A DNA stretch of 64,000 nt from an uncultured Thermoleophilia bacterium (GCA_963708325.1 OY970203.1:2172642-2236641); one strand, 5' to 3'; positions 1-64,000 are shown, counted from the first letter of the stretch. The notes: generated by a model from the letters alone, not told the origin. Program-made: numbers and translations.

Positions 1-415
1 GTGATCCAGCAGCGCAGATCGCTTCCACCTGCCGGCGTAGCTTGGGAATGTCTTCATCGCGAAGCGCCGGGTTGATCTTCTTGCCGACCTCGCGCAGCTT
101 TCGCTCGTACTCGTCGAAGAGCGGGGCTGAGCCGATCGCGACCCAGTCGTCGGGCGTTCCGTGGGGAAGCAGCTCTTCCAGAGCCGCCTTCCGATCGGCC
201 GCGAGCGCTCTGCGGTCCTTCGCCCGATCGAGGCCCATGACGCGCCCCCCGGAGTCCTCGGCCTGCTTGGCGAGGTCATCAATCTCGAGCTGACCATGCT
301 CGACCTCGTATGAGACCGCCCCATACGCCAAGAGCACGAAAAACTTGCGCGTGAGCCCCCCAGGGCTCAACGTGGCTGGGAGGGACACACTCGTATCGAC
401 GACGACGAAAGGCAT
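1..415 (-). CDS. PIN-domain protein, putative toxin (partial; the 3' end runs off the window)
   Basis: Reverse-strand frame starts at an ATG (complement of 413-415) and is still open at base 1, so it is absent from the ORF track. It begins MPFVVVDTSVSLPA, the beta-strand plus Asp opening typical of PIN nucleases. It lies 43 nt downstream of an HTH gene on the same strand. Confidence 0.55.
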   Translation of the reverse strand, partial: MPFVVVDTSVSLPATLSPGGLTRKFFVLLAYGAVSYEVEHGQLEIDDLAKQAEDSGGRVMGLDRAKDRRALAADRKAALEELLPHGTPDDWVAIGSAPLFDEYERKLREVGKKINPALRDEDIPKLRRQVEAICAAGS

Positions 416-458
416 GTGGCCACGCAGCGTACGAGCGCGTGCCGATGTTTCAGTCGGA

Positions 459-722
459 CTATGTCGCTGCCGAGCGGATCTGCTCTTCGGTGACTCCCTG
501 GTAGCGCTCGTCGAGCTCCTTGAGCTCCTTCGCCAGGTCATAGTTCCCGCGGAGCGAAGCGAGTAGCGCGCCCTGCGGGATCCGATATCCGCCGCTCGGC
601 AACTCGACATAGGGAATTCGCTCCGCCTCAATCCAGCGGCGGATGGTCCTATCGCTCACGCTAAGCAGGCTTGCAGCCTGGGCGACAGTCAGCAGCTGAG
701 GTTGCGCGGCAGTGATCGCCAT
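459..722 (-). CDS. Excisionase/MerR-family helix-turn-helix DNA-binding protein (putative antitoxin or regulator)
   Basis: 87 aa. LLTVAQAASLLSVSDRTIRRWIEAERIPYVELPSGGYRIP is the classic excisionase-type HTH signature. It sits upstream of the PIN gene. Confidence 0.75.
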   Translation of the reverse strand: MAITAAQPQLLTVAQAASLLSVSDRTIRRWIEAERIPYVELPSGGYRIPQGALLASLRGNYDLAKELKELDERYQGVTEEQIRSAAT

Positions 723-829
723 AGGTGCTCCAGTCTGGGGAACAGTATCGGCATATCCAGCATCTAAGTCAAGTCGGACAGAATGGACATTTTGTGGATA
801 TCATGGTCGATGGTATACCAGAACGGCCT

Positions 830-936
830 TTTCGACCGTCGGGCTAGCTGTCGAAAGCCCGCCTTGACAGTATCCAGCGCGTCTGTCAGCATTAGACGCA
901 TTCCGGTATGACATCTCTACAAACACACATAGGAGG
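830..936 (+). promoter_or_regulatory. Candidate promoter/operator and RBS of the Ubl-E2-JAB-E1 operon
   Basis: Lies in an AT-richer 220-bp divergent intergenic region. Elements seen: TTGACA at 864-869; inverted repeat TGACAG(865-870)/CTGTCA(883-888) overlapping it; a second inverted repeat TTTCGAC(830-836)/GTCGAAA(850-856); AGGAGG at 931-936, 6 nt before the ATG at 943. Confidence 0.35.
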
Positions 937-942
937 CCGCTG

Positions 943-1419
943 ATGCCCAAGGTTCTCGTCCATAGCGAGGGGTCGGCCGAAGTAGCCCTGCACGATCTCG
1001 GTCCTGAGGAGACTGCCGCCGACCTGATCGGCTCGGTCAATGTGGAGCTCGAGGACTACGCCGTCTGGGTCGGTGAGGAGGACGCCCCCGTCGATCCTGA
1101 TACGACCCTCGCCGCGCTCGACGCTGTCACCGATGGGGCGGAGATCACGGTCGCCCGTAAGGGCGAGATCCGCGTCACCGTGACCTACAACGGCGACAAG
1201 GAGCGCGACTTCCAGCCCCAGCAGAAGGTCCGCCGCGTCTTCGAGTGGGCAGTCGGCAAGGACGGGTTCAACATCCCCGGCGACCAGCGCCCGGAGCACG
1301 AGCTCGCGGTAGCGGGCCACGAGGAGGCGGCAGACCCGAAGGCGCCGGTGAGCTTCTACGCCGATGCCGAGCGCAAAGTGACGTTCATCCTCCGCCGCAA
1401 GGATGGGTTCCAGGGTTGA
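943..1419 (+). CDS. bilA: Ubiquitin-like protein with tandem beta-grasp (multiubiquitin / ISG15-like), BilA-like
   Basis: 158 aa, made of two consecutive halves of about 75-80 aa. The ORF ends ...RRKDGFQG-stop, leaving an exposed C-terminal Gly. It has a strong RBS and is the first gene of the coupled Ubl-E2-JAB-E1 unit. Confidence 0.7.
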   Translation: MPKVLVHSEGSAEVALHDLGPEETAADLIGSVNVELEDYAVWVGEEDAPVDPDTTLAALDAVTDGAEITVARKGEIRVTVTYNGDKERDFQPQQKVRRVFEWAVGKDGFNIPGDQRPEHELAVAGHEEAADPKAPVSFYADAERKVTFILRRKDGFQG

Positions 1420-1916
1420 GCGAGCAGCCGGAGAAGGACATCGCCCGCAGGCACTCCGAGCGTCGGCTCCGCGACGATCTCGCAGCGGCGCCGGTGCAGG
1501 TCGGCGTCCTGCGCGGGCAGTGGCGGATCGAGCGGCTCGAGTGGCCCTACCTCCATGTGACCGTGGCCGCCTCGGAGCGCGCAACGCGGGAGCTGGCCCT
1601 CGGGCTGCGCGTCGACGTGAGTGACTACCCGTCCGTGCCGACCGCCTCGCCCTGGGACATCGACGCGGACTGCCTGCTGCCCGGCGAGCGCCGGCCGACT
1701 GGGGGGCGTGCCACGATGGCTTTCCGCGCCGACTGGGAGGAGGGCCGCGCCCTTTATCTCCCGGTCGACCGGGTCGCGCTGACCGGGCACCCGGACTGGC
1801 CGCGCCAGTACGCCCGGCATACGTGGGATCCCGAGCGCGGCATCGTGGTGCTTCTCACCCTGGTCTACGAGATCCTCAACGAGGCCGACGATGCGGCTGC
1901 CATGGAAGCCGCCTGA
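1416..1916 (+). CDS. bilB: E2-like ubiquitin-conjugating enzyme, BilB-like
   Basis: The TTG start at 1416 overlaps the bilA stop (TTGA); the track's 1245 start would overlap bilA by 175 nt. Features: N-terminal helix RRHSERRLRDDLAAAP, a YPSVP motif, and a single Cys in SPWDIDADCLLPG. An alternative GTG start lies at 1494. Confidence 0.65.
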   Translation: MSEQPEKDIARRHSERRLRDDLAAAPVQVGVLRGQWRIERLEWPYLHVTVAASERATRELALGLRVDVSDYPSVPTASPWDIDADCLLPGERRPTGGRATMAFRADWEEGRALYLPVDRVALTGHPDWPRQYARHTWDPERGIVVLLTLVYEILNEADDAAAMEAA

Positions 1917-2373
1917 GCGCCTGCTGATCACTCCCGCCCTCTGGACGCGGCTGATCGCCGAGCTCGCAGAGCGCGGGGAGGGGCGCCGCGAGTCCGGCGC
2001 TTTCTTGCTCGGACGCCCCGGCGCCCGCCGCATCGAGGAGGCCCTCTACTTCGACGACCTCGACCCGCGCTCGCTGAAGGGCAGCATCCACCTCCGCGGC
2101 CCAGCCTTCTCTAGGCTCTGGGAGCACTGCTCGAGCCACGGACTGCGGGCACTCGCCGACGTTCACACACATCCCGGCCCGTGGGTCGCCCAGAGTCCGA
2201 CCGACCGTCGCTACCCGCTCGTCGCCCAGCGCGGGCACGTTGCGCTGATCGTGCCGCGGTTCGCACTGGACGGCGCCGCACCGAGCCGGATCGGCTTTCA
2301 CCGCTACGACGGCGAGTCGGGCTGGACCTCCTTCTTCGGCCGTGCGGCCGCCCGCCGCCTCCGCTTGAGATGA
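1891..2373 (+). CDS. bilC: JAB/MPN (JAMM) metallopeptidase, deubiquitinase-like, BilC-like
   Basis: Complete JAMM signature: Glu in RRESGAFLLG, then VHTHPGPWVAQSPTD (H-x-H-x7-S-x2-D). It overlaps the E2 gene by 26 nt. Confidence 0.85.
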   Translation: MRLPWKPPERLLITPALWTRLIAELAERGEGRRESGAFLLGRPGARRIEEALYFDDLDPRSLKGSIHLRGPAFSRLWEHCSSHGLRALADVHTHPGPWVAQSPTDRRYPLVAQRGHVALIVPRFALDGAAPSRIGFHRYDGESGWTSFFGRAAARRLRLR

Positions 2374-3761
2374 CCGTCGCGCACAACAGCCCGGTGGGCG
2401 GCGCCGACCGGCTTGCGAAGCTCTTCGTCGACCTGCAGGAGGAGCCCGACCAGGACGCCGCCGCGGAGCGCCTGCGCCGGACGCCGGTGCAGTTGGTGAT
2501 CGGCCGCGACGTCCCGGCCTCGGAGACGTTGCAGGTCGTGGCCGTCGCAGTGGTCGCCACCGGGAGCCGCGCGTTCCCCGCCGGATTGAACGTTGTGCTC
2601 GCCGGCGATGGGCCCATCCGGCTCGGCCGGGCTACCGGCTCGCTTTCCAGGATCTTGATCCGCGAGGGCGCGACGCTGGGGTCGCTCGATCTCGCGTTGC
2701 CCACGGTCGTTGTCGGCGACCCCGGCGAGGAAGTCGCGTCCGACCTCGAACGCTCGGAACTCGTCCTGCGCGCCGTCCCGCGGCGCTGGGCCGGCGGCGT
2801 AGTGCCGCTCGCGACGGAGGCGCCCCGGGTGGCGTCCGGTCAAATCGGCGCCGCGCTGGCCGGCGGCCTCGCCATCAGCGAGCTCTTCCATTCGATCCAC
2901 GAACTGCTGCCTCTCGCCGGCCGCCGGACGAGCGGCTTCTCGCTCTGGGATCCGAAGGTGGACTGGAGCGCTCCGGAGGCGATCGGGCCGCAGCTCCAGC
3001 TGCTGCCAAGCGAGCTCTGGCTCCTCGGTCTGGGCCATCTCGGGCAGGCGCTGGCCTGGCTGCTGCGGTTCCTCCCGTGGTCGGAGCCGGAGAAGGCGAG
3101 TGTCTACCTCCAGGACGACGACATCGCCAAGGAGGAGAACCTCACCACCTCCATACTCACCTCGACGGATCAGCTCCGTCGGCAGAAGACCAGGGTCGTG
3201 GCCGACGCGTTGGAGGATGTGGGTATGAGAACCCGCCTCGTCGAGCGCCGCTTCGTGGCTGGGCAGGCTCGGCAGCCGGGGGAGCCGGCGTGTGCGATCG
3301 CCGGCTTCGACACGCCACAGGCTCGCCAGTCGCTGGACGACGGTGGATGGTCGCACCTGATCGACATGGGGATCGGCGCTGGGGCGCACAGCTTCACCCA
3401 GCTAATCGTCCATCGGCTTGGCGGGCGGCGCAGCTCCCGCGAGATCTTCGAGATCCGGCCCGATGACCGCGCCCAGCGCCTCGTCGAGAACGTGCCCGCC
3501 TATCGAGCTCGCGCCGAGGAAGACGGCGATCCCTGCGGGGCCCTGGAGGTGGCAGGCGAGGCGGTCGGCACCGCCTTTGTCGGCTTGGTCACCGCTGCGG
3601 TCTCGCTGGCCGAGGTGCTCCGGCCGCTCCACGAGGGCTTTTCCTCGGAGCTTGTCGTCGCCGACCTACGCGAGCCCGCGGACCTCGAGCTCGTCGTCCG
3701 GGAGGGCGAGCCGGCGGGCGTCGCCGCGGTGACTCCGGCGCGGGCGCCGCGCGAGGCATAG
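2370..3761 (+). CDS. bilD: E1-like ThiF-family adenylyltransferase, BilD-like
   Basis: The ATG at 2370 overlaps the JAB stop (ATGA); the track's 2181 start is an upstream extension. Features: Rossmann motif LLGLGHLGQALAWLL, then YLQDDDIAKEENL and RRQKTRV as in ThiF/MoeB/E1. The N-terminal ~190 aa has no nucleotide-binding motif. Confidence 0.75.
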   Translation: MTVAHNSPVGGADRLAKLFVDLQEEPDQDAAAERLRRTPVQLVIGRDVPASETLQVVAVAVVATGSRAFPAGLNVVLAGDGPIRLGRATGSLSRILIREGATLGSLDLALPTVVVGDPGEEVASDLERSELVLRAVPRRWAGGVVPLATEAPRVASGQIGAALAGGLAISELFHSIHELLPLAGRRTSGFSLWDPKVDWSAPEAIGPQLQLLPSELWLLGLGHLGQALAWLLRFLPWSEPEKASVYLQDDDIAKEENLTTSILTSTDQLRRQKTRVVADALEDVGMRTRLVERRFVAGQARQPGEPACAIAGFDTPQARQSLDDGGWSHLIDMGIGAGAHSFTQLIVHRLGGRRSSREIFEIRPDDRAQRLVENVPAYRARAEEDGDPCGALEVAGEAVGTAFVGLVTAAVSLAEVLRPLHEGFSSELVVADLREPADLELVVREGEPAGVAAVTPARAPREA

Positions 3762-3801
3762 GAGCTGGCCGAATGGACGATGGCGACGCCTCCGAGCTAC
3801 C

Positions 3802-4197
3802 ATGCATAATCTTGACAGCGTGCCTGACGCTTCCTCCCATGCGTTGGCGCAGTTCTCCGCGGTCGCGCAGCGCGCCCTCGGGGAGGCTCTACGCCAAGCG
3901 CGCACCGAGCGCGATCTGACCCAGGCGGAGGTCGCTGGGCGAGCGCGTATCTCGCGCGGCTCGGTGGCCAACATAGAGCGCGGTGAGCAGAGCGTCTCCA
4001 TCGCCCTGCTCCTGCGCCTCGCCGCCGCTATCGGCGTCGATGGGGCGGCCTTGGTCAATGAGCTGCCGCGCCCTGACCTCGAGGCGGTCGCCGCCGAGCT
4101 GCCAGAGAGCCTCCGCGAGCAGGTCGAGGACTTCGACGAGCGCCAGACCGCCTGGATCGCGAGCGTCGTCGGTACCACGGAAAAGGAGCCAGCGTGA
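3802..4197 (+). CDS. XRE-family helix-turn-helix transcriptional regulator
   Basis: 131 aa. LTQAEVAGRARISRGSVANIERGEQSVSIALLLRLAAAIGV is a Cro/CI-type HTH. It lies 40 nt downstream of the E1 gene and overlaps the next gene. Confidence 0.85.
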   Translation: MHNLDSVPDASSHALAQFSAVAQRALGEALRQARTERDLTQAEVAGRARISRGSVANIERGEQSVSIALLLRLAAAIGVDGAALVNELPRPDLEAVAAELPESLREQVEDFDERQTAWIASVVGTTEKEPA

Positions 4198-4742
4198 GCA
4201 GCTACAAGCAGGAGCAGGCCGAGCAGGCCGCGACCGAGCTGCTCGCGGAGTTCGGCTTCGAAGAGCCGCCGATCGACGTCGAGGAAGTCGCGAAGAGGCT
4301 TGGCGCGCACATCGAGCGCCGGCCGCACAGCCCCGAGATTTCCGGTCTGCTGTACCGCGACCCCGACGCCGACGGAGAGCGCATCGTGATCGGCGTGAAC
4401 GACGACGACGCTTCGGTGCGTCAGCGTTTCACAATCGCGCACGAGCTCGGCCACCTCCGGCTCAACCACGACGAGCAGCTCTTCGTTGACCATGACCTGC
4501 GCGTCAACCTGCGCGCTCCGAAGCTGCACAGCCATGGCGGCGTCGACGAGCGCCAGGCGAACTGGTTTGCCGCCGCGGTGCTGATGCCCGAGGGCATGGT
4601 GCACCGCATCGCCACCGAGCTCTCGGAGGGCCGACGCCCCTCCGATGAAACCTTGATCTCACTGGTGGCCGAACGATTCGCCGTAAGCCGACAAGCAATG
4701 GGCTACCGGCTGCTTAACCTCGGGCTGCTCAGCGGGCTATAG
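4194..4742 (+). CDS. ImmA/IrrE-family zinc metallopeptidase
   Basis: 182 aa. HEXXH motif in FTIAHELGHLRLNH, followed by ANWFAAAVLMP, as in ImmA/IrrE. The GTG start overlaps the XRE stop (GTGA). Confidence 0.8.
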   Translation: MSSYKQEQAEQAATELLAEFGFEEPPIDVEEVAKRLGAHIERRPHSPEISGLLYRDPDADGERIVIGVNDDDASVRQRFTIAHELGHLRLNHDEQLFVDHDLRVNLRAPKLHSHGGVDERQANWFAAAVLMPEGMVHRIATELSEGRRPSDETLISLVAERFAVSRQAMGYRLLNLGLLSGL

Positions 4743-4809
4743 GCCGTCGGAGGGCGGGTTTGCTGGACGATCGACGGAAGCGCTTCCGTGAAACCTCAGC
4801 CTCCCGGCG

Positions 4810-5076
4810 CTACATCGCTCCGCCCTGCCGCGTGGCACGGACCAGGGCGATGCGATCGGCTTCGAGCACCGTGAAGCGCCCGGTCGAGCCGGACCCCTCG
4901 GCGCGGGTCGTGCCGACTGTCTGATCCGAGTAGATGGCAACGACCGACCGCCACGCGCCATGCGCGGTTCTCACTTCCACGCCATGGCCGGACTGGATCA
5001 GAGCTCGGATACGGGCCAGAGTTCCAGCACTGCCGGCCCGCTCCTGCGCGTACGAGCGATCGCGCGTTTCTCCCAC
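4810..5076 (-). CDS. Hypothetical protein downstream of res
   Basis: 88-aa ORF on the same strand, 53 nt after the res stop. No recognisable motif, and coding status is uncertain. Confidence 0.3.
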   Translation of the reverse strand: MGETRDRSYAQERAGSAGTLARIRALIQSGHGVEVRTAHGAWRSVVAIYSDQTVGTTRAEGSGSTGRFTVLEADRIALVRATRQGGAM

Positions 5077-5129
5077 ATGGACATCAAGCCCGGAGGGGCG
5101 ACCGTTCGCCCCCTTAACACGCGTCGTCG

Positions 5130-7637
5130 CTAGGCGAGCGCGCCCTGAAGCCCGGACACGAACCCAGCCAACTCCCCGGCCCGCACGGCGTCGAAGAAGC
5201 CGTCGTAGTCGCTCGGGCTCAAGAAGTGGAACTGGTAGCGGCGGTCCGCTCCCTCCGCCTCCAGGTACCGGTTCACGACCTCGAAGTGGTCACGCGCCGC
5301 CTCGAGCTTGCCCACGTTGATCGGCGAGTCGTCGCTGTCCGCCTTCGTTTCAACGACGACTACCTCGTCCTTCTCCGCCGGCCAGATGAAGAAGTCGGGG
5401 TTGAACTCGCCGGCCTTGCGCTTTGACTCGGGGGTCTTCTTGTACGAGAACTCGATCGTGTAGAAGCCGGTATCGGGCGCCTTCACCCACGACCGGATGG
5501 TCTCGGCGTTTTCCTTGTCCAGCAGAGCCGAGACGAACGCCTGCTCGGGATGATGGGAGGTGAGGACGAGGTTGACCGGGGACTTGAAGAGGTACGAGTT
5601 CGAGACCTTGATTAGCCAGGTCGGGACCGTGATCTCCTCGGCCTTCCTGAGCGCCGCCGCGTCGTCCTCAGTCCCGAGCTTCGCGCTCTCCTCGTCGTAG
5701 AAGAGCCCGAGATGCGATGTGAGTCCCGAGATCCGCCCCTTGACCGGGCGCATCTCCGCTGTGTTCACGATGTCGAGGCCGATGGGCTTGCGCTTGAGCT
5801 CGGCGCCGGGACGCTTTGTCTTCTGCTGGAGAGAGCCGAAGGCCGAGAGGATCAGCTGCCGATTCTCCTGCGTCACTTCGGTGCCGTCGAGCTTGAGGCG
5901 CTTGAGCGCATCCACGATGAGCCGTTCGACGCGCTTCTTCGGGTAGGCGGCTGCGAGCTTGGTGCCCAGCCGCTTGTCGGCGTCGCGCAGGCGCTCACGC
6001 ACGTCCGCGACGACGTCTGAGACCGGATAGCGCTTGTGGACGACCCGGGTCGTCAGGTCGACGCGCCCGGACCCAGTTGCCGAGACGAACGTCGTCGTCT
6101 CATCGTGGTCCCGCTGCGGCCGCAGCTTGATCCTCTCGATGTCAACCGGCTTCTCGACCTTCCTGGCCTTCATCCCGGTTGGAACGGCGTCGAACTCCAG
6201 GTTGTGAAGCTCAAAGTGGGGCGCGTCGCGGCCATCCGTCGGGCGCTGAGAGATCGTGGTCTCGACATCGAGGACCTCGGCAACGAGCTCTTCGATCTCG
6301 GGGCCCCAGCGCTCGTGGTTGAAGACGTAGACGATCGGCTGTTCGGCAACGCTGGGCGGCCGGCGCAGCCCCCGACCGAGGACCTGCGAGATCAGCAGCT
6401 TCGAGTTGAAGGCCCGTTTCTCGTGCGGGTAGATCTGGAAGACGTTGGCGACGTCCCAGCCCTCGCTGAGCATGGCGACCGAGACGATCCACTCCGCCGG
6501 GTTGTCGAGCGCGTCGACCGACTTGAGCTTTACGAGGTTCGACTTGTGCTCGTCCGAGGAGGTGACCACCAGAACGCGGGCGTCTGCCTCTTCCTTCCCG
6601 CCCTTGAGCCGCTCTGTCAGAAACTCGACCAGCGCCGCCGCGAGCTCGTTCGCGGCCTTGATGCTCTGCGTCACCGCAATCGTCAGCGGCTTCATGCCGG
6701 CATGTTTGTGCGCCTTGCGGTTCTTCTCGTGCTGGGCAAGGAGCTTCTGAAAGCGCTCCTCGTCAGTCGAGGAGTCGTCCTTGTCGAGGTAGAAGACCTC
6801 CTTGACGAAAGCATCGTCGATCGCCTGGCGGATCGGGTAGCGGTAAACGACGTCGGAGAAGTAGTCGTTGCCCTGGTAGCAGGTCCCCGAGCCGCCGACG
6901 AGGTAGCGAAAGCCGTACTCCTCATCACCGAGGAACTCTCGCCAGGTCCTCCCCGTCGTGGAGTAGGCGTGGTGTACCTCGTCGGAGATCACAAGCGTTC
7001 GATCACCCCGGCCGACGAACGAGTCAGCGATCGAGGAGCTCGTGCGCTCGTAGGTGGCGTGGATGTTCTCGATGCAGATCTCGCCCTCCTTCACCGTCGA
7101 CATCGCGTCCACGATGTCGGGGATGCGAATGCCCTCCCGGTTGGGTAGCAAGTCACCGAGGTCGCTGTTGGCGACCAGCGCGTTGAACTTCTCTTTGAGA
7201 CCGTCCTCGATCGTCAGCGAGGGGCAGAGGACGAGGACGCGATCGACATGACCCTCGTTGAGGAGGATCCGGGCTATCGCGTGGTAGACGAAACTCTTGC
7301 CCGTAGCGGTGGCCATGTCAAGCGTGCAGGCAAGGCGGTCGCGGAATGGGAGCCGCTCGATCAGCCGGGCTGCGCTTGGATAGCGGCGCTGGAGGTCTGC
7401 TGATGTCTCGTAGGACGTCCGCGCGAGATCCTCGGTCGACTCGTACTCGCCGCCGCAGAGGAAGCGGACGGCGGTCTCGATCGCCTCTCGCTGGAAGGTG
7501 CGACCCCGTGTCACCTCCTCGATGAACTCGTCGTACTCGCTCAGGTCGAGACGCTTCGGATCGACTGTCTCCGAGACCTGGAGGACGAGCTGGTCGGCCG
7601 AGAACTGGTCGACCGAGAGCTTCGCCGAGAGCTTCAT
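5130..7637 (-). CDS. res: Type III restriction enzyme, Res subunit (SF2 helicase plus PD-ExK nuclease)
   Basis: 835 aa. Walker A-like [13 protein letters not shown]-box variant ISDEVHHAY, and a C-terminal PD...ExK (NPDFFIW...VVVVETKAD). The start overlaps the mod stop (ATGA). Confidence 0.85.
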
Positions 7638-9847
7638 GTCTTCGTCTTAGTCCGCCTGCTCTTCGGGGCGGCGGGCTTCGCCTTGCTAGCCCTCTTAGCC
7701 GTTCCTCGCTTGGTCGCCGCACCGGGTTTGCCGTCTCCGCTCGCGCCGCTTTTGGCGGGAGCGCGCCGTCGCGCCTTCCTCGGAGCCAGCTTGGCGGGCT
7801 CCACAACCTCTCGGCGCTCGTTCCCGTGCGTGTCCATGTAGATGACCAGGACCCGCTCGCCCGCGTGCGTGAGATCGAGTTCAAACGCCCAAGACGCCTT
7901 CTGAAGCTCGTCGCCGAACCGGTGCTCGCGCAAGCGGAACACGTCGTCGTCGTAATCCGAATCCGCCATGACCATCGCCAGATCGCCCCGGCCGGCGTCC
8001 CCCAGGTCGGCGAAGTCATCGGGATCGAGCCCGCCGCGTCGGAACTCCGCCACCTCCGCCCGCAGCTTCCCGTCCTTGGTTGCGTAGCCGACCTTGACCT
8101 CGGGCGGCTCCACGAAATCGAAGCCGAAGGAGTCGATCGCGTCGTTCAGCTCGTCGAAAGAGCCGGGTTGCGCGAGCAAATCGAAGTCGCGACCGTGCAG
8201 GGCCTCGATCACCGAGTACGGCACCCGCAGGATGAAGTACGTGTTCTCGTCCAGCGTGATCACGTCCTCGAACAGAGAGGGATCGCACGCGGAAACCGGC
8301 GCGATCACGTACACCTCGCCGCTGGCCTTCGCCTTGATGCGCTCGTGCAGAGACTCGATGTAGGAGCGCCCCATCAGGGCGTCGGTCTCGTTGAAGGGGA
8401 ACAGATGCACCGGGCCGCCCTTTCTGATCCCGACCATCGGCACGGCCCCCAACCTGTGGGAATCTGGGCGACAGCCGAACAGCTCCAGGACGAAGGCCTC
8501 GTACTTCTCAAACGGGAGTTCCTCCAATAGGGCGTTGTCGTAAAGGCCCGCCGAGCAGAGCTCGAACGGCCGGAGGGTCGGCAGCACCGGTTGCTTGCCA
8601 TTGCCCTCGGTCATACCAAGGAGGCGCCGCTGCGTCGTGTAGACGGCCAGCTTCCCGCAGTCAACGGCCATCCATCGCCGGCCCAGCCGCTCGGCCACAA
8701 CTGCGGTGGTCCCCGATCCAGAGAAGCAATCCAGGATCAGGTCGCCCTCGGTCGATCCGGATTCGATGATCCGCTCGAGCAGTGCCTCGGGCTTTTGCGT
8801 CGGGAAGCCTTCGCGCTCTGCAGCCTGCGCTCCAATTGGCCCGATGTCCGTCCAAATGTCCTGAAGCGAGACGCCCGGCTGCTCATCGAGGTATCGCTTC
8901 TGGCGGGGGACCGCTCCCGGTTTCGCCTGAACGACCTCCCCCGAGGCGTAGAGCTCCTCCATCCTCTTCTTCGTGAATCGCCAGTAGCGAGTAACTCCCC
9001 GGAACTCGTACCGTGGGTTGCCCTTGCTCGCCCCGCCCGGGGCCGTCAGGTCTCCAAGGGCGTACCGGCGCCCGGTTGCCTCCTCGACGTGCTGGTAGTA
9101 CGAGTCGATATGGCTCTCCTCGTACGGAGTAAAGATCGGGTTCCACACCCACTGGTCGCCCTTGGAGTAGAAGAGGATCGCGTCGTGGATCCGGCCGTGC
9201 TGCTGCCTGCCCTGCTTTGTGTCGGAGTGGGCGCTTGAGCGCTTCCAGATGATCTCGGTGCGGAAGTTCTGCGGCCCGAAGATCTCGTCGAGCAGAACCT
9301 TCATGTAGTGGACCTTGTTCGTGTCGAGGTGTAGGTACAGCGCCCCGTTGTCGGCCAGCAGCTCGTGGATGAAGACGAGGCGCTTGCGGAGGAACTCGAC
9401 GAACTCGGCTCCCTCGACCTTGTCTCGGTACGCCGGCTGGTTCTTGCTGCCGCGAAACTCGCGCTTGGTCGCGAACGGCGGGTCGATGTAGCAGAGGCGC
9501 ACCCCGGATGTACCGTCGGCGTTCAGGAGCTCGCCGCGCTCCTTCATCTCAAGGAGCGTCTTCAGGACCTGGAGGTTGTCGCCGGAGACGAGCTTGTTCG
9601 TCCAACCGTCCTCGCCGTCGGAGCCGAAGCGCTTCAAGGTCTGGAGCGGCACCGCCATGGTGTCCGCGAGGATCGAGCTGCGGCTCTGCTTTCCGGAGTA
9701 GGCAAGCTCAGCCTCTTTCGCCTCCTGGAAGAGGCGCTGGCGCCAGTGCTCATCGAGGAGCTCGCCGCTACGCAGTCGCTCCGCGATCGCGTCGATCTCG
9801 TGCTCGGTGAGGGCGGGTCGCAGGCCTTCTGAATCACCGCTTGCCAC
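7634..9847 (-). CDS. mod: Type III R-M DNA methyltransferase, Mod subunit (beta-class N6A/N4C)
   Basis: 737 aa with a GTG start. Catalytic CYIDPPF motif lies upstream of the AdoMet motif [21 protein letters not shown] (beta-class order). It carries a C-terminal Lys/Arg/Ala/Pro-rich tail. Confidence 0.85.
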
Positions 9848-10150
9848 GGACTCAGGCTAACCCACCCTTCCGCGTCAGAACGACCCGGGGCCGTCCCTCC
9901 CAGCGCTTGGGTCCGCGGCCCCTCCTGAGCTCGCCGCATCCGCTGCTCATCGCCCGTAAACCGGCCGCCAGGGCCGGTGAGTCGGCTCGCCTGTCGCCAA
10001 TCGCGCAAAGGAGCCACGGATCCGCGGAGACAGGAAGCGCCGCTTTGCATGGAAAGCGGGCATGGCCTGCGCCCCAGACCGCGATAGAGCGGTTCCGCGA
10101 GCATAATGCCGCGTCGCGCGTCCACCGCGTCGCTGCCTAAGCTCGGCGCT

Positions 10151-11404
10151 ATGGATTTCTCCGCAACGATCGCGATCGCCGTTCTCGCGCTCCTGTTCAC
10201 CGTCGGGTCGTTCTGGTGGCTGAACGCGCGGCGCGGTTCGCTCGCCGCCGTTGTGCCGCCGGTCTACGCGTTCGTGGAGGGCTTTCGACTGCGGTTTCCC
10301 GTCGCGGTCTTCAACGACGGCGCGGCCCCGCTGCTCATCATCGATCTGAGGGTCGCGATCTCGGGCGCTGGGACGTACGAGTGGCAGACCACGCGCACAT
10401 CGGTCATGCCGAAAGAGGACGACGGACACGAATTCGCGGTGCCGTTCTCGGTCAAGGGCCGGGACACCGCGACGGTCATCGCCGAGTTCGGCGGGGACTA
10501 CGACTGGCTGCCAAAGGCCGGCGCGTCGCACGAGATTCGCCTCGAGGCGCTGATTCATGACGACGCAGCTTGGACCGAGCTTGTGACCTTCACGTGGTGG
10601 GCACCGCCGTCCGACCAACTCATGCGCAACTACATCGCTCATCGAAACGAGCCGCCATCACCATCCGCTGCTCACGAGGGCGGAGGCATGAGTGACCATC
10701 TCGGCATCCGTTTCAAGATCGGCGACGCGTTCCCCGCCGACGATCAACTGGCGCGCTGGATGACGATCTGTGCGATGGCACTCAACGACCTGCTCTACGT
10801 CAATCGCCTGCTCATGCCGCGCCTCCAGGAAGAAGTCGAGTCCGAGGACTACGAGAACGTCTACCTCGCGCGCGTCGCCGGCGCTCACCTATTCGAGATC
10901 GCCAAGTTCCTCGGCCATGCGCATCGGCGTATCCCGGCGATCGGCAAGTTCGTCGAGGGACTCGATGCTGACCAGAAGGCGGCCTACGAGAAGGTCACCG
11001 CCGTCGGGCCGAACGGGTCGAGCGATTTTGCGAAGCACCTCGGGGTTGCTCGCGGACAGGTCTTTCACTACTCAGAGCTAATCCCGCAGAACGAAATTCG
11101 GGAAGACCTAAGGGCCGCGATGACCGAGCACGCCGACTCGAGGGGCGAGATCCGCGACGAGGGCGCCCCGATCACCGGGTTCCGCGCGCGCTTCGCTGAC
11201 GATATTGCGGTCGAGCTGACCTTCGGCGATCGCCCGCTCGATAAGCGCGAGTACGTCACCCAGGTCAGCGAGCACATCGCTGCGTATCTGGAGTTTGCGT
11301 TCGCCGCAATCGCGGCCTACGTCCAGCGTCTGCCGCGCGAGGCTTGGGAATACATCGAGTTCGAGACACCGTCGCGTTCGCCTCGTGACTCGGGATCCGC
11401 CTGA
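10151..11404 (+). CDS. Hypothetical membrane-anchored protein (N-terminal TM helix plus beta-rich module, C-terminal helical module)
   Basis: The ATG at 10151 gives MDFSATIAIAVLALLFTVGSFWWL (a TM helix). An internal ATG at 10688 is preceded by GGCGGAGGC, so the C-terminal 238 aa may also be made separately. No family recognised. Confidence 0.5.
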   Translation: MDFSATIAIAVLALLFTVGSFWWLNARRGSLAAVVPPVYAFVEGFRLRFPVAVFNDGAAPLLIIDLRVAISGAGTYEWQTTRTSVMPKEDDGHEFAVPFSVKGRDTATVIAEFGGDYDWLPKAGASHEIRLEALIHDDAAWTELVTFTWWAPPSDQLMRNYIAHRNEPPSPSAAHEGGGMSDHLGIRFKIGDAFPADDQLARWMTICAMALNDLLYVNRLLMPRLQEEVESEDYENVYLARVAGAHLFEIAKFLGHAHRRIPAIGKFVEGLDADQKAAYEKVTAVGPNGSSDFAKHLGVARGQVFHYSELIPQNEIREDLRAAMTEHADSRGEIRDEGAPITGFRARFADDIAVELTFGDRPLDKREYVTQVSEHIAAYLEFAFAAIAAYVQRLPREAWEYIEFETPSRSPRDSGSA

Positions 11405-11425
11405 CCGCCTCTAACAATCTGAGCC

Positions 11426-11956
11426 ATGGAGACCCAACGGTCGATAGGAGACTTCTCCGAGGATGAGCTACGCGACTACGCGTGCGAGCACGTCCTTTAT
11501 GAGATCACGCATTTCATCCGCGCGGCCCAAGCCATTGAGGCGGCGCGGGCTGGGCTCTTTCCGATGAACTTTGCGATCGAGGTCTTTGCCCTCCACCTCC
11601 GTAACCTGCTCGACTTCTTCGCCCCACGCAGCGCGCGCCCGACCGACGCGTGCGCCCGGCACTTCCACACCGACTGGGATGAGCCTGAGCTAAACCTCTA
11701 TCTCCGCGAAGCGCGGTGGATGGCCGACAAGCACATCGCGCATCTCACAACGGATCGGACCGCCGACGTTGACCTCAAGACGTGGGCTGTCGAGCCGATC
11801 GTTCGGTCGCTCATCCCGGTCATCGAGCGTTTCGCTGAGGGCGCGGATCTCGTCTGCGACAGCTTCCGTGACCACGTAAGGGACCGCTTGGGGGAACTCC
11901 CGCCTGCCCGTGATCCGACCGAGCTGCCTCCCGGGCCTGACTTCGCGCCGGGGTAG
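11426..11956 (+). CDS. Hypothetical helical protein
   Basis: 176 aa, 21 nt after the previous gene. It contains REARWMADKHIAHLT, which fits a loose Rx4-6H pattern. HEPN-like status is unproven. Confidence 0.5.
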   Translation: METQRSIGDFSEDELRDYACEHVLYEITHFIRAAQAIEAARAGLFPMNFAIEVFALHLRNLLDFFAPRSARPTDACARHFHTDWDEPELNLYLREARWMADKHIAHLTTDRTADVDLKTWAVEPIVRSLIPVIERFAEGADLVCDSFRDHVRDRLGELPPARDPTELPPGPDFAPG

Positions 11957-12061
11957 GAATCAGCGAACTCGTCGCCGCGCAGGACCCCCGCTGCACTCGG
12001 TTCGATCGCTCGCGTAGCGCGTGGACTCGATGAGCCCCCACTTAGGTCAAGCCATCCGCCG

Positions 12062-13761
12062 CTATTCGCGGCGCTCAACCTTGAGCAGCCGCAGGTAGCA
12101 CCCCGTCTGAAGGAGCAGTGCCGCGTCACCGCGACCGATCTCGTCGCACAGGCCGTGGGCGATGACATTGCGCAGGTTCAGACCGAGCGAGTCGGCCAGA
12201 AGGTTGACCAGATATGCGTGCCAACCCCGTGCGCCACGAGCGAAGACGGGACGGAGCTGCTCGAGGATCCAGCCGAGTGGACGTTCTCGACCGGGGTTTG
12301 CACCAGATGGCTCGAGATAGGTGGGGATCCCCAGGTGTCGCGCGAGCTCGCGCAGGATCGCTTCGATCCGGGGAGCGATCACGTGTGCGGCGTCGTCGGG
12401 CTCGCCACCCCAGTAGTGCTCGAAGCCACGTGCGATGCGATCGGCAATCTCGGGGCGGATCAGGGTCGTGGTGAACAGTTCACGTATGGCCTCTCGGCTC
12501 CCACTGCCAGAGTGCGCCTCTCGGATTTCGTCCAGGACGTTGGCGGCCAGCAGCGACCAAAGGCGTGCTGCATTCGCGCGCTGTTGTGCGCGGACCCACT
12601 GTTGGCGGCGTTCATCGGTGTTGGCGAGGAAGAGCACGCTTGATTCGTCCGAGCTCATGACCACCTGCGTGACGAGAAACTGCAACGGGGCCGCCTGGCG
12701 AAGGCCTTCAATCCGCTCGTCGAGGTCCTCGGGTTCGCCACCGGGCGGACCGGCGACCCCAAACCGCGTGAACGCCCCCTCAAGGTCGTCGTCACCAACG
12801 ATGCGATCGATCATCTGCCGCATAGCCTCGGTTGGGATCTCGACCTGGGCGGAGACGGTCTTCAGGTCGAAGTCCTCGGGATTCATCGCCTGAAGCTCAC
12901 GCCGCAGCTCCTCGATAAGACTGGCTTCGAGCTCGTGTCTGGTCGCTAGCGCGAGAGCACGCTGCAAGTGGACCGCTCGGATCATTCCCTCGGTCTCGCC
13001 TGCCGCAGTTCGCCACCTGTCGACCTGCTCCCGGCGCAGGTCCTTGCGACGCTCCGGGGCTCTCCCGATCTTGAGCTCGACGATCGTCTCCGCGATGTGC
13101 GGGTCGTCGCCGTAGCGGGCCTCGGTGGCGTCGATCAGCTCGTCGAGTTCATCCGGTGGACCCTCGAGCCGCGCCAGCGGTGCTAGAAGGCCTAGCGCAA
13201 CACCCGGCCCTCCGTCCTCAGCGGCTAGGTCCTCGCGAACCATCTCGACGCTACGGCGGACGATTTGCCCCATCCGGTCCTCGTCGCGCAAATCGGCCCC
13301 AGCTCGAGAGCCCGGACCAGGCCGACGACGCGTTCGATCGCCGGCCAATCGGGGTTTGCACTCAGCTCGACGTACGCATCGACAGCCGCGCGAGCGTGTA
13401 GGTCCGGGCGGTCGCCAATCCTTCGCTCCCAGAGCAGGTCCTCCAGACGAGAGCTGGCGATCGGATCGTCGAGCGCCCCCGCGGCGGCGATCCATGCGTC
13501 GACGTCCGCAGTCACAACGTCAGCCAACGGCGGGGGGAACTGTCCCTGGTCGGTGACGATCATCGGAGCGAATGGGCCCTCCTCAGATCGCCGCTCCTCG
13601 TCGTGGACCAGCATGTAGCCGAAGGCGAAGACGAGGGGCCGGTACTGCTCCTGGGTGTCCTGCGGGGCGAGCTCGCGCAGTTTCGCGTCCACAGCGTGCC
13701 AGCTGTCGGCCTCGGTCACGGCTTGGCGAAGGTGCTCAAGGACTTTTGGTTCGAGACTCAT
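12062..13761 (-). pseudogene. HEPN-motif (RNxxxH, DUF4209-like) protein gene split by a frameshift
   Basis: The N-terminal ORF 13225-13761 and the C-terminal ORF ending at 12062 join in sense (...VRALELG / ADLRDEDRMGQIV...) if one base is added or removed in the GGCCCC run at 13295-13300. The C-terminus carries LNLRNVIAHG. Confidence 0.55.
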
Positions 13762-13856
13762 GAACCTCAGATGGTTAGCGGGGCCTGCGGCTAGAACCCG
13801 CTGGTCCTGATCCTGCTCCCGAGCCGATCAGCCGCAGCTGCCTCCAGACTAAGCGC

Positions 13857-14645
13857 GTGCGGATTCTCGACCTAGACCTCGACTTCTTTCAGGAGGGCAG
13901 AGCGACTCACATTTCATTCGATGAAGTCCGTCGTGATCCAGACGAATACCCGCCCTGGCTGCTGGAGGACGCCCTCGCGTTTGTGGAGACCCAGTGCTTG
14001 GTGACCGACAAGCTGCCGGGCCTCGCGGTCGAGCACCACGCTGAGCTGTTCCATCACTTCGGGGAATGGATCGAGAACGGGACGCTCACGTCATCATTCG
14101 AGCTCGTCCACGTCGATGCTCACGCCGACCTCGGTCTCGGCGATTCGGGATACGACTACATCCTCGCCGAGCTCGCTTTCGCTCCCCTCGCCGAGCGTTA
14201 CAAGGCGCTGAAGGAGGGTGTTCCCGCCTTGCCCGAGGCGTTCTGCGAGCGGGGCGCCGACGCGCTCAACGACGCCAACTGGCTGGCGTTCGCAGTCGCC
14301 TGCGGCTGGCTCTCAGAGTTGACTTACGTGTTCAACGGCATCGGTCCCGCGCCAGGTGACCTGCTGCGCTACCTGATGAAGGACTTCGACGTCGAATCGG
14401 ATCACCTCCAAGTCCACGCTATAGAGAGAGGAGAGCTTCGGGACTCGCTGATGCGCATCGGTCCGCCGCGGGTCGAGCGAGCAGATCCCGCCATCCCCTT
14501 CGCGGCGATCCCCTGGCGCGACTACCAGGCGACGCGGCCGTTCGATGTCGTCTGCCTCACGCGCTCACCGGCCTACACGTCTTCGACAGCTGATCCCATC
14601 TTCGACACGATTCGAGAGCGCTTCATTGACGAGCGGCGTTTCTAG
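13857..14645 (+). CDS. Hypothetical protein, UPF0489/arginase-fold-like
   Basis: 262 aa. It opens with RILDLDLDFF and has an HVDAHADLG metal-site-like motif. The family assignment is from memory only. Confidence 0.45.
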   Translation: MRILDLDLDFFQEGRATHISFDEVRRDPDEYPPWLLEDALAFVETQCLVTDKLPGLAVEHHAELFHHFGEWIENGTLTSSFELVHVDAHADLGLGDSGYDYILAELAFAPLAERYKALKEGVPALPEAFCERGADALNDANWLAFAVACGWLSELTYVFNGIGPAPGDLLRYLMKDFDVESDHLQVHAIERGELRDSLMRIGPPRVERADPAIPFAAIPWRDYQATRPFDVVCLTRSPAYTSSTADPIFDTIRERFIDERRF

Positions 14646-14783
14646 GTGAGGAGGAGGGCCGCGACATCTCCTGAAGACCGCCGCTTTCCATGCCGAGGAA
14701 CACTAATCTCGTCGCGGATCAGGCTGGCTCCCTTCGCGTGAGAGCAGCAGCGCCGACGAGATCTCGACCGGCTCAAACCAAGA

Positions 14784-15917
14784 TCAGACACCAGCGGCTC
14801 TGACGCGCGGCTTGATGAGTGCGGCCACCTGCGACGCCGCTTCCTCATGCATCGCCGGGATCGCATGCGAGTACACGTCGAGCGTGATCGAGATCGTTGC
14901 GTGGCCGAGGCGCTCCTGCACGACCTTCGGGTGCACTCCGGCCTGGAGCGCCAGCGTGGCGTGGGTGTGACGGAGGTCGTGGAGGCGGATTTTCGGCAGG
15001 CGCGCCGATGCGAGGTGGCGCGCGAACGCTCGCGACAAGCTCCGAGGCCAGATCGGTGTTCCGTCCTCGCGGCAGAACACGAAATCATCGTCCTGGTAGG
15101 TGGGACCAAGCGCACGCCGCTCGGTTTGCTGGGCGCGCCGGTGCTCCCGAAGCGCGGCCACCGTGCCCGGGTCGAGCGCGACGGTACGCCGGCCGCGCTC
15201 GCTCTTCGTCTCCGAGACGACCCGGTTCCCGACGAGCGTCTGCACAATCATCGCCCGCCCGGCGTCGAGGTCCACGTCCCGCCAGCGGAGCCCGAGGGCC
15301 TCTCCGCGCCGGCATCCCGTCATCGCCAGGAACCGCCAGCACCCTGCGAGTCGGTCGTTGCGGACGCTCTCCAGGAAGGCTTGGAGCTCGGCTGCGGACC
15401 ACGTCCGCATCACGCGCTTTCGAGTGGCGCGGAGCGACGGGGGATCGGCGGCATCGGCCGGGCTCCGCGCGAGCCGATTCCACTTCACGGCATCGGAGAG
15501 CGCGCGGCGGAGGATCGCGTGTATGTACCGGACGGTTCGCGGCGAGAGGCACGCGCTCAGGTCGGCGTACATCGAGTTGAGCATCGCGGGGGTCAGGGCC
15601 TGGAGCCGCACCGATCCGAGACGGGGGAGGACGTGATTGCGAACGTTCGCGGCGTAGGAATCGAACGTGAGCGGCCGCAGGCTGGACCGGACGGCGGGGA
15701 GCCACTCCCCTTCGAGGAACGAGCGGACCGTCAGCTTCGATGGCGCGACGTACTGGCCGGTCGAGAGCTGGCCGAGGATCTCCGTCAGCGCCTCGCTGGC
15801 CTCGCGCTTGGTCCTGAACCCGGAGTGCCACTTCTGGCGCCGTCGGCCCTGCTCGTCGCGGCCGATGTCGACGACGACCGCCCAGGTGCTGCCCCGCTTC
15901 CTGATGTGGCCCCTCAT
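14784..15917 (-). CDS. Tyrosine-type site-specific integrase
   Basis: 377 aa. N-terminal RKRGSTWAVVVD arm-binding-type opening, Arg box MTGCRRGEALGLRW, HxxR in RLHDLRHTHATL, and the Tyr region LGHATISITLDVYSH. Confidence 0.9.
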   Translation of the reverse strand: MRGHIRKRGSTWAVVVDIGRDEQGRRRQKWHSGFRTKREASEALTEILGQLSTGQYVAPSKLTVRSFLEGEWLPAVRSSLRPLTFDSYAANVRNHVLPRLGSVRLQALTPAMLNSMYADLSACLSPRTVRYIHAILRRALSDAVKWNRLARSPADAADPPSLRATRKRVMRTWSAAELQAFLESVRNDRLAGCWRFLAMTGCRRGEALGLRWRDVDLDAGRAMIVQTLVGNRVVSETKSERGRRTVALDPGTVAALREHRRAQQTERRALGPTYQDDDFVFCREDGTPIWPRSLSRAFARHLASARLPKIRLHDLRHTHATLALQAGVHPKVVQERLGHATISITLDVYSHAIPAMHEEAASQVAALIKPRVRAAGV

Positions 15918-16432
15918 GCCGCTCCTCCGTCCTGGACTGCAAGTGCAGCGCGGGTACGCCGGATTGCGGGAAGCCCGATCGGGCGCAGTGCCGCTCGCTC
16001 GGCGACCTGCGCGAGCGCCCGGCTGAGGCTCCGCGGATGGAGCGGCTCACCGCTCTCGCGGCAGACCACGAGGTCGTGGTCGCTGTAGTCGGAGCCCCAC
16101 TCGGATCGCTCGGCCTCTTGGCGCTCGCGGTGCTCGCAGAGAATCGCGACCGTGCCCGGGTGGAGGTCGACCGCGCGCACCCGGCGCGACGTCGACGGCG
16201 GCTTGATCGCTGTGTAGGGAACACCGACGACGGCGTTGCGAACGTCGATCCGCGCAGCGTCGAGATCGACGTCCGTCCAGCGCAGCGCGAGCAGCTCGCC
16301 GGTACGCAACCCGCCGAATGCGGCGAGGTGCCACGCTGCCTCGAGGCGCGTGCCGCGTATCTCCGCGAGAAACGCGGCGAGCTCGTCTGGCGTCCAGTGG
16401 TCGAGCCGACTCACCGCGGAGCCCCCAGCCAC
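15914..16432 (-). pseudogene. Truncated tyrosine integrase paralogue (catalytic-domain fragment)
   Basis: 172 aa, alignable by eye to residues ~170-335 of the neighbouring integrase (GGLRTGELLALRWTDVDLD, DLVVCRESGEPLHPRSLSRA). The HxxR region is degenerate (LPAIRRTRA) and there is no Tyr segment. The stop overlaps the intact integrase start (ATGA). Confidence 0.65.
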
Positions 16433-16614
16433 TCGAGTAGAGCCGGGACGGGGACGACGATTCGGCGACCGAGTCGCCGTGTCGGAAACTCGCCGCGGCG
16501 GGCGGCCTCGTACGCGGCCGTGCGCCCGAGGCCGAGAATCTGGGCGGCCTGCTCGACCGTGATCGTCGCCTCATCGGCGAGCTGGATGAGCAGGGAGGGC
16601 TTACGCTCTCTCAT
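16411..16614 (-). CDS. Excisionase-family HTH DNA-binding protein
   Basis: 67 aa. ITVEQAAQILGLGRTAAYEAARRGEFPTRRLGRRIVVP is an Xis-type HTH. Confidence 0.75.
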   Translation of the reverse strand: MRERKPSLLIQLADEATITVEQAAQILGLGRTAAYEAARRGEFPTRRLGRRIVVPVPALLEWLGAPR

Positions 16615-16683
16615 GTCAGGACCTCCTATGTAGGTCTTGGCCAGGCCCCGGGGCGTTCCAGCGCCGCCGGGGCCGCTCTCGTT

Positions 16684-16738
16684 GCTTACACGAGTAGGCT
16701 AGCGCGCTGGTCGGACGGATCCGCGTACACGTGTAAGC
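16684..16738. promoter_or_regulatory. 9-bp perfect inverted repeat in a divergent intergenic region
   Basis: GCTTACACG (16684-16692) and CGTGTAAGC (16730-16738) lie between the divergent Xis-like and AlpA-like genes. Candidate operator or recombination-directionality site. Confidence 0.3.
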
Positions 16739-16746
16739 TCAAGGCG

Positions 16747-16974
16747 ATGAACCCGCGGATCGACACCGAGGATCTGATCGACGCGCATGGCGTTGCAGAG
16801 ATCCTCGGTCTGACTCATCGCAATACGGTGAGCCAGTACCTGGAGCGGTATCCCGAGATGCCGCGTCCGGTTGTGGACCTGGGTCGCGGCCGGCCGCGGC
16901 TATGGCTGCGGAGCGAGATTGAGGGCTGGGCCGAGCAGCGCGCTTCGCGGAAGGGTGAGCGCTCGCGCGACTGA
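16747..16974 (+). CDS. AlpA/excisionase-like HTH DNA-binding protein
   Basis: 75 aa. LIDAHGVAEILGLTHRNTVSQYLERYPEMPRPVVDLGRGRPRLWLRSEIEGW is the typical actinobacterial island regulator pattern. Confidence 0.75.
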   Translation: MNPRIDTEDLIDAHGVAEILGLTHRNTVSQYLERYPEMPRPVVDLGRGRPRLWLRSEIEGWAEQRASRKGERSRD

Positions 16975-17310
16975 ACCCGGCGCGGTCCGGCGGAGATGCT
17001 CGAAGACTTTGCGCCCTGCGAAGCACGTCGCCAGGTAGCCGGTCTTGACGCTCCTGGCGCCTTCCGGGCGCTTGAGCAAGTCGACGTCAGCACCTTCGGC
17101 GAGTTCCGCACAATCAACGGTCTCGGCGTCTACTTCAGAGCTGCTTTCCGCACGGCGATCCGGTGTACGGCTGGATCGCTGAGTGGTGCTTGTCGCGCGA
17201 AGCGAGAGCGAGATCTGCACGCCGTATGCGCATGTCCAGGCCGCCATGCCCTCGCGGAGTGTCTCAACCCAAACGCGACCCAGCTATCGGATCAAACTAG
17301 AGTTGGCCAC

Positions 17311-18915
17311 GTGCCGAATGCTCTACACCCTTCAGTCGCGAGCATCACCGACTGGCTGCAGAATGGGGCAAACGGGCTCACCCTGCTGCTGGGGTTAGCC
17401 GCGATCGTCGCATTCATCCTGTCGCGGGTTGCGTTGGCCCAGATCATCCGCCGCTACTACGTGCGTGAGCTGAGTAAACCATTAGCGAGGGATAGAGCGA
17501 CAGTCAAGAAGGGCCTAACCAGGGGTGTCGAGGCGCGAATTAATGGGGACGCATGGCCGATCGCCTCGGAGTATCACGGGCTTACCGTCGCGGAGGGTCG
17601 TCGAGAATGGTGGGTGCCGTGGAGCTGTGGTGAGCAACTCAGCGAGCTCGCGACAGCGTACGAGAGAGCCGGCGCCAGACTGCGGCGGTCTCTCACACTT
17701 CGGCTAGGCGCCGGAACCGATTTTGCGGCTGGAGAAGCGCGGCTTGCGGATGTCGTCGGATCCCGTCTTCTTGCTGACTCGGACTTCAAACCTAGTCCGT
17801 CGCTCGGCCAATCGCCTTCGGAGCCGCTCGCCAACCTCCTCCGGGGCTTCGGCGCCCACATCCTGCTGTGGCCTCCATATGGACTTGACTCTTACTACGC
17901 GGACGTTCGCTGCACTCAGACTGGCGAGCACTTTGGAGCACCGGATCTCCCTTTTCACTTGTTGGCCCCAGGCTCAGCTAAGGGTCGGTGGTCCGGGGTG
18001 CGATCGGAGCTTGCTGACCGTCTCGACGATCGGGTGCGGGACATAGCCCGTCAACGTCTGGAGGCGATGAGCCCCGACTTCAATGGGCGGGTCCTGCGGT
18101 TACGCCGGTGGAGGGCCGAGTCATCAGAGTCGTCCTTGGCGGCGCGATTGCACCTCCTAGCCGACTCCACAAACTTTGCGAGTGTGCTCGCCACAAGCGG
18201 TGGGCTTCATTTGGTCGAAGACGAGGCGTGGCGGCGAACAGTTGAAGCGCTATGTCTCGATCGGCATCTCAACGGGCAGGATGCGTCCGGTGAAGAGTCG
18301 TTTGCCGCAAACCACCTCGTAGTACACCTCGGCATCGTTACTGCTGACCGGCAACTGGCTCTCACAAGACGGGGGACGCAAAGCGAGTTCTATCCCGGGA
18401 CCCTCAACAGCGCGGTGAACGGTGTAGTCGAGATCGCGCCACGTGCCGGACTCCTGCGAGGGGACTATGACGATGATGGCTTTGTCGACGTCCTCGCGAC
18501 TGCGCTTCGAGAGGCGGACGAGGAGCTCGGGGATCGGCTAGGTCTCCGACGGGAGAACCTGGTCATCCGTGCTCTCGGGCTCAACCACACCAAATCTGAG
18601 GTGACCCCATACGTCTTGCTGGAGGCAAGAACTGAACTGACTCTAGAAGCGATCGCTAGGAGACAGTTCGCAACTGCGTCCCGGCACGAAGGAGCGTTCG
18701 AGGTCGGGAGCGAGTTGGTCGGCCTGCCCCTTGCTCCCACAACAGCCCGCAACGCTGTTGGCTGGCTGAGGGAACGCCGCGACGATCTCACCCTCGGCGG
18801 GCTTGTCAGCGGTGTCTTCGCGCTCGGATACCAACTGGACGGTGACACCATCGCGGAGGCTTGGAAAAGCGCGCCCCCCCTTCAGGACGAACAGCTGACG
18901 AGAGTCCCCGTATAG
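17311..18915 (+). CDS. Hypothetical membrane-anchored protein with C-terminal Nudix-like signature
   Basis: The frame is open from 16996, but the first 105 codons look non-protein-like. The in-frame GTG at 17311 precedes the TM helix GLTLLLGLAAIVAFILSRVALAQII. The C-terminal region has FYPGTLNSAVNGVVE ... ALREADEELG (REx2EExG, with a longer than canonical spacer). GC is lower than the surroundings. Confidence 0.5.
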   Translation: MPNALHPSVASITDWLQNGANGLTLLLGLAAIVAFILSRVALAQIIRRYYVRELSKPLARDRATVKKGLTRGVEARINGDAWPIASEYHGLTVAEGRREWWVPWSCGEQLSELATAYERAGARLRRSLTLRLGAGTDFAAGEARLADVVGSRLLADSDFKPSPSLGQSPSEPLANLLRGFGAHILLWPPYGLDSYYADVRCTQTGEHFGAPDLPFHLLAPGSAKGRWSGVRSELADRLDDRVRDIARQRLEAMSPDFNGRVLRLRRWRAESSESSLAARLHLLADSTNFASVLATSGGLHLVEDEAWRRTVEALCLDRHLNGQDASGEESFAANHLVVHLGIVTADRQLALTRRGTQSEFYPGTLNSAVNGVVEIAPRAGLLRGDYDDDGFVDVLATALREADEELGDRLGLRRENLVIRALGLNHTKSEVTPYVLLEARTELTLEAIARRQFATASRHEGAFEVGSELVGLPLAPTTARNAVGWLRERRDDLTLGGLVSGVFALGYQLDGDTIAEAWKSAPPLQDEQLTRVPV

Positions 18916-18923
18916 ACGACAGG

Positions 18924-19169
18924 ATGGACTTCAACCTGCTCTACGGAACGAGACGCGTCCTGAGGGGCGTGCGTCGCAGAACCTATGAGGGGGTGACCTA
19001 CGAGATCACGGTCCGCGGAATGCCCCGGGGCTACTTCCAAGGTGAAGCGCGTCGACTAGATGATGGGGCTCTCGTGGTGTCGGGTGAGAAGGCTCGCTCT
19101 AAGCAGCAAGCCAGAAAAGCCGCCGAGGCCAAACTCGACGCCGCGATGACTGCAGAGGAGAATCACTAG
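18924..19169 (+). CDS. Small hypothetical protein
   Basis: 81 aa from the ATG at 18924, 9 nt after the previous stop and preceded by GACAGGA. No motif recognised. Confidence 0.4.
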   Translation: MDFNLLYGTRRVLRGVRRRTYEGVTYEITVRGMPRGYFQGEARRLDDGALVVSGEKARSKQQARKAAEAKLDAAMTAEENH

Positions 19170-19382
19170 CCAGCGCAGCGGGGTGCCGCTTTCGCGTGAT
19201 AGCAACACCCCCGACGGCAAGCGAGATCAGCGGCGCTCTTCGGGGGCTGCAAACCAGTTGCAAACGCACTCCTCAGAACCGGGACGGACTGATCGGCTCG
19301 ATGCGTTGAAGCCGGGGCGGGATCCGGCTTCACCAGCCAGTTCACGGACTGCCCAGCACGCGCCGGCACGGCGACCCCCAGA

Positions 19383-19422
19383 GATGATGTCCGAGGACGC
19401 GAAGTTCGCGCTCGGTTATTAG
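19383..19422 (+). repeat. Direct repeat, copy A (imperfect hairpin core)
   Basis: GATGATGT + CCGAGGACGCGAAGTTCGCGCTCGG + TTATTAG. The 25-nt core is identical to 24578-24602 and folds as CCGAG-GA-CGCGA-AGT-TCGCG-CTCGG. Confidence 0.8.
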
Positions 19423-19542
19423 CCTGCAAACGGGCGACTTCTTCTGGAACAGGGTCCCGAACGGGTCCCGGAAGCCATCAAAGTCGTCCCATCAGCGGGC
19501 GGGGGATGGCCGGAAACTGAATACGAAGCCGCCACACCGGGA

Positions 19543-21606
19543 TCACAGAGCGATTTGCGAGCCGACGATCACCGTCTTATCACTGGGTAGCTGAAAGGCG
19601 TCGATCGGGCTCGCGGCGTTCCGGGCCATGACTACGAACAGCTTCTTCCGCCCACGGGTGACCGGGGGGACGTCTTCGGTCGGCTTGATCGAAATTCGCG
19701 AGACGACGTAGGAGGCGTGCTCGAGGTCGAGGTTGCGTTCCAACAGCCCCTGCTTGCGACAGAGGCGCAGTGCCGCGGGGACGTCGAGCGAATCGTGATA
19801 ACCCGCCCTGAACGTCACGTGGAAGACGTTGAATTCGCCGCCGATCCGTTCGACCGTGAAGCGCTCGAACTCATCGACGTTCGGGATGCTAACCAGGTCC
19901 ACGGAGACGATCACGACCCGCTTCGGGAACGTGCGAGTGTTCTCGACCTCGATCCGGAGCGCCAGCGGGGTGGTGTCCTTCGTGGGATGCAGGTAGACGG
20001 CGACGCCCGGGACCTTCGTCGGCGACTCCTGCTGAGCATCGAGGTCGTCTAGGAACCGCGTCAGCGGCCCTTCCTTCTCAGTCCTGCCGCGGGTGACGAT
20101 GGTCTGCCCCCGCGACCAGTTGATCATCACGAGCGAGAGCACCAGTGCGAGCGCCAGCGAAAGCCACGCTCCGTGCTCGATCTTGATGATGTTGGAGGCG
20201 AAGAAGGCCACCTCCACGGTCAGGAACAAGGCTGCGATCGGGACAAGCCTGCGCCTCGGCGTGCCCCACAGGTAACGGGCAACAGCGAGGAAGAGCAGCG
20301 TGTTCAGGACGAAGGTCGCTGTGACGGCGACGCCGTAGATATCGCCCAGCCTGTCGGCGGACTGGAAGACCAGCGCCAGGGTGACGACGCCGATGCAGAG
20401 CGCCCAGTTGACGACCGGGACGTAGATCTGGCCTTCCAGCTTCGACGGGTGGAGGATGTTGAGCCGTGGCAGGAAGCCGAGCTGGACCGCCTGTCGCGCG
20501 ACCGAGAAGGAGCCCGAGATCGCGGCTTGAGAGGCGATGATCGTCGCGGCCGTGGCCAGGAAGAGCATCGGGATGCGCGCCCAATCGGGAGCCATCAGGA
20601 AGAAGGGGTTGACCGCGGTGCCCGGATCGTGACGGATCATCGCCGCCTGGCCGAGGTAGTTCAGCATCAGGGCTGGGAAAGCGACCCCGAACCATCCGAG
20701 CCGGATCGGCGCTGCGCCGAAATGGCCCCTGTCCGCGTAGAGAGTCTCGGCGCCGGTCACTGCGAGGACGACCCCACCGAGCACAAAAAAGCTCTCCGCC
20801 CCGTGCTCCGCGAGGAAACGAGCCCCCCACGTTGGCGAAAGCCCCTGCAGCACCGCCGGGTCCTTCGCCAGCTGGTGGAGACCCAGGAGCGCGATCGCGG
20901 TGAACCAGACCAGGATCACCGGCCCGAACAGCGATCCGATCGCACCCGATCCACGTCGCTGGAGGATGAATAGCCCAATCAGGATGACGACCGAGATCGG
21001 CGCCACCAGGTGGGAGAGCTCGGGTTCGACCACCTTCAGCCCTTGAACCGAGCCGAGGACCGAGATCGCGGGTGTGATGATCGCGTCGCCGAAGAACAGC
21101 GCCGCGCCGAAGAGGCCGAGCGTCACCAAGGCCGCGCCATGGGCCACCCTGTTTCGCCGGATCAGGGACGCCAGCGCCATGATGCCCCCGTCGCCACGAT
21201 TGTGCGCGCGCATGATGAAGCCGGCGTACTTGACGCTGACGATGATGATCAGCGCCCAGAAGATCAGCGAGACCACGCCGTAGACGTCCGCCGCGGTCGC
21301 TCGAGCGACGGTGTCGTGTTGCGTGAAAATGACCTGCTCGGTGTACAGCGGGCTCGTCCCGATGTCGCCGTAGACGACGCCGAGCGCGCCGAGGGCGAGG
21401 GCGGCCTTGCCGGCGTCGGTGATGACGTCCCGCTGACTGTCCTCGAGCGCCTCGAAGCGCTTGCGCACCGCCTCGGACTCGGCCTCCTCGTCAGTTGGAG
21501 CCTCAGGCCGCCAGTAGCCGAGCTTGTGCGCCGCCTCGTTGAAGATCCGCTTCTCGCCGGGCCGCTTGCCCGTGCGAACCTTGCTGTACTCCGCCTTCGG
21601 AGGCAT
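19543..21606 (-). CDS. kup: KUP/HAK/KT-family potassium uptake protein
   Basis: 687 aa from the ATG at 21606; the track's 21786 start adds a non-protein-like extension. GVVYGDIGTSPLYT signature, about 12 TM segments and a cytosolic C-terminal domain. Confidence 0.9.
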   Translation of the reverse strand: MPPKAEYSKVRTGKRPGEKRIFNEAAHKLGYWRPEAPTDEEAESEAVRKRFEALEDSQRDVITDAGKAALALGALGVVYGDIGTSPLYTEQVIFTQHDTVARATAADVYGVVSLIFWALIIIVSVKYAGFIMRAHNRGDGGIMALASLIRRNRVAHGAALVTLGLFGAALFFGDAIITPAISVLGSVQGLKVVEPELSHLVAPISVVILIGLFILQRRGSGAIGSLFGPVILVWFTAIALLGLHQLAKDPAVLQGLSPTWGARFLAEHGAESFFVLGGVVLAVTGAETLYADRGHFGAAPIRLGWFGVAFPALMLNYLGQAAMIRHDPGTAVNPFFLMAPDWARIPMLFLATAATIIASQAAISGSFSVARQAVQLGFLPRLNILHPSKLEGQIYVPVVNWALCIGVVTLALVFQSADRLGDIYGVAVTATFVLNTLLFLAVARYLWGTPRRRLVPIAALFLTVEVAFFASNIIKIEHGAWLSLALALVLSLVMINWSRGQTIVTRGRTEKEGPLTRFLDDLDAQQESPTKVPGVAVYLHPTKDTTPLALRIEVENTRTFPKRVVIVSVDLVSIPNVDEFERFTVERIGGEFNVFHVTFRAGYHDSLDVPAALRLCRKQGLLERNLDLEHASYVVSRISIKPTEDVPPVTRGRKKLFVVMARNAASPIDAFQLPSDKTVIVGSQIAL

Positions 21607-21673
21607 CTGGACGGCAACGGTGTGCGATGCCTCGTGAAGAGAACGTTTGGGCCGCCGCTCGTTTTCGCTCACG

Positions 21674-22174
21674 CTATTCGCCCCCCTCAAGCGCGCCCGC
21701 CGGGACTGGGCCGTCTTCGTTCCGTCCAATCCCGGTGGTCGGATCGTGCTCGACGACGACCCTGCACGGCCGGTGGGCGAGCACATATCTGGTCGTCGGG
21801 CCGAGCGGCCCCTCCTCGCTGGGGGCGTGCTCGGTCGCGATGTAGATCAGGTCCGAGCGCCGCGTCTCCGCCTCCACGACGATCGCCCGCCCCGGGCTTC
21901 GCGTCCGGATCAGCCGGCAGCGCACTCTGCAGCCGGCGGACTTCGCCTGCAGACGCACTACCTCCAGCACCCGCCGCGCCTCCTGCTCCTCTTGCTCAAG
22001 ACCTCCGTTGAGCGGCACCTGTTCGGGGACCTTGAGCAAGTAAACGGCCTCTACGGTGGCGTCGGGCCCGACCAGCTTCGCCGCCCGCGCCATCGCCTCG
22101 TAATCGACACTGGTGCCCAGGAACGGGACGAGCGCCGAGTGATAGGAGACTCCGCGTTGTTTGACGTCGCCCAT
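21674..22174 (-). CDS. Universal stress protein (UspA)-family protein
   Basis: 166 aa with USP-like alpha/beta layout (ALVPFLGTSVDYEAMARAA ... DLIYIATEH ... VLAHRPCRVVV). It lies between kdpE-like and kup. Confidence 0.55.
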   Translation of the reverse strand: MGDVKQRGVSYHSALVPFLGTSVDYEAMARAAKLVGPDATVEAVYLLKVPEQVPLNGGLEQEEQEARRVLEVVRLQAKSAGCRVRCRLIRTRSPGRAIVVEAETRRSDLIYIATEHAPSEEGPLGPTTRYVLAHRPCRVVVEHDPTTGIGRNEDGPVPAGALEGGE

Positions 22175-22273
22175 GGCTTCCTAATTCCATGGTCGAGCGG
22201 GACCCGCTAAGCACCCGCTAAGGACCCGCCTGGCTGCGTAGAGATTTCGCTAAATCCGCGCCGCGGCGCGGAT

Positions 22274-22966
22274 CTACTGTTCCGCGCGAAATCGGTAGCC
22301 GATACCCGGCTCCGTGATCACGTAACGAGGGTTCGCAGGATCCGGTTCGAGCTTGGCGCGAATGTGGGCGAAGTGCACACGCAGATAGTGGGTCTCGTCT
22401 TCGTAGCCGGGACCCCAGACCTCCTGGAGCAGCTGGCGGTGGGTAACCAGGCGCCCCGGATGCTCGGCGAGCCGGCTGAGCAGGTCGAACTCGATCGGGG
22501 TGAGGTGGACCTCCTCTCCGGCTCGCCGCACGGCCCGATCGGCGAGGTTGATCTCGAGATCGCCGACAACACCTACCGGACCCTCGCCGTCCTCACTTCT
22601 GCGCCGCAGCACCGCTCGCATCCGGGCGAGCAGCTCCTCGCTGCCGAACGGCTTGGTGACGTAATCGTCAGCCCCGGCGTCGAGCGCACGCACCTTCTGG
22701 CGCTCGTCGCCGACGGCCGAGAGCACGACGATCGGCACCTGGCTCCAGCGCCTGATCTCCTCCGCCACCTCGACCCCGTCGCCGTCGGGGAGGATCAGAT
22801 CGAGCACGATCGCGTCGGGTGGCCTCACCGAGACCGCGTCGAGAGCCTCTTGCTTCGTGGTCGCCTCCTCCACCCGGTAGCCGGCGTTGGTGAGGATCAC
22901 CCTCAGCCCCCTGACGATCTGGGGCTCGTCATCCACCACCAGCACCCGCGAGTCTCCGGCCGTCAT
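22274..22966 (-). CDS. kdpE: OmpR-family response regulator, KdpE-like
   Basis: 230 aa. Receiver VLVVDDEP...DAIVLDLILPDGDG...DDYVTKPF, and a winged-helix C-terminus ending GIGYRFRAE. The start overlaps the kinase stop. Confidence 0.8.
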   Translation of the reverse strand: MTAGDSRVLVVDDEPQIVRGLRVILTNAGYRVEEATTKQEALDAVSVRPPDAIVLDLILPDGDGVEVAEEIRRWSQVPIVVLSAVGDERQKVRALDAGADDYVTKPFGSEELLARMRAVLRRRSEDGEGPVGVVGDLEINLADRAVRRAGEEVHLTPIEFDLLSRLAEHPGRLVTHRQLLQEVWGPGYEDETHYLRVHFAHIRAKLEPDPANPRYVITEPGIGYRFRAEQ

Positions 22967-24366
22967 CCGACTGTGGCCGGCTGCTCAACCAGCGGGAACG
23001 AGACGGCGAACGCGGTTCCGTCCGCGGAGTCGGCCTGCAGACGCAGCTCGCCGCCGTTTGCCTCTACGAAGCCCTTGCAGATGGCGAGCCCGAGGCCGGC
23101 GCCCTCGCGTTGGTCGCCAGTGTGGAACGGCTTGAAGATCGCTTTCCGCTGAGACATTGGCACCCCCGGCCCTCGATCGATGACCCGGGCCGTCACCTTG
23201 CCCGCCCCGACACCGCCGCTGATGCGGATGGGCTGGTCGCGCGGAGAGAAGTGCAGCGCATTCTCGATCAGGTTGGAGAAGACGCGCTCCAGTTGTGTCG
23301 CATCGGCGCGCACGAGTGGCAGCTCGCCGTCCAGCTCGATCTGAATTCGTCGCTGCGTGGGATCATCGCGAGTGTTGGAGATCGCGGTCGAGATCACTTC
23401 AAGCAGATCGCACCAGTCGGTGCGCGGATGAACGGCTCCGGCCTCGATCCGGGAGAGGTCAAGCAGATTTCCAATGAGCCGGGTAAGGCGATCCGACTCG
23501 GCGTCGATCGCGTCGAGCAGCGCGGCCCGATCATCGGCAGCGGTTCCCTTCTCGCGCAGCCCAGCCGCCGCGGTCCGGATGGACGTGAGCGGCGAGCGCA
23601 GGTCGTGTGAGACCGCGTGCAGGATCACGGTCTTGGCGGCATCCGCCTGCCGCGCCGCTTCCGCCTCGGCGCCGCGCGCGGCGGCACGCTCGCGCTCAGC
23701 GGCAACATCGAGCAGCGTGGCTAGCGGCCGCGCGACCCTGTCGAGGTCGGCATCGGACCACCCCGACGACTCGCCTGCATACAGCCAGACGGAGCGTTCC
23801 TCGGTGGGCAGTCGCAGGACCCTTTCACCCTCCCGAGCCCTGGGCGCGGCGCTGCCCTCAAGGCGAAGCTCCCCGTGGCCGGCGGCTTCGAGGCTCGCCG
23901 AGATCGCCGTCACAAGATCATCGGTCCCACCGAGCAGCGCCGTGGCTGCATCGGCAAGCATGATCGCCTCGTGCTCCCGCGCGGCGGCCTGGACCGCCCG
24001 CAGCTCGGCCTCGGTGGCGCGCTCCCGCGATTGCCCGGCCAGCCTTCCCACGACCAGCGCCGCCAGCAGCAGAACGCCCAGCGCGACCACGTTGTCCGAA
24101 TCGGCGATCGTCAGCTGGTGGAGAGGCTGGACGAAGAAGAAGTTCAGGATCAGGACGCCTAGCACGGCGGCCGCCAGCGCCGCGACCTGACCGCGGCGGA
24201 TGGCAACCGCGAGCACCGCGATCACGTAGAGGCTGCCGAGTCCGGCCGGGGTCCCAACCGAGTCGAGGGCCGCGACGAGTGCCGTCGCAAGCCCCACCCA
24301 GGCGAGGGTCTCCAAAGCCGTGGCGGCGATGCGGCCGAACGGAGGCTGCGAACGCATGGAAATCAT
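22963..24366 (-). CDS. Sensor histidine kinase, KdpD C-terminal type (DUF4118 membrane domain plus HisKA/HATPase), lacking the KdpD N-terminal sensor domain
   Basis: 467 aa. Membrane module LYVIAVLAVAIRRGQVAALAAAVLGVLILNFFFVQP, H-box HAVSHDLRSPLTSI, N and G boxes (NLIENALHF, DRGPGVP, GAGLGLAICKG). Confidence 0.8.
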   Translation of the reverse strand: MISMRSQPPFGRIAATALETLAWVGLATALVAALDSVGTPAGLGSLYVIAVLAVAIRRGQVAALAAAVLGVLILNFFFVQPLHQLTIADSDNVVALGVLLLAALVVGRLAGQSRERATEAELRAVQAAAREHEAIMLADAATALLGGTDDLVTAISASLEAAGHGELRLEGSAAPRAREGERVLRLPTEERSVWLYAGESSGWSDADLDRVARPLATLLDVAAERERAAARGAEAEAARQADAAKTVILHAVSHDLRSPLTSIRTAAAGLREKGTAADDRAALLDAIDAESDRLTRLIGNLLDLSRIEAGAVHPRTDWCDLLEVISTAISNTRDDPTQRRIQIELDGELPLVRADATQLERVFSNLIENALHFSPRDQPIRISGGVGAGKVTARVIDRGPGVPMSQRKAIFKPFHTGDQREGAGLGLAICKGFVEANGGELRLQADSADGTAFAVSFPLVEQPATVG

Positions 24367-24567
24367 TTGGATTCCAGTTTAGGTACGTGTTAACGCGGAT
24401 CGAGCTTCTGGGTCGCCTGCATGAAGTCTCGCCAGCGCTCGTGCTCGGTCGTGTGCATCGCTCCGACCCCCCGCTATGCGAGTGGAAGGGGTCGGCTGCA
24501 GTCGTCGGGTGAGTGGTCTGGTTGGCGAGGTGGCTGAGGTTGGGTGGGCCGATTCGGGGACCACTCG

Positions 24568-24609
24568 GATGATGTGTCCGAGGACGCGAAGTTCGCGCTC
24601 GGGTACTAA
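24568..24609 (+). repeat. Direct repeat, copy B
   Basis: GATGATGT + GT + CCGAGGACGCGAAGTTCGCGCTCGG + GTACTAA. Same orientation as copy A, 5187 bp to its right. Confidence 0.8.
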
Positions 24610-24664
24610 CGGGTACTCATCCGGGTAATCAAGTCGCCGGTCGTGATGGATCGGCGCGCCGCTT

Positions 24665-25864
24665 GTGGCCCTTTGGGAGGATCCGGACATCACCGTGACA
24701 CAGGACATGCAGGAGCCGCGCACGGTCGCGGAGGATCGCGTCGAGGAGCTGCTGGCGGACGCGGGTGAATTCTTCGAGGCCTTGCTCTGGGAGGCGGACA
24801 GCGCCAGGAATGCGCGCGGCGCGCTCGCCAAGAAGGAGTTGGATCAAAGCGTTATCCGCGCCTTCGGCGTGGGCTATGCGCCAATCGGTCCCGACGACCT
24901 GATGAACCACCTCCGCGGACGCGGTTACTCGATTGAGGAGCTGCTGGCGGCCGGGCTCGCGACGCGCTCGGTGAGGGGCCGCCCGCACGCCTACTTTCGC
25001 TCTCGGGTGATGTTCCCGGTCAAGGACCGTGAGGGCCGGATCCTCGGCTTCGCCGGCCTCGGCACCCACCTCGGCCCCTCCTGGCCGCTATGGGTGACCT
25101 CGCCCGACGTTGGCCCCTATCGTCGCTCCCAGGCGGTCTTCGCGCTCGACCGGGCAGCGAGTGAGATAGAGGCTTCGCGCACCGCCTCGGTGCGGCCCGA
25201 CTGCATCGAGGTCCTCAGGGCGCACCGGGACGGACAGGCGAACGCGGTCACCGTGCACAGCACTTCTGTCACTCGCGAGCAGCTGCTCGAGCTTGCCGAC
25301 GGACTCGGCGGGGGTCCCGACGCGCTCGAGCTCGAGCTGCCGCCGGGGATGCGCACCGAACCGGAGCGCGAGCCCGCCGCTTCGAAGGCCGTGCCGCATT
25401 CGGTTTGGTCCGAGGAGCAATCTCGCCTCGCGGAGCCGCGGCCTCGGCATCTCAATCTGAAAAGGGTCGGCCTTGTGATTGCGGCCGGGCTCGCAGCGAT
25501 CAACGCCTTGACGGGTGCCCCCCTGCTCGCGGTATGGATCGGCTCTCAGGTGCAGTCGGGAAGACTGGTGAGCATGCGCGGCGCGGTCACGGTCGTGGCG
25601 GTTCTTGCGGCCTTGGAGTTCCTGCTTGGCTGGACGCTGACCTGGTTGAACGTGAAGTACGACCGGTTGACCGGTCGTCCCCTGACAGCCGCTCAGACAT
25701 CTCCCTGGCACCGCGCCAAGCGTGGCGATCGCGTGGAGGACATGAGAAGCAGATACGGGGTCAGCGCGCCCGAGAAGGTTGTCGCGGCATGCGTTGTCGC
25801 GGGCGTGCTCGCGTTCGAGATCTGGTTCTTCTTCCTCGCCGGCTCGTCGCTTCCGAGCTCCTAG
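24665..25864 (+). CDS. DnaG-primase-like protein without zinc finger, with degenerate TOPRIM and C-terminal TM helices
   Basis: FFEALLWEADSARNARGALAKKELDQSVIRAFGVGYAP ... YFRSRVMFPVKDREGRILGFAG resembles the DnaG catalytic-core N-subdomain. The TOPRIM EG position reads VRPD. The C-terminus has hydrophobic helices (LVIAAGLAAINALTGAPLLAVWI, VVAACVVAGVLAFEIWFFFLAG). The start is uncertain (GTG 24665, GTG 24695, ATG 24707). Confidence 0.6.
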   Translation: MALWEDPDITVTQDMQEPRTVAEDRVEELLADAGEFFEALLWEADSARNARGALAKKELDQSVIRAFGVGYAPIGPDDLMNHLRGRGYSIEELLAAGLATRSVRGRPHAYFRSRVMFPVKDREGRILGFAGLGTHLGPSWPLWVTSPDVGPYRRSQAVFALDRAASEIEASRTASVRPDCIEVLRAHRDGQANAVTVHSTSVTREQLLELADGLGGGPDALELELPPGMRTEPEREPAASKAVPHSVWSEEQSRLAEPRPRHLNLKRVGLVIAAGLAAINALTGAPLLAVWIGSQVQSGRLVSMRGAVTVVAVLAALEFLLGWTLTWLNVKYDRLTGRPLTAAQTSPWHRAKRGDRVEDMRSRYGVSAPEKVVAACVVAGVLAFEIWFFFLAGSSLPSS

Positions 25865-25948
25865 TTCCATCGCCTACTCCGACAGCCCGGCGGCTTCGAG
25901 GGCCCGGGAGCGATCGTCGTAGGCGACGACGTGCGTGACCCTGCGCGC

Positions 25949-28000
25949 TCAGTACTCGATCGAGAAGCGGACCAGGTCCGCGCGGGCGCGGAAGCCGCCC
26001 CCGGCCGTGGCCCTGACCCGGTAGCGGACCTCGCCGCCGGGGGAGACGAAGTCGGTCGGGGAGGTCGCGTTCGACCAGCTGCTGGCGCGGTCGCTCGTCA
26101 CGCCGGTCCGCGGGCCGTCCACACCGACCCAGGAGCCGGTCGCCCAGTTGTAGACGCTGAGCGACACAGCGGCGCTGCTGCGCGTCGCGCTGCCCTCGTA
26201 GTCGATCGTCAGCTTGCGCAGCGAGCTGCGCTCGGCCGCGCCGATCGACGTGGACGCGTAGAAGTCCGACACGTAGCTGTGGCCGGTTCTCGCCGTGGAG
26301 ATCTCGAGCCTGAAGTCGTCGCTCGCGAACAGCCGCGAGGTGTCGCCGCGGCGGCGGTACACGTTCCCCGAGAGGATCGTGTAGGAGGTCGGCTGGAAGC
26401 TCTTCGTGGCCACCCGCGCCACCACCGGAGCCGACGGAGTCGCCTCGGCGCTGGCCGACGGCCCGCTCTCGTTGCCGGCGCTGTCGTAGGCCGTCACCCG
26501 GTAGCGGTAGGCAGTACCGTTGGAGACACCGCTGTCCACGTCGGACGGGGACGCGGTCGAGGCGCTCGGCGCAGTCGGCCACGAGCCGTCGGCGTTCTGG
26601 CGGTAGACGCGGTAGCCGGCCAGGTCGGACTCGCCGTTGGCGCTCCACGCCAGGCTGACCTTGGCGTCGCCCGCCGTGGCGCTGAGCCCGCCGGGCGCCG
26701 CCGGAGCGGTCGTGTCCGCGGGGGGCGGTGCCGGAGCGGGGTCGGGGGCTGGCGCGGGGTCCGGGGCCGGCGCGGGGTCGGGGGCTGGGGCGGGGTCGGG
26801 GGCCGGGGCGGGGTCGGGCGGCGGCGGGGCCTTCAGGACGGCGCCCTGCATCGCTCCCAGCGTGACCGAGCTGACCTGCTGGCCGGCCACGTTCGTGTAG
26901 GTGTCGCCGAGCGAGACCGTCTTGCTTGTCGCGCCGGGCTCGTTGACGAGGACGATGCCGCCGTCGAAGTCACGCCGGATCAGGCCGCTCCAGGTGTAGC
27001 GCGCGCCCTTGGCAGAGCCGAGATTGACGTCGTAGCCGCCCCACCAGTCGGTCGGCGTGCCGCCCGGGTTGGTGCCGAGGGCGTCGTTGCCGTTGGACGT
27101 GAGCAGGTAGGAGGCGAGGTTGTATTCGCGCTCCGCGGCGGTGTCCTCGGCCGAGTTGTTGTTGGCGTCGTAGATGGCGCCGACGCCCTGGGCGTGGAGC
27201 CAGTCCACGTGGGCGAGGAAGGTCTCATAGCCGTAGGTTCCCGAGCCGCCGGTGATCCCGGTGTCGCCGACGCCGCGCTCGAGGTCGATGTAGTTCGCGG
27301 CGCGCAGCTCGCGCTGGATGTAGGGGTCCGAGTGCCCGAAGAACCACTGGGCGTTGTGGATGATCTCGATATTCGGGAACGCCGCCCGGATCTGCTCGGT
27401 GAACTCGGCCATGTAGCGGCGCCAGTCGGACAGCGTCATCGTCTGGCCGGTGCGGGGGTCCTGGGGCGCGACCCGCTGACCGCTGCCGTTGCCCACCGCC
27501 AGGTCGCCGGGGTTGACGTCGTCGACGAACAGGCCCTTGTACCCGGCGGAGAGCTGGCTGCGGGCCTGGTCGATCCAGTACTGGCGGAAGGCGGGGTTGC
27601 CGACGTCGCCCGCGTATTGCGGGCAGGTGCCGCCGGAGCAGCCCCAGGGGATGTACATCTTGTTGCCGCTCGCGTCGCGCAGGATCCACTCCGGGTGCGA
27701 TCCGGCGAGCCCGTCCGCGTTGTTGGTGTAGATCGCGTAGAGGTCCTTGTAGGTCCAGGCGTTCGCGAACCAGGACAGTCGCGAGTCGAAGTAGGGGGAG
27801 TAGGTCCGCATCCGCCAGTAGTGGTCGTTCATCCACTGCTTCTGGGCGGACGTCGGGTTGGACGTGAACACGTCGAAGTCGGATGCGGCCGCCTTGGCAA
27901 ACCGCACCGTCCCCTCGCTGGAGGCATTGGCGGTCGCTGGGGCGACTGTCAGGGAAAGGGTGGACGCCACGACGATGATGCCTGCGAGCAGGCGTCGCAT
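25949..28000 (-). CDS. Secreted glycoside-hydrolase-like TIM-barrel protein with Pro/Ala/Asp linker, FN3 domain and C-terminal beta domain
   Basis: 683 aa. Signal peptide MRRLLAGIIVVASTLSLTVAPATANA, a (PDPAPA)n linker, and an FN3-like segment LSATAGDAKVSLAWS...YRVYRQ...YRYRVTAYDSAGNES. The hydrolase family is not determinable by eye. Confidence 0.6.
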   Translation of the reverse strand: MRRLLAGIIVVASTLSLTVAPATANASSEGTVRFAKAAASDFDVFTSNPTSAQKQWMNDHYWRMRTYSPYFDSRLSWFANAWTYKDLYAIYTNNADGLAGSHPEWILRDASGNKMYIPWGCSGGTCPQYAGDVGNPAFRQYWIDQARSQLSAGYKGLFVDDVNPGDLAVGNGSGQRVAPQDPRTGQTMTLSDWRRYMAEFTEQIRAAFPNIEIIHNAQWFFGHSDPYIQRELRAANYIDLERGVGDTGITGGSGTYGYETFLAHVDWLHAQGVGAIYDANNNSAEDTAAEREYNLASYLLTSNGNDALGTNPGGTPTDWWGGYDVNLGSAKGARYTWSGLIRRDFDGGIVLVNEPGATSKTVSLGDTYTNVAGQQVSSVTLGAMQGAVLKAPPPPDPAPAPDPAPAPDPAPAPDPAPAPDPAPAPPPADTTAPAAPGGLSATAGDAKVSLAWSANGESDLAGYRVYRQNADGSWPTAPSASTASPSDVDSGVSNGTAYRYRVTAYDSAGNESGPSASAEATPSAPVVARVATKSFQPTSYTILSGNVYRRRGDTSRLFASDDFRLEISTARTGHSYVSDFYASTSIGAAERSSLRKLTIDYEGSATRSSAAVSLSVYNWATGSWVGVDGPRTGVTSDRASSWSNATSPTDFVSPGGEVRYRVRATAGGGFRARADLVRFSIEY
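26728..26828 (-). repeat. In-frame 18-bp tandem repeat encoding (PDPAPA)x5
   Basis: GGGGTCGGGGGCYGGSGC-type units are repeated head to tail and translate to PPPPDPAPAPDPAPAPDPAPAPDPAPAPDPAPAPPP. Confidence 0.85.
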
Positions 28001-28167
28001 TTCTCACTCTCCTTCCGCAGCCCGGCTGTCTGCGTGAGACCCGTGGCTTTGCGTCCCCGCCTCGCGGCGGGTTTGCCTTTATGGGGAGAGCGGTGCGCCC
28101 TCCACAGCGACTCGTCGGCCGCCCCGTAGAGCGCCGAGAGAAAAGCCGGTGAGGATGGACGCCTGTG

Positions 28168-28431
28168 CTATTCGACCATCGGCGGCGAGCCCGCGCCGCC
28201 ACCGGAACCGCCGTCGCCGCGGCGCCGCTCGCGCTCCAGCGTGATCGCGCGGATCGAGTGCTCGTCGGGCAGCTTGGCCAACACCTCGTGGATCACCGCG
28301 AGCAGGTCGCCCTCCTCGTGGCCGTAGTCGTCGAGCAGGGAGTGCAGCGCGGTGTGGGTCACCTTGAGCTGCGCGGGGGTCAGCTCGAGGTGGAAGTTGA
28401 TCTCGGCGCCTGCGCCGCTCTCGTCGCTCAT
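28168..28431 (-). CDS. Small acidic hypothetical protein
   Basis: 87 aa, 51 nt downstream of WS/DGAT on the same strand, with protein-like composition (LELTPAQLKVTHTALHSLLDDYGHEEGDLLAVIHEVL). Confidence 0.5.
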   Translation of the reverse strand: MSDESGAGAEINFHLELTPAQLKVTHTALHSLLDDYGHEEGDLLAVIHEVLAKLPDEHSIRAITLERERRRGDGGSGGGAGSPPMVE

Positions 28432-28482
28432 CTGCCTGGCCTGGCCGCCGCGGGCGGCGCCGTCAATGGTAGGCGCTCGCGC

Positions 28483-29907
28483 TCACGTCTTCGCGGGCTC
28501 GGGCTCGGCCGCGCGCTCGCGCGCTGCGTCGAGCAGCTCCGCGATCGCGTCGGAGAGGGCCGCCGCGATGACGTCGACGTCCTCCATCGCGTCGTAGTCG
28601 GCGAGCAGGCCGAAGTCCATGCCGCCGTTGTAGCTCATGATCGCGATCGCGAGAGCGTGCTTCTGCGGCAGAAACGCCACCGGGAACACGTCCTCGAGCT
28701 CGCGGCCGAGCAGGTACAGCGGGATCTGCGGGCCGGGAACGTTGGTGACGATCAGGTTGAACAGCCGCGTCGAGAAGTTGATCCGCGAGGCCTGGGCGAG
28801 CAGCGTGGGCGGCGCGAAGTCGTTGAAGCGGCTGATCACCTCGGCGCCCAGCGCCTGCTTGGATTGCTTGAGCCCATCCATCGCCCGGCGAACGATCTCC
28901 AGCCGCCGTACCGGATCCTCGACGTAGAGGGGGAGCGGGCCGCGCATGGCGGCGATGCGGTTGCCCAGCTCGCCCCGCTCGTCGGCGGCGCGAATGCTGA
29001 CCGGGACCAGCGCCCGCAGCTCCAGCCCCTCCGTGCGCACTCCCCGGCCCTGCAGCCAGCGACGCAGCGCGGCGGTGACAACCGCGAGCACGACGTCGTT
29101 GACCGTGCCGCCGAGCGCGTCCTTGATCCGCTTGAAGTCGGCCAGCTCGGAGCGCACCCAGACGAAGCGGCGGTGCGGCCCGATCTCCACGTTGAGGGGG
29201 ACGTCCGGCGCCGGGTCCGCGAAGGCCCAGGCGACCTCGCCGACCGCCTCGACGGCGTCGGCGACGCGCCGAGCCGCGGGACGGGGGTGCTCGACGGCGT
29301 CGCCGAGCTGGCGTGCCAGCCGCCAGGGCGTCGTCGCCGCGTCGCGGATCCCGCGCGCCACCAGCTCCGCCGCCGACGGCTCCGGTTGCGGGATCCAGTC
29401 GTGCTCGGGCTCGGCGGGCTCGGGCACCGGCTCGACGTCGAACAGGACGGTGGAGATGTCCACGCCGGAGACCCCGTCGACGACCGCGTGATGGGTCTTC
29501 GAGACCAGCGCGAACCGCCGGCGCTCGAGCCCCTGGAGCAGCCACAGCTCCCAAAGCGGCTTGGAGCGGTCCAGCTGCTGCGAGTACACGCGCGACGCCA
29601 TCCGCCTCAGCTGCTCCTCCGAGCCCGGCGCGGGCAGGGCCGAGTGGCGGATGTGGTACTCGAGGTTGAAGTTCGGGTCGTCAACCCAGAGCGGCCGTCC
29701 CGCCTCCAGCGGCGGGAAGGCGAGCTTCTGGCGAAACCGGGGTACGCGCTCCAGCCGCGACTCGACGTGGGCGAGGAGGTCCGCGTAGTCGGGGGGCGGG
29801 CCCTCGAAGACGAGCACGGCGCCGACGTGCATGTGACTGGCCGACGTCTCCTGCGTCAGGAACGAGGCGTCGACCGAGCTGAGCCGGTCCGATGTCTGCT
29901 GCGCCAT
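28483..29907 (-). CDS. Wax ester synthase / diacylglycerol O-acyltransferase (WS/DGAT)
   Basis: 474 aa. Catalytic HHxxxDG motif in [13 protein letters not shown]-terminal LSSVDASFL, and typical length. Confidence 0.85.
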
Positions 29908-30007
29908 CCCCGCTCAACCCTATCGCGGCACCGGGGAGCGATCCCGCCGGGCGTGCCCAGGCAGCGTGCCCGGCGGTCCGGAGGGGACCGCTCGGTACCC
30001 TGTGGCG

Positions 30008-30958
30008 ATGCCCCCGCGGAAGGTTCTGCTGGCCGCGCCGCGCGGCTACTGCGCCGGCGTGGACCGGGCCGTGCAGACGGTCGAGCACGCTCTCGACCTC
30101 CACGGCCCGCCGATTTACGTGCGCAAGGAGATCGTCCACAACAAGCACGTGGTCGAGCAGCTCACCGACCGCGGCGCGATCTTCGTGGACCAGGAGACCG
30201 AGGTGCCCGAGGGCGAGATGGTGGTGTTCTCAGCCCACGGCGTCGCGCCCAGCGTCCACGCCAATGCCGCGGCCCGCAGCCTGCGTACGATCGACGCCAC
30301 CTGCCCGCTGGTGACGAAGGTCCACGTGGAGGCGCGCAAGTTCGCCGCCCAGGGCTACACGATCGTGCTGATCGGACACGACGGCCACGAGGAGGTCGAG
30401 GGCACCACCGGCGAGGCCCCCGGCAGCATCGTCCTCGTGCAGACCGCCGACGACGTCGACGATCTGGACGTTGCCGATCCCGACAGGGTCGCCTACATCA
30501 CCCAGACGACCCTTTCCGTCGACGAGACGACGCAGATCATCGCCCGGCTCAAGCAGCGCTTCCCCGCGATCGTCGGACCGCGCACCGACGACATCTGTTA
30601 CGCGACCACGAACCGGCAGACCGCCGTCAAGGAGCTGGCGCGCGAGTGCGAGCTCGTGCTCGTGATCGGATCGACCAACTCGTCGAACTCGAACCGCCTC
30701 GTCGAGGTCGCGCGTGAGCACGGCGCCGACTCCCACCTGATCGACAACGCCCTACAGGTGGACGAGGACTGGCTCGACGGCGTCGAGACGGTCGGCATCA
30801 CCTCAGGCGCCAGCGCCCCCGAGGAGCTGGTCGAGCGGCTGGTCGACTACTTCCGCGACCGCGGCGCGGACGACGTCTCCGAGCTGCGCGTGATCGACGA
30901 GGACGTCCGCTTCATGCTGCCGAAGGAGATCCGCACCGAGCTGGCTGCTCAGGCCTGA
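30008..30958 (+). CDS. ispH: 4-hydroxy-3-methylbut-2-enyl diphosphate reductase
   Basis: [36 protein letters not shown] and a NSSNSNRL-type motif. Start taken at ATG 30008; the track's GTG 29966 is also possible. Confidence 0.9.
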
Positions 30959-30967
30959 GCGACTCGC

Positions 30968-32353
30968 TCAGCTTCCGAGCAGGCGGACGATCGCCCAGTC
31001 CTCCCCGGACGCGCCCTGGTCGGAGAACCCGGCGACGACGATCCGCCCGTCTGCCTGCAGGGCAACGTCACGGGCCCCCTCGTTGCCGGGGCCGAATGTG
31101 ACCAGGCGCTTGCCGTCGCCCGAGAAGCTCTGGTCGAGCCTGCCGTTCTGCATGTAGCGGGCGATCGCGGTGTCGGGGCCGGTGCCGCTCTGGCCCGACT
31201 CCCCGACCACGACGAGCCGCCCGTTCGGCTGGACCGCGAGGCCGTCGGCCTCGTCGCCGCCCGTGGCGTTGTCGAACGACTGCAGCCGCTTGCCGTCGCC
31301 CGAGAAGCTTTGGTCGAGGCTGCCGTTCTGCATGTAGCGGGCGATCGCGAAGTCGATCGCCGTCGCCCCGCCCTGCTGGGACTCGCCCGCCACCACGATC
31401 CGGCCGTCGGCCTGGATCGCGACCGCGCGGGCGTCGTCGTCGAAGGCGCCGTTGTCGAACGACTGCACGCGCTTGCCGTCCTGCGAGAACGAGTCGTCGG
31501 GCTGGCCGCTTGCCGTCAGCCGGGCGATCGCGAAGTCCTCGGGGCTGGTCGGTCTGGTGTACCCCACTACCACGATCCGCCCGTTCGACTGGAGGGCCAC
31601 GTCGTGGGCCTGGTCGTTGCCGGGGCTGAACGTGATCAGCCGCTTGCCGTCGCCCGAGAAGCTCTGGTCGAGGCTGCCGTCCGGCATGTATCGCGCCACG
31701 GCGAACTCGTGCTTCGGGTTTCCCTGGTCCGAGTAGCCGACCACCACGATTCTTCCGTCGGGCTGTATCGCCACCCCGTTTGCCACGTCGCTCCTGGACC
31801 CGTTGTTGTCGAACGACTGCAGCCGCTTGCCGTCGCCCGAGAAGCTCTGGTCGAGGCTGCCGTCGGGCATGAAACGGGCGATCGCGAAGTCCTGGCCCGA
31901 GCCGCTTTGGTCGGAGACCCCGACAACGACGATCCGCCCGTTGGGCTGGATCGCCATGTCGTTCCCGCCGTCGAAGTTGCCGTCGTTGCCGAACGACTGA
32001 AGGCGCTTGCCGTCGCCGGAGAAGCCTTGGTCGAGGCTGCCGCTCGACGCGTACCGAGCGATCGCGAAGTCCGGCCCGTTGGGGCCGGACTGGTTGGAGA
32101 AGCCGGCGGCGACGATCCGCCCGTTGGATTGGATCGCCACCGCGTTGGCGTTGTCGTCGAAGGACGGGCCCCACGGCTGCAGCCGCTTGCCGTCGCCCGA
32201 GAACGACGTGTCGAGCCCGCCGGCGGCGGCGAGGGCGCGCGTCGCAAGCAGGGCGAGGAGCAGCACGGCGACCGCGACGATCGCTGCCGGCCTGCCTGCC
32301 GATTGGGTGCCCGCCACGCCGCCGACGCTAGCGCGATGCTCGAGTCGAATCAA
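30968..32353 (-). CDS. Secreted delta-60-repeat (beta-propeller-like) protein
   Basis: 461 aa. Signal/TM segment AAIVAVAVLLLALLATRALA, then about 8 units of DGSLDQSFSGDGKRLQSF...AIQPNGRIVVVG...DFAIARY. The repeats are also visible at DNA level. Confidence 0.7.
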   Translation of the reverse strand: MIRLEHRASVGGVAGTQSAGRPAAIVAVAVLLLALLATRALAAAGGLDTSFSGDGKRLQPWGPSFDDNANAVAIQSNGRIVAAGFSNQSGPNGPDFAIARYASSGSLDQGFSGDGKRLQSFGNDGNFDGGNDMAIQPNGRIVVVGVSDQSGSGQDFAIARFMPDGSLDQSFSGDGKRLQSFDNNGSRSDVANGVAIQPDGRIVVVGYSDQGNPKHEFAVARYMPDGSLDQSFSGDGKRLITFSPGNDQAHDVALQSNGRIVVVGYTRPTSPEDFAIARLTASGQPDDSFSQDGKRVQSFDNGAFDDDARAVAIQADGRIVVAGESQQGGATAIDFAIARYMQNGSLDQSFSGDGKRLQSFDNATGGDEADGLAVQPNGRLVVVGESGQSGTGPDTAIARYMQNGRLDQSFSGDGKRLVTFGPGNEGARDVALQADGRIVVAGFSDQGASGEDWAIVRLLGS

Positions 32354-33180
32354 CCTGGCCCGGGCATCCCCGCTGCGAAGGAAATCGAGTAGACGCGCTG
32401 GCCGACTGCGGGGCGCAGCGTGAGCGCATGTCTCTCGTGGCGGTCATGCGCGGCAAGCTCGTGCAGCCCGGGGGTGAGCCGCCGCGCCGGCCGCCGCGGG
32501 CCGCCGTCGATCGAGACCAGGAGCTCGCCGTCCCCCTCCACGGCTGCGTAGACCCCGCCCGCCTCGTAGTCGACCTCGAGCGCGTCGGCATTCTCGTCCG
32601 CTGTCCATGGCTGCGCCTCGGAGCCGCCCGGAAAGATCTCCGGGCTTGGAGCGGCGACCAGGGCGCCCGGCACGTCTGTCGCGCGCAGCGGCTCCAGCGG
32701 CGGTGGCAGCTCATGCTCACCGTCGGGCTCCCCCAGCAGCTCCTGGATCGCCAGCTCGGTTCCCTCGTACTCGCCCTCGCCGAAGTGGAACCAGCGCAGC
32801 GCCCCGCCGCGCCCCCACAGGAACAGCGAGGGCCAGCCCTCGCAGCCGTAGTCGTGCCAGATCGCGTGCTCCGAGTCGCAGGCGACGGGGTAGGGGAGAC
32901 CGAGCTCGGCGACCGCGAGCTCGACGATCGCGGGGTCGGCGGTGAACGGATGTCGCGGCGAGTGCACGCCGATCGTGGCCAGGCCGAGGTCGGCGTATCG
33001 CCCGTGCCAGGCCGTCAGGTAGGGAAGCGTGCGCACGCTGTTCGCCTGGGCGAGGTCCCAGAAGTGCACGAGCACCGGGCCGGCGGCCGTCAGTCCCTCC
33101 ATGCGCGGACCGCGGCCGCCGATCCAGGCGATCCCCGGCGGCAGCTCGGGCGCGGCGATGTCGGGTCGCGGCGGGCGCAT
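32350..33180 (-). CDS. Thioredoxin-fold (DipZ C-terminal-like) protein lacking the CxxC motif
   Basis: 276 aa. PVLVHFWDLAQANSVRTLPYLTAWHGRYADLGLATIGVHSP...YPVACD...WPSLFLW...FGEGEY parallels the DipZ-type thioredoxin-like domain, but the CxxC position reads AQAN. Confidence 0.6.
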   Translation of the reverse strand: MRPPRPDIAAPELPPGIAWIGGRGPRMEGLTAAGPVLVHFWDLAQANSVRTLPYLTAWHGRYADLGLATIGVHSPRHPFTADPAIVELAVAELGLPYPVACDSEHAIWHDYGCEGWPSLFLWGRGGALRWFHFGEGEYEGTELAIQELLGEPDGEHELPPPLEPLRATDVPGALVAAPSPEIFPGGSEAQPWTADENADALEVDYEAGGVYAAVEGDGELLVSIDGGPRRPARRLTPGLHELAAHDRHERHALTLRPAVGQRVYSISFAAGMPGPG

Positions 33181-33243
33181 CGGCGGCAGGGGCAGAGGTT
33201 ATGCTGCCCGTTCGCTGTGCCAACGACCGGGGAGGAGACGCCC

Positions 33244-33852
33244 TTGAACCTGTTCGACCGGATCGAGGAAGCGCGGGCGCGCTGGAACGTGCTCGAGCAC
33301 CCGTTCTACGTGCGCTGGTCTGCCGGAGAGCTCTCGCCGGAGGAGCTCGCCCGCTACGCGGGCCAGTATCGCCATGCCGTCGAGGCGATCGCCGCGATCA
33401 GCGCCCGCGCCGCCCAGGACGCGCCTCCGCCGGCCAGCGACGAGGTCCGCCGTCACGCCGCCGAGGAGGCCGCCCACGTGCCCGTCTGGGACGGCTTCGT
33501 GGCCGCGGTCGGGGGCAGCGTCGACGCTGCGCCGACGGAGGAGACCGCGGAGTGCGTCGCCGCCTGGACCGCCGAGGACGGCCTGCTTCCGACGCTCGCC
33601 CGCCTCTACGCGATCGAGAGCGGTCAGCCCGGCATCTCGGCGACCAAGCGCGCCGGCCTGCGCGACCACTACGGCGTCTCCGACGGCTCCGGCACCGAAT
33701 ACTTCCGGGTGCACGAGGGCGCCGACGAGGCCCATGCCGCGCAGTCACGGCGGCTGATCTCCGAGCTGGCGGAGCCGGCGGACGAGGATCGCCTGGTGGC
33801 CGCGGCGGAGTCGGCTTTCCGCGCCAACTGGCGCCTGCTCGACGGCGTCTGA
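33244..33852 (+). CDS. TenA/PqqC-like (haem-oxygenase-fold) iron-containing redox enzyme family protein
   Basis: The TTG at 33244 is preceded by GGGGAGGAG. WNVLEHPFYVRWSAGELSPEELARYAGQYRHAV is typical of the family. The track ORF from 32428 is an antisense extension. Confidence 0.6.
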   Translation: MNLFDRIEEARARWNVLEHPFYVRWSAGELSPEELARYAGQYRHAVEAIAAISARAAQDAPPPASDEVRRHAAEEAAHVPVWDGFVAAVGGSVDAAPTEETAECVAAWTAEDGLLPTLARLYAIESGQPGISATKRAGLRDHYGVSDGSGTEYFRVHEGADEAHAAQSRRLISELAEPADEDRLVAAAESAFRANWRLLDGV

Positions 33853-33863
33853 TCCGCGAGCAT

Positions 33864-34298
33864 ATGCCGGTGCGCCCGCGCCGGGACCTCGTGATCGGAA
33901 TCGTCGCGGGGGTGGCGCTGGGGGTCGGCGCCGTGGTCCTTTTCCTGTTCCTGGAGAGCCGCAGCGCGATCGACGAGCCGGCGGTCTCCGGCCGGTCCGC
34001 CGCGGCGCGAGGCTCCGCGCCGCCCGGCCCGCGCCGGGCGCCGATCACGACGGTGCGCGTGAAGGGCGGCGGGCCGGCGGGCAGGATCCCCGAGATCCAC
34101 GCCCGCCGGGGCAGGCGCGTCCGCTTCCGGGTGACCTCGGAGTCGGCGGTGACGATCGCCGTCCCGGGCCTGCGCGGGGGCGGCGACGTGCCCGCCGGGG
34201 GCAGCCGCGTGTTCGTGTTCGTGCCGCGCAAGCCAGGCGAGTTCCCGGTGCTTGTTGCCGCCTCGCACATCGGCGTCGCGCGCCTGATCGTTCGATGA
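33864..34298 (+). CDS. Membrane-anchored hypothetical protein (beta-sandwich-like)
   Basis: 144 aa from the ATG at 33864, with TM helix LVIGIVAGVALGVGAVVLFLFL. No metal-ligand motif seen. Confidence 0.5.
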   Translation: MPVRPRRDLVIGIVAGVALGVGAVVLFLFLESRSAIDEPAVSGRSAAARGSAPPGPRRAPITTVRVKGGGPAGRIPEIHARRGRRVRFRVTSESAVTIAVPGLRGGGDVPAGGSRVFVFVPRKPGEFPVLVAASHIGVARLIVR

Positions 34299-34362
34299 GG
34301 GCCCCTGGCGACCCGCATCGCCCCCGCCTGCCTGACGCCGAGCCGCTTCCGCGGCGGCGCCG

Positions 34363-35547
34363 CTACCCGTATGCCTCCCAGATTACGTGGTGGCCGAGCA
34401 GCCGGGTGACCGTCACGCAGCGGTAGCCGCGCCGGCGCAGGTTGGCGAGGATGCGGGGCAGCGCCGCCGCCGTCTCGTCGCGGGGGCCGCCGCCGTCGTG
34501 CATGATCACGATCGATCCCGGCCTGACGTTGCCGACCACGCGGCTGTAGATCGCGCTCGAGCCGGGCAGGGCCCAGTCCTGCGGATCGACGTCCCAGTAG
34601 ATCGTGTGCATCCCCAACCGCCACGCGCGCATGATCAGACCGCCGTTGACGGCGCCGTAGGGCGGCCGGAACTCGCACGGCCGAAAGCCCGTGACGGCGT
34701 GGATGCGGGCGCTGGTGGCGGCCAGGTCGGAGGAGGACGGGTATGCGGAGTGGTGCATCGAGTGGTTGCCGATCTCGCTCCCCGAGCGCAGGATCCTGCG
34801 CATCACGGCGCTGTCTCCGGGGACGTTCTCACCGACCTCGAAGAAGGTGGATCGGGCGCCGTAGCGATTCAGCGAATGCAGGATGGAGGACGTGTAGCTG
34901 CTCGGACCGTCGTCGAACGTGAGTGCGACCAGCTTGCGCGTACGGGGACCGTGGTAACGGAAGGGGGCGCCGCCGGTCGTGCATCCGGCCGGGCGTACCC
35001 GGCGGAGCTGGAAGCTCGCCATCGCCTCGCCGTTCGGATAGCGATCGTCGCAGGGCAGCGGGGGAGAGGCCGCGGCAGCTCGGCCGGCGGAGCGCGCGAC
35101 CGGCGGACACTCGGGACCGCGCCAGTGGCTGAGCAGGCGCCAGCGGATCGCTCCGGGTCGCATCCCCGCATCGGCCGGGTCGAAGCGCAGCTCCGCCGCG
35201 CTCTCCGACGGGCGGGCGATGGCCGCTGCGACCTTCCGCTTCGCCAGCACGCTCCCGTCCGCAGCCAGCCGCTCGTAGCCGAGCAGGACGCGGCGGTGGG
35301 AAACCGGCCCGCCGATGCACAGCCGCGCCAGGTCGGTCTGCGGACCGCGGTACCTGAGGCACAGCTGGCGCTCGTCGGCCGCCGGGAACCGCTGCAGCTC
35401 GTCCGGGCTCCACGCACCGCGCGTACGCAGGTACAGGACGAGCCGCGGCGGCTCCTGGCGCAGGTCGATCGCGGCGATGTCCAGGGGCCCCGACGCGTCG
35501 ACCGGGTCGGATCGAACGGTTGCCCCGCCGGATGCGTTGGCGGCCAA
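34363..35547 (-). CDS. Polysaccharide deacetylase (NodB/CE4) with N-terminal extra domain
   Basis: NodB motifs LTFDDGP, GNHSMHH, FRPPYG and IVIMHDGG. Confidence 0.8.
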   Translation of the reverse strand: MAANASGGATVRSDPVDASGPLDIAAIDLRQEPPRLVLYLRTRGAWSPDELQRFPAADERQLCLRYRGPQTDLARLCIGGPVSHRRVLLGYERLAADGSVLAKRKVAAAIARPSESAAELRFDPADAGMRPGAIRWRLLSHWRGPECPPVARSAGRAAAASPPLPCDDRYPNGEAMASFQLRRVRPAGCTTGGAPFRYHGPRTRKLVALTFDDGPSSYTSSILHSLNRYGARSTFFEVGENVPGDSAVMRRILRSGSEIGNHSMHHSAYPSSSDLAATSARIHAVTGFRPCEFRPPYGAVNGGLIMRAWRLGMHTIYWDVDPQDWALPGSSAIYSRVVGNVRPGSIVIMHDGGGPRDETAAALPRILANLRRRGYRCVTVTRLLGHHVIWEAYG

Positions 35548-35602
35548 CCCGGCGCAGACGCGATCGTCAGCGCCGCGCAGAGCGCCCTGGCGGACCTCGC
35601 CG

Positions 35603-36436
35603 TCACCGCCGGCCCGGTCGTGTCACCCAGCGGTGGCCGAGCAGCCTCGTCACCGTCACCGTGCGGTAGCCGCGGCGGTGCAGGTTGGCGAGGATGCCGG
35701 GCAGGGCGGCGACCGTCTGGTCGCGCTCCCCGCCGCCGTCGTGGAGCATCACGATCGAGCCGGGGCGCACGTGGGAGACGACGCGGGCGTAGATGCGCCG
35801 TGTCCCCGGTCGCTCCCAGTCGTCGGGGTCGACGCTCCAGCGCACCGTCTGCATCCCCAGCATCCGCGCCCGTCGCACCAGGCGGCCGTCGATCACCCCG
35901 TACGGGGGACGGAACAGGCACGGCGTGAACCCGCTCGCGACACGGATCGCGGCGCTGGTCGCGGCCAGGTCGCGATGGGAGGGATCGGCGTCGTGGTGCA
36001 TCGAGTGGTTGCCGATTTCGCTGCCTGAGCGCACGATTCGCCGCATCACGCGCTCGTGACCGGGGATCACCTGGCCGACCTCGAAGAAGGTGGCCGTGGA
36101 GTCATAGCGTCGCAGCAGCCTCAGGATCCGCGGCGTGTAGGCGCTGGGGCCGTCGTCGAAGCTGAGCGCGACCAGGTTGCGCCCGCCGACCCGCCCGCGC
36201 CCGCTGGCGGCATGACGGCGCGGGATCGCGCTGCTGTGGCAGCCCCGATGGCGCGCAGGCGGGCGGTACCGCGGCGCGGCGGCGACCGGTCCCGGCCGGG
36301 AGGGGCGGGCGCGTTCGCGCGGCGGCCCCTGAGCGCCGTGCTGGGGCCGCTCGTTCGACGCCATCGCGACGGGCAGCGCCACGACGATGCCGAGGTAGGC
36401 GGCGAGCGAGATCAACAGGCGCCCTCGCTTCCCCAC
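35603..36436 (-). CDS. Polysaccharide deacetylase (NodB/CE4), membrane-anchored paralogue
   Basis: LSFDDGP, GNHSMHH, FRPPYG and IVMLHDGG, with high similarity to the neighbouring gene. The GTG at 36436 gives VGKRGRLLISLAAYLGIVVALPV (TM helix) and avoids overlapping sufD. Confidence 0.75.
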   Translation of the reverse strand: MGKRGRLLISLAAYLGIVVALPVAMASNERPQHGAQGPPRERARPSRPGPVAAAPRYRPPARHRGCHSSAIPRRHAASGRGRVGGRNLVALSFDDGPSAYTPRILRLLRRYDSTATFFEVGQVIPGHERVMRRIVRSGSEIGNHSMHHDADPSHRDLAATSAAIRVASGFTPCLFRPPYGVIDGRLVRRARMLGMQTVRWSVDPDDWERPGTRRIYARVVSHVRPGSIVMLHDGGGERDQTVAALPGILANLHRRGYRTVTVTRLLGHRWVTRPGRR

Positions 36437-36455
36437 GGGCGCAGAGTCTATGAGC

Positions 36456-37635
36456 TCAGACGGGGCGGTCGAGGACGCCGCCGAGGCGGCGTTCGAGCGC
36501 GGCCGACAGCTCCTCACGCACCGGGCCCTCGGCGAGGCGCCCCACGAGGGCCTCGAGGAACCCCTCGACGATCAGGCGCTTCGCCGTCGGCTCGTCGAGC
36601 CCGTGCGAGCGCAGGTAGTGGAGCTGCTCGCGGTCGACCTGCGCGACCGCCGCGGCGTGGGTGCAGCGCACGTCGTTGGCCTCGATCTCGAGCCCCGGGA
36701 TCGCATCGGCGTGGGCGTCGGTGGAGAGCAGCAGGTTGCGGCTCTCCTGGAAGGCGTCGGTCCGCTGGGCGCCGGGATCGACCCGGATCATGCCGCGCCA
36801 GACCGCCGTGGCGCGATCGGTGAGCACGCCGCGAAAGGCCAGGTCGGACGTGGTGTTCTCGGCGGCGTGCTCCTGGGTGGTGTCGAAGTCGAGGTGCTGG
36901 CGGTCGCGCCCGGCGTAGGCCCCGGTGACCCGCGCGCTCGCCCCCCGGCCCGCCAGCTTGGTCTCCATCCGCACCTTGCCGCGCGCCGAGCCGAAGCCGA
37001 GCGCCACCCAGTCCAGCGTGGCGTCCCGCTCGACCTCGGCCCGCTGGGTGGCGAAGACCCAGGAGCGCTCGGAGAGGTCCTGTTGGCAGATGTAGCGGAG
37101 GCGCGCTGCGGGGCCCACCGACAGCTCGACGACGCCGTTGAGCAGGCCGCCGTCGCCGTCCGAGGCGTAGCGCTCCCAGAGCTCTGCCTCGGCCCCCTCC
37201 TCGAGCACGACGAGCGTGCGCCAGGAGAGGCCGCCTGCGGCGTCATCGGGCTCGACGGTGAGCCGCACGGGCGTCTCCAGCCGCTGCCCGGCGGGGACGT
37301 AGACGAGCACCCCGTGGCGCCAGGAGGCCTCGTTCCGGGCGACGAAGGGGTCCTCGGCGGCGACGACGGTGCCGAGGTGCGCTCGCACCAGGTCGGGGGC
37401 CCGCTCGACCGCCTCGTCGAGCGGCATCACGAGCGGTCCCTCGGCGCTGCCCCGGCCGTCTTCGAGCCCCTCCACGCGTGGCGTTGCGGGCGCGAACGAG
37501 TCCAGCTCGAGGTCGGCGAGGTCGGTGAACTCCCATCCCTTCGCCTTGGGGTCGGGAAGCGCCAGCTCACTCGCAAGAGAGGCGCCGTTCCGGCGCCTCT
37601 CGACAAGCCAATCCGGCTCAGCGGACGCGACGGCG

Positions 37636-37643
<8 letters not shown>
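36456..37643 (-). CDS. sufD: Fe-S cluster assembly protein SufD
   Basis: 395 aa with the SufBD beta-helix C-terminus ...[24 protein letters not shown]. It overlaps the sufB stop. Confidence 0.85.
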
Positions 37644-39069
<1,426 letters not shown>

Positions 39070-39074
39070 GTGGG

Positions 39075-39401
39075 TTAGTCGACCTCCAGTTTGACGGTTC
39101 CGTCCTCGATGGTCACCGGAAACGTGCGGACGGGGACATACGCGGGCAGAGTCTTGGGCCTGCCGGACGTCAGGTCGAACAGCGACCCGTGCCTGGGGCA
39201 CTCCACCGTACAGGTCTCGGCGTCGAACTCGCCCTCGGCGAGCGGGCCGTCGTCGTGCGAGCAGCGGTCCTCAATCGCGTACAGCTCGCCGCCGCAGTTG
39301 AACACGCCGATCTTCAGCTCACTTGACTCGACCAGGCGCATCTCGCCCGCCCCCAGCTCGGCGGCCGGGCAGACGTCGATCTTTGTTGCCGTCTCGCTCA
39401 T
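39075..39401 (-). CDS. Rieske [2Fe-2S] ferredoxin (suf-associated)
   Basis: 108 aa with CxH...CxxH ligands ([10 protein letters not shown] ... [10 protein letters not shown]). Confidence 0.85.
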
Positions 39402-39538
39402 GTGACTCGAATCACTTATTCCTAGCTCCGAGGTCGGATTTTAGCGGTCGGGCGGGTCGTTCAAGGCGCGGTGCCCGCGAGGCGTCGAGCGAGTCGCAGG
39501 TGAGAGGATCGCGCGCAAGCCGATGCGAAGGAGGAACG

Positions 39539-40099
39539 ATGGCTGAGACGACGACCTACGCGCCCGGAGTGCCGTGCTGGGTGGACCTCGGCTCCCCCGA
39601 CATCGATGCGTCGGTCGCCTTCTACGGCGGGCTTCTCGAGCTGGGCCGCATGGCCCTGTTCACCGACCCGACCGGCGCCTTCCTCGGCATCTGGCAGGCG
39701 CGCGACTTCGCCGGAGCGGCCGCGGTCAACGAGCCCGGCTCGCTGTCCTGGAACGAGCTCGACACCCGCGATCCCGAGGCGGCGAAGACGTTCTACTCCG
39801 CCGTGTTCGGCTGGGAGGGCAGGGAGTCCGACGGCGAGGTCCCGTACACGCAGTGGTTCCTGCCCGGGCGCGAGGACCCCGTCGGGGGGATGCTCGACAT
39901 GCGCGGCCGCGTGCCCGACGAGGTGCCGCCGCACTGGAACGTCTACTTCGCGGTGGCCGACACGGACGCCGCGGTATCGAAGGCGCAGGAGCTCGGCGGC
40001 GGCGTCGCGATGCCGCCGATGGACGTGCCGGTCGGCCGCTTCGCGCTGCTGTCCGATCCAAGCGGCGCCCACTTCTCGGTGATCAGGCTGAACCGGTAA
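39539..40099 (+). CDS. VOC (glyoxalase/bleomycin-resistance) family protein with shortened first module
   Basis: 186 aa from the ATG at 39539, preceded by GAAGGAGGA. PGVPCWVDLGSPDIDASVAFYGGL is followed immediately by GRMALFTDPTGAFLGIWQ and then a complete second module (SWNELDTRDPEAAKTFYSAVFGW...GRFALLSDPSGAHFSV). Confidence 0.65.
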   Translation: MAETTTYAPGVPCWVDLGSPDIDASVAFYGGLLELGRMALFTDPTGAFLGIWQARDFAGAAAVNEPGSLSWNELDTRDPEAAKTFYSAVFGWEGRESDGEVPYTQWFLPGREDPVGGMLDMRGRVPDEVPPHWNVYFAVADTDAAVSKAQELGGGVAMPPMDVPVGRFALLSDPSGAHFSVIRLNR

Positions 40100-40108
40100 C
40101 CCGGTTCG

Positions 40109-40696
40109 TCAATGCGGGCCCGCCGAAGGGTGGCGGACGGGTGGCTCGCTTCGAGGAAGCTCGAGGGCTCCGCCGAGCCGGTCCGCCCAGCGCAGGCCGA
40201 GCAGCGCGAGCCCCGGCGCGGCGGTGGAGAGGGCGACGAGCACGAACCAGGCCTGCCAGCCGTCGGTGCCCGAGCCGAACGAGTGCGCCACGGCGAGCAT
40301 CCAGAAGACAGCGGTGAGACGGTGCAGCTGGCGCCAGCGCGCCTGGCCGATCCTGTCGCGCGCGTAGTAGGAGAGCCCCAGCGCCGCCAGGCCGTAGCCG
40401 CCGACGATGCCGGCAGCGGTCCAGGCCGGGCGGTAGGGCGAGGCGAAGGGGATCGCGATCCCGCCCAAACCCGGCCTCAGCCAACCATCGCCGAGCAGGG
40501 AGACCCCGTGAATGCCGACCATCGCCAGGGTGCAGAGGGAGAGGATCTCGTGGACGGCCCGATAGTCGCCACGGGACCGCCCGGGCGAACCGCCTCGGAG
40601 GGCGAGGCCGAGGCCGACGCTCAGGCTCGAGGCGACGAGGGCGGCGACGCCGGCGGCGCGGCTGGTGATCCAGAAGATGTGGGGCCCCGCGGACAT
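40109..40696 (-). CDS. Integral membrane protein, ferric-reductase-like transmembrane domain (tentative)
   Basis: 195 aa, about 5-6 TM helices with conserved-looking His residues (AVHEILSL, MVGIHGVSLL, LAVAHSFG). Confidence 0.4.
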   Translation of the reverse strand: MSAGPHIFWITSRAAGVAALVASSLSVGLGLALRGGSPGRSRGDYRAVHEILSLCTLAMVGIHGVSLLGDGWLRPGLGGIAIPFASPYRPAWTAAGIVGGYGLAALGLSYYARDRIGQARWRQLHRLTAVFWMLAVAHSFGSGTDGWQAWFVLVALSTAAPGLALLGLRWADRLGGALELPRSEPPVRHPSAGPH

Positions 40697-40706
40697 GGCC
40701 TCGCGG

Positions 40707-41072
40707 TCAGGACGTCCTGGTGGAGACGGGCGGAGGCAGCGGGGGCTCCGGGGTTGCCGCCGGGGCCGGCGCAGCGGGCGCCGGCACCTGCACGATCTCT
40801 CCGGTGGACGGATCCACCGCGACCACCTCGGGCGCTGGCGCGGCCCGCTGGGGGCGCCGAGGAGCTCGTGTCTTTGCTGACCGCCGCGCCGCGGAGCCCG
40901 AGCCGAGCACGGGGTCGTTGCCGCTGACCATCTGGGCGAGTACGCCGATCCAGGCGGCCACGAAGACGCCGAGGCAGAAGGCGACGGTGCGCCTCCGAAG
41001 CCTCCCCAGGCGGCGGCGGCGAGTCGCGAGCCGCCTCCGCGCAGCCCGGCGCGAGTCCCTTTCGAGGCTCAT
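40707..41072 (-). CDS. Hypothetical single-pass membrane protein
   Basis: 121 aa from the ATG at 41072. Arg-rich N-terminus, TM helix VAFCLGVFVAAWIGVLAQMV and a Pro/Ala-rich tail. Confidence 0.4.
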   Translation of the reverse strand: MSLERDSRRAARRRLATRRRRLGRLRRRTVAFCLGVFVAAWIGVLAQMVSGNDPVLGSGSAARRSAKTRAPRRPQRAAPAPEVVAVDPSTGEIVQVPAPAAPAPAATPEPPLPPPVSTRTS

Positions 41073-41152
41073 ACCGCGAGGGTCGCGGGCGAATCCAAAG
41101 ATCGGCTTAAGCGCCGGTAATAGTTCGTTGAGCGAGGTAGCGGTACCGGCGC

Positions 41153-41578
41153 CTAGAAGGTCTCCGCCTCCGCCGAGTCGCCGCGCTCGCCCTCGTCCTC
41201 CCAGTCGGCCGGCTCGCCGAGGCTGGCGCTCTTGACGATCTTCAGCCCGAGCAGCGCGCACTTCATCCGCGTCGCCGAGATGTCGATGCCGAGCAGGTCG
41301 AGGACGAACTCCTTCGGCAGCTGAAGCAGCTCCTCGCGGGTCCTTCCCTCGAGCTCGTCGGTGAGAAGCGAGGTGGCCGCGGTGGAGATCGCACAGCCCT
41401 TTCCCTCGAAGGCGACCTCGGCGACGCGCCCGGCGTCGTCGAGCTTGATCGTCACGTGCTGCTCGTCGCCGCAGAAGGGGTTGAAATCCTCGAACTCGAG
41501 GTCGAAGTCCTCGAGGCGCCCGAAGTTGCGGGGGCGCTTGTAGTGATCGAGGATCTGCTCGCGGTAGAGCTCTTCCAT
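41153..41578 (-). CDS. sufU: SUF-system Fe-S scaffold SufU (NifU/IscU-like)
   Basis: 141 aa. LYREQILDHYKRPRNFG, three Cys ligands (NPFCGD, GKGCAIS, RMKCALL). The start overlaps the sufS stop. Confidence 0.85.
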   Translation of the reverse strand: MEELYREQILDHYKRPRNFGRLEDFDLEFEDFNPFCGDEQHVTIKLDDAGRVAEVAFEGKGCAISTAATSLLTDELEGRTREELLQLPKEFVLDLLGIDISATRMKCALLGLKIVKSASLGEPADWEDEGERGDSAEAETF

Positions 41579-42831
41579 CAGCCCAGCCGGAACACCCGCC
41601 GGGCGTCGTGCAGGCCCTCCACGAGACGGTCGATCTCCTCCGGCGTCGTGTAGACGCCGAAGCTGGCGCGGGTGGTGGCGGCGACGCCGAGGCGATCCAT
41701 CAGCGGCTGGGCGCAGTGATGCCCGGCGCGCACGGCGACCCCATGGCGGTCGAGGATCTCGGCGACGTCGTGCGCGTGCACGCCCTCGAGCTCGAACGAC
41801 ACCGGCCCGACCCGGTCCGCGCCGCGTCCGGGGCCGAACAGGCGCAGGCCGGGCACCTCGGGAAGGCGGGCGAGCGCGTAGTCGGCCAGCTCGCGCTCGT
41901 GGGCGAGCACGGCGTCCATCCCCAGGCCGTCGAGCCAGCGCAGCGCCGCGGCCATCCCGATCGCCTGCGCGATCGCCGGCGTGCCCGCCTCGAAGCGCTG
42001 GGGAGGGTCGGCGTAGGTTGTGCCCTCCCGGGTCACCTTGCGGATCATCGACCCGCCGCCGAGGAACGGCGGCATCGCCCGCAGCAGGTCCAGCCGCGCC
42101 CACAGGGCACCGATCCCGGTCGGCGCGTAGAGCTTGTGGCCGGTGAGCGCGTAGAAGTCGACCCCGAGCTCGGCGACGTCGAGCGGGAGCTTGGGCGCCG
42201 CCTGGGCGCCGTCGGCGAGGACCAGGGCCCCGGCGTCGTGCGCCATCCGCGAGACCTCCGCCAGCGGGTTGGTCGTGCCCAGCACGTTGGAGACGTGGGT
42301 GACGGCGACGAGCTTCGGCTCGTCCTCGAGCAGGCGGGCGAGGTCGTCGGTGTCGAGCAGGCCGTCATCGGTCACGCCCACCCAGTCGATCTCGGCGCCG
42401 ACGGCCTCGGCGAGCTGCTGCCACGGGACGATGTTGGAGTGGTGCTCCATCTCGGTGAGCACGATCCGGTCGCCGGCTCGCACGTTCGCCGCCCCCCAGG
42501 CGCGCGCGACGAGGTTGATCGCCTCGGTGGCGTTGCGGACGAAGACGACCTCGCGGCGGTCGGCGGCGCCGAGGTGGTCGGCGACGGTCGCCCGCGCGCC
42601 CTCGTAGGCGGCCGTGGCCTCCGCCGACATCGTGTGGGCGCCGCGATGGACGTTGGAGTGGTGGCGGCGCTCGTAGCGGTCGACCGCCTGGATCGAGGCC
42701 AGCACGCGCTGGGCGCTGGCACCGCTGTCGAGGTAGGCGAGCGGCCGGCCGTGGATCTCGCGCTCGAGGGCCGGGAAGGCGGCGCGGACCTTGTCGATCG
42801 GATAGCTGGCGGTGGTCGCAGTCGGCTCCAT
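41578..42831 (-). CDS. sufS: Cysteine desulfurase SufS (class V aminotransferase)
   Basis: 417 aa. PLP-Lys region ALTGHKLYAPTGIG and catalytic Cys loop RAGHHCAQPL. Confidence 0.9.
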   Translation of the reverse strand: MEPTATTASYPIDKVRAAFPALEREIHGRPLAYLDSGASAQRVLASIQAVDRYERRHHSNVHRGAHTMSAEATAAYEGARATVADHLGAADRREVVFVRNATEAINLVARAWGAANVRAGDRIVLTEMEHHSNIVPWQQLAEAVGAEIDWVGVTDDGLLDTDDLARLLEDEPKLVAVTHVSNVLGTTNPLAEVSRMAHDAGALVLADGAQAAPKLPLDVAELGVDFYALTGHKLYAPTGIGALWARLDLLRAMPPFLGGGSMIRKVTREGTTYADPPQRFEAGTPAIAQAIGMAAALRWLDGLGMDAVLAHERELADYALARLPEVPGLRLFGPGRGADRVGPVSFELEGVHAHDVAEILDRHGVAVRAGHHCAQPLMDRLGVAATTRASFGVYTTPEEIDRLVEGLHDARRVFRLG

Positions 42832-42842
42832 CGCGCCGGCCG

Positions 42843-43607
42843 CTATGCGGCGGCCTCCACCTCCTCGCGGATCCAGCCGTAGCCCTTCTCCTCGAGCTGC
42901 GCGACCAGCTCGGCGCCCCCCTGCTTGACGATCCGCCCCGCGTACATCACGTGCACGAAGGTGGCCTCGATCAGGTGCAGGATGCGCTGGTAATGGGTGA
43001 TGATCAGCACGCCCATGTCGGGCCCGGCGACGCTGTTGACCCCGTTGGCGACCGTGCGCAGGGCATCGATGTCCAGCCCCGAGTCGGTCTCGTCGAGGAT
43101 CGCCATCTGCGGCCGCAGCGCCGCCAGCTGGAGGATCTCCATGCGCTTCTTCTCGCCGCCGGAGAAGCCCTCGTTCAGGTAGCGGCTGGAGAACTCGGTG
43201 GGGATGTTGGCCAGCTCCATCGCTCCCTCGACGTGCTTGCGGAAGTCCTTCAGCTTGATCGGCTCCTCGCCCCGCGCCTCGCGATGCGCGTTGATCGCCA
43301 TCCGCAGGTACTTCGAGACGGTCACGCCCGGAATCGCCACCGGGTACTGGAAGGCCATGAACAGGCCCATCCGCGAGCGCTCGTCCGGGTCGGCTGCGGT
43401 GATGTCCTCTCCCTTGAACACGATCTCGCCCTCGGTCACCTCGAGCCCGGGGTGGCCCATGATCGCGTTGGCGAGGGTGGACTTGCCCGAGCCATTCGGT
43501 CCCATCAGGGCATGGATCTCGCCCCGTGACACCTCCAGGTCGAGCCCGCGCAGGATCTCCTTGCCCTCCGCGCGGACGTGCAGGTTGCGTATCTCCAGAT
43601 CGGCCAT
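42843..43607 (-). CDS. sufC: Fe-S cluster assembly ATPase SufC
   Basis: 254 aa. Walker A GPNGSGKST, signature FSGGEKKR and Walker B ILDETDSGLD. Confidence 0.9.
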   Translation of the reverse strand: MADLEIRNLHVRAEGKEILRGLDLEVSRGEIHALMGPNGSGKSTLANAIMGHPGLEVTEGEIVFKGEDITAADPDERSRMGLFMAFQYPVAIPGVTVSKYLRMAINAHREARGEEPIKLKDFRKHVEGAMELANIPTEFSSRYLNEGFSGGEKKRMEILQLAALRPQMAILDETDSGLDIDALRTVANGVNSVAGPDMGVLIITHYQRILHLIEATFVHVMYAGRIVKQGGAELVAQLEEKGYGWIREEVEAAA

Positions 43608-43638
43608 TCGTCTCCGTTGTCGTGCGGCGGCCGGCCGC

Positions 43639-44109
43639 CTACGCGGCGCGCCCCGCCACCGGCTCTTTGCTGTCGTGCTGCTCGGCGAACTCAGCCAGCT
43701 CGGCCACGGTCGTGCCGGCGAGCGCCTTCGTCACGCCGCCCTGGACGCGCGTCCAGAGCAGCTTCGTCGCGCAGGCGTGATCGCCGTCGGCCTCGTGCGA
43801 GCAGAGCACCTTGCCGTCTCGCTCGGGCTGAAAGCACTCCATCGGCGCGATCGCGCCCTCGAGCGCCTCGACGACATCGAGCATCGTGATCTCCTCCGCG
43901 GGCCTGGCGAGCTGGTAGCCGCCGTGCGCCCCGCGCCGGCTGGTCACGAGGTCGGCGTTGCGCAGCTTCGCCACCAGGTGCTCCATGTAGGAGAGCGGCA
44001 GCCGCTCCGCCTCGGCGACGGCGCTGAGCGCGACAGGGCCCTTGTCGCCCTGGCGCCCCAGCTCGACCATCAGTCGCACGCCGTACTCGGCCTTCGTCGA
44101 GAAAAGCAT
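43639..44109 (-). CDS. Rrf2-family transcriptional regulator
   Basis: 156 aa from the ATG at 44109. MLFSTKAEYGVRLMVEL...SYMEHLVAKLRNADLVTSRRGAHGGYQLA, with Cys residues (ECF, LCS, HAC) that could ligate a cluster. Confidence 0.85.
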   Translation of the reverse strand: MLFSTKAEYGVRLMVELGRQGDKGPVALSAVAEAERLPLSYMEHLVAKLRNADLVTSRRGAHGGYQLARPAEEITMLDVVEALEGAIAPMECFQPERDGKVLCSHEADGDHACATKLLWTRVQGGVTKALAGTTVAELAEFAEQHDSKEPVAGRAA

Positions 44110-44122
44110 CTCGACACAAATC

Positions 44123-44794
44123 CTAGCGATCCGGTCGGTTTTGGGAGCGAGCGCCGATCCGCTCGCGCAGCACCGGCCAGGGGTTGATCGTCCACGCCGT
44201 GCGGGCCGCCAGCCGCAGCGCCTCGGCGAGGGCGGAGATCCGAAAGCCCTCGTCGGGACCGGGCAGGTCGAAGCGGAACTCGACGTAGTCGGCGCCCGCC
44301 TCACGCCGCTCGGAGTGGCGCGGCGCGAGCTCCCTGAACAGCTCGATCGCGTCCGCGTTCTCCTCCAGCACGAGGGCGACGAAGTGGCGGATCCCCTCGT
44401 CGCGGGCGCGTGCCGAGAGCCTCTCCAGCAGCGTCGTCGCCACCCCGCGACCGTGCCATTCGTCGACCACGGTGACCGCCACCTCGGCGGTGTCGGCACC
44501 GGGCTCGCGCACGTATCGCGCCACCCCAACCGCCCGGCGGGTCGCCGGGTCGAATCCGACCAGCGCCTCGTGGTCGGAGTGGTCCACCTCGGTCAGATAG
44601 GCGAGGTCGCGGTCGCCGAGCCGGTTCAGCGGCGAGAAGAACCGCCGGTAGCGCGACTGGGCGCTGAGCCGCTCGAACCCGTCGGCTATCGCCTGCTTGT
44701 CGTCCGGGCGGACCGGCCGGATCGCGAGGCGGAAGCCGTCGCGCAGCTCGACCCGGTCTAGCTGCGCCGGGCGGCCGGCATCGGACCCGCCCAT
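44123..44794 (-). CDS. GNAT-family N-acetyltransferase
   Basis: 223 aa. Acetyl-CoA loop VVDEWHGRGVATTLLERL and N-terminal RYRRFFSP motif. Confidence 0.7.
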   Translation of the reverse strand: MGGSDAGRPAQLDRVELRDGFRLAIRPVRPDDKQAIADGFERLSAQSRYRRFFSPLNRLGDRDLAYLTEVDHSDHEALVGFDPATRRAVGVARYVREPGADTAEVAVTVVDEWHGRGVATTLLERLSARARDEGIRHFVALVLEENADAIELFRELAPRHSERREAGADYVEFRFDLPGPDEGFRISALAEALRLAARTAWTINPWPVLRERIGARSQNRPDR

Positions 44795-45423
44795 CAGGGC
44801 TCGATCAGGCCGCGCCGGATCGCGTAGCGGACGAGCTCGACGCGGTCCCGCATCCCCAGCTTGTGCATCGCGTTCGCCCGGTGGTTCTCGACGGTCTTCT
44901 CCGAGAGGTGCAGAAGCTCGGCGATCTCGCGGTTCGTGTGCGCCTCGGCGACTAGCTTCACGACCTCCTGCTCGCGCGGGGTGAGCTCGTCGGTCCCCTC
45001 GGAGTCGCGCTCGAGCACGTCCTTGATCAGCGCCCGCTGTGCGTCGGGCGTGAGGAACGGCTCGCCGCGCTCGACGGCGTGCACGGCGTCGAGCAGGTCC
45101 TCGTCGGCCTGCGCCTTGAGCACGTAGCCCGAGGCCCCCGCCTTCAGCGCCTCGAACAGGTAGCGCTCGTCGTCGTGCATGGAGAGGATCAGCACCGAGA
45201 CCTCGGGCGCCTGCTCCTTGATCTGGCGGGTCGCCTGAAGGCCGGTGAGCTTCGGCATCTTCACGTCGAGGATGGCGAGGTCGGGGCGCTCGCGGATGGT
45301 CATCTCAAGCGCCTCGACTCCGTCGGAGGCCTCGCCCACGACCTCGATCCCCTGCTGGCGCTCGAGCAGCAGGCGCAGGCCCGAGCGGACGATCCCGTGG
45401 TCGTCGGCGATCAGGATCCGCAT
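44794..45423 (-). CDS. NarL/LuxR-family response regulator
   Basis: 209 aa. Receiver MRILIADDH...AILDVKMP and LuxR HTH LTPREQEVVKLVAEAHTNREIAELLHLSEKTVENHR. Confidence 0.9.
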   Translation of the reverse strand: MRILIADDHGIVRSGLRLLLERQQGIEVVGEASDGVEALEMTIRERPDLAILDVKMPKLTGLQATRQIKEQAPEVSVLILSMHDDERYLFEALKAGASGYVLKAQADEDLLDAVHAVERGEPFLTPDAQRALIKDVLERDSEGTDELTPREQEVVKLVAEAHTNREIAELLHLSEKTVENHRANAMHKLGMRDRVELVRYAIRRGLIEP

Positions 45424-45456
45424 CGGCCGCCAGGCGGGTCGAAGCTCATGTCGGTC

Positions 45457-46419
45457 TCATGTTGTCAGGCGCACCCGGGTGCCGAGCCCCGGGCGCGACT
45501 CGATCTCCAGCTTGCCCCCGATCAGCAGGGCCCGCTCACGCATCCCGGTCAGGCCGAGGCCCCGCTGGGCCTCGTCGAATGTGAAGGCGCGGCCGTTGTC
45601 GGCGACCTCCAGCTCGACCTGCTCGCCCCGGCGGGCGAGCCGCACGGACACGCTGTCGGCGCCGGAGTGGCGGACGGCGTTGGACAGCGACTCCTGGGCG
45701 ACCCGGTAGACGACGAGCAGGACGTCGTCGTCAAGGGCGGAGAAGTCGCCCTCGGCCTCGAAGTCGGCGGAGATCTCCGCGTGGCGATCGATGTCGGCCA
45801 CGTGGCTGGCCAGCGCCGCGGCGAGCCCGAGGTCGTCGAGCGCCGTGGGGCGGAGCTGGCGCGCCAGGGAAAGAAGCTCGGCCATCGCCGTGTTTGCGAG
45901 CGCCTTCGTCTCGTTCAGCTCCCCGACCAGCTCCGGCGGCGCCTTCTCGCGCGCCGCCTCCAGATGCAGCAGCACCCCCGTCAGCGCCTGGTTGACCTCG
46001 TCGTGGAGGTCGCGGGCGACGCGGGCCCGCTCGCGCTCCTGCGCCCGGAGCGCGGCGCTGGAGGCGCGCCGGCGCTCCGCGTCGAGGCGGTCGAGCATGC
46101 GCAGGAACGCCAGCTCGAGGCGCTCCACCTCCTCGGTCTCGCCGCGCCCGTCGATCGACCTGGGCAGGGTGGTCGCCGGGTTGGCGAGGTCGACGCGCTC
46201 CATGTCCTCGATCAGCTGCTCCAGCGGCGTGAAGCGGCGCTGCAGCAGCCAGACGTTCACCGCCAGGGTCAGCGCCACCGCTCCGCCGACGACGAGCGCC
46301 ACGCGGGTGTCCGCCGTCAGCCGCTCGGGGTCGGTCGCCACGACGACCGCAACTGTCCCGCCGAGGATGAGGAGCAGGTTCGCGGCCAGGACCTGGGCGA
46401 GGAGGGTGCCTCTACGCAT
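45457..46419 (-). CDS. Sensor histidine kinase (HisKA_3 / NarX-DesK type)
   Basis: 320 aa. Two N-terminal TM helices, H-box ARDLHDEVNQALTG and HATPase C-terminus (ADNGRAF, GLGLTGMRERA). Confidence 0.85.
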   Translation of the reverse strand: MRRGTLLAQVLAANLLLILGGTVAVVVATDPERLTADTRVALVVGGAVALTLAVNVWLLQRRFTPLEQLIEDMERVDLANPATTLPRSIDGRGETEEVERLELAFLRMLDRLDAERRRASSAALRAQERERARVARDLHDEVNQALTGVLLHLEAAREKAPPELVGELNETKALANTAMAELLSLARQLRPTALDDLGLAAALASHVADIDRHAEISADFEAEGDFSALDDDVLLVVYRVAQESLSNAVRHSGADSVSVRLARRGEQVELEVADNGRAFTFDEAQRGLGLTGMRERALLIGGKLEIESRPGLGTRVRLTT

Positions 46420-46588
46420 GCTCCGCCAAGCGTAGCCCCCCGCTCAGCGGCCTCCGACGGCCCGCGGCGGGCGGCGGGGGGTGGGGTGCTCCCCGGATGC
46501 GTATAGGGGATGGACCCCATAGGCGGAGACGCGAGTTGCGCGGATAATGGCGGCGGCGTCCCTTCCCGCAAGGAGATCGAATTCTGCG

Positions 46589-47446
46589 ATGACGACGACT
46601 AAGAGAACGAACTGGGCGGCAGGAATCCGCACGACGATCCTGCTCGCGAGCCTCACCGGCCTGCTGGTCGTGATCGGCGCCGTCATCGGCGGACCGAGCA
46701 CGGCGCTGTTGTTCCTGTTCATCGGCCTGGCGATCAACCTCGGCACCTACTGGTTCAGCGACAAGCTGGCGCTGAAGATGAGCGGCGCCAAGCCGATCGA
46801 GGAGTCCGAGGCGCCGCGCCTCTACCAGATGGTCCGCGAGCTGTGCACGCGCGCCGACCTGCCGATGCCGCGGCTCTACATGATTCCCCAGGACCAGCCG
46901 AACGCGTTCGCCACCGGTCGCAACCCGAAGCACGCCGCCGTGGCGGTCACCCGCGGGATCACGAAGCTGCTCTCAGAGGACGAGCTGCGAGGGGTGATCT
47001 CGCACGAGCTGTCTCACATCCGTCATCGCGACACGCTGATCCAGGCGGTCGCGGCGGCGATCGGCGGCGCGATCACCTGGATCGCCTACATGCTGCTCTG
47101 GTTCGGCGGCGACGACGAGTCTCCGCTGGGTCTGGTCGCCTCCCTGGCGCTGTTCCTGCTGGCTCCGATCGCGGCGTCGATCATCCAGCTCGCGATCTCG
47201 CGCCAGCGCGAGTACTCGGCCGACGCCAGCGGCGCCGAGATCTGCGGCAACCCCGAGTCCCTGGCCAGCGCGCTGCTGCGGCTGGAGGAGGGGGCGAAGG
47301 CGGTGCCGATGCAGGTCAACCAGGCGGCCGAGCCCCTCTACATCGTCAAGCCCTTCTCGGGCGGCGGCGTGTCCCGGCTCTTCTCGACGCATCCCCCGAT
47401 CGAGGAGAGGGTCCGCCGGCTGCGCCAGATGCGCCCGAGCCTGTAG
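46589..47446 (+). CDS. htpX: Zinc metalloprotease HtpX (M48)
   Basis: 285 aa from the ATG at 46589, preceded by AAGGAGA. HELSHIRHRD, EYSADASGAE, STHPPIEERV and TM helices. Confidence 0.9.
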   Translation: MTTTKRTNWAAGIRTTILLASLTGLLVVIGAVIGGPSTALLFLFIGLAINLGTYWFSDKLALKMSGAKPIEESEAPRLYQMVRELCTRADLPMPRLYMIPQDQPNAFATGRNPKHAAVAVTRGITKLLSEDELRGVISHELSHIRHRDTLIQAVAAAIGGAITWIAYMLLWFGGDDESPLGLVASLALFLLAPIAASIIQLAISRQREYSADASGAEICGNPESLASALLRLEEGAKAVPMQVNQAAEPLYIVKPFSGGGVSRLFSTHPPIEERVRRLRQMRPSL

Positions 47447-47493
47447 GTGATGGACCCGATTCTCTAGCGAATCACGCGGAGCATTCGCAGAGC

Positions 47494-47519
47494 GACGGGG
47501 CGCCGAGAGGCGCCCCGTC
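47494..47519. terminator. Perfect 11-bp GC hairpin between convergent genes
   Basis: GACGGGGCGCC-GAGA-GGCGCCCCGTC, between the htpX stop (47446) and the stop of the reverse gene (47566). There is no clear U-tract, as is common in high-GC genomes. Confidence 0.55.
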
Positions 47520-47565
47520 ATCGTTCCGGGACGCGCCCCGTCCCGCCGCAGGGTGGAGTTGATGT

Positions 47566-48102
47566 CTAGACGTCGAACGCGAGCTGGTCGAGGTGGATGC
47601 GGCCCCGCCCGCGGGCGCGTCGCCGGCGGTGCTCCAGCGCGTCGGCGTAGGCCCCGTGGGTGGCGCGGCCGGGCTCGATGCCGCGGACCCCGAACCCCTC
47701 CCGCATCGCCCTGCGCATCACGCGCCTGAACTCCCGCCCGTGCCAGCGCCGGCGCCCCGGCTGCTCGCCCACGAACAGGTGGACCAGCTCGTGCAGCAGC
47801 GTCTCCTCGACGTCGCCCCGGCGCACCCCCGGATAGGCCGTCACCGAGATCCGCCATTCGGCGGGGATCGCGAATCCGAGGCTGCTCCGCGGACGGGCGG
47901 AGGCGCGGCGCACCCGCAGCAGCGGGCACCGTCGCGCCAGTGGCCCGTCGGGCCCGCCGAACACAGGCAGGCGCGCGAGGCGCTCCATCTCGGCGGCCAG
48001 GTCGATGCCGGCGACCACGTGGTCGCGGCGCGCCGGCGTGTCGTCCGCGGGCTCGGGCACGGGGCGGGCATCATCACCGTGCGCGCGGCGGCAGATCCCC
48101 AT
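47566..48102 (-). CDS. Hypothetical HExxH zinc-metallopeptidase-like protein (SprT/WLM-like)
   Basis: 178 aa from the ATG at 48102, with TLLHELVHLFVGE. The track's longer ORF adds a low-complexity Ser-rich extension. Confidence 0.45.
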   Translation of the reverse strand: MGICRRAHGDDARPVPEPADDTPARRDHVVAGIDLAAEMERLARLPVFGGPDGPLARRCPLLRVRRASARPRSSLGFAIPAEWRISVTAYPGVRRGDVEETLLHELVHLFVGEQPGRRRWHGREFRRVMRRAMREGFGVRGIEPGRATHGAYADALEHRRRRARGRGRIHLDQLAFDV

Positions 48103-48160
48103 CCAACGGCTATACTTTATGAAGTATTGAAACCGGATCGAGATTGGGAGAATTGAGCAG

Positions 48161-49345
48161 ATGGCGACCACCGAGCCGCTCGAGCTGATCAAGAGCAGGA
48201 TCGAGGAGGTCGATCTCGCCACCGCACGCGACGAGATCGAGTCCGGCGACGTCGTGCTGGTTGACACCCGCGAGCCGAACGAGTGGGACGACGCCCACAT
48301 CGAGGGCGCCACCCTGGTCCCCCCGGACCAGGTCGCCGAGCGGATCGGCGAGGTGGCCCCTGACCACTCCGCGCGCGTGCTCCTCTACTGCGCGAGCGGC
48401 AACCGCTCGGCCCGCGCCGCCGACCTGATCAAGCGCGAGCTGGGCTACACCAACGCGGCCTCCGTCGCGGGCGGCATCCAGGCATGGCAGGACGTGGGGC
48501 TTCCCGTCGTCGAGGCGGCCGGACTGACCCGCGACCAGCGGATGCGCTACTCGCGCCACACGCTTCTTCCAGAGGTCGGCGTGGAGGGCCAGCTCAAGCT
48601 GCTCGACTCGAAGGTGCTCCTGCTGGGAGCCGGAGGGCTCGGGTCGCCGACGGCGCTCTACCTGGCGGCCGCCGGCGTCGGCACGATTGGAATCGTCGAC
48701 GACGACGTGGTCGACGAGTCCAACCTGCAGCGGCAGGTGATCCACGCGACCGACCGTGTCGGCATGGCCAAGACCGAGTCCGCGCGCCAGTCGATCGAGG
48801 CGCTCAACCCCGACGTCGAAGTCGTCGAGCACCGCACCCGCCTGGACGCCTCGAACATCCTCGAGATCATCAAGGGCTACGACGTGATCGTCGACGGCGC
48901 CGACAACTTCCCCACCCGCTACCTGCTCAACGACGCATCGGTGCGGCTGCGCAAGCCGGTCGTATCGGCGTCGATCCTCGCCTTCGACGGCCAGATCTCG
49001 ACGTTCGTCCCCTTCGAGGGCCCCTGCTACCGCTGCCTGTACCCGACTCCGCCGCCCGCCGAGCTGGCGCCGAGCTGCGGCGCCGCCGGCGTGCTCGGCG
49101 TGATGGCCGGGATCATGGGGCTGCTCCAGGCCAACGAGGTGATCAAGCTGGTCACCGGGATCGGCGAGCCGCTCGTCGGCCGGCTGCTGCTGTACGAGTC
49201 GCTTTCCACCCGGTTCACCGAGCTGAAGGTCAAGCGCGACCCCGAATGCCCGATCTGCGGGCCCGACGCCGCCGAGGTGCCCGAGTCGGAGATGGGCAAG
49301 TTCCCCGACTACGAGCTGTTCTGCGCCGGCACCGCCGTAGGGTAG
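48161..49345 (+). CDS. Rhodanese-MoeB/ThiF fusion (sulfur-carrier-protein adenylyltransferase/sulfurtransferase, MoeZ-like) with N-terminal rhodanese
   Basis: 394 aa. Rhodanese active loop LLYCASGNRSARAA at the N-terminus, then LLLGAGGLGSPTALYLAAAGVGTIGIVDDDVVDESNLQRQ and zinc CxxC pairs (CYRC, CPIC). Confidence 0.85.
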   Translation: MATTEPLELIKSRIEEVDLATARDEIESGDVVLVDTREPNEWDDAHIEGATLVPPDQVAERIGEVAPDHSARVLLYCASGNRSARAADLIKRELGYTNAASVAGGIQAWQDVGLPVVEAAGLTRDQRMRYSRHTLLPEVGVEGQLKLLDSKVLLLGAGGLGSPTALYLAAAGVGTIGIVDDDVVDESNLQRQVIHATDRVGMAKTESARQSIEALNPDVEVVEHRTRLDASNILEIIKGYDVIVDGADNFPTRYLLNDASVRLRKPVVSASILAFDGQISTFVPFEGPCYRCLYPTPPPAELAPSCGAAGVLGVMAGIMGLLQANEVIKLVTGIGEPLVGRLLLYESLSTRFTELKVKRDPECPICGPDAAEVPESEMGKFPDYELFCAGTAVG

Positions 49346-49377
49346 GCCCGGGCGCCGCTCCAATAGGCTTTTCGCCG

Positions 49378-49656
49378 ATGCCGATGGTGAGGATCCCGCC
49401 GGTGCTGCGCGCCCAGACCGGCAACGAGTCCGAGGTGAGCGTGGACGGCGCCACCGTCGGGGACGCCCTGCGCGCCCTCGCCGATCTCCACCCGGGAACG
49501 AGCGGCCAGCTCTTCTCCCCCGAGGGGGAGCTCAACCGCTACGTCAACGTCTACCTCAACGACGAGGACGTCCGCGTGCTCGACGGCCTCGACACCCCCG
49601 TCTCCGAGCAGGACACCGTCGTGATCCTGCCGGCGATGGCCGGCGGGACCGCCTAG
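49378..49656 (+). CDS. MoaD/ThiS/CysO-family sulfur carrier (ubiquitin-like) protein
   Basis: 92 aa immediately after the E1-like gene. It ends ...VVILPAMAGGTA-stop, a Gly-Gly followed by two extra residues. An alternative ATG lies at 49384. Confidence 0.75.
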   Translation: MPMVRIPPVLRAQTGNESEVSVDGATVGDALRALADLHPGTSGQLFSPEGELNRYVNVYLNDEDVRVLDGLDTPVSEQDTVVILPAMAGGTA

Positions 49657-51239
49657 GTCGGCGTCCCGCCGCGCGGGCGTGCGGCCGCGGCGACGTGCAG
49701 GGGCAGCACCTTCGCGCCGAAGGTCGAGTGCGGCTCGCGCCGCACCACTCGCAGGGTCTCGCCGTCGCGCCAGCGCTCGGCCATCATCCGCTGCGGCTCG
49801 CCGATCCTCGCCAGCGCCCCCAGCACGGCCGCCACGGCCTCCGACTCCTCCACCTCGCCAACCGCTGGGCTGATCACGATGTCGATCCGCGGCAGGGCCC
49901 CCTCCTCGCCCTCGACGAGCTGGTACTGGGTCGGGGCGCCGCCGAATCGCTCGGGGAGGATCCGGTCGACGATCGTGACGAGCTCCGTGCCGAGGAAGTT
50001 CATCCCCTCGGTGGTGAGCTTCTCGTAGCCGCCGATGTTGCGCAGGTGCGTGGTCAGCCCCAGCTCGCCGACGGGGCACGAGCAGCGGCGCATGTCGATC
50101 TCGGCGGCGTCGCCGACGTCGACGTTGAGCAGGACCTGCGGGCAGCTCGGCAGCAGCGTGGTCAGGTGCAGGACGTCGACCCGGGTGCCGCCGACCTGGC
50201 GGGGCCGGCTGATCGCGGCGAGCTTGTCCGTCAGCAGGTGCACCTCGTCCGTGGTCACCGGGTCGGCGCAGGCCAGCCCGGCCCGGCCCACCTCGCCGAG
50301 CGAGTAGTGGCAGGCGTGGCGTGCGCCGGCGGCCGCGATCGTCGCCGCCTTCGCCTCGGTGGCCGGCTCCCCGCCGACGCGAAAGAAGGTGCCGCCGATG
50401 TCGAGCCCGGCGTCCGCGGCGGCGATGCAGGCGCGCACGGCCGAGCTCCAGGTCGTCTCGATCACAGCCGGCGTTCCGGCGCCGGCGCGGTCCGCCAGCC
50501 ACCGCGCGACCACGGCGGCGCGGTCGAGCGGAACGTGCTCGGGCGCCGGAAGCGGCTTTCCCCAGAGGCGGCTGCCGCGGACCGCGTACTGCGTGAAGAA
50601 GCGGTACTTCAGCTCGGCGGGGCGCCATGACAGCCGGTTCTGGCTGAACCAGCGCTCCGCTCGCAGGCCGAGCTTCGCGTGGCGCAGGTGCGCCTTCATC
50701 CCGGCGTGTCCGGGCGGCACCGGGTGCCAGTTGCCGTAGGGCGCATCGACGAGCCCGAACGACTCGAGGAAGACGCGGTGCTGCGCCGCCTCGTGGGCGA
50801 GCAGGTCGAGGTCGATGTTGATCCGGTTGCCGGCGCTGCGCGAGCCGCCGGTGCGCGCCTGGTAGTGGCGCAGCAGCAGCGGGTTGGTGAAGTCGCGGTG
50901 CCGCGTGCGGATCTCCACGCCGTTGCGGCGGATCGGCACCCGTCCCTTGAACTCGTCGATCGTCACCCGCACGCCGGCGTCGTGCAGCTTGGCCAGCGCT
51001 CCCTCGACGCCGTCGGCGCGGACGAGCGCGTCGAGGTCGCCCAGCTCGACGCCGGCGCCGTCGAGCAGCCGCAGGTAGGGATTGCGCGGGTTGGCGTAGA
51101 TCGCCCGCTCGGCGATCTGCATGAAGGACCACTCGCGCCGCTCCAGCTGCGAGCGGATCATCCGCCGGCAGCCGTCCGGCGAGAGCGGGTCGCGCAGATA
51201 GGCCCGAAGCCCGGTCGCATAGCGGATCGCCGCCCTCAT
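49653..51239 (-). CDS. Hypothetical enzyme, possibly adenylate-forming (PaaK / F390-synthetase-like)
   Basis: 528 aa with protein-like composition and a loose P-loop-like RTGGSRSAGN. The assignment is tentative. Confidence 0.35.
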   Translation of the reverse strand: MRAAIRYATGLRAYLRDPLSPDGCRRMIRSQLERREWSFMQIAERAIYANPRNPYLRLLDGAGVELGDLDALVRADGVEGALAKLHDAGVRVTIDEFKGRVPIRRNGVEIRTRHRDFTNPLLLRHYQARTGGSRSAGNRINIDLDLLAHEAAQHRVFLESFGLVDAPYGNWHPVPPGHAGMKAHLRHAKLGLRAERWFSQNRLSWRPAELKYRFFTQYAVRGSRLWGKPLPAPEHVPLDRAAVVARWLADRAGAGTPAVIETTWSSAVRACIAAADAGLDIGGTFFRVGGEPATEAKAATIAAAGARHACHYSLGEVGRAGLACADPVTTDEVHLLTDKLAAISRPRQVGGTRVDVLHLTTLLPSCPQVLLNVDVGDAAEIDMRRCSCPVGELGLTTHLRNIGGYEKLTTEGMNFLGTELVTIVDRILPERFGGAPTQYQLVEGEEGALPRIDIVISPAVGEVEESEAVAAVLGALARIGEPQRMMAERWRDGETLRVVRREPHSTFGAKVLPLHVAAAARPRGGTPT

Positions 51240-51296
51240 GCTGTAATCGCGTGTCCCAAGCCAGCGGGATTATCCGTGCCAGCTCCCAAACCGAGC

Positions 51297-52250
51297 ATGC
51301 TCGCCAAGCCGTTCGCAGCCGCCCTCGAGCGCGGCGACATGCGGACACTCGGGATCACCCGCACGTCGCGGATCGCCCGCGCCTGGAACGGGCGCCGCCG
51401 CAGCCGCGTCGACACGCGCCGGGCGGCGCTCGCGAACGGGTTCGACGAGTTGTTGGCAGAGAACGGCCCGCCGGGCCGGACGCCGCCGCGGATCGACGAC
51501 GGGCTGGCGCTGGACGAGTCGGGCTCGCTGCCCCACCTGCAGCGCCTGCTGGACGAGTGCGGGGCAATCGTCGACGAGCGTGGAGGGCGCCATTGGGAGG
51601 ACTACGGCAAGCCCTTCCTGCAGAACATCCTTCCGGCGAACGCCCTCGAGCGCTGCCCTTCGATCCTCGACTTCGCCACCTCGTCCGAGGTGATGGCCGC
51701 GGTGAGCGACTACTTCGGCTACGTGCCGCACCTCTCGGGCGCGCTTCCCAGGGGCGTCCGGCTGATGGAGTCCAGCGTGCGCTTCGATCCCAGCCCGCGG
51801 GGACCGTGGCGGTCCAGCCAGCTCTGGCACCTCGACTACCACAGCTCGCCGACCCTGTACGTGATCGTGCTGCTGCGAGACGTCGGGCCCGGCAACGGGC
51901 CGCTGCACTACCTTCCCCGCTCGCTCTCGGATCGCGCCGCCAGCGCCCTCGATTACGGGTCGCGGCGCTCCCCCTACCGGGTCGGCGACGAGGCGATGGA
52001 CTCCGCGATCGGCCCGGGCCAGGCCCGCCGCCTCTGCGGGGCGGCGGGGACGGTGCTGTTCATCGATTCCAGCGCCTGCTTCCACTTCGGCAGCCGCAAC
52101 CCGGTGGAGGATCGCTACCAGCTCCAGTACGCGTTCGTCTCCCCGGTCCGCAACGACTTCACCGACCTGCTGCGCGACCAGACCTCCTACCCGCTGGAGC
52201 GGGACGCGCCACGGCTGCGCCTGATGGCCCTCGACCGCGAATTCTCCTAG
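51297..52250 (+). CDS. Hypothetical protein, possibly PhyH-type 2OG/Fe(II) oxygenase
   Basis: 317 aa from the ATG at 51297. WHLDYH (HxD) and a downstream CFHFGS His. The upstream part of the track ORF is antisense to the previous gene. Confidence 0.35.
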   Translation: MLAKPFAAALERGDMRTLGITRTSRIARAWNGRRRSRVDTRRAALANGFDELLAENGPPGRTPPRIDDGLALDESGSLPHLQRLLDECGAIVDERGGRHWEDYGKPFLQNILPANALERCPSILDFATSSEVMAAVSDYFGYVPHLSGALPRGVRLMESSVRFDPSPRGPWRSSQLWHLDYHSSPTLYVIVLLRDVGPGNGPLHYLPRSLSDRAASALDYGSRRSPYRVGDEAMDSAIGPGQARRLCGAAGTVLFIDSSACFHFGSRNPVEDRYQLQYAFVSPVRNDFTDLLRDQTSYPLERDAPRLRLMALDREFS

Positions 52251-53809
52251 GGCGCGGCGGTCGAGACCAGCTTGGTCTCGAGGAACTCCTCGATCCCCAT
52301 GCGGCCGCCCTCCTTGCCGATCCCGCTCCGCTTGATCCCGCCGAAGGGGACGTTTGCGGCTCCGGGCAGCGAGTCGTTGATGCCGACTATCCCGAACTCC
52401 AGCCGCTCCGCCAGCCGCCGGGCCCGCTCGGCGTCCGCGGTGTAGGCGAACGCCGCCAGGCCCCACGGCAGCGCATTCGACCGCTCCACCGCATCGTCCT
52501 CCTCCGCGAAGGCGGCGATCGGGGCGACCGGGCCGAACGTCTCGTCGCGCATCACCAGCGCGTCCTCGGGGACGGCGCCCAGCACGGTGGGCTCGAACCA
52601 CAGCCCGGATCCCATGTCGAAGGCGCTCCGGCGGCCGCCGCAGAGCACGGTCGCGCCCCGTGCCACGGCATCGGCGACGTGAGCCTCGACCCGCGCCAGC
52701 GCCCCGGCGTCGATCAGCGGCCCGATCTCGACCGACTCGTCGAGCGGGTCGCCGAGGCGCAGCTCCCCGGCGAGGGCGACGATGCGGTCGGAGAGCTGGT
52801 CGACAACCGATCGATCGGCGTAGATTCGGTTGACCGCGACGCAGGTCTGGCCCGCGAAGCGGAACTTCGAGCGAACCGCTCCCTCGGCGGCTGCGTCCAG
52901 GTCGGCGTCGGCGAACACGATCAACGGCGCGTGGCCGCCCATCTCCAGGGTGATCCGCTTCGCCTGACCGGCGGCGCCGCGGGACAGGCGCGCGCCCACC
53001 TCGGCTGACCCCGTGAAGCTGATCTTGCGCACGAGCGGGTGGTCGAGCAGCTCGCGGCCGACCGGCTCCGGATCGGCGGCGGTGACAAGGCCGGCGACGC
53101 CCTCCGGCAGGCCGGCGTCGGCGAGCGCGTCCAGCACGGCGGTCGCCGTCAGCGGAGCCTGCTCCGCCGGCTTGACCACGGCCGTGCAGCCGGCTGCGAG
53201 GGCGGCGCCGAGCGGCCGCGTGATCCCGGCGGCGGGGAAGTTCCACACGGTGATCAGCCCGCAGACGCCCACCGGCTGCCTGACGGTGCGAAGCCGCTTG
53301 CCCGGGACGCGGGCGGGGATCTCCTCGCCGCCGACCATGCCCGCCTGCTCGGCGTAGAAGGCGAGGAAGTCGGCGGCGTAGCCGACCTCGCCGCGCGCCT
53401 CGGCCACCGGCTTGCCGGACTCCGCCGCCATCAGGCCCGCGAGCGCGTCCGCCCGCTCCGACAGCAGCTCGCCGGCGCGCACAAGCACAGCGGCGCGCTC
53501 GCCCGGCTGGCGCCCCGACCACGCGGGCAGCGCGGCCGCCGCCGCGTCGACCGCCCCTCTCGTCTCGTCCGTGCCGCAGTCCTGCGCCCGCCCCACCGGC
53601 TCGCCCGTCGCCGGGCTGAGGACCGCGAACGTCGTCTGCCCGGCGCCATCGCGCTCGAGCCGGCGCTTGAGGATCGCCAGCTCCTCCTCGACGTTCGCCA
53701 GCAGCCGTTCGAACGGTCCCGGGTCGCCCTCGCCGGGCTCGACCAGGGTGAACTCGTAGAGCACCGCGTCGCCGGGCCGCTCCAGCAGGCGGGTGGGGGA
53801 GACCCGCAT
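52247..53809 (-). CDS. NAD(P)-dependent aldehyde dehydrogenase (succinate-semialdehyde-DH-like) with N-terminal SRPBCC-like extension
   Basis: ALDH motifs ITLEMGGHAP and FRFAGQTCVAVNR. The frame stays open 105 codons upstream of the ATG at 53809 (see findings). Confidence 0.85.
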   Translation of the reverse strand: MRVSPTRLLERPGDAVLYEFTLVEPGEGDPGPFERLLANVEEELAILKRRLERDGAGQTTFAVLSPATGEPVGRAQDCGTDETRGAVDAAAAALPAWSGRQPGERAAVLVRAGELLSERADALAGLMAAESGKPVAEARGEVGYAADFLAFYAEQAGMVGGEEIPARVPGKRLRTVRQPVGVCGLITVWNFPAAGITRPLGAALAAGCTAVVKPAEQAPLTATAVLDALADAGLPEGVAGLVTAADPEPVGRELLDHPLVRKISFTGSAEVGARLSRGAAGQAKRITLEMGGHAPLIVFADADLDAAAEGAVRSKFRFAGQTCVAVNRIYADRSVVDQLSDRIVALAGELRLGDPLDESVEIGPLIDAGALARVEAHVADAVARGATVLCGGRRSAFDMGSGLWFEPTVLGAVPEDALVMRDETFGPVAPIAAFAEEDDAVERSNALPWGLAAFAYTADAERARRLAERLEFGIVGINDSLPGAANVPFGGIKRSGIGKEGGRMGIEEFLETKLVSTAAP

Positions 53810-54071
53810 CTCGCCCCCGCTGCCGAAGTGGAAGTCGATCGCGCCGCCTCCGCGATCGGTGCGGACCAGCAGGTCGAGCGTGCCGCGTGGCGTGTCGACC
53901 TCCCACCCGTCGCCCCTTGGCCGCGGCCGCGACAGCGCGAAGTCGACCGTCCACAGATGCAGGTTGCGGGGGTCGGCGATGAAGCGCCACGCCCGGTCGA
54001 ATGGAACGTCGATGGCGACGCTCAGCGTCTGCGAGCGGCGCCGCGCGGCTGTTTCCTGGTCGCCCAGAGCC

Positions 54072-55106
54072 TCACCCCGGGCCGCCGACCGCCGCAGCCG
54101 CCGACCGCTCCCGCAGCGACGGCATCACCTCCGCTGCGAACAGCTCCATCGAGCGGGTGCAGAGGGCGTGGTCGAGGGTGATGAAGTTGAGCGTCGCCAG
54201 CAGGTAATCGGTGTCGACGGCGTCGAGCATCTCGCCCAGCCTGGCGGCCACCGTCTCGGGCGCGCCGAGGACGAGGAAGTCGCGGGCGAACGTCTCGAAG
54301 TCGAGCGCCGAGTCGCTGCCGTACTTGGCGCTCAGCGCCTGGCGCAGGTCGGGCGCGCGCTCGGCCATGAACCGCATGAACGGGCCCTCCAGCTCGGCGC
54401 GGGCGCGGGCGTCCGTGTCGGCCACGTAGATGAACCGGTTCACCGACAGCTGTGCGCCGTCGCGCTCGTGCCCCGCCCGCGCCCGCGCGGACCAGAAGCG
54501 ATCGGCCGCCTCCGCCAGCTCGGCGGGCGTGCGGATCGCCCCGACGTAGGCCGAGTAGCCCTCGGCGGCGGCGAAGTCGAGTCGCTCGGGCGAGACCGCG
54601 ACGACGTATATCGGCGGGTGCGGCTCCTGCACCGGCACCGGGAAGACCGACAGCTCCGGGACGCGGAAATGGTCGCCCTCGAAGGGGAAGCCGTCCCCCG
54701 TCCAGGCGCGCGAGATCACCTCGAGAGCCTCTCGGAAGTGGCCCTCGGAGTCCTCGATCGGGCAGTCGAAAACCGCGTGCGCCTCGCTGTCGAGGCTGGC
54801 GCGCGTGACGCCGAAGTCCAGCCGGCCGTCGCTCAGCACGTCGAGCGTCGCCGCGTCCTCGGCGACATGGATCGGGTGGTCGAGCGAGAGGATTCGGGCC
54901 GCCGTGCCGATCCTGATCCGCTCGGTACGGCCGGCGATCGCCGCGCCGGCGGCGAGCGCCGACGGGTAGAGCAGATCTGCGTGGCGGAAGTGGCGCTCCG
55001 CGAGCACGACGGCGTCGAAGCCGAGCTGGTCGGCGCGCTCGGCCTGGGCGAGCACGTCGGCGTAGGAGCCGTCGCGCGTTCCCATCACGAAGATCCCCAG
55101 CCGCAT
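54072..55106 (-). CDS. LLM-class (luciferase-like) flavin-dependent oxidoreductase
   Basis: 344 aa. MRLGIFV...QAERADQLGFDAVVLAERHF...GTAARILSLDHPIHVAEDAATLDVLSDGRLDFGV. Confidence 0.8.
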   Translation of the reverse strand: MRLGIFVMGTRDGSYADVLAQAERADQLGFDAVVLAERHFRHADLLYPSALAAGAAIAGRTERIRIGTAARILSLDHPIHVAEDAATLDVLSDGRLDFGVTRASLDSEAHAVFDCPIEDSEGHFREALEVISRAWTGDGFPFEGDHFRVPELSVFPVPVQEPHPPIYVVAVSPERLDFAAAEGYSAYVGAIRTPAELAEAADRFWSARARAGHERDGAQLSVNRFIYVADTDARARAELEGPFMRFMAERAPDLRQALSAKYGSDSALDFETFARDFLVLGAPETVAARLGEMLDAVDTDYLLATLNFITLDHALCTRSMELFAAEVMPSLRERSAAAAVGGPG

Positions 55107-56155
55107 CAGCCGCCCCCGTTGCGCCCCGCCGAGGTCAGCGCCGGCGACGGCTCGGCGCGCCGCAGCTCGGGCAGCACGCGCTCGACGAACCGCCGCATCG
55201 AGGCGAGGCAGCGCGCGTGGTCGATCGTGAAGTAGTTGAACGTGAGGATGGCGTCGCGCAGGTCGACCTCGTCACCGAGCTCGAGCAGGCGCTCGGCGCA
55301 GTGGTCGGCGTCGCCGAAGACGAAGACCTCGTCGAGCAGCCGATCCCAGGTGATCTCCTCGTCGCTCATGCCGAGGAAGTCGCGGATCACCGAGTCGCGC
55401 CGGCGCATGAACCTCATCACGGTCTCGCGGGTGTCCTCGATCGCCCGCTCGGTCGTCTCGCCGACGTAGACGAACCGGTTGACCGGCAGCCGGATGGCGC
55501 CGGGATCGAAGCCCGAGGCGGCGAGCAGCTCGCGATAGCGCTCCTGGGTGCGGCCGACGAGCGCCGCCGGCTGCGCCCCCGCGAGCAGCAGCGGAAAGCC
55601 GCGGCGGGCGCCGAAGCGAAGCGTGTCGTCGCTGATTCCGACGAGGTGGATCGGCGGGTGCGGCGACTGGGCGGGAAGCGGCGCCACCGTCACCTCCGGG
55701 AACGACCAGTGGCGCCCCGGATGGGCGAACGGCCTGCCCGACCAGGCGGCCAGGATCACGTCGAGCGCCTCCTCGAACCGCTCCCGGGCGTCGGCCGGGT
55801 CGACGCCGAAGCCGGCCTGGTAGAGGTCGTTCTCGCCGATCCGCGCGATCCCGAGGTCGAGCCGCCCGCCGGAGAGCAGGTCCACCGTGGCGGCGTCCTC
55901 GGCGATCCGGATCGGGTGGTCGAGCGGCAGGATGCGGGCCCCGACCCCGATCCGCACGCGCCGAGTCCGCGACGCGACGTAGGCGGCGACCACGAGCGGC
56001 GAGGAGAAGAAGTTGCGGCCCTGGTGGTCGGGGTGGAAGTGGCGCTCGCGCAGCCAGACCGAGTCCAGCCCGGCGGCGTCGGCGTACTCGATCTGGTCGA
56101 GCAGCTCGCGGTAGCCGCAGTCGGCCGATCCGGTGACGTAGAAGCCGACTCTCAT
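55106..56155 (-). CDS. LLM-class flavin-dependent oxidoreductase (paralogue)
   Basis: 349 aa. MRVGFYV...YADAAGLDSVWLRERHF...GARILPLDHPIRIAEDAATVDLLSGGRLDLGI. The stop overlaps the next gene's start. Confidence 0.8.
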   Translation of the reverse strand: MRVGFYVTGSADCGYRELLDQIEYADAAGLDSVWLRERHFHPDHQGRNFFSSPLVVAAYVASRTRRVRIGVGARILPLDHPIRIAEDAATVDLLSGGRLDLGIARIGENDLYQAGFGVDPADARERFEEALDVILAAWSGRPFAHPGRHWSFPEVTVAPLPAQSPHPPIHLVGISDDTLRFGARRGFPLLLAGAQPAALVGRTQERYRELLAASGFDPGAIRLPVNRFVYVGETTERAIEDTRETVMRFMRRRDSVIRDFLGMSDEEITWDRLLDEVFVFGDADHCAERLLELGDEVDLRDAILTFNYFTIDHARCLASMRRFVERVLPELRRAEPSPALTSAGRNGGG

Positions 56156-56194
56156 CGGGCGGTCGCCGCGGTCATCGCTCCGGCGCGGCTGCCG

Positions 56195-57073
56195 TCAGCG
56201 CGCCCGCTCGGGGAAGTCGCGGTTCGTCACCTCGACGGGCAGCGCCTTGACCTGCTCGAGGAACGCGGCGAGGTGGCCGGCGAGCGTGTGGAGCACGCGC
56301 TCTCCGTGCTCCGCCGACGCCTCGGACGGAGGCGGCGCCTCGGACACCCTGCTCGTGTACTCGAAGTCGTTCATCCCCAGGTGGATGTTCTCGGCCCCCT
56401 CGAACTCGACCGCCGTGCCGGTCCCGGAGCGCTTCGAGAAGGCCGGCCCCAGCCACTCGGGAGCGTGGATGTCGTACGAGCGGGCCAGGTACTGCTCGCT
56501 TTCGAACAGGCCGCCCATCAGCGCCATCGCCAGCGACGCCTCGATGTCGCTGGTCAGGCGGGCCGGCGGGGACTCGAAGATCTCGTTCACGGCGCCGCTC
56601 TCGCGGCCGCCGTAGAAGGCGACGAAGGCCCCGGTGCGGAAGCGCAGCGAGTACAGCACCTCCTCGGCCGCGTAGACGTTGGGGGCGTGCAGGCTGACGA
56701 AGACCAGCTTGTCGAAGCCCTGAAAGACGAGCGAGCGGCCGATGTCCTCGAGCAGCCGGCGGAAGGTCTCGGCTGTGATCGACACCGCGCCGCAGCCGTC
56801 GCCCGCCTCGCCGACGTGCATCGGCGCGAAGCCGAACGGCATCAGCGGGGTGTGCAGGACGTCCGCGGCGGCGGCGGCGCGCTCGACGATCGCGCGGGTG
56901 ATGATCCCGTCGAGCCCGAGCGGCGTGTAGGGGTTGCCGTGCCGCTCGACGGCGCCGATCGGGACGAGCACCGTGTCGAGGCCGGCGCCGAGGCGGCCGC
57001 GCACGGCCTCCGGCCCGAGCTGCTCGATGTCATGGGTCGTCTCCGCTGCCTGCGGGCCGCCGTTGTCGGTCAT
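56195..57073 (-). CDS. Creatininase-family amidohydrolase
   Basis: 292 aa. VLVPIGAVERHGNPYTPLGLDG and VFVSLHAPN resemble creatininase-family metal-site motifs. Confidence 0.6.
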   Translation of the reverse strand: MTDNGGPQAAETTHDIEQLGPEAVRGRLGAGLDTVLVPIGAVERHGNPYTPLGLDGIITRAIVERAAAAADVLHTPLMPFGFAPMHVGEAGDGCGAVSITAETFRRLLEDIGRSLVFQGFDKLVFVSLHAPNVYAAEEVLYSLRFRTGAFVAFYGGRESGAVNEIFESPPARLTSDIEASLAMALMGGLFESEQYLARSYDIHAPEWLGPAFSKRSGTGTAVEFEGAENIHLGMNDFEYTSRVSEAPPPSEASAEHGERVLHTLAGHLAAFLEQVKALPVEVTNRDFPERAR

Positions 57074-57166
57074 TGGTCCTCGCCCTCCTCGGAGAGCGGC
57101 GAATCCTATCGCCGGGCCGCGCTCGGCGGTCGGCGCGCTCGGCGGCGCTCGGCCCGGGAGCGCCCG

Positions 57167-58147
57167 CTACGGGGCGCCGGGTGGCGGTGGCGGGGCCGGC
57201 GGCGCGCCGGCCGCACGGGTCTCGCCGCCGCCGTCAGCGGGAGCGCCGGAGGGGCCGCCCGGCGCCTCGGCGCCGACCATGCTGGCCGCGACGGCCAGGG
57301 CGCCCCCGATCGCGAGGATCAGCGGCCACGCCCACAGCGACGTGGACCCGCTGACGGTCAGCGTGAACAGCAGCAATCCGACGAAGCCGATGTAGGCGCT
57401 GCCGCGATAGTTCTGCCAGGCCGTGTAGGCGATCAGCAGCAGCGACACGACCAGCAGGAACAGCTCCCAGCCGTTGCCCTGGCCGCCCGCCGAGGTGGTG
57501 CCGCCGGCGAATGCGGCGGCGAGGGCGCCGCTCACGGCGCTGGCGAGGTAGCCGATCGAGCCGGCCAGCACCGCCGTCACCCCGGCGGCGTCCACCAGGT
57601 AGTTGGCCTGGTCGGGCCGCTCGGCCCGCATCTGCGTGGCGACGGCGAGGAACACGATCGCCTCCACGATCAGCACCCAGCGAAACGTCTTGTAGCCGGG
57701 GTTGCTGCCGATCCAGTCGACCAGCGACAGGCCGGCGAAGGCGGCGAGAAGCGCTCCCAGGAGCATGTTGACCCGGGAGTCGAACCGCAGCGACAGCATC
57801 ATCGCGGTGGCTGCCGCGATTCCGAACGTCCACACGGGGGCGCCGCTGTGGCTGGACTGGAGCGGCTGGTCGACGCCGAGCACCCGGGCGAGCTGGATCA
57901 GCGTGAGCAGCAGCAGGATGATCCCGGTGACCAGGAAGGTGGACTGCCAGCCGGAGAGGCCGGCGCCCTCCTGGGCTCCGGTGAGCGCCAGGCCGAGCAG
58001 CAGCACGCACGGCGCAGCAAGCACCAGCAGCAGGGGGAAGTTCGCCCACGGCTCCGACTTGCGCGTGAAGATCAGCAACATGCCGACGGCGAAGACAACG
58101 CCGCCAACCAGCCTCACCCAATCCCGGTTCTGCTCCAGCTGCTGCAT
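57167..58147 (-). CDS. Polytopic integral membrane protein with Gly/Pro/Ala-rich tail
   Basis: 326 aa from the ATG at 58147, preceded by GAGGAGGAGGG. About 9-10 hydrophobic helices. Confidence 0.6.
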   Translation of the reverse strand: MQQLEQNRDWVRLVGGVVFAVGMLLIFTRKSEPWANFPLLLVLAAPCVLLLGLALTGAQEGAGLSGWQSTFLVTGIILLLLTLIQLARVLGVDQPLQSSHSGAPVWTFGIAAATAMMLSLRFDSRVNMLLGALLAAFAGLSLVDWIGSNPGYKTFRWVLIVEAIVFLAVATQMRAERPDQANYLVDAAGVTAVLAGSIGYLASAVSGALAAAFAGGTTSAGGQGNGWELFLLVVSLLLIAYTAWQNYRGSAYIGFVGLLLFTLTVSGSTSLWAWPLILAIGGALAVAASMVGAEAPGGPSGAPADGGGETRAAGAPPAPPPPPGAP

Positions 58148-58233
58148 TCGGTGACCCTCCTCCTCGATTCGCGACCAGCGCCTGTGATGCCGAACGCTAG
58201 CCGGCCCGCAAGACGCCACGCAAGGGGCCCCGC

Positions 58234-58980
58234 TCAGTGCTCGAGGACGAGGCCGAGAAAGCGCCGCGTGCGCTCCTCGCGGGCGCCGTCGAGGATCTCC
58301 GCCGGCGTCCCCTGCTCGACGACGTGTCCCTCGTCAATGAACACGATGCGGTCGCCGACCTCGCGGGCGAAGCCGAGCTCGTGGGTGACGACCACCATCG
58401 TCATCCCCTCCTCGGCCAGCTCCCGCATCACGTCGAGCACCTCCTTGATCAGCTCGGGGTCGAGCGCGCTGGTCACCTCGTCGAACAGCATCACGCCGGG
58501 CTCCATCGCCAGCGCGCGCGCGATCGCGACGCGCTGCTGCTGGCCGCCGGAGAGCCGCTCGGGGTACTGGTCGAGCTTGTCGCCCAGACCGACCCGCTCG
58601 AGCAGCGCGGCGGAACGGGCGCGTGCCTCCTCCTCGGAGCGGTCGAGGACGGTGGTCTGGGCAAGCGCCACGTTCTCGATCGCGCTCTTCGTCGGAAACA
58701 GGTTGAACTGCTGGAAGACGATCCCCACCCGGCGGCGGACGAAGTCGAGCTGCCCGCGGGTGCCGCGCGCCGTCACCTCATGGCCCTCCAGCAGGATCCG
58801 CCCCTCGTCCGGCGGCGCGAGCAGGTTTATGCAGCGCAGCAGGGTGCTCTTGCCCGAGCCGCTGGCACCGAGCACACAGACCACATGGCCGCGCTCCACC
58901 TCGAGGTCAATCCCGCGCAGAACGTGCAGGTCGCCGAAGCTCTTGTGCACCCCCTCGACCTTGAGCATCGCCTCGCCCAT
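58234..58980 (-). CDS. Amino-acid ABC transporter ATP-binding protein
   Basis: 248 aa. Walker [25 protein letters not shown] and [13 protein letters not shown]. Confidence 0.9.
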
Positions 58981-59009
58981 GCGATCAGCCTCTCATCGCA
59001 GTGCTCGGC

Positions 59010-59753
59010 CTATGTCGCCAGACCGCGCTGGTAGCGCGCCTGCTGGCCGGCGATCAGGCGGTCGACCAGCCGCGCCAGGGGGATGGTCACGACCACGAAC
59101 ATCGCCGCGCCCAGGGTCAGGGCCGAGCTGTTGAAGACCTCCCCTTGCACCGTGCGGCCCGCCTCGACCGTCTCGATCAGGGCGATCACGCCGACCAGCG
59201 AGGTGTCCTTCATCAGCGCGATGAAGTCGTTGAGCAGCGGCGGGATCACCTTGCGAACAGCCTGCGGGACGATCACGTGGCGCATCGCCTGGCCGTGGCT
59301 CATCCCCAGCGAGCGGGCCGCCTCCATCTGTCCGGCCGGCACAGCCTCGATCCCGGCGCGATAGACCTCGGCCATGTAGGCGCCATAGGTGATCGTCAGG
59401 GCGAAGACCCCGTACCAGAACGGGTCCGGCTTGCCGAACCACTGCGGGATTCCCACCGACTGCGGCAGCCCGAGGCCCTCCGCCACGGAGGGGAAGCCCC
59501 CGGAGATGAGCAGGATCACGAGCAGCAGCGGAATCCCGCGGAAGACGTCGATGTAGCCGATCGCGAGGCCCCGCACGGGCGCCAGCGCCCGACCCGGCAG
59601 CTGCCGCAGCAGAGCCAGCACCAGGCCCCAGGTCAGGGCGAGGATCGCGCTCACGATCGACAGCTCCACGGTCTGTTCGAACCCCTTCAGGACGAACGTG
59701 AAGTTGTCGGCCATCACGTTGAAGTCGAAGTACTGGTGGAAGAAGACGCTCAT
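59010..59753 (-). CDS. Amino-acid ABC transporter permease (His/Glu/Gln/Arg/opine family)
   Basis: 247 aa with the EAA-type loop EAARSLGMSHGQAMRHVIVPQA. Confidence 0.85.
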   Translation of the reverse strand: MSVFFHQYFDFNVMADNFTFVLKGFEQTVELSIVSAILALTWGLVLALLRQLPGRALAPVRGLAIGYIDVFRGIPLLLVILLISGGFPSVAEGLGLPQSVGIPQWFGKPDPFWYGVFALTITYGAYMAEVYRAGIEAVPAGQMEAARSLGMSHGQAMRHVIVPQAVRKVIPPLLNDFIALMKDTSLVGVIALIETVEAGRTVQGEVFNSSALTLGAAMFVVVTIPLARLVDRLIAGQQARYQRGLAT

Positions 59754-59816
59754 CGATCGAACCTCCAGACGTTCGGCGGTTGGGTCCCGGGTTCACGGGC
59801 GCAAAGGATCCACGAA

Positions 59817-59842
59817 GAAGGGGCGCCGGGTGGCGCCCCTTC
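59817..59842 (-). terminator. Perfect 11-bp GC hairpin between the binding-protein and permease genes (attenuator or terminator)
   Basis: GAAGGGGCGCC-GGGT-GGCGCCCCTTC, located 44 nt downstream of the binding-protein stop. Confidence 0.45.
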
Positions 59843-59885
59843 TCGAATCGGATCTGAGCGGATGGCCCGCCGCGGGCTTGCCTCG

Positions 59886-60683
59886 CTAGTCCGCTGCGGC
59901 GATCCCCTTGCAGGGCTCCTTGCCCAGGTACTTGTCGTAGATCTGGTTGTACGTCCCGTCGTCCACGATCTCCTTCAGCGCCTTGTTGACGTCGGCCTCG
60001 AGGTCGGCCGAGCCCTTCTGGAAGGCGAAGCCGTAGTGCTCGCCGGTCGGCAGGCGCTCGATCACGGTCAGCTGCGGCTTCGCATTCTCCGCGTACTTCG
60101 AGATCGGGCAGTCGTTGATCACCGCATCGACCTGTCCGTTCTGAAGCGCGTTGAACGCGTCGTCGATCTCGCCATAGGTGCGCACCGAGCTGGCCTTCGT
60201 CTTGTCCTTGGCATAGTCCGCCCCGGTCGTCGCCTTCTGGGCGCCGACGGTCTTGCCGTCGACGTCGGCGATCGTCTTGATGTCGCTGCCCTTCTTGACC
60301 ATCAGCGACTGGTCAGCAAAGGCGTACGGATCGGAGAAGTCGACCTCCTTCTTCCGGTCCGCGGTGATCGTCAGCGACGAGGCGACCATGTCGAACTTGC
60401 CCTTCGCCAGGTCTTGGATGATCGTGTCGAACGAGGTGTCCTTGATCTCGACCTTGCGGTCGAGCCGCTTGCCGATCTCCTGCACGAGGTCGATGTCGAT
60501 CCCCTTGTAGTCGGGAGCGCGGCCGAACTCGAACGGCGCGTAGGGGATGTCGGAGCCGACCACGAGCGTCTCGCCCGCCGCGCCGCCGGTGGTCCCTCCG
60601 CCGCCACCGCCGCATCCCGCCGTGATGCCTCCGATCGCCAGCGCCATCGCCGCCAGCACGATCCAAGCGCGCAAACTCCTCAT
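59886..60683 (-). CDS. Amino-acid ABC transporter substrate-binding lipoprotein
   Basis: 265 aa. Lipobox LAIGGITAGC and family-3 SBP motifs (GSDIPYAPFEF, GFDIDL-type, DAVINDCP). Confidence 0.85.
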   Translation of the reverse strand: MRSLRAWIVLAAMALAIGGITAGCGGGGGGTTGGAAGETLVVGSDIPYAPFEFGRAPDYKGIDIDLVQEIGKRLDRKVEIKDTSFDTIIQDLAKGKFDMVASSLTITADRKKEVDFSDPYAFADQSLMVKKGSDIKTIADVDGKTVGAQKATTGADYAKDKTKASSVRTYGEIDDAFNALQNGQVDAVINDCPISKYAENAKPQLTVIERLPTGEHYGFAFQKGSADLEADVNKALKEIVDDGTYNQIYDKYLGKEPCKGIAAAD

Positions 60684-60779
60684 CTGGTTCCTCTCCTCGT
60701 CGCCTGAGATGCAGCCACGAACATATCCTCCGAGGCGGTTTCGTGCAGCGATGCGCCGGCTACTACACTTTCTAAAGCG

Positions 60780-61748
60780 ATGTTCGAGGACTCACTCCTC
60801 AACCGCCCCTGCGGAGGCCGCTTCGCCGACATCCTCGAGGCGATCGGCTACACGCCGATGGTGGAGCTGCCGCGCCTGACGCCGACGCCGGGTGTGCGCA
60901 TCTACGCCAAGCTCGAGGGACGGAACCCGACGGGGTCGGTCAAGGACCGCGTCGCCAAGGCGATGATCGACGACGCCGAGTCGCGCGGGCTGATCGCGCC
61001 GGGCCAGACGATCCTCGAGCCCACCTCCGGCAACACGGGCATCTCGCTGGCGATGATCTGCCGGCGCAAGGGCTACCCGCTGAAGGTGGTGATGCCCGAC
61101 AACGTCACCGGGGAGCGCACCGAGCTGCTGCGGATGTACGGAGCGGAGATCGTCTATTCCGAGGGCGCCAAGGGCTCCAACGGTGCCGTCGAGCTGGCGC
61201 TCGAGATGGCGGAGTCCGACGCCTCGTACTACATGCCCTACCAGTACGGCAACGAGGCCAACCCGCGCGCCCATTACGAGGGGACGGCGGCGGAGATCCT
61301 CGACGAGCTGGACGAGGTGAGCGCCTTCGTCGCCGGACTCGGCACCGGCGGCACGCTGATGGGCTGCGGCCGCAGGCTGAAGGAGCACGACTCCGAGACG
61401 AAGGTCGTCGCCGCCGAGCCGATGCAGGGGGAGCTGGTGCAGGGCCTGCGCTCGCTGGACGACGGCTTCATCCCCCCGATCATCGACCTGTCGCTGCTCG
61501 ACCGCAAGATCATGGTCTCCAACCGCGACGCGATCACCTGGACGCAGCGCCTGCTGCGCGAGGAGGGCATCTTCTCCGGCGTCTCGGGCGGCGCGATCGC
61601 ATACGTCGCCGCGCGCATCGCGGGCGAGCTGGAGGAGGGCAACGTCGTCTTCCTGATCCCCGACGACGGCTGGAAGTACCTCTCATCCGGCGTATACACC
61701 AAGCCGGTCGAGGAGCTGGAGGGCATCGACTCGACCGTGTGGTGGTAG
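60780..61748 (+). CDS. cysM: Cysteine synthase, CysM-type (PLP-dependent, probably sulfur-carrier-dependent)
   Basis: 322 aa. PLP-Lys motif NPTGSVKDR, TSGNTGISLA, GLGTGGTLMG, and a C-terminus DDGWKYLSSGVY...VWW like actinobacterial CysM. Confidence 0.8.
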   Translation: MFEDSLLNRPCGGRFADILEAIGYTPMVELPRLTPTPGVRIYAKLEGRNPTGSVKDRVAKAMIDDAESRGLIAPGQTILEPTSGNTGISLAMICRRKGYPLKVVMPDNVTGERTELLRMYGAEIVYSEGAKGSNGAVELALEMAESDASYYMPYQYGNEANPRAHYEGTAAEILDELDEVSAFVAGLGTGGTLMGCGRRLKEHDSETKVVAAEPMQGELVQGLRSLDDGFIPPIIDLSLLDRKIMVSNRDAITWTQRLLREEGIFSGVSGGAIAYVAARIAGELEEGNVVFLIPDDGWKYLSSGVYTKPVEELEGIDSTVWW

Positions 61749-61778
61749 CGCCCGGGCCCCGCCCGCCGGCGCCGTACG

Positions 61779-62609
61779 TTGGGCGATAGCGCGCCCACCC
61801 GGTTGCGACCGGACAGCGAGCGACTGGCGGCGGCGGCCGGCCGGGTCGCCGAGCTGGCGGACTCATACGAGCCGCCGACCTTCGCCGAGGTCCCCGGACC
61901 CGACCCGGCGATCTTCCTCTGCGCGATCGACCACCGGACCGGCTACCGCGGCCGCTACCTGGTCGGCGGCTGCGGCCCGTACGAGGGCAGCGCCCTCCTC
62001 TGGCAGCTAGGCATCCGCGCCGAGCGGCGCAGCCCGGGCACGCTTGCGGCAGCGACCCTCGCCCGGATCGACGCCGATCGCCTCGCCGCGATCTTCAAGG
62101 TCGGCGGCGAGACCGTCGCCGGAACCGGCGTCCGCGCCGACCTGTGGCGAGATCTCGCCGACGGCCTCCTGCGCGACTACGAGGGCTCGGCCGAGGTTCT
62201 CCTCTCCGCAGCCGGGAGCACGCTGGGCGGCGCCGGCGGGCTGGTCGAGCGGCTCGCCGCTTTCGAGGCCTTCGCGGATCCGCTGCGAAAGAAGGCTTAC
62301 CTGTTCGCGAAGATCGCCGAGCGCCGCGGCTGGCTTGCGGTCGAGGACCCGGAGAGCTGGGAGGTCTGCGCCGACAACGTGCTGATGCGGCTGGCGCTGC
62401 GCTGCGGCCTCGTGCGCCCCGGGCCGCCGGAGGAGGTCCGCGCCGCCACCCGCGACGCGTTCGGAACGGTTGCGACCGAGTGCGGGCTGGCCGTGCCCCT
62501 GCTGGACGACCTCCTCTGGGAGCTGGGCCGGGAGAATGCGGACCTGCTCGGCACCGCCGGCGGCGACCTGGTCGAGCCGCCGAGACCCGACGGCGCCGCC
62601 TGGTACTAG
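61779..62609 (+). CDS. Hypothetical protein (possibly DUF2419 / queuosine-salvage-like)
   Basis: 276 aa. LRKKAYLFAKIAERRGW and VCADNVLMRLALRCGLV loosely parallel the family motifs. Low certainty. Confidence 0.35.
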   Translation: MGDSAPTRLRPDSERLAAAAGRVAELADSYEPPTFAEVPGPDPAIFLCAIDHRTGYRGRYLVGGCGPYEGSALLWQLGIRAERRSPGTLAAATLARIDADRLAAIFKVGGETVAGTGVRADLWRDLADGLLRDYEGSAEVLLSAAGSTLGGAGGLVERLAAFEAFADPLRKKAYLFAKIAERRGWLAVEDPESWEVCADNVLMRLALRCGLVRPGPPEEVRAATRDAFGTVATECGLAVPLLDDLLWELGRENADLLGTAGGDLVEPPRPDGAAWY

Positions 62610-62616
62610 TCGGCGC

Positions 62617-63414
62617 CTACCCCCCGATCGGCGCCCTCGGGTTGGCCCCCCAGAAGATCTGGGTGCCGATCATCCCGATGATGTGGACCATGACCATGTT
62701 CAAGATCATCGACTTGGCTGTCGCCTGGCCGACCCCGACGGGGCCGCCGGAGGCGTTGTAGCCGTAGTAGCAGCCCACCCCGACGATCACCGTCGCCATC
62801 GTCATCCCCTTGATCACCGAGTAGAGCAGGTCGGGTGGGTTCTGAAACATCCAGAAGATCAGAAAGTAGCCGCCGCCGGAGACCTCGCCGATCTGCTTTA
62901 CCACCGCCAGCCAGCTGGCAAAGAAGCCGGCGCCGACGCCGGCGATGTAGACGAATGGCAGCACCATCCAGGCGGCGAGGATGCGGGTGGAGGCAAGGAA
63001 CGTGATCGGTTGCACGCCCATCACCTCGAGCGCGTCGATCTCGTCGGAGATCCGCATCGCCCCCAGCTCGGCGACGATCCCCGTGCCCACCTTGGCCGAC
63101 ATGATGTAGCCGAACATGTAGGGGACCATCTCGCGCAGATCGCACCAGGCGGCAAACACGCCGGCGTAGGAGGGAGAGCCCGTGGAGCGGTTGAAGTAGG
63201 CGCCCTCGATCCCGCATTGCAGCCCCAAGATGAAGATCATCCCCCAGATCACCAGGGTGGAGCCCAAGATCAAAACGCCCGCCTGGCGCAGCGCCTCGCC
63301 GAAGAAGCGAAACACCTTGCCGTTAAAGACGTCGCCGAACTCGGCGCCGAAGAAGCGCACGATCTCGCCCAAAGAGGCGGCCCAGTCTCGCGGCACCGAG
63401 AGCCAGCCGGGCAT
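62617..63414 (-). CDS. MlaE/YrbE-family ABC transporter permease
   Basis: 265 aa. GAMRISDEIDALEVMGVQPITFL and multiple TM helices. Confidence 0.85.
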   Translation of the reverse strand: MPGWLSVPRDWAASLGEIVRFFGAEFGDVFNGKVFRFFGEALRQAGVLILGSTLVIWGMIFILGLQCGIEGAYFNRSTGSPSYAGVFAAWCDLREMVPYMFGYIMSAKVGTGIVAELGAMRISDEIDALEVMGVQPITFLASTRILAAWMVLPFVYIAGVGAGFFASWLAVVKQIGEVSGGGYFLIFWMFQNPPDLLYSVIKGMTMATVIVGVGCYYGYNASGGPVGVGQATAKSMILNMVMVHIIGMIGTQIFWGANPRAPIGG

Positions 63415-63433
63415 CAGCTCGCCGCTCCGCGGG

Positions 63434-64000
63434 TCACTTGATCACCGTCATCTCGGGATGGGTGGCCAAAAGCGTCTGGGTAAAGACGTAGTTGAAGGCC
63501 CAGATCCCCGCGAAGGCGATCACCACCGCCTCGTTTACGGCCCGCCCCACCCCGGCGGCGCCGCCCGTGGCGGTCATCCCCTTATAGCAGCAGACCACGG
63601 CGACGATCGCCCCGAACAGGCTGGTCTTTAACACCGAGCCCCACAGGTCCGTGACCGAGGCGTTGGAAAAGAAGGTCGCCCAAAAGCCGCCCAGCGGCTG
63701 GTGGTTTACGAGCTCGGCGATGATCCCGCCGAAGACGCCGAAGATCAGCGCGTAGACGTCGAGCAGGCCGGTGATCAGCATCAGCGCCAAAAAGCGCGGC
63801 ACGACGAGGTTTTTGATCGGATCGACGCCGAGCACCTGCAGGGCGTCCAGCTCCTCTCTGATCTTTCTCGCGCCCAGATCGGCGGTGATCGCGGTGCCGG
63901 CGACGCCGGCGACGATCATCGAGTCGACCCAGGGGGCAAACTCGCGGATCGAGGCCAAAACGAAAAAGCCGCCCAGTCTGTCCAGGGCGCCGAACAAAGC
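63434..64000 (-). CDS. MlaE/YrbE-family ABC transporter permease (partial; the N-terminus lies outside the window)
   Basis: GARKIREELDALQVLGVDPIKNLV. The frame is open to the window edge. Confidence 0.8.
   Translation of the reverse strand, partial: ALFGALDRLGGFFVLASIREFAPWVDSMIVAGVAGTAITADLGARKIREELDALQVLGVDPIKNLVVPRFLALMLITGLLDVYALIFGVFGGIIAELVNHQPLGGFWATFFSNASVTDLWGSVLKTSLFGAIVAVVCCYKGMTATGGAAGVGRAVNEAVVIAFAGIWAFNYVFTQTLLATHPEMTVIK

Follow-up and report, generated by a model that had tools for sequence, protein, structure and literature searches.

A Bil-type ubiquitin-like conjugation operon of a mostly actinobacterial branch with valine in place of the catalytic E2 cysteine and a linked repressor/protease gene pair

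[quoted passage not shown] Within the window, by which we mean the whole stretch of 64,000 nucleotides that was analyzed, lies an operon that, on sequence evidence, is a real relative of these systems with valine in place of the catalytic E2 cysteine. The branch to which it belongs is large, unstudied, and for the most part actinobacterial; it shares the loss of the cysteine and carries its own repressor/protease pair. Our best explanation, to which we assign a probability of roughly 0.55 for all of its parts jointly, combines the mechanism proposed below with a six-gene cassette at positions 943 to 4742, in which bilA-bilB-bilC-bilD are followed by genes for an XRE-HTH repressor and for an ImmA-like M78 peptidase. 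It places the system on a deep-lying branch of Type I within the Bil (bacterial ISG15-like) family, with mostly actinobacterial members.

By content, order, and sequence, the operon is a homolog of BilABCD. The four proteins match the PADLOC Bil profiles with near-full profile coverage (E values of 4.6e-26 for BilA, 3.7e-47 for BilB, 8.1e-55 for BilC, and 1.6e-118 for BilD), these profiles are their best and only PADLOC matches, and the Pfam families BilA_UBL_2, BilB-like, and BilD_N lend further support. The BilA-B-C-D order recurs in about 75 of 80 related loci from many phyla, and BilD shares at most 38% identity with any homolog in representative genomes and 57% with its nearest homolog anywhere. 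All three junctions between the genes (Table 1) overlap, by TTGA at 1416-1419, by 26 nt at 1891-1916, and by ATGA at 2370-2373; G+C at the third codon position is 0.85-0.86 in the four frames, and an independent gene caller chose the same four genes on a Logan contig from an independent assembly (L001) that is identical to the window over 9491 nt. The original prediction of a four-gene Ubl-E2-JAB-E1 operon thus held in all of its coordinates and motifs. The E2 and E1 models match the solved Bil E2 and E1 structures of E. aridi first, and the JAMM peptidase and the Ubl are matched by profile.

Table 1. Positions of the cassette genes and of the adjoining upstream features in the window
Feature	Position	Strand	Evidence
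Excisionase-family HTH gene, 87 aa	459..722	-	Pfam HTH_17, MerR; NCBIfam TIGR01764
Control region common to bilA and the divergent HTH gene	723..942	+	Sequence, repeats
bilA, ubiquitin-like protein, 158 aa	943..1419	+	PADLOC BilA; Pfam BilA_UBL_2
bilB, E2/UBC-fold protein, 166 aa, TTG start	1416..1916	+	PADLOC BilB; Pfam DUF7665/BilB-like; AlphaFold2 and Foldseek
bilC, JAB/JAMM metallopeptidase, 160 aa	1891..2373	+	PADLOC BilC; Pfam Prok-JAB; PDB 8tyx_B
bilD, E1, 463 aa	2370..3761	+	PADLOC BilD; Pfam BilD_N; AlphaFold2 and Foldseek
XRE-family HTH repressor candidate, 131 aa, CapH/ImmR-like	3802..4197	+	Pfam HTH_31, HTH_3; PADLOC capH
M78/IrrE-type Zn metallopeptidase, 182 aa, HELGH motif	4194..4742	+	Pfam Peptidase_M78; PADLOC capP

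The key motifs of BilA, BilC, and BilD are intact. BilA ends in GFQG-stop, exactly at the conserved Gly158, and the terminal glycine is invariant among its homologs (62/62 and 22/22). Its length, a PADLOC match that spans residues 3 to 158, and a profile comparison with the PDB in which nearly all of the top matches, weak as they are (best E value, 0.005), are ISG15 chains would fit the two-domain size of an ISG15-like protein. The JAMM motif that had been noted in BilC is complete, with E34, H92-x-H94, S102, and D105 invariant in 80 to 81 of 81 homologs, and matches to Pfam Prok-JAB (1.9e-4) and to E. aridi BilC (PDB 8tyx_B, 2.1e-7) are in line with a predicted deconjugating or Ubl-processing enzyme whose metal site is complete. 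Likewise, the ThiF/E1 Rossmann motif ascribed to BilD is borne out by an adenylation loop, GLGHLGQA (220-227), that is the same in 31/31 homologs, and the E1 catalytic residue Cys389 is kept in every locus, including those in which BilB lacks its cysteine. An AlphaFold2 model of BilD (pLDDT 92.9) has E. aridi BilD as its best Foldseek match (8tyz_A/8tz0_A; E value, 6e-17), followed by UBA7, UBA1, and UBA6, and it matches 8tyz_A/8tz0_A and UBA7/UBA1 over its full length, so that both the inactive and the active adenylation domains are present.

BilB is an E2-fold protein by the same measures (Pfam DUF7665/BilB-like, 1.5e-40), as its model (pLDDT 95.7) is matched best by E. aridi BilB (8tz0_C/8tyz_C; probability 1.0) and then by Ubc2b/UbcH5. 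In alignments, however, the column that holds the catalytic cysteine of the family, in the motif LY(L/I)PCDR...GH, is Val117 in the window protein, which reads LYLPVDRVALTGH there instead. In cysteine-bearing homologs the motif cysteine is found at residues 106 to 119, for instance C112 in a Burkholderia copy, which fits the catalytic C113 of Collimonas. The surrounding residues Tyr114, Pro116, Asp118, Arg119, and His125 are kept, the last, a conserved histidine adjacent to the E2 active site, being present in 120/120 and 138/145 sequences of two homolog sets.

Val117 is not an error, since the sequence of the independent assembly does not differ, L089, a relative with 81% identity, shares the GTC codon at this position, and dN/dS for BilB against L089 is 0.125; the loss of the E2 cysteine is, by these comparisons, real and selected. 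It is also widespread, as cysteine is absent from position 117 in 37 of 120 profile-search matches (90%-identity clusters) and in about 95 of 151 representatives of 50%-identity clusters, and in the pooled set of 239 BilB-like proteins 124 have cysteine and 115 do not, a ratio that holds for samples seeded from the window protein and not for Bil systems at large. The residues that stand in for cysteine are mainly W (35 of the 115), F (19), Y (17), V (14), L (9), M (8), and I (6), and all other conserved BilB residues are kept equally in the two groups. There is no compensating cysteine or Ser/Thr column, and no cysteine column other than the catalytic one exceeds 17% in the pooled 239 proteins. 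Some close relatives (L085, P0125-P0127) do have cysteine at the catalytic position, and the E1 proteins of the Cys-less systems, all of which keep the E1 cysteine, fall into deep clades of their own, in a neighbor-joining, unrooted-style tree whose midpoint root leaves the direction of change, cysteine loss or gain, unpolarized.

These findings lead us to propose that BilD adenylates the C-terminal Gly158 of BilA and then holds BilA on Cys389 as a thioester, as its intact invariant motifs and structural match suggest. BilB would bind the E1 and, with valine in place of the catalytic cysteine, would accept no Ubl thioester at position 117; it may rather act as a noncovalent, UEV-like platform that recruits the target and, with a pocket of His125, Asp118, and Arg119, aids the attack of a lysine on the E1~BilA thioester. 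Discharge of the E1~Ubl thioester onto target lysines on a noncatalytic BilB is, in our judgment, the most likely course, with BilC removing or editing the conjugates, and by analogy with Collimonas the expected role would be antiphage defense by tagging a phage structural protein. Direct transfer from E1 to lysine is unlike known Bil behavior, because the E2 cysteine is required in both studied systems. In a bolder reading, which we judge slightly less likely than not, the window would stand for a third type of Bil system, widespread and present chiefly in Actinomycetota and Chloroflexota, whose E2 is a conserved pseudoenzyme with the shape of an E2 that serves as a scaffold while Ubl moves directly from the cysteine of E1 to lysines of the target. 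If this is true, it would be a natural two-step ubiquitination pathway with a thioester on E1 only, which either preceded catalytic E2s as an ancestral stage or arose from them by repeated reversion.

Alternatively, BilB might be a covalent carrier that uses an oxygen nucleophile to form an oxyester, as in Bub systems, one candidate being Thr123 in T123-G124-H125, which resembles Ser333-x-His335 of BubB. An early prediction held the E2-like proteins of Bub to be inactive (Iyer et al. 2006, PMC1779556), and they later proved active via oxyesters with a Ser/His pair (10.1101/2024.11.21.623953). In the Bil family the histidine is invariant, the Cys-less group more often has a Ser or Thr one or two residues before it (37% versus 19%), and tyrosine occupies position 117 in 17 of the 115 Cys-less proteins. 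We nevertheless consider an oxyester carrier unlikely, because the Cys-less group has no conserved Ser/Thr/Tyr column of its own (no group-specific Ser/Thr column emerged when the 115 were compared with the 124 BilB-like proteins), position 117 is mostly W/F/V/L/M/I, the 81%-identical protein P0122 reads V-G-H and other close relatives D/E/N-G-H at the candidate site, and the E1 catalytic cysteine is kept, unlike in Bub.

In addition to the conjugation genes, the cassette carries a pair of putative regulators. The HTH gene starts 40 nt after the bilD stop codon in the same direction, and the start of the M78 gene overlaps the HTH stop (GTGA). A scan of positions 1-5300 for consensus promoters and terminators found no terminator, including in the gap between bilD and the HTH gene. 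The HTH protein matches Pfam HTH_31 (3.4e-14) and HTH_3 (6.7e-13) as well as PADLOC capH (5.1e-10, profile positions 5-93 of 103), and the peptidase matches Pfam Peptidase_M78 (3e-20) and PADLOC capP (3e-28, profile positions 3-153 of 242 only), so the two profiles and the HELGH motif show the pairing that is typical of CapH/CapP, in which an XRE HTH protein with an oligomerization region at its C terminus accompanies an M78 peptidase with HExxH. By size, the peptidase is ImmA-like and lacks the C-terminal GAF domain of CapP/IrrE (for the CapP domain layout, see the preprint of Lau et al., 10.1101/2022.04.27.489752). The linkage of this pair to the operon, which the original prediction had proposed, recurs in 6/6 distinct loci of the subclade (the window, L082, L083, L085, L087, and L090), always directly after bilD and codirectional, in spite of flanking genes that are unrelated to one another; the M78 homologs of the five other cassettes match at E values of 1e-54 to 1e-63.

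Upstream of bilA, an AGGAGG ribosome-binding site lies at 931-936, and a -35-like TTGACA (864-869) is overlapped by the inverted repeat TGACAG-N12-CTGTCA (865-888), with a second copy, ACAGTATC/TATCCAGC, at 742-761. In the relative L082, a similar repeat, CTGTCA-N11-TGACAG, spans the TTGACA that precedes bilA there, and in the window the consensus promoter scan picked only weak sites at 775-804 (+) and 772-744 (-) and not the -35-like box. The downstream HTH repressor may have its operator in the repeat at 865-888. If the pair works as CapH/CapP and ImmR/ImmA do, the HTH protein would repress the single promoter upstream of bilA, and hence its own synthesis, until stress or phage infection activates the peptidase and the repressor is cleaved.

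A similar switch could serve a different purpose if conjugation works in the interest of an integrative element, with HTH/M78 as an ImmR/ImmA-type switch and BilA as a tag for host or element proteins and not for phage. Divergent from bilA, both in the window and in its closest relative L089, lies an excisionase-family gene (Pfam HTH_17, 9.7e-12; MerR, 7.8e-8; NCBIfam TIGR01764 excisionase, 2.8e-10; 93% amino acid identity and dN/dS of 0.07 between the two), tyrosine integrases are found at 14784-16432, the peptidase is ImmA-sized without a GAF domain, and ImmR/ImmA control the excision of ICEBs1. We think such a role quite unlikely, as the six-gene cassette occurs in unrelated neighborhoods without an adjoining excisionase or integrase (L082, L085, L087, and L090), the HTH/M78 pair is cotranscribed with bil and not with an integrase, homologous Bil systems are proven to be antiphage, and the neighbors are often defense genes. 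In the window, the latter include a PDC-S39-like gene and a restriction-modification system of Type III; next to the loci of relatives, they include Mrr, SIR2, a deaminase, and a restriction-modification gene that is MmeI-like. The island context claimed at the outset was confirmed, the operon lying in a lower-GC island that adjoins the Type III restriction-modification system and integrases, and we regard the excisionase-family gene as context or as part of a carrying mobile element, not as core of the system.

The original prediction had assumed a canonical cascade; on this view the catalytic cysteine of BilB would have moved, and Ubl would pass from E1 Cys389 to E2 Cys86 and on to a target lysine. 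Its observations on BilB were accurate, as the YPxxP motif (Y71-P72-x-x-P75) is present and Cys86 is the only cysteine of the protein; the 81%-identical P0122 also has cysteine at that place, and in the BilB model Cys86 comes five residues after strand beta4. In canonical E2s of the UBC fold, the region after beta4 runs towards the active site. A relocated cysteine is nonetheless very unlikely, because Cys86 lies in a variable loop whose column is A/T/S/R/Q in most homologs, with cysteine sporadic there, and because cysteine at or next to column 86 is equally rare in sequences with and without the catalytic cysteine (5 versus 6). Moreover, the next Val117 relatives have E, A, or G at this place, P0123 (56% identity) combines Val117 with no cysteine over its full length, and 32/115 of the proteins without Cys117 have no cysteine at all. 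Since Cys86 is outside the catalytic column, a Cys86Ala mutant would test the wrong residue. Finally, a decaying or inactive Bil remnant with a dead E2 is very improbable, even though neither of the two studied systems functions once its E2 cysteine is lost, given four intact and translationally coupled reading frames, dN/dS of 0.10-0.21 for BilA, BilB, and BilC against L089, invariance of all other catalytic residues, and Cys-less BilB proteins that are numerous and diverse, keep their core, and codiverge with E1.

A large, selected, naturally Cys-less E2 lineage in which the cysteine of E1, the glycine of Ubl, and the deconjugating peptidase have all been retained offers a direct experimental handle on what the E2 fold contributes beyond carrying a thioester and on the origin of the E1-E2 relay. 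The PADLOC Bil profiles call such loci Bil regardless of the state of the active site, and mechanisms predicted and mutants designed on that basis, such as Cys86Ala, would therefore be wrong. The copy had been called unexplored for its taxon and context; its island and its linked regulator pair were borne out, yet the real difference is mechanistic and lies in the absent E2 cysteine. The cassette also places a repressor/protease switch at the 3' end of the operon that it presumably regulates.

This placement sets the regulator pair apart from CapH/CapP, which is usually upstream and divergent. The pair shares with CapH/CapP, ImmR/ImmA, and DdrO/IrrE the combination of an XRE HTH protein and an M78 HExxH peptidase, encoded by overlapping genes next to an immune operon, and differs from CapP/IrrE in the short, GAF-less peptidase described above.

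The proposed behavior of BilB has precedents outside the Bil family. UEV/RWD pseudo-E2 proteins (Mms2/Uev1a and Tsg101) are noncovalent partners that have a UBC fold without a catalytic cysteine, as does the window protein, and in the E2-independent systems SAMP/UbaA (archaeal) and TtuB/TtuC (Thermus) an E1-like enzyme conjugates Ubl without an E2 thioester. E2-independent SAMP conjugation is also described in PMC11354881. Neither group has a detectable sequence relationship to the window system; UEVs work with an active E2 whereas the window encodes no second E2, and the SAMP/TtuB systems have no E2-fold partner whereas the window has BilB.

Bub systems (6E/DUF6527; Ye et al. 2024 preprint) likewise combine a Ubl with a functional Cys-less E2-like protein and are often accompanied by CapH and CapP (31%). 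In Bub, however, the cysteines of both E1 and E2 are replaced (E1 Tyr370, E2 Ser333/His335) and oxyesters are formed, whereas the window keeps E1 Cys389 and has no conserved Ser/Thr nucleophile in BilB. In Bub, moreover, Ubl is fused to E2 and JAB to E1, and a DUF6527 serine protease is present, in contrast to the separate genes of the window, among whose neighbors no DUF6527 gene was matched.

Type II BilABCD (CEHH or "6C"; E. aridi TW10; Chambers 2023/2024; PDB 8tyz, 8tz0, and 8tyx) provides the only solved structures that match the E2, E1, and BilC of the window; the gene order is the same, and some Type II operons carry CapH/CapP. However, E. aridi BilA consists of a single domain and is about half as large as the window Ubl, the window E2 lacks the CEHH cysteine, and a comparison of the BilB profile with E. 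aridi BilB was not significant. Type II regulators are upstream and divergent in all but one case, whereas the window pair is downstream and codirectional.

Type I BilABCD (Collimonas sp. OK412 and other proteobacteria; Millman 2022, Hor 2023/2024) shares with the window four proteins in the same order, a Ubl of two-domain size that ends in glycine, a JAMM peptidase, an E1 that pairs an inactive with an active adenylation domain and has its catalytic cysteine on a helical insertion, and an E2 fold with the conserved histidine. The differences are that the window host is probably a member of the Solirubrobacterales and not of the Proteobacteria, that the window adds a cotranscribed HTH and M78 pair, and that the E2 cysteine is valine. 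Of the Collimonas residues, BilC D115 and BilD G219 and C385 have their counterparts in an intact metal site and an intact adenylation loop and cysteine, BilA G163, which is required for defense, is kept as Gly158, and BilB C113, likewise required, is Val117.

The identification of bilABCD as a Bil-type operon, put forward in the original prediction, is correct, because profile and structure matches, invariant residues, and a recurrent gene order all point to it. Each of the four proteins matches a single PADLOC-DB model near end-to-end (BilA 4.6e-26, BilB 3.7e-47, BilC 8.1e-55, BilD 1.6e-118), the E2-like BilB matches Pfam DUF7665, now named 'BilB-like' (1.5e-40), and precomputed annotations assign BilA_UBL_2 and BilD_N to the Ubl and the E1; generic Pfam matches are weak (JAB 1.9e-4 for bilC, ThiF 2e-3 for bilD). 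A search of PDB chains with the four sequences returned the Ensifer aridi type II BilC for bilC (8tyx, 2e-7) and otherwise only marginal ThiF matches, and the BilB profile found no match among these chains. With the AlphaFold2 models (pLDDT 95.7 for BilB and 92.9 for BilD), Foldseek retrieved for BilB first the E. aridi Bil E2 (8tz0_C, 8tyz_C; prob 1.0) and then canonical E2s, and for BilD first the E. aridi Bil E1 (8tyz_A, 8tz0_A; E 6e-17) and then UBA7, UBA1, and UBA6, at full length. The claimed placement of the four ORFs and their three overlapping junctions (TTGA for bilA/bilB, 26 nt for bilB/bilC, ATGA for bilC/bilD) agree with the ORF coordinates, the four gene calls are identical on a Logan contig that is the same as the window over 9491 nt, and a third-codon-position G+C of 0.85-0.86 in all four frames shows them to be coding. 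bilA has an AGGAGG ribosome-binding site six bases 5' of its ATG.

In an alignment of 31 BilD homologues, the GLGHLGQA loop, D249, D251, K273, R293, D314, and Cys389, the counterpart of Collimonas C385, are invariant, as are BilC E34, H92, H94, S102, and D105 (80-81 of 81 homologues) and BilA Gly158 (62/62). The BilA-B-C-D order is shared by about 75 of 80 loci, which span Acidobacteriota, Chloroflexota, Actinomycetota, Proteobacteria, Planctomycetota, and others. No BilD relatives were found in the phage collection, and those on plasmids are all proteobacterial and less than 40% identical.

Features of the Bil region and its surroundings in the window
Feature	Position	Strand	Description
-35-like TTGACA	864-869		upstream of bilA
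TGACAG-N12-CTGTCA	865-888		overlaps the -35-like site
bilA	943-1419	+	158 aa, ends GFQG-stop
bilB	1416-1916	+	TTG start, 166 aa
bilC	1891-2373	+	160 aa
bilD	2370-3761	+	463 aa
XRE HTH gene	3802-4197	+	same strand as bilD; HTH_31 3.4e-14; PADLOC capH 5e-10
M78 peptidase gene	4194-4742	+	same strand as bilD; HELGH; Peptidase_M78 3e-20; capP 3e-28
Type III res	5130-7637	-	ResIII 2e-13
Type III mod	7634-9847	-	N6_N4_Mtase 2e-39
ORF, function unknown	10106-11404		no Pfam, NCBIfam, or PADLOC match
ORF, function unknown	11426-11956		no Pfam, NCBIfam, or PADLOC match
PDC-S39-like ORF	12062-13495	-	1e-12, DUF4209 trace
ORF	13857-14645		UPF0489 match
Tyrosine integrase genes	14784-16432	-	full integrase of 377 aa with Arm-binding domain; second, short integrase-domain ORF (172 aa) overlaps it by 4 nt
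ORF, 639 aa	16996-18915		no family match
34-nt direct repeat	19388-19421, 24575-24608		copies 94% identical
Block between the repeats	19543-24366		Kup K+ transporter, Usp, KdpE-like response regulator, KdpD-like kinase genes
DnaG-like primase gene	24665-25864		after the repeat-bracketed block
GHL15 glycosyl-hydrolase/fn3 gene	25949-28000		18-nt G+C-rich tandem repeat at 26699-26842
c-di-GMP-I-GGC riboswitch	28012-28086	-	Rfam RF03167, 79 bits, E 4e-17; just upstream of the GHL15/fn3 gene

The assignment of Cys86, the single cysteine of BilB, as the E2 active site did not hold, as the family Cys column falls at Val117. In an alignment of 79 BilB homologues taken from the retrieved loci, a conserved Cys lies in LY(L/I)PCDR with an invariant His eight residues on, and the window BilB reads LYLPVDRVALTGH at this motif, with Val at residue 117 and H125 as the His. 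Among the Cys-bearing homologues the motif Cys (residue 106-119, e.g., C112 in Burkholderia seminalis) is the only cysteine common to all. Mutation of the catalytic C113 of Collimonas BilB abolishes defence, the equivalent C138A in the type II system abolishes conjugates, and the E2 cysteine and adjacent histidine have been described as highly conserved in both Bil types. Val117 is modeled directly before helix 119-124, at the site of the UBC-fold catalytic Cys, and Cys86 is predicted to lie in a long loop past strand beta4. The column is not mappable by sequence to C138, as an hhalign comparison of the BilB alignment with E. aridi BilB gave no significant match (Prob 2.9); its placement draws on the alignment of the family, the Foldseek match, and a numbering that agrees with Collimonas C113.

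Comparative data indicate that the loss of the BilB catalytic Cys is real, selected, and widespread. The Val117 codon, GTC, also occurs in the closest relative locus, L089 (BilB 81% identical), an independent assembly matches the window exactly, and dN/dS between the window and L089 is 0.125 (BilB), 0.21 (BilA), and 0.10 (BilC N-terminus). Of the closest full-length BilB relatives, three have Val at this column, one (P0122) with a Cys at the C86 position, one (P0123, 56% identical) with zero cysteine, and P0124; P0125-P0127 (49-52%) have Cys there. A profile search gave 120 cluster representatives, all with His125, in which column 117 holds C 83, W 23, V 9, F 4, and Y 1; in the 151 50%-identity representatives nearest to the window BilB it holds C 52, Y 19, F 19, W 16, L 10, M 10, V 7, and I 7, and an exhaustive search gave 303 representatives at E <= 1e-3. 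Pooling yields 124 sequences with Cys versus 115 without, a ratio that is no census since the samples were seeded from the window protein, and 32 of the 115 have zero cysteine. No compensating nucleophile is apparent in the pooled alignment, where Cys reaches at most 17% in any other column and no Ser/Thr column sets the non-Cys group apart; Ser/Thr near His125 is enriched only modestly in Cys-less BilB and not kept in close relatives, and Cys at or beside column 86 is sporadic in both groups (5 and 6 sequences). W36, P44, Y71, W80, P94, F103, W107, Y114, P116, D118, R119, H125, W128, and W137 show no difference in conservation between the groups. Position 93, beside the invariant Pro94, co-varies with column 117: Trp is found in 81% of the Cys-bearing and Arg in 60% of the Cys-less proteins, including the window BilB (Arg93).

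In a neighbour-joining E1 tree, systems whose BilB lacks the Cys fall into separate deep clades, mostly of Solirubrobacterales, Acidimicrobiia, and other Actinomycetota MAGs with some Chloroflexota. All 58 scorable proteobacterial, acidobacterial, and Dehalococcoidia-type loci have the BilB Cys, barring one Ser variant (L047) in an otherwise almost identical locus. Every E1 in the tree loci keeps Cys389, and the conserved BilA Gly is present in every locus where BilA was recovered, followed by a two-residue tail in L082 and L087. Tails of 1-7 residues past this Gly (+E, +YR, +AAGGVA) occur in some BilA homologues (L089 725-1204, L082 6574-7053, L018, L033, and L039); BilC would have to remove these tails before activation, as has been shown for type II Bil, and the window BilA stops at the Gly. 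A BilB-like domain further occurs at the C-terminus of 240-355-aa proteins (P0228, P0261, P0265, P0271, P0302, P0364, and others), of which P0228 also has Pfam BilA_UBL_2; these are apparent BubAB-like Ubl-E2 fusions, some with and some without the catalytic Cys.

By sequence and models, the Ubl is intact and ends in a free Gly, the E1 is intact in its adenylation site and catalytic Cys, the JAMM peptidase is intact too, and BilB combines an E2 fold lacking the catalytic Cys with an otherwise conserved pocket. BilD would activate BilA and carry it on Cys389. In the type II complex of known structure, a swing of the E1 cysteine brings it within 2 Å of that of the E2, so that the thioester-bound Ubl would be delivered into the E2 pocket of BilB. 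The most economical reading of the Cys-less branch is that a target lysine would attack the E1~BilA thioester in this pocket, with BilB supplying E1 docking, target recognition, and a His/Asp/Arg environment. Conjugation without an E2 is known from TtuB/TtuC, and UEV and RWD proteins are non-catalytic UBC folds. E2s have been proposed as the specificity factor in Bil. SAMP/UbaA conjugation is E2 independent (PMC11354881). BilB might possibly act through an oxyester instead, as does the Bub E2, a bacterial E2 deemed inactive yet active (10.1101/2024.11.21.623953; PMC1779556), but this is weakened by the hydrophobic position 117 and by T123-G-H125, which reads V-G-H in the 81%-identical relative. 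A ThiS/MoaD-type sulfur-carrier role is rejected, since the partners include an E2-fold protein and a JAMM peptidase and the matching profiles are specific to Bil.

The linked regulator pair of the original prediction is kept after bilD in every locus of the sub-clade (the window, L082, L083/84, L085/86, L087/88, and L090; BilD 45-57% identical) despite unrelated flanking genes, always directly 3' and on the same strand, at a spacing that ranges from 4 nt of overlap (L090) to 149 nt. The 80 distant loci have no such downstream pair; a few have an upstream M78 gene, mostly on the opposite strand. We found no terminator in 1-5300 and no repeat between bilD and the HTH gene, which makes a separate transcription unit for the pair unlikely and, together with the conserved co-directional adjacency, makes bilABCD and the two genes one six-gene cassette. 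The inverted repeat upstream of bilA is a plausible candidate operator for auto-repression of the whole operon; L082 has CTGTCA-N11-TGACAG across its own TTGACA, and a consensus promoter scan did not flag the -35-like site of the window. Beside its six-gene cassette, L090, with a cysteine-free BilB, has another, distantly related Bil-like operon (3246-7331) encoding a 95-aa Ubl, a 148-aa unknown protein, a JAB protein (BilC 5e-9), and a 482-aa E1 (BilD 2e-16), with its own divergent HTH and 304-aa CapP-like peptidase genes and Mrr and MmeI-like restriction genes nearby.

The proposed island context of the operon is likewise supported, by a G+C step, restriction-modification genes, and integrases. 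G+C is 0.63-0.68 over the first ~25 kb (third codon position ~0.81-0.88) and 0.67-0.74, mostly >0.70, beyond (third codon position 0.93-0.97), and the first ~25 kb fits a horizontally acquired island running past the left end of the window. The res/mod pair (4-nt overlap) is convergent with the cassette, which is flanked by an excisionase-family gene found also beside L089, and the four ORFs between the restriction-modification and integrase genes may be further defence genes. There are no tRNA genes in the 64-kb window. The 34-nt repeats may mark the boundaries of a small inserted element. The KdpE-like protein clusters at >=90% identity with Solirubrobacterales MAG proteins, which alone points to the probable host group, and most core proteins are singletons in a 2.9-Mb contig.

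While a Bil system as such is ordinary and PADLOC-callable, the interest of this one lies in its Cys-less pseudo-E2 branch and six-gene cassette. The searchable full-text literature holds no mention of DUF7665 or a Cys-less BilB, and an earlier report elsewhere is possible; the original Bil census was dominated by Alphaproteobacteria, and one survey explicitly set Type I diversity aside. Compared with CapH/CapP, usually laid out upstream and divergently, the regulator pair differs in placement and in peptidase architecture, as the peptidase matches only positions 3-153 of 242 of the capP profile and is thus ImmA-sized, without the GAF domain of CapP/IrrE (10.1101/2022.04.27.489752). By homology the window system belongs to the Type I Bil lineage; by mechanism it departs from that lineage in one defining feature, as it lacks the E2 catalytic cysteine.
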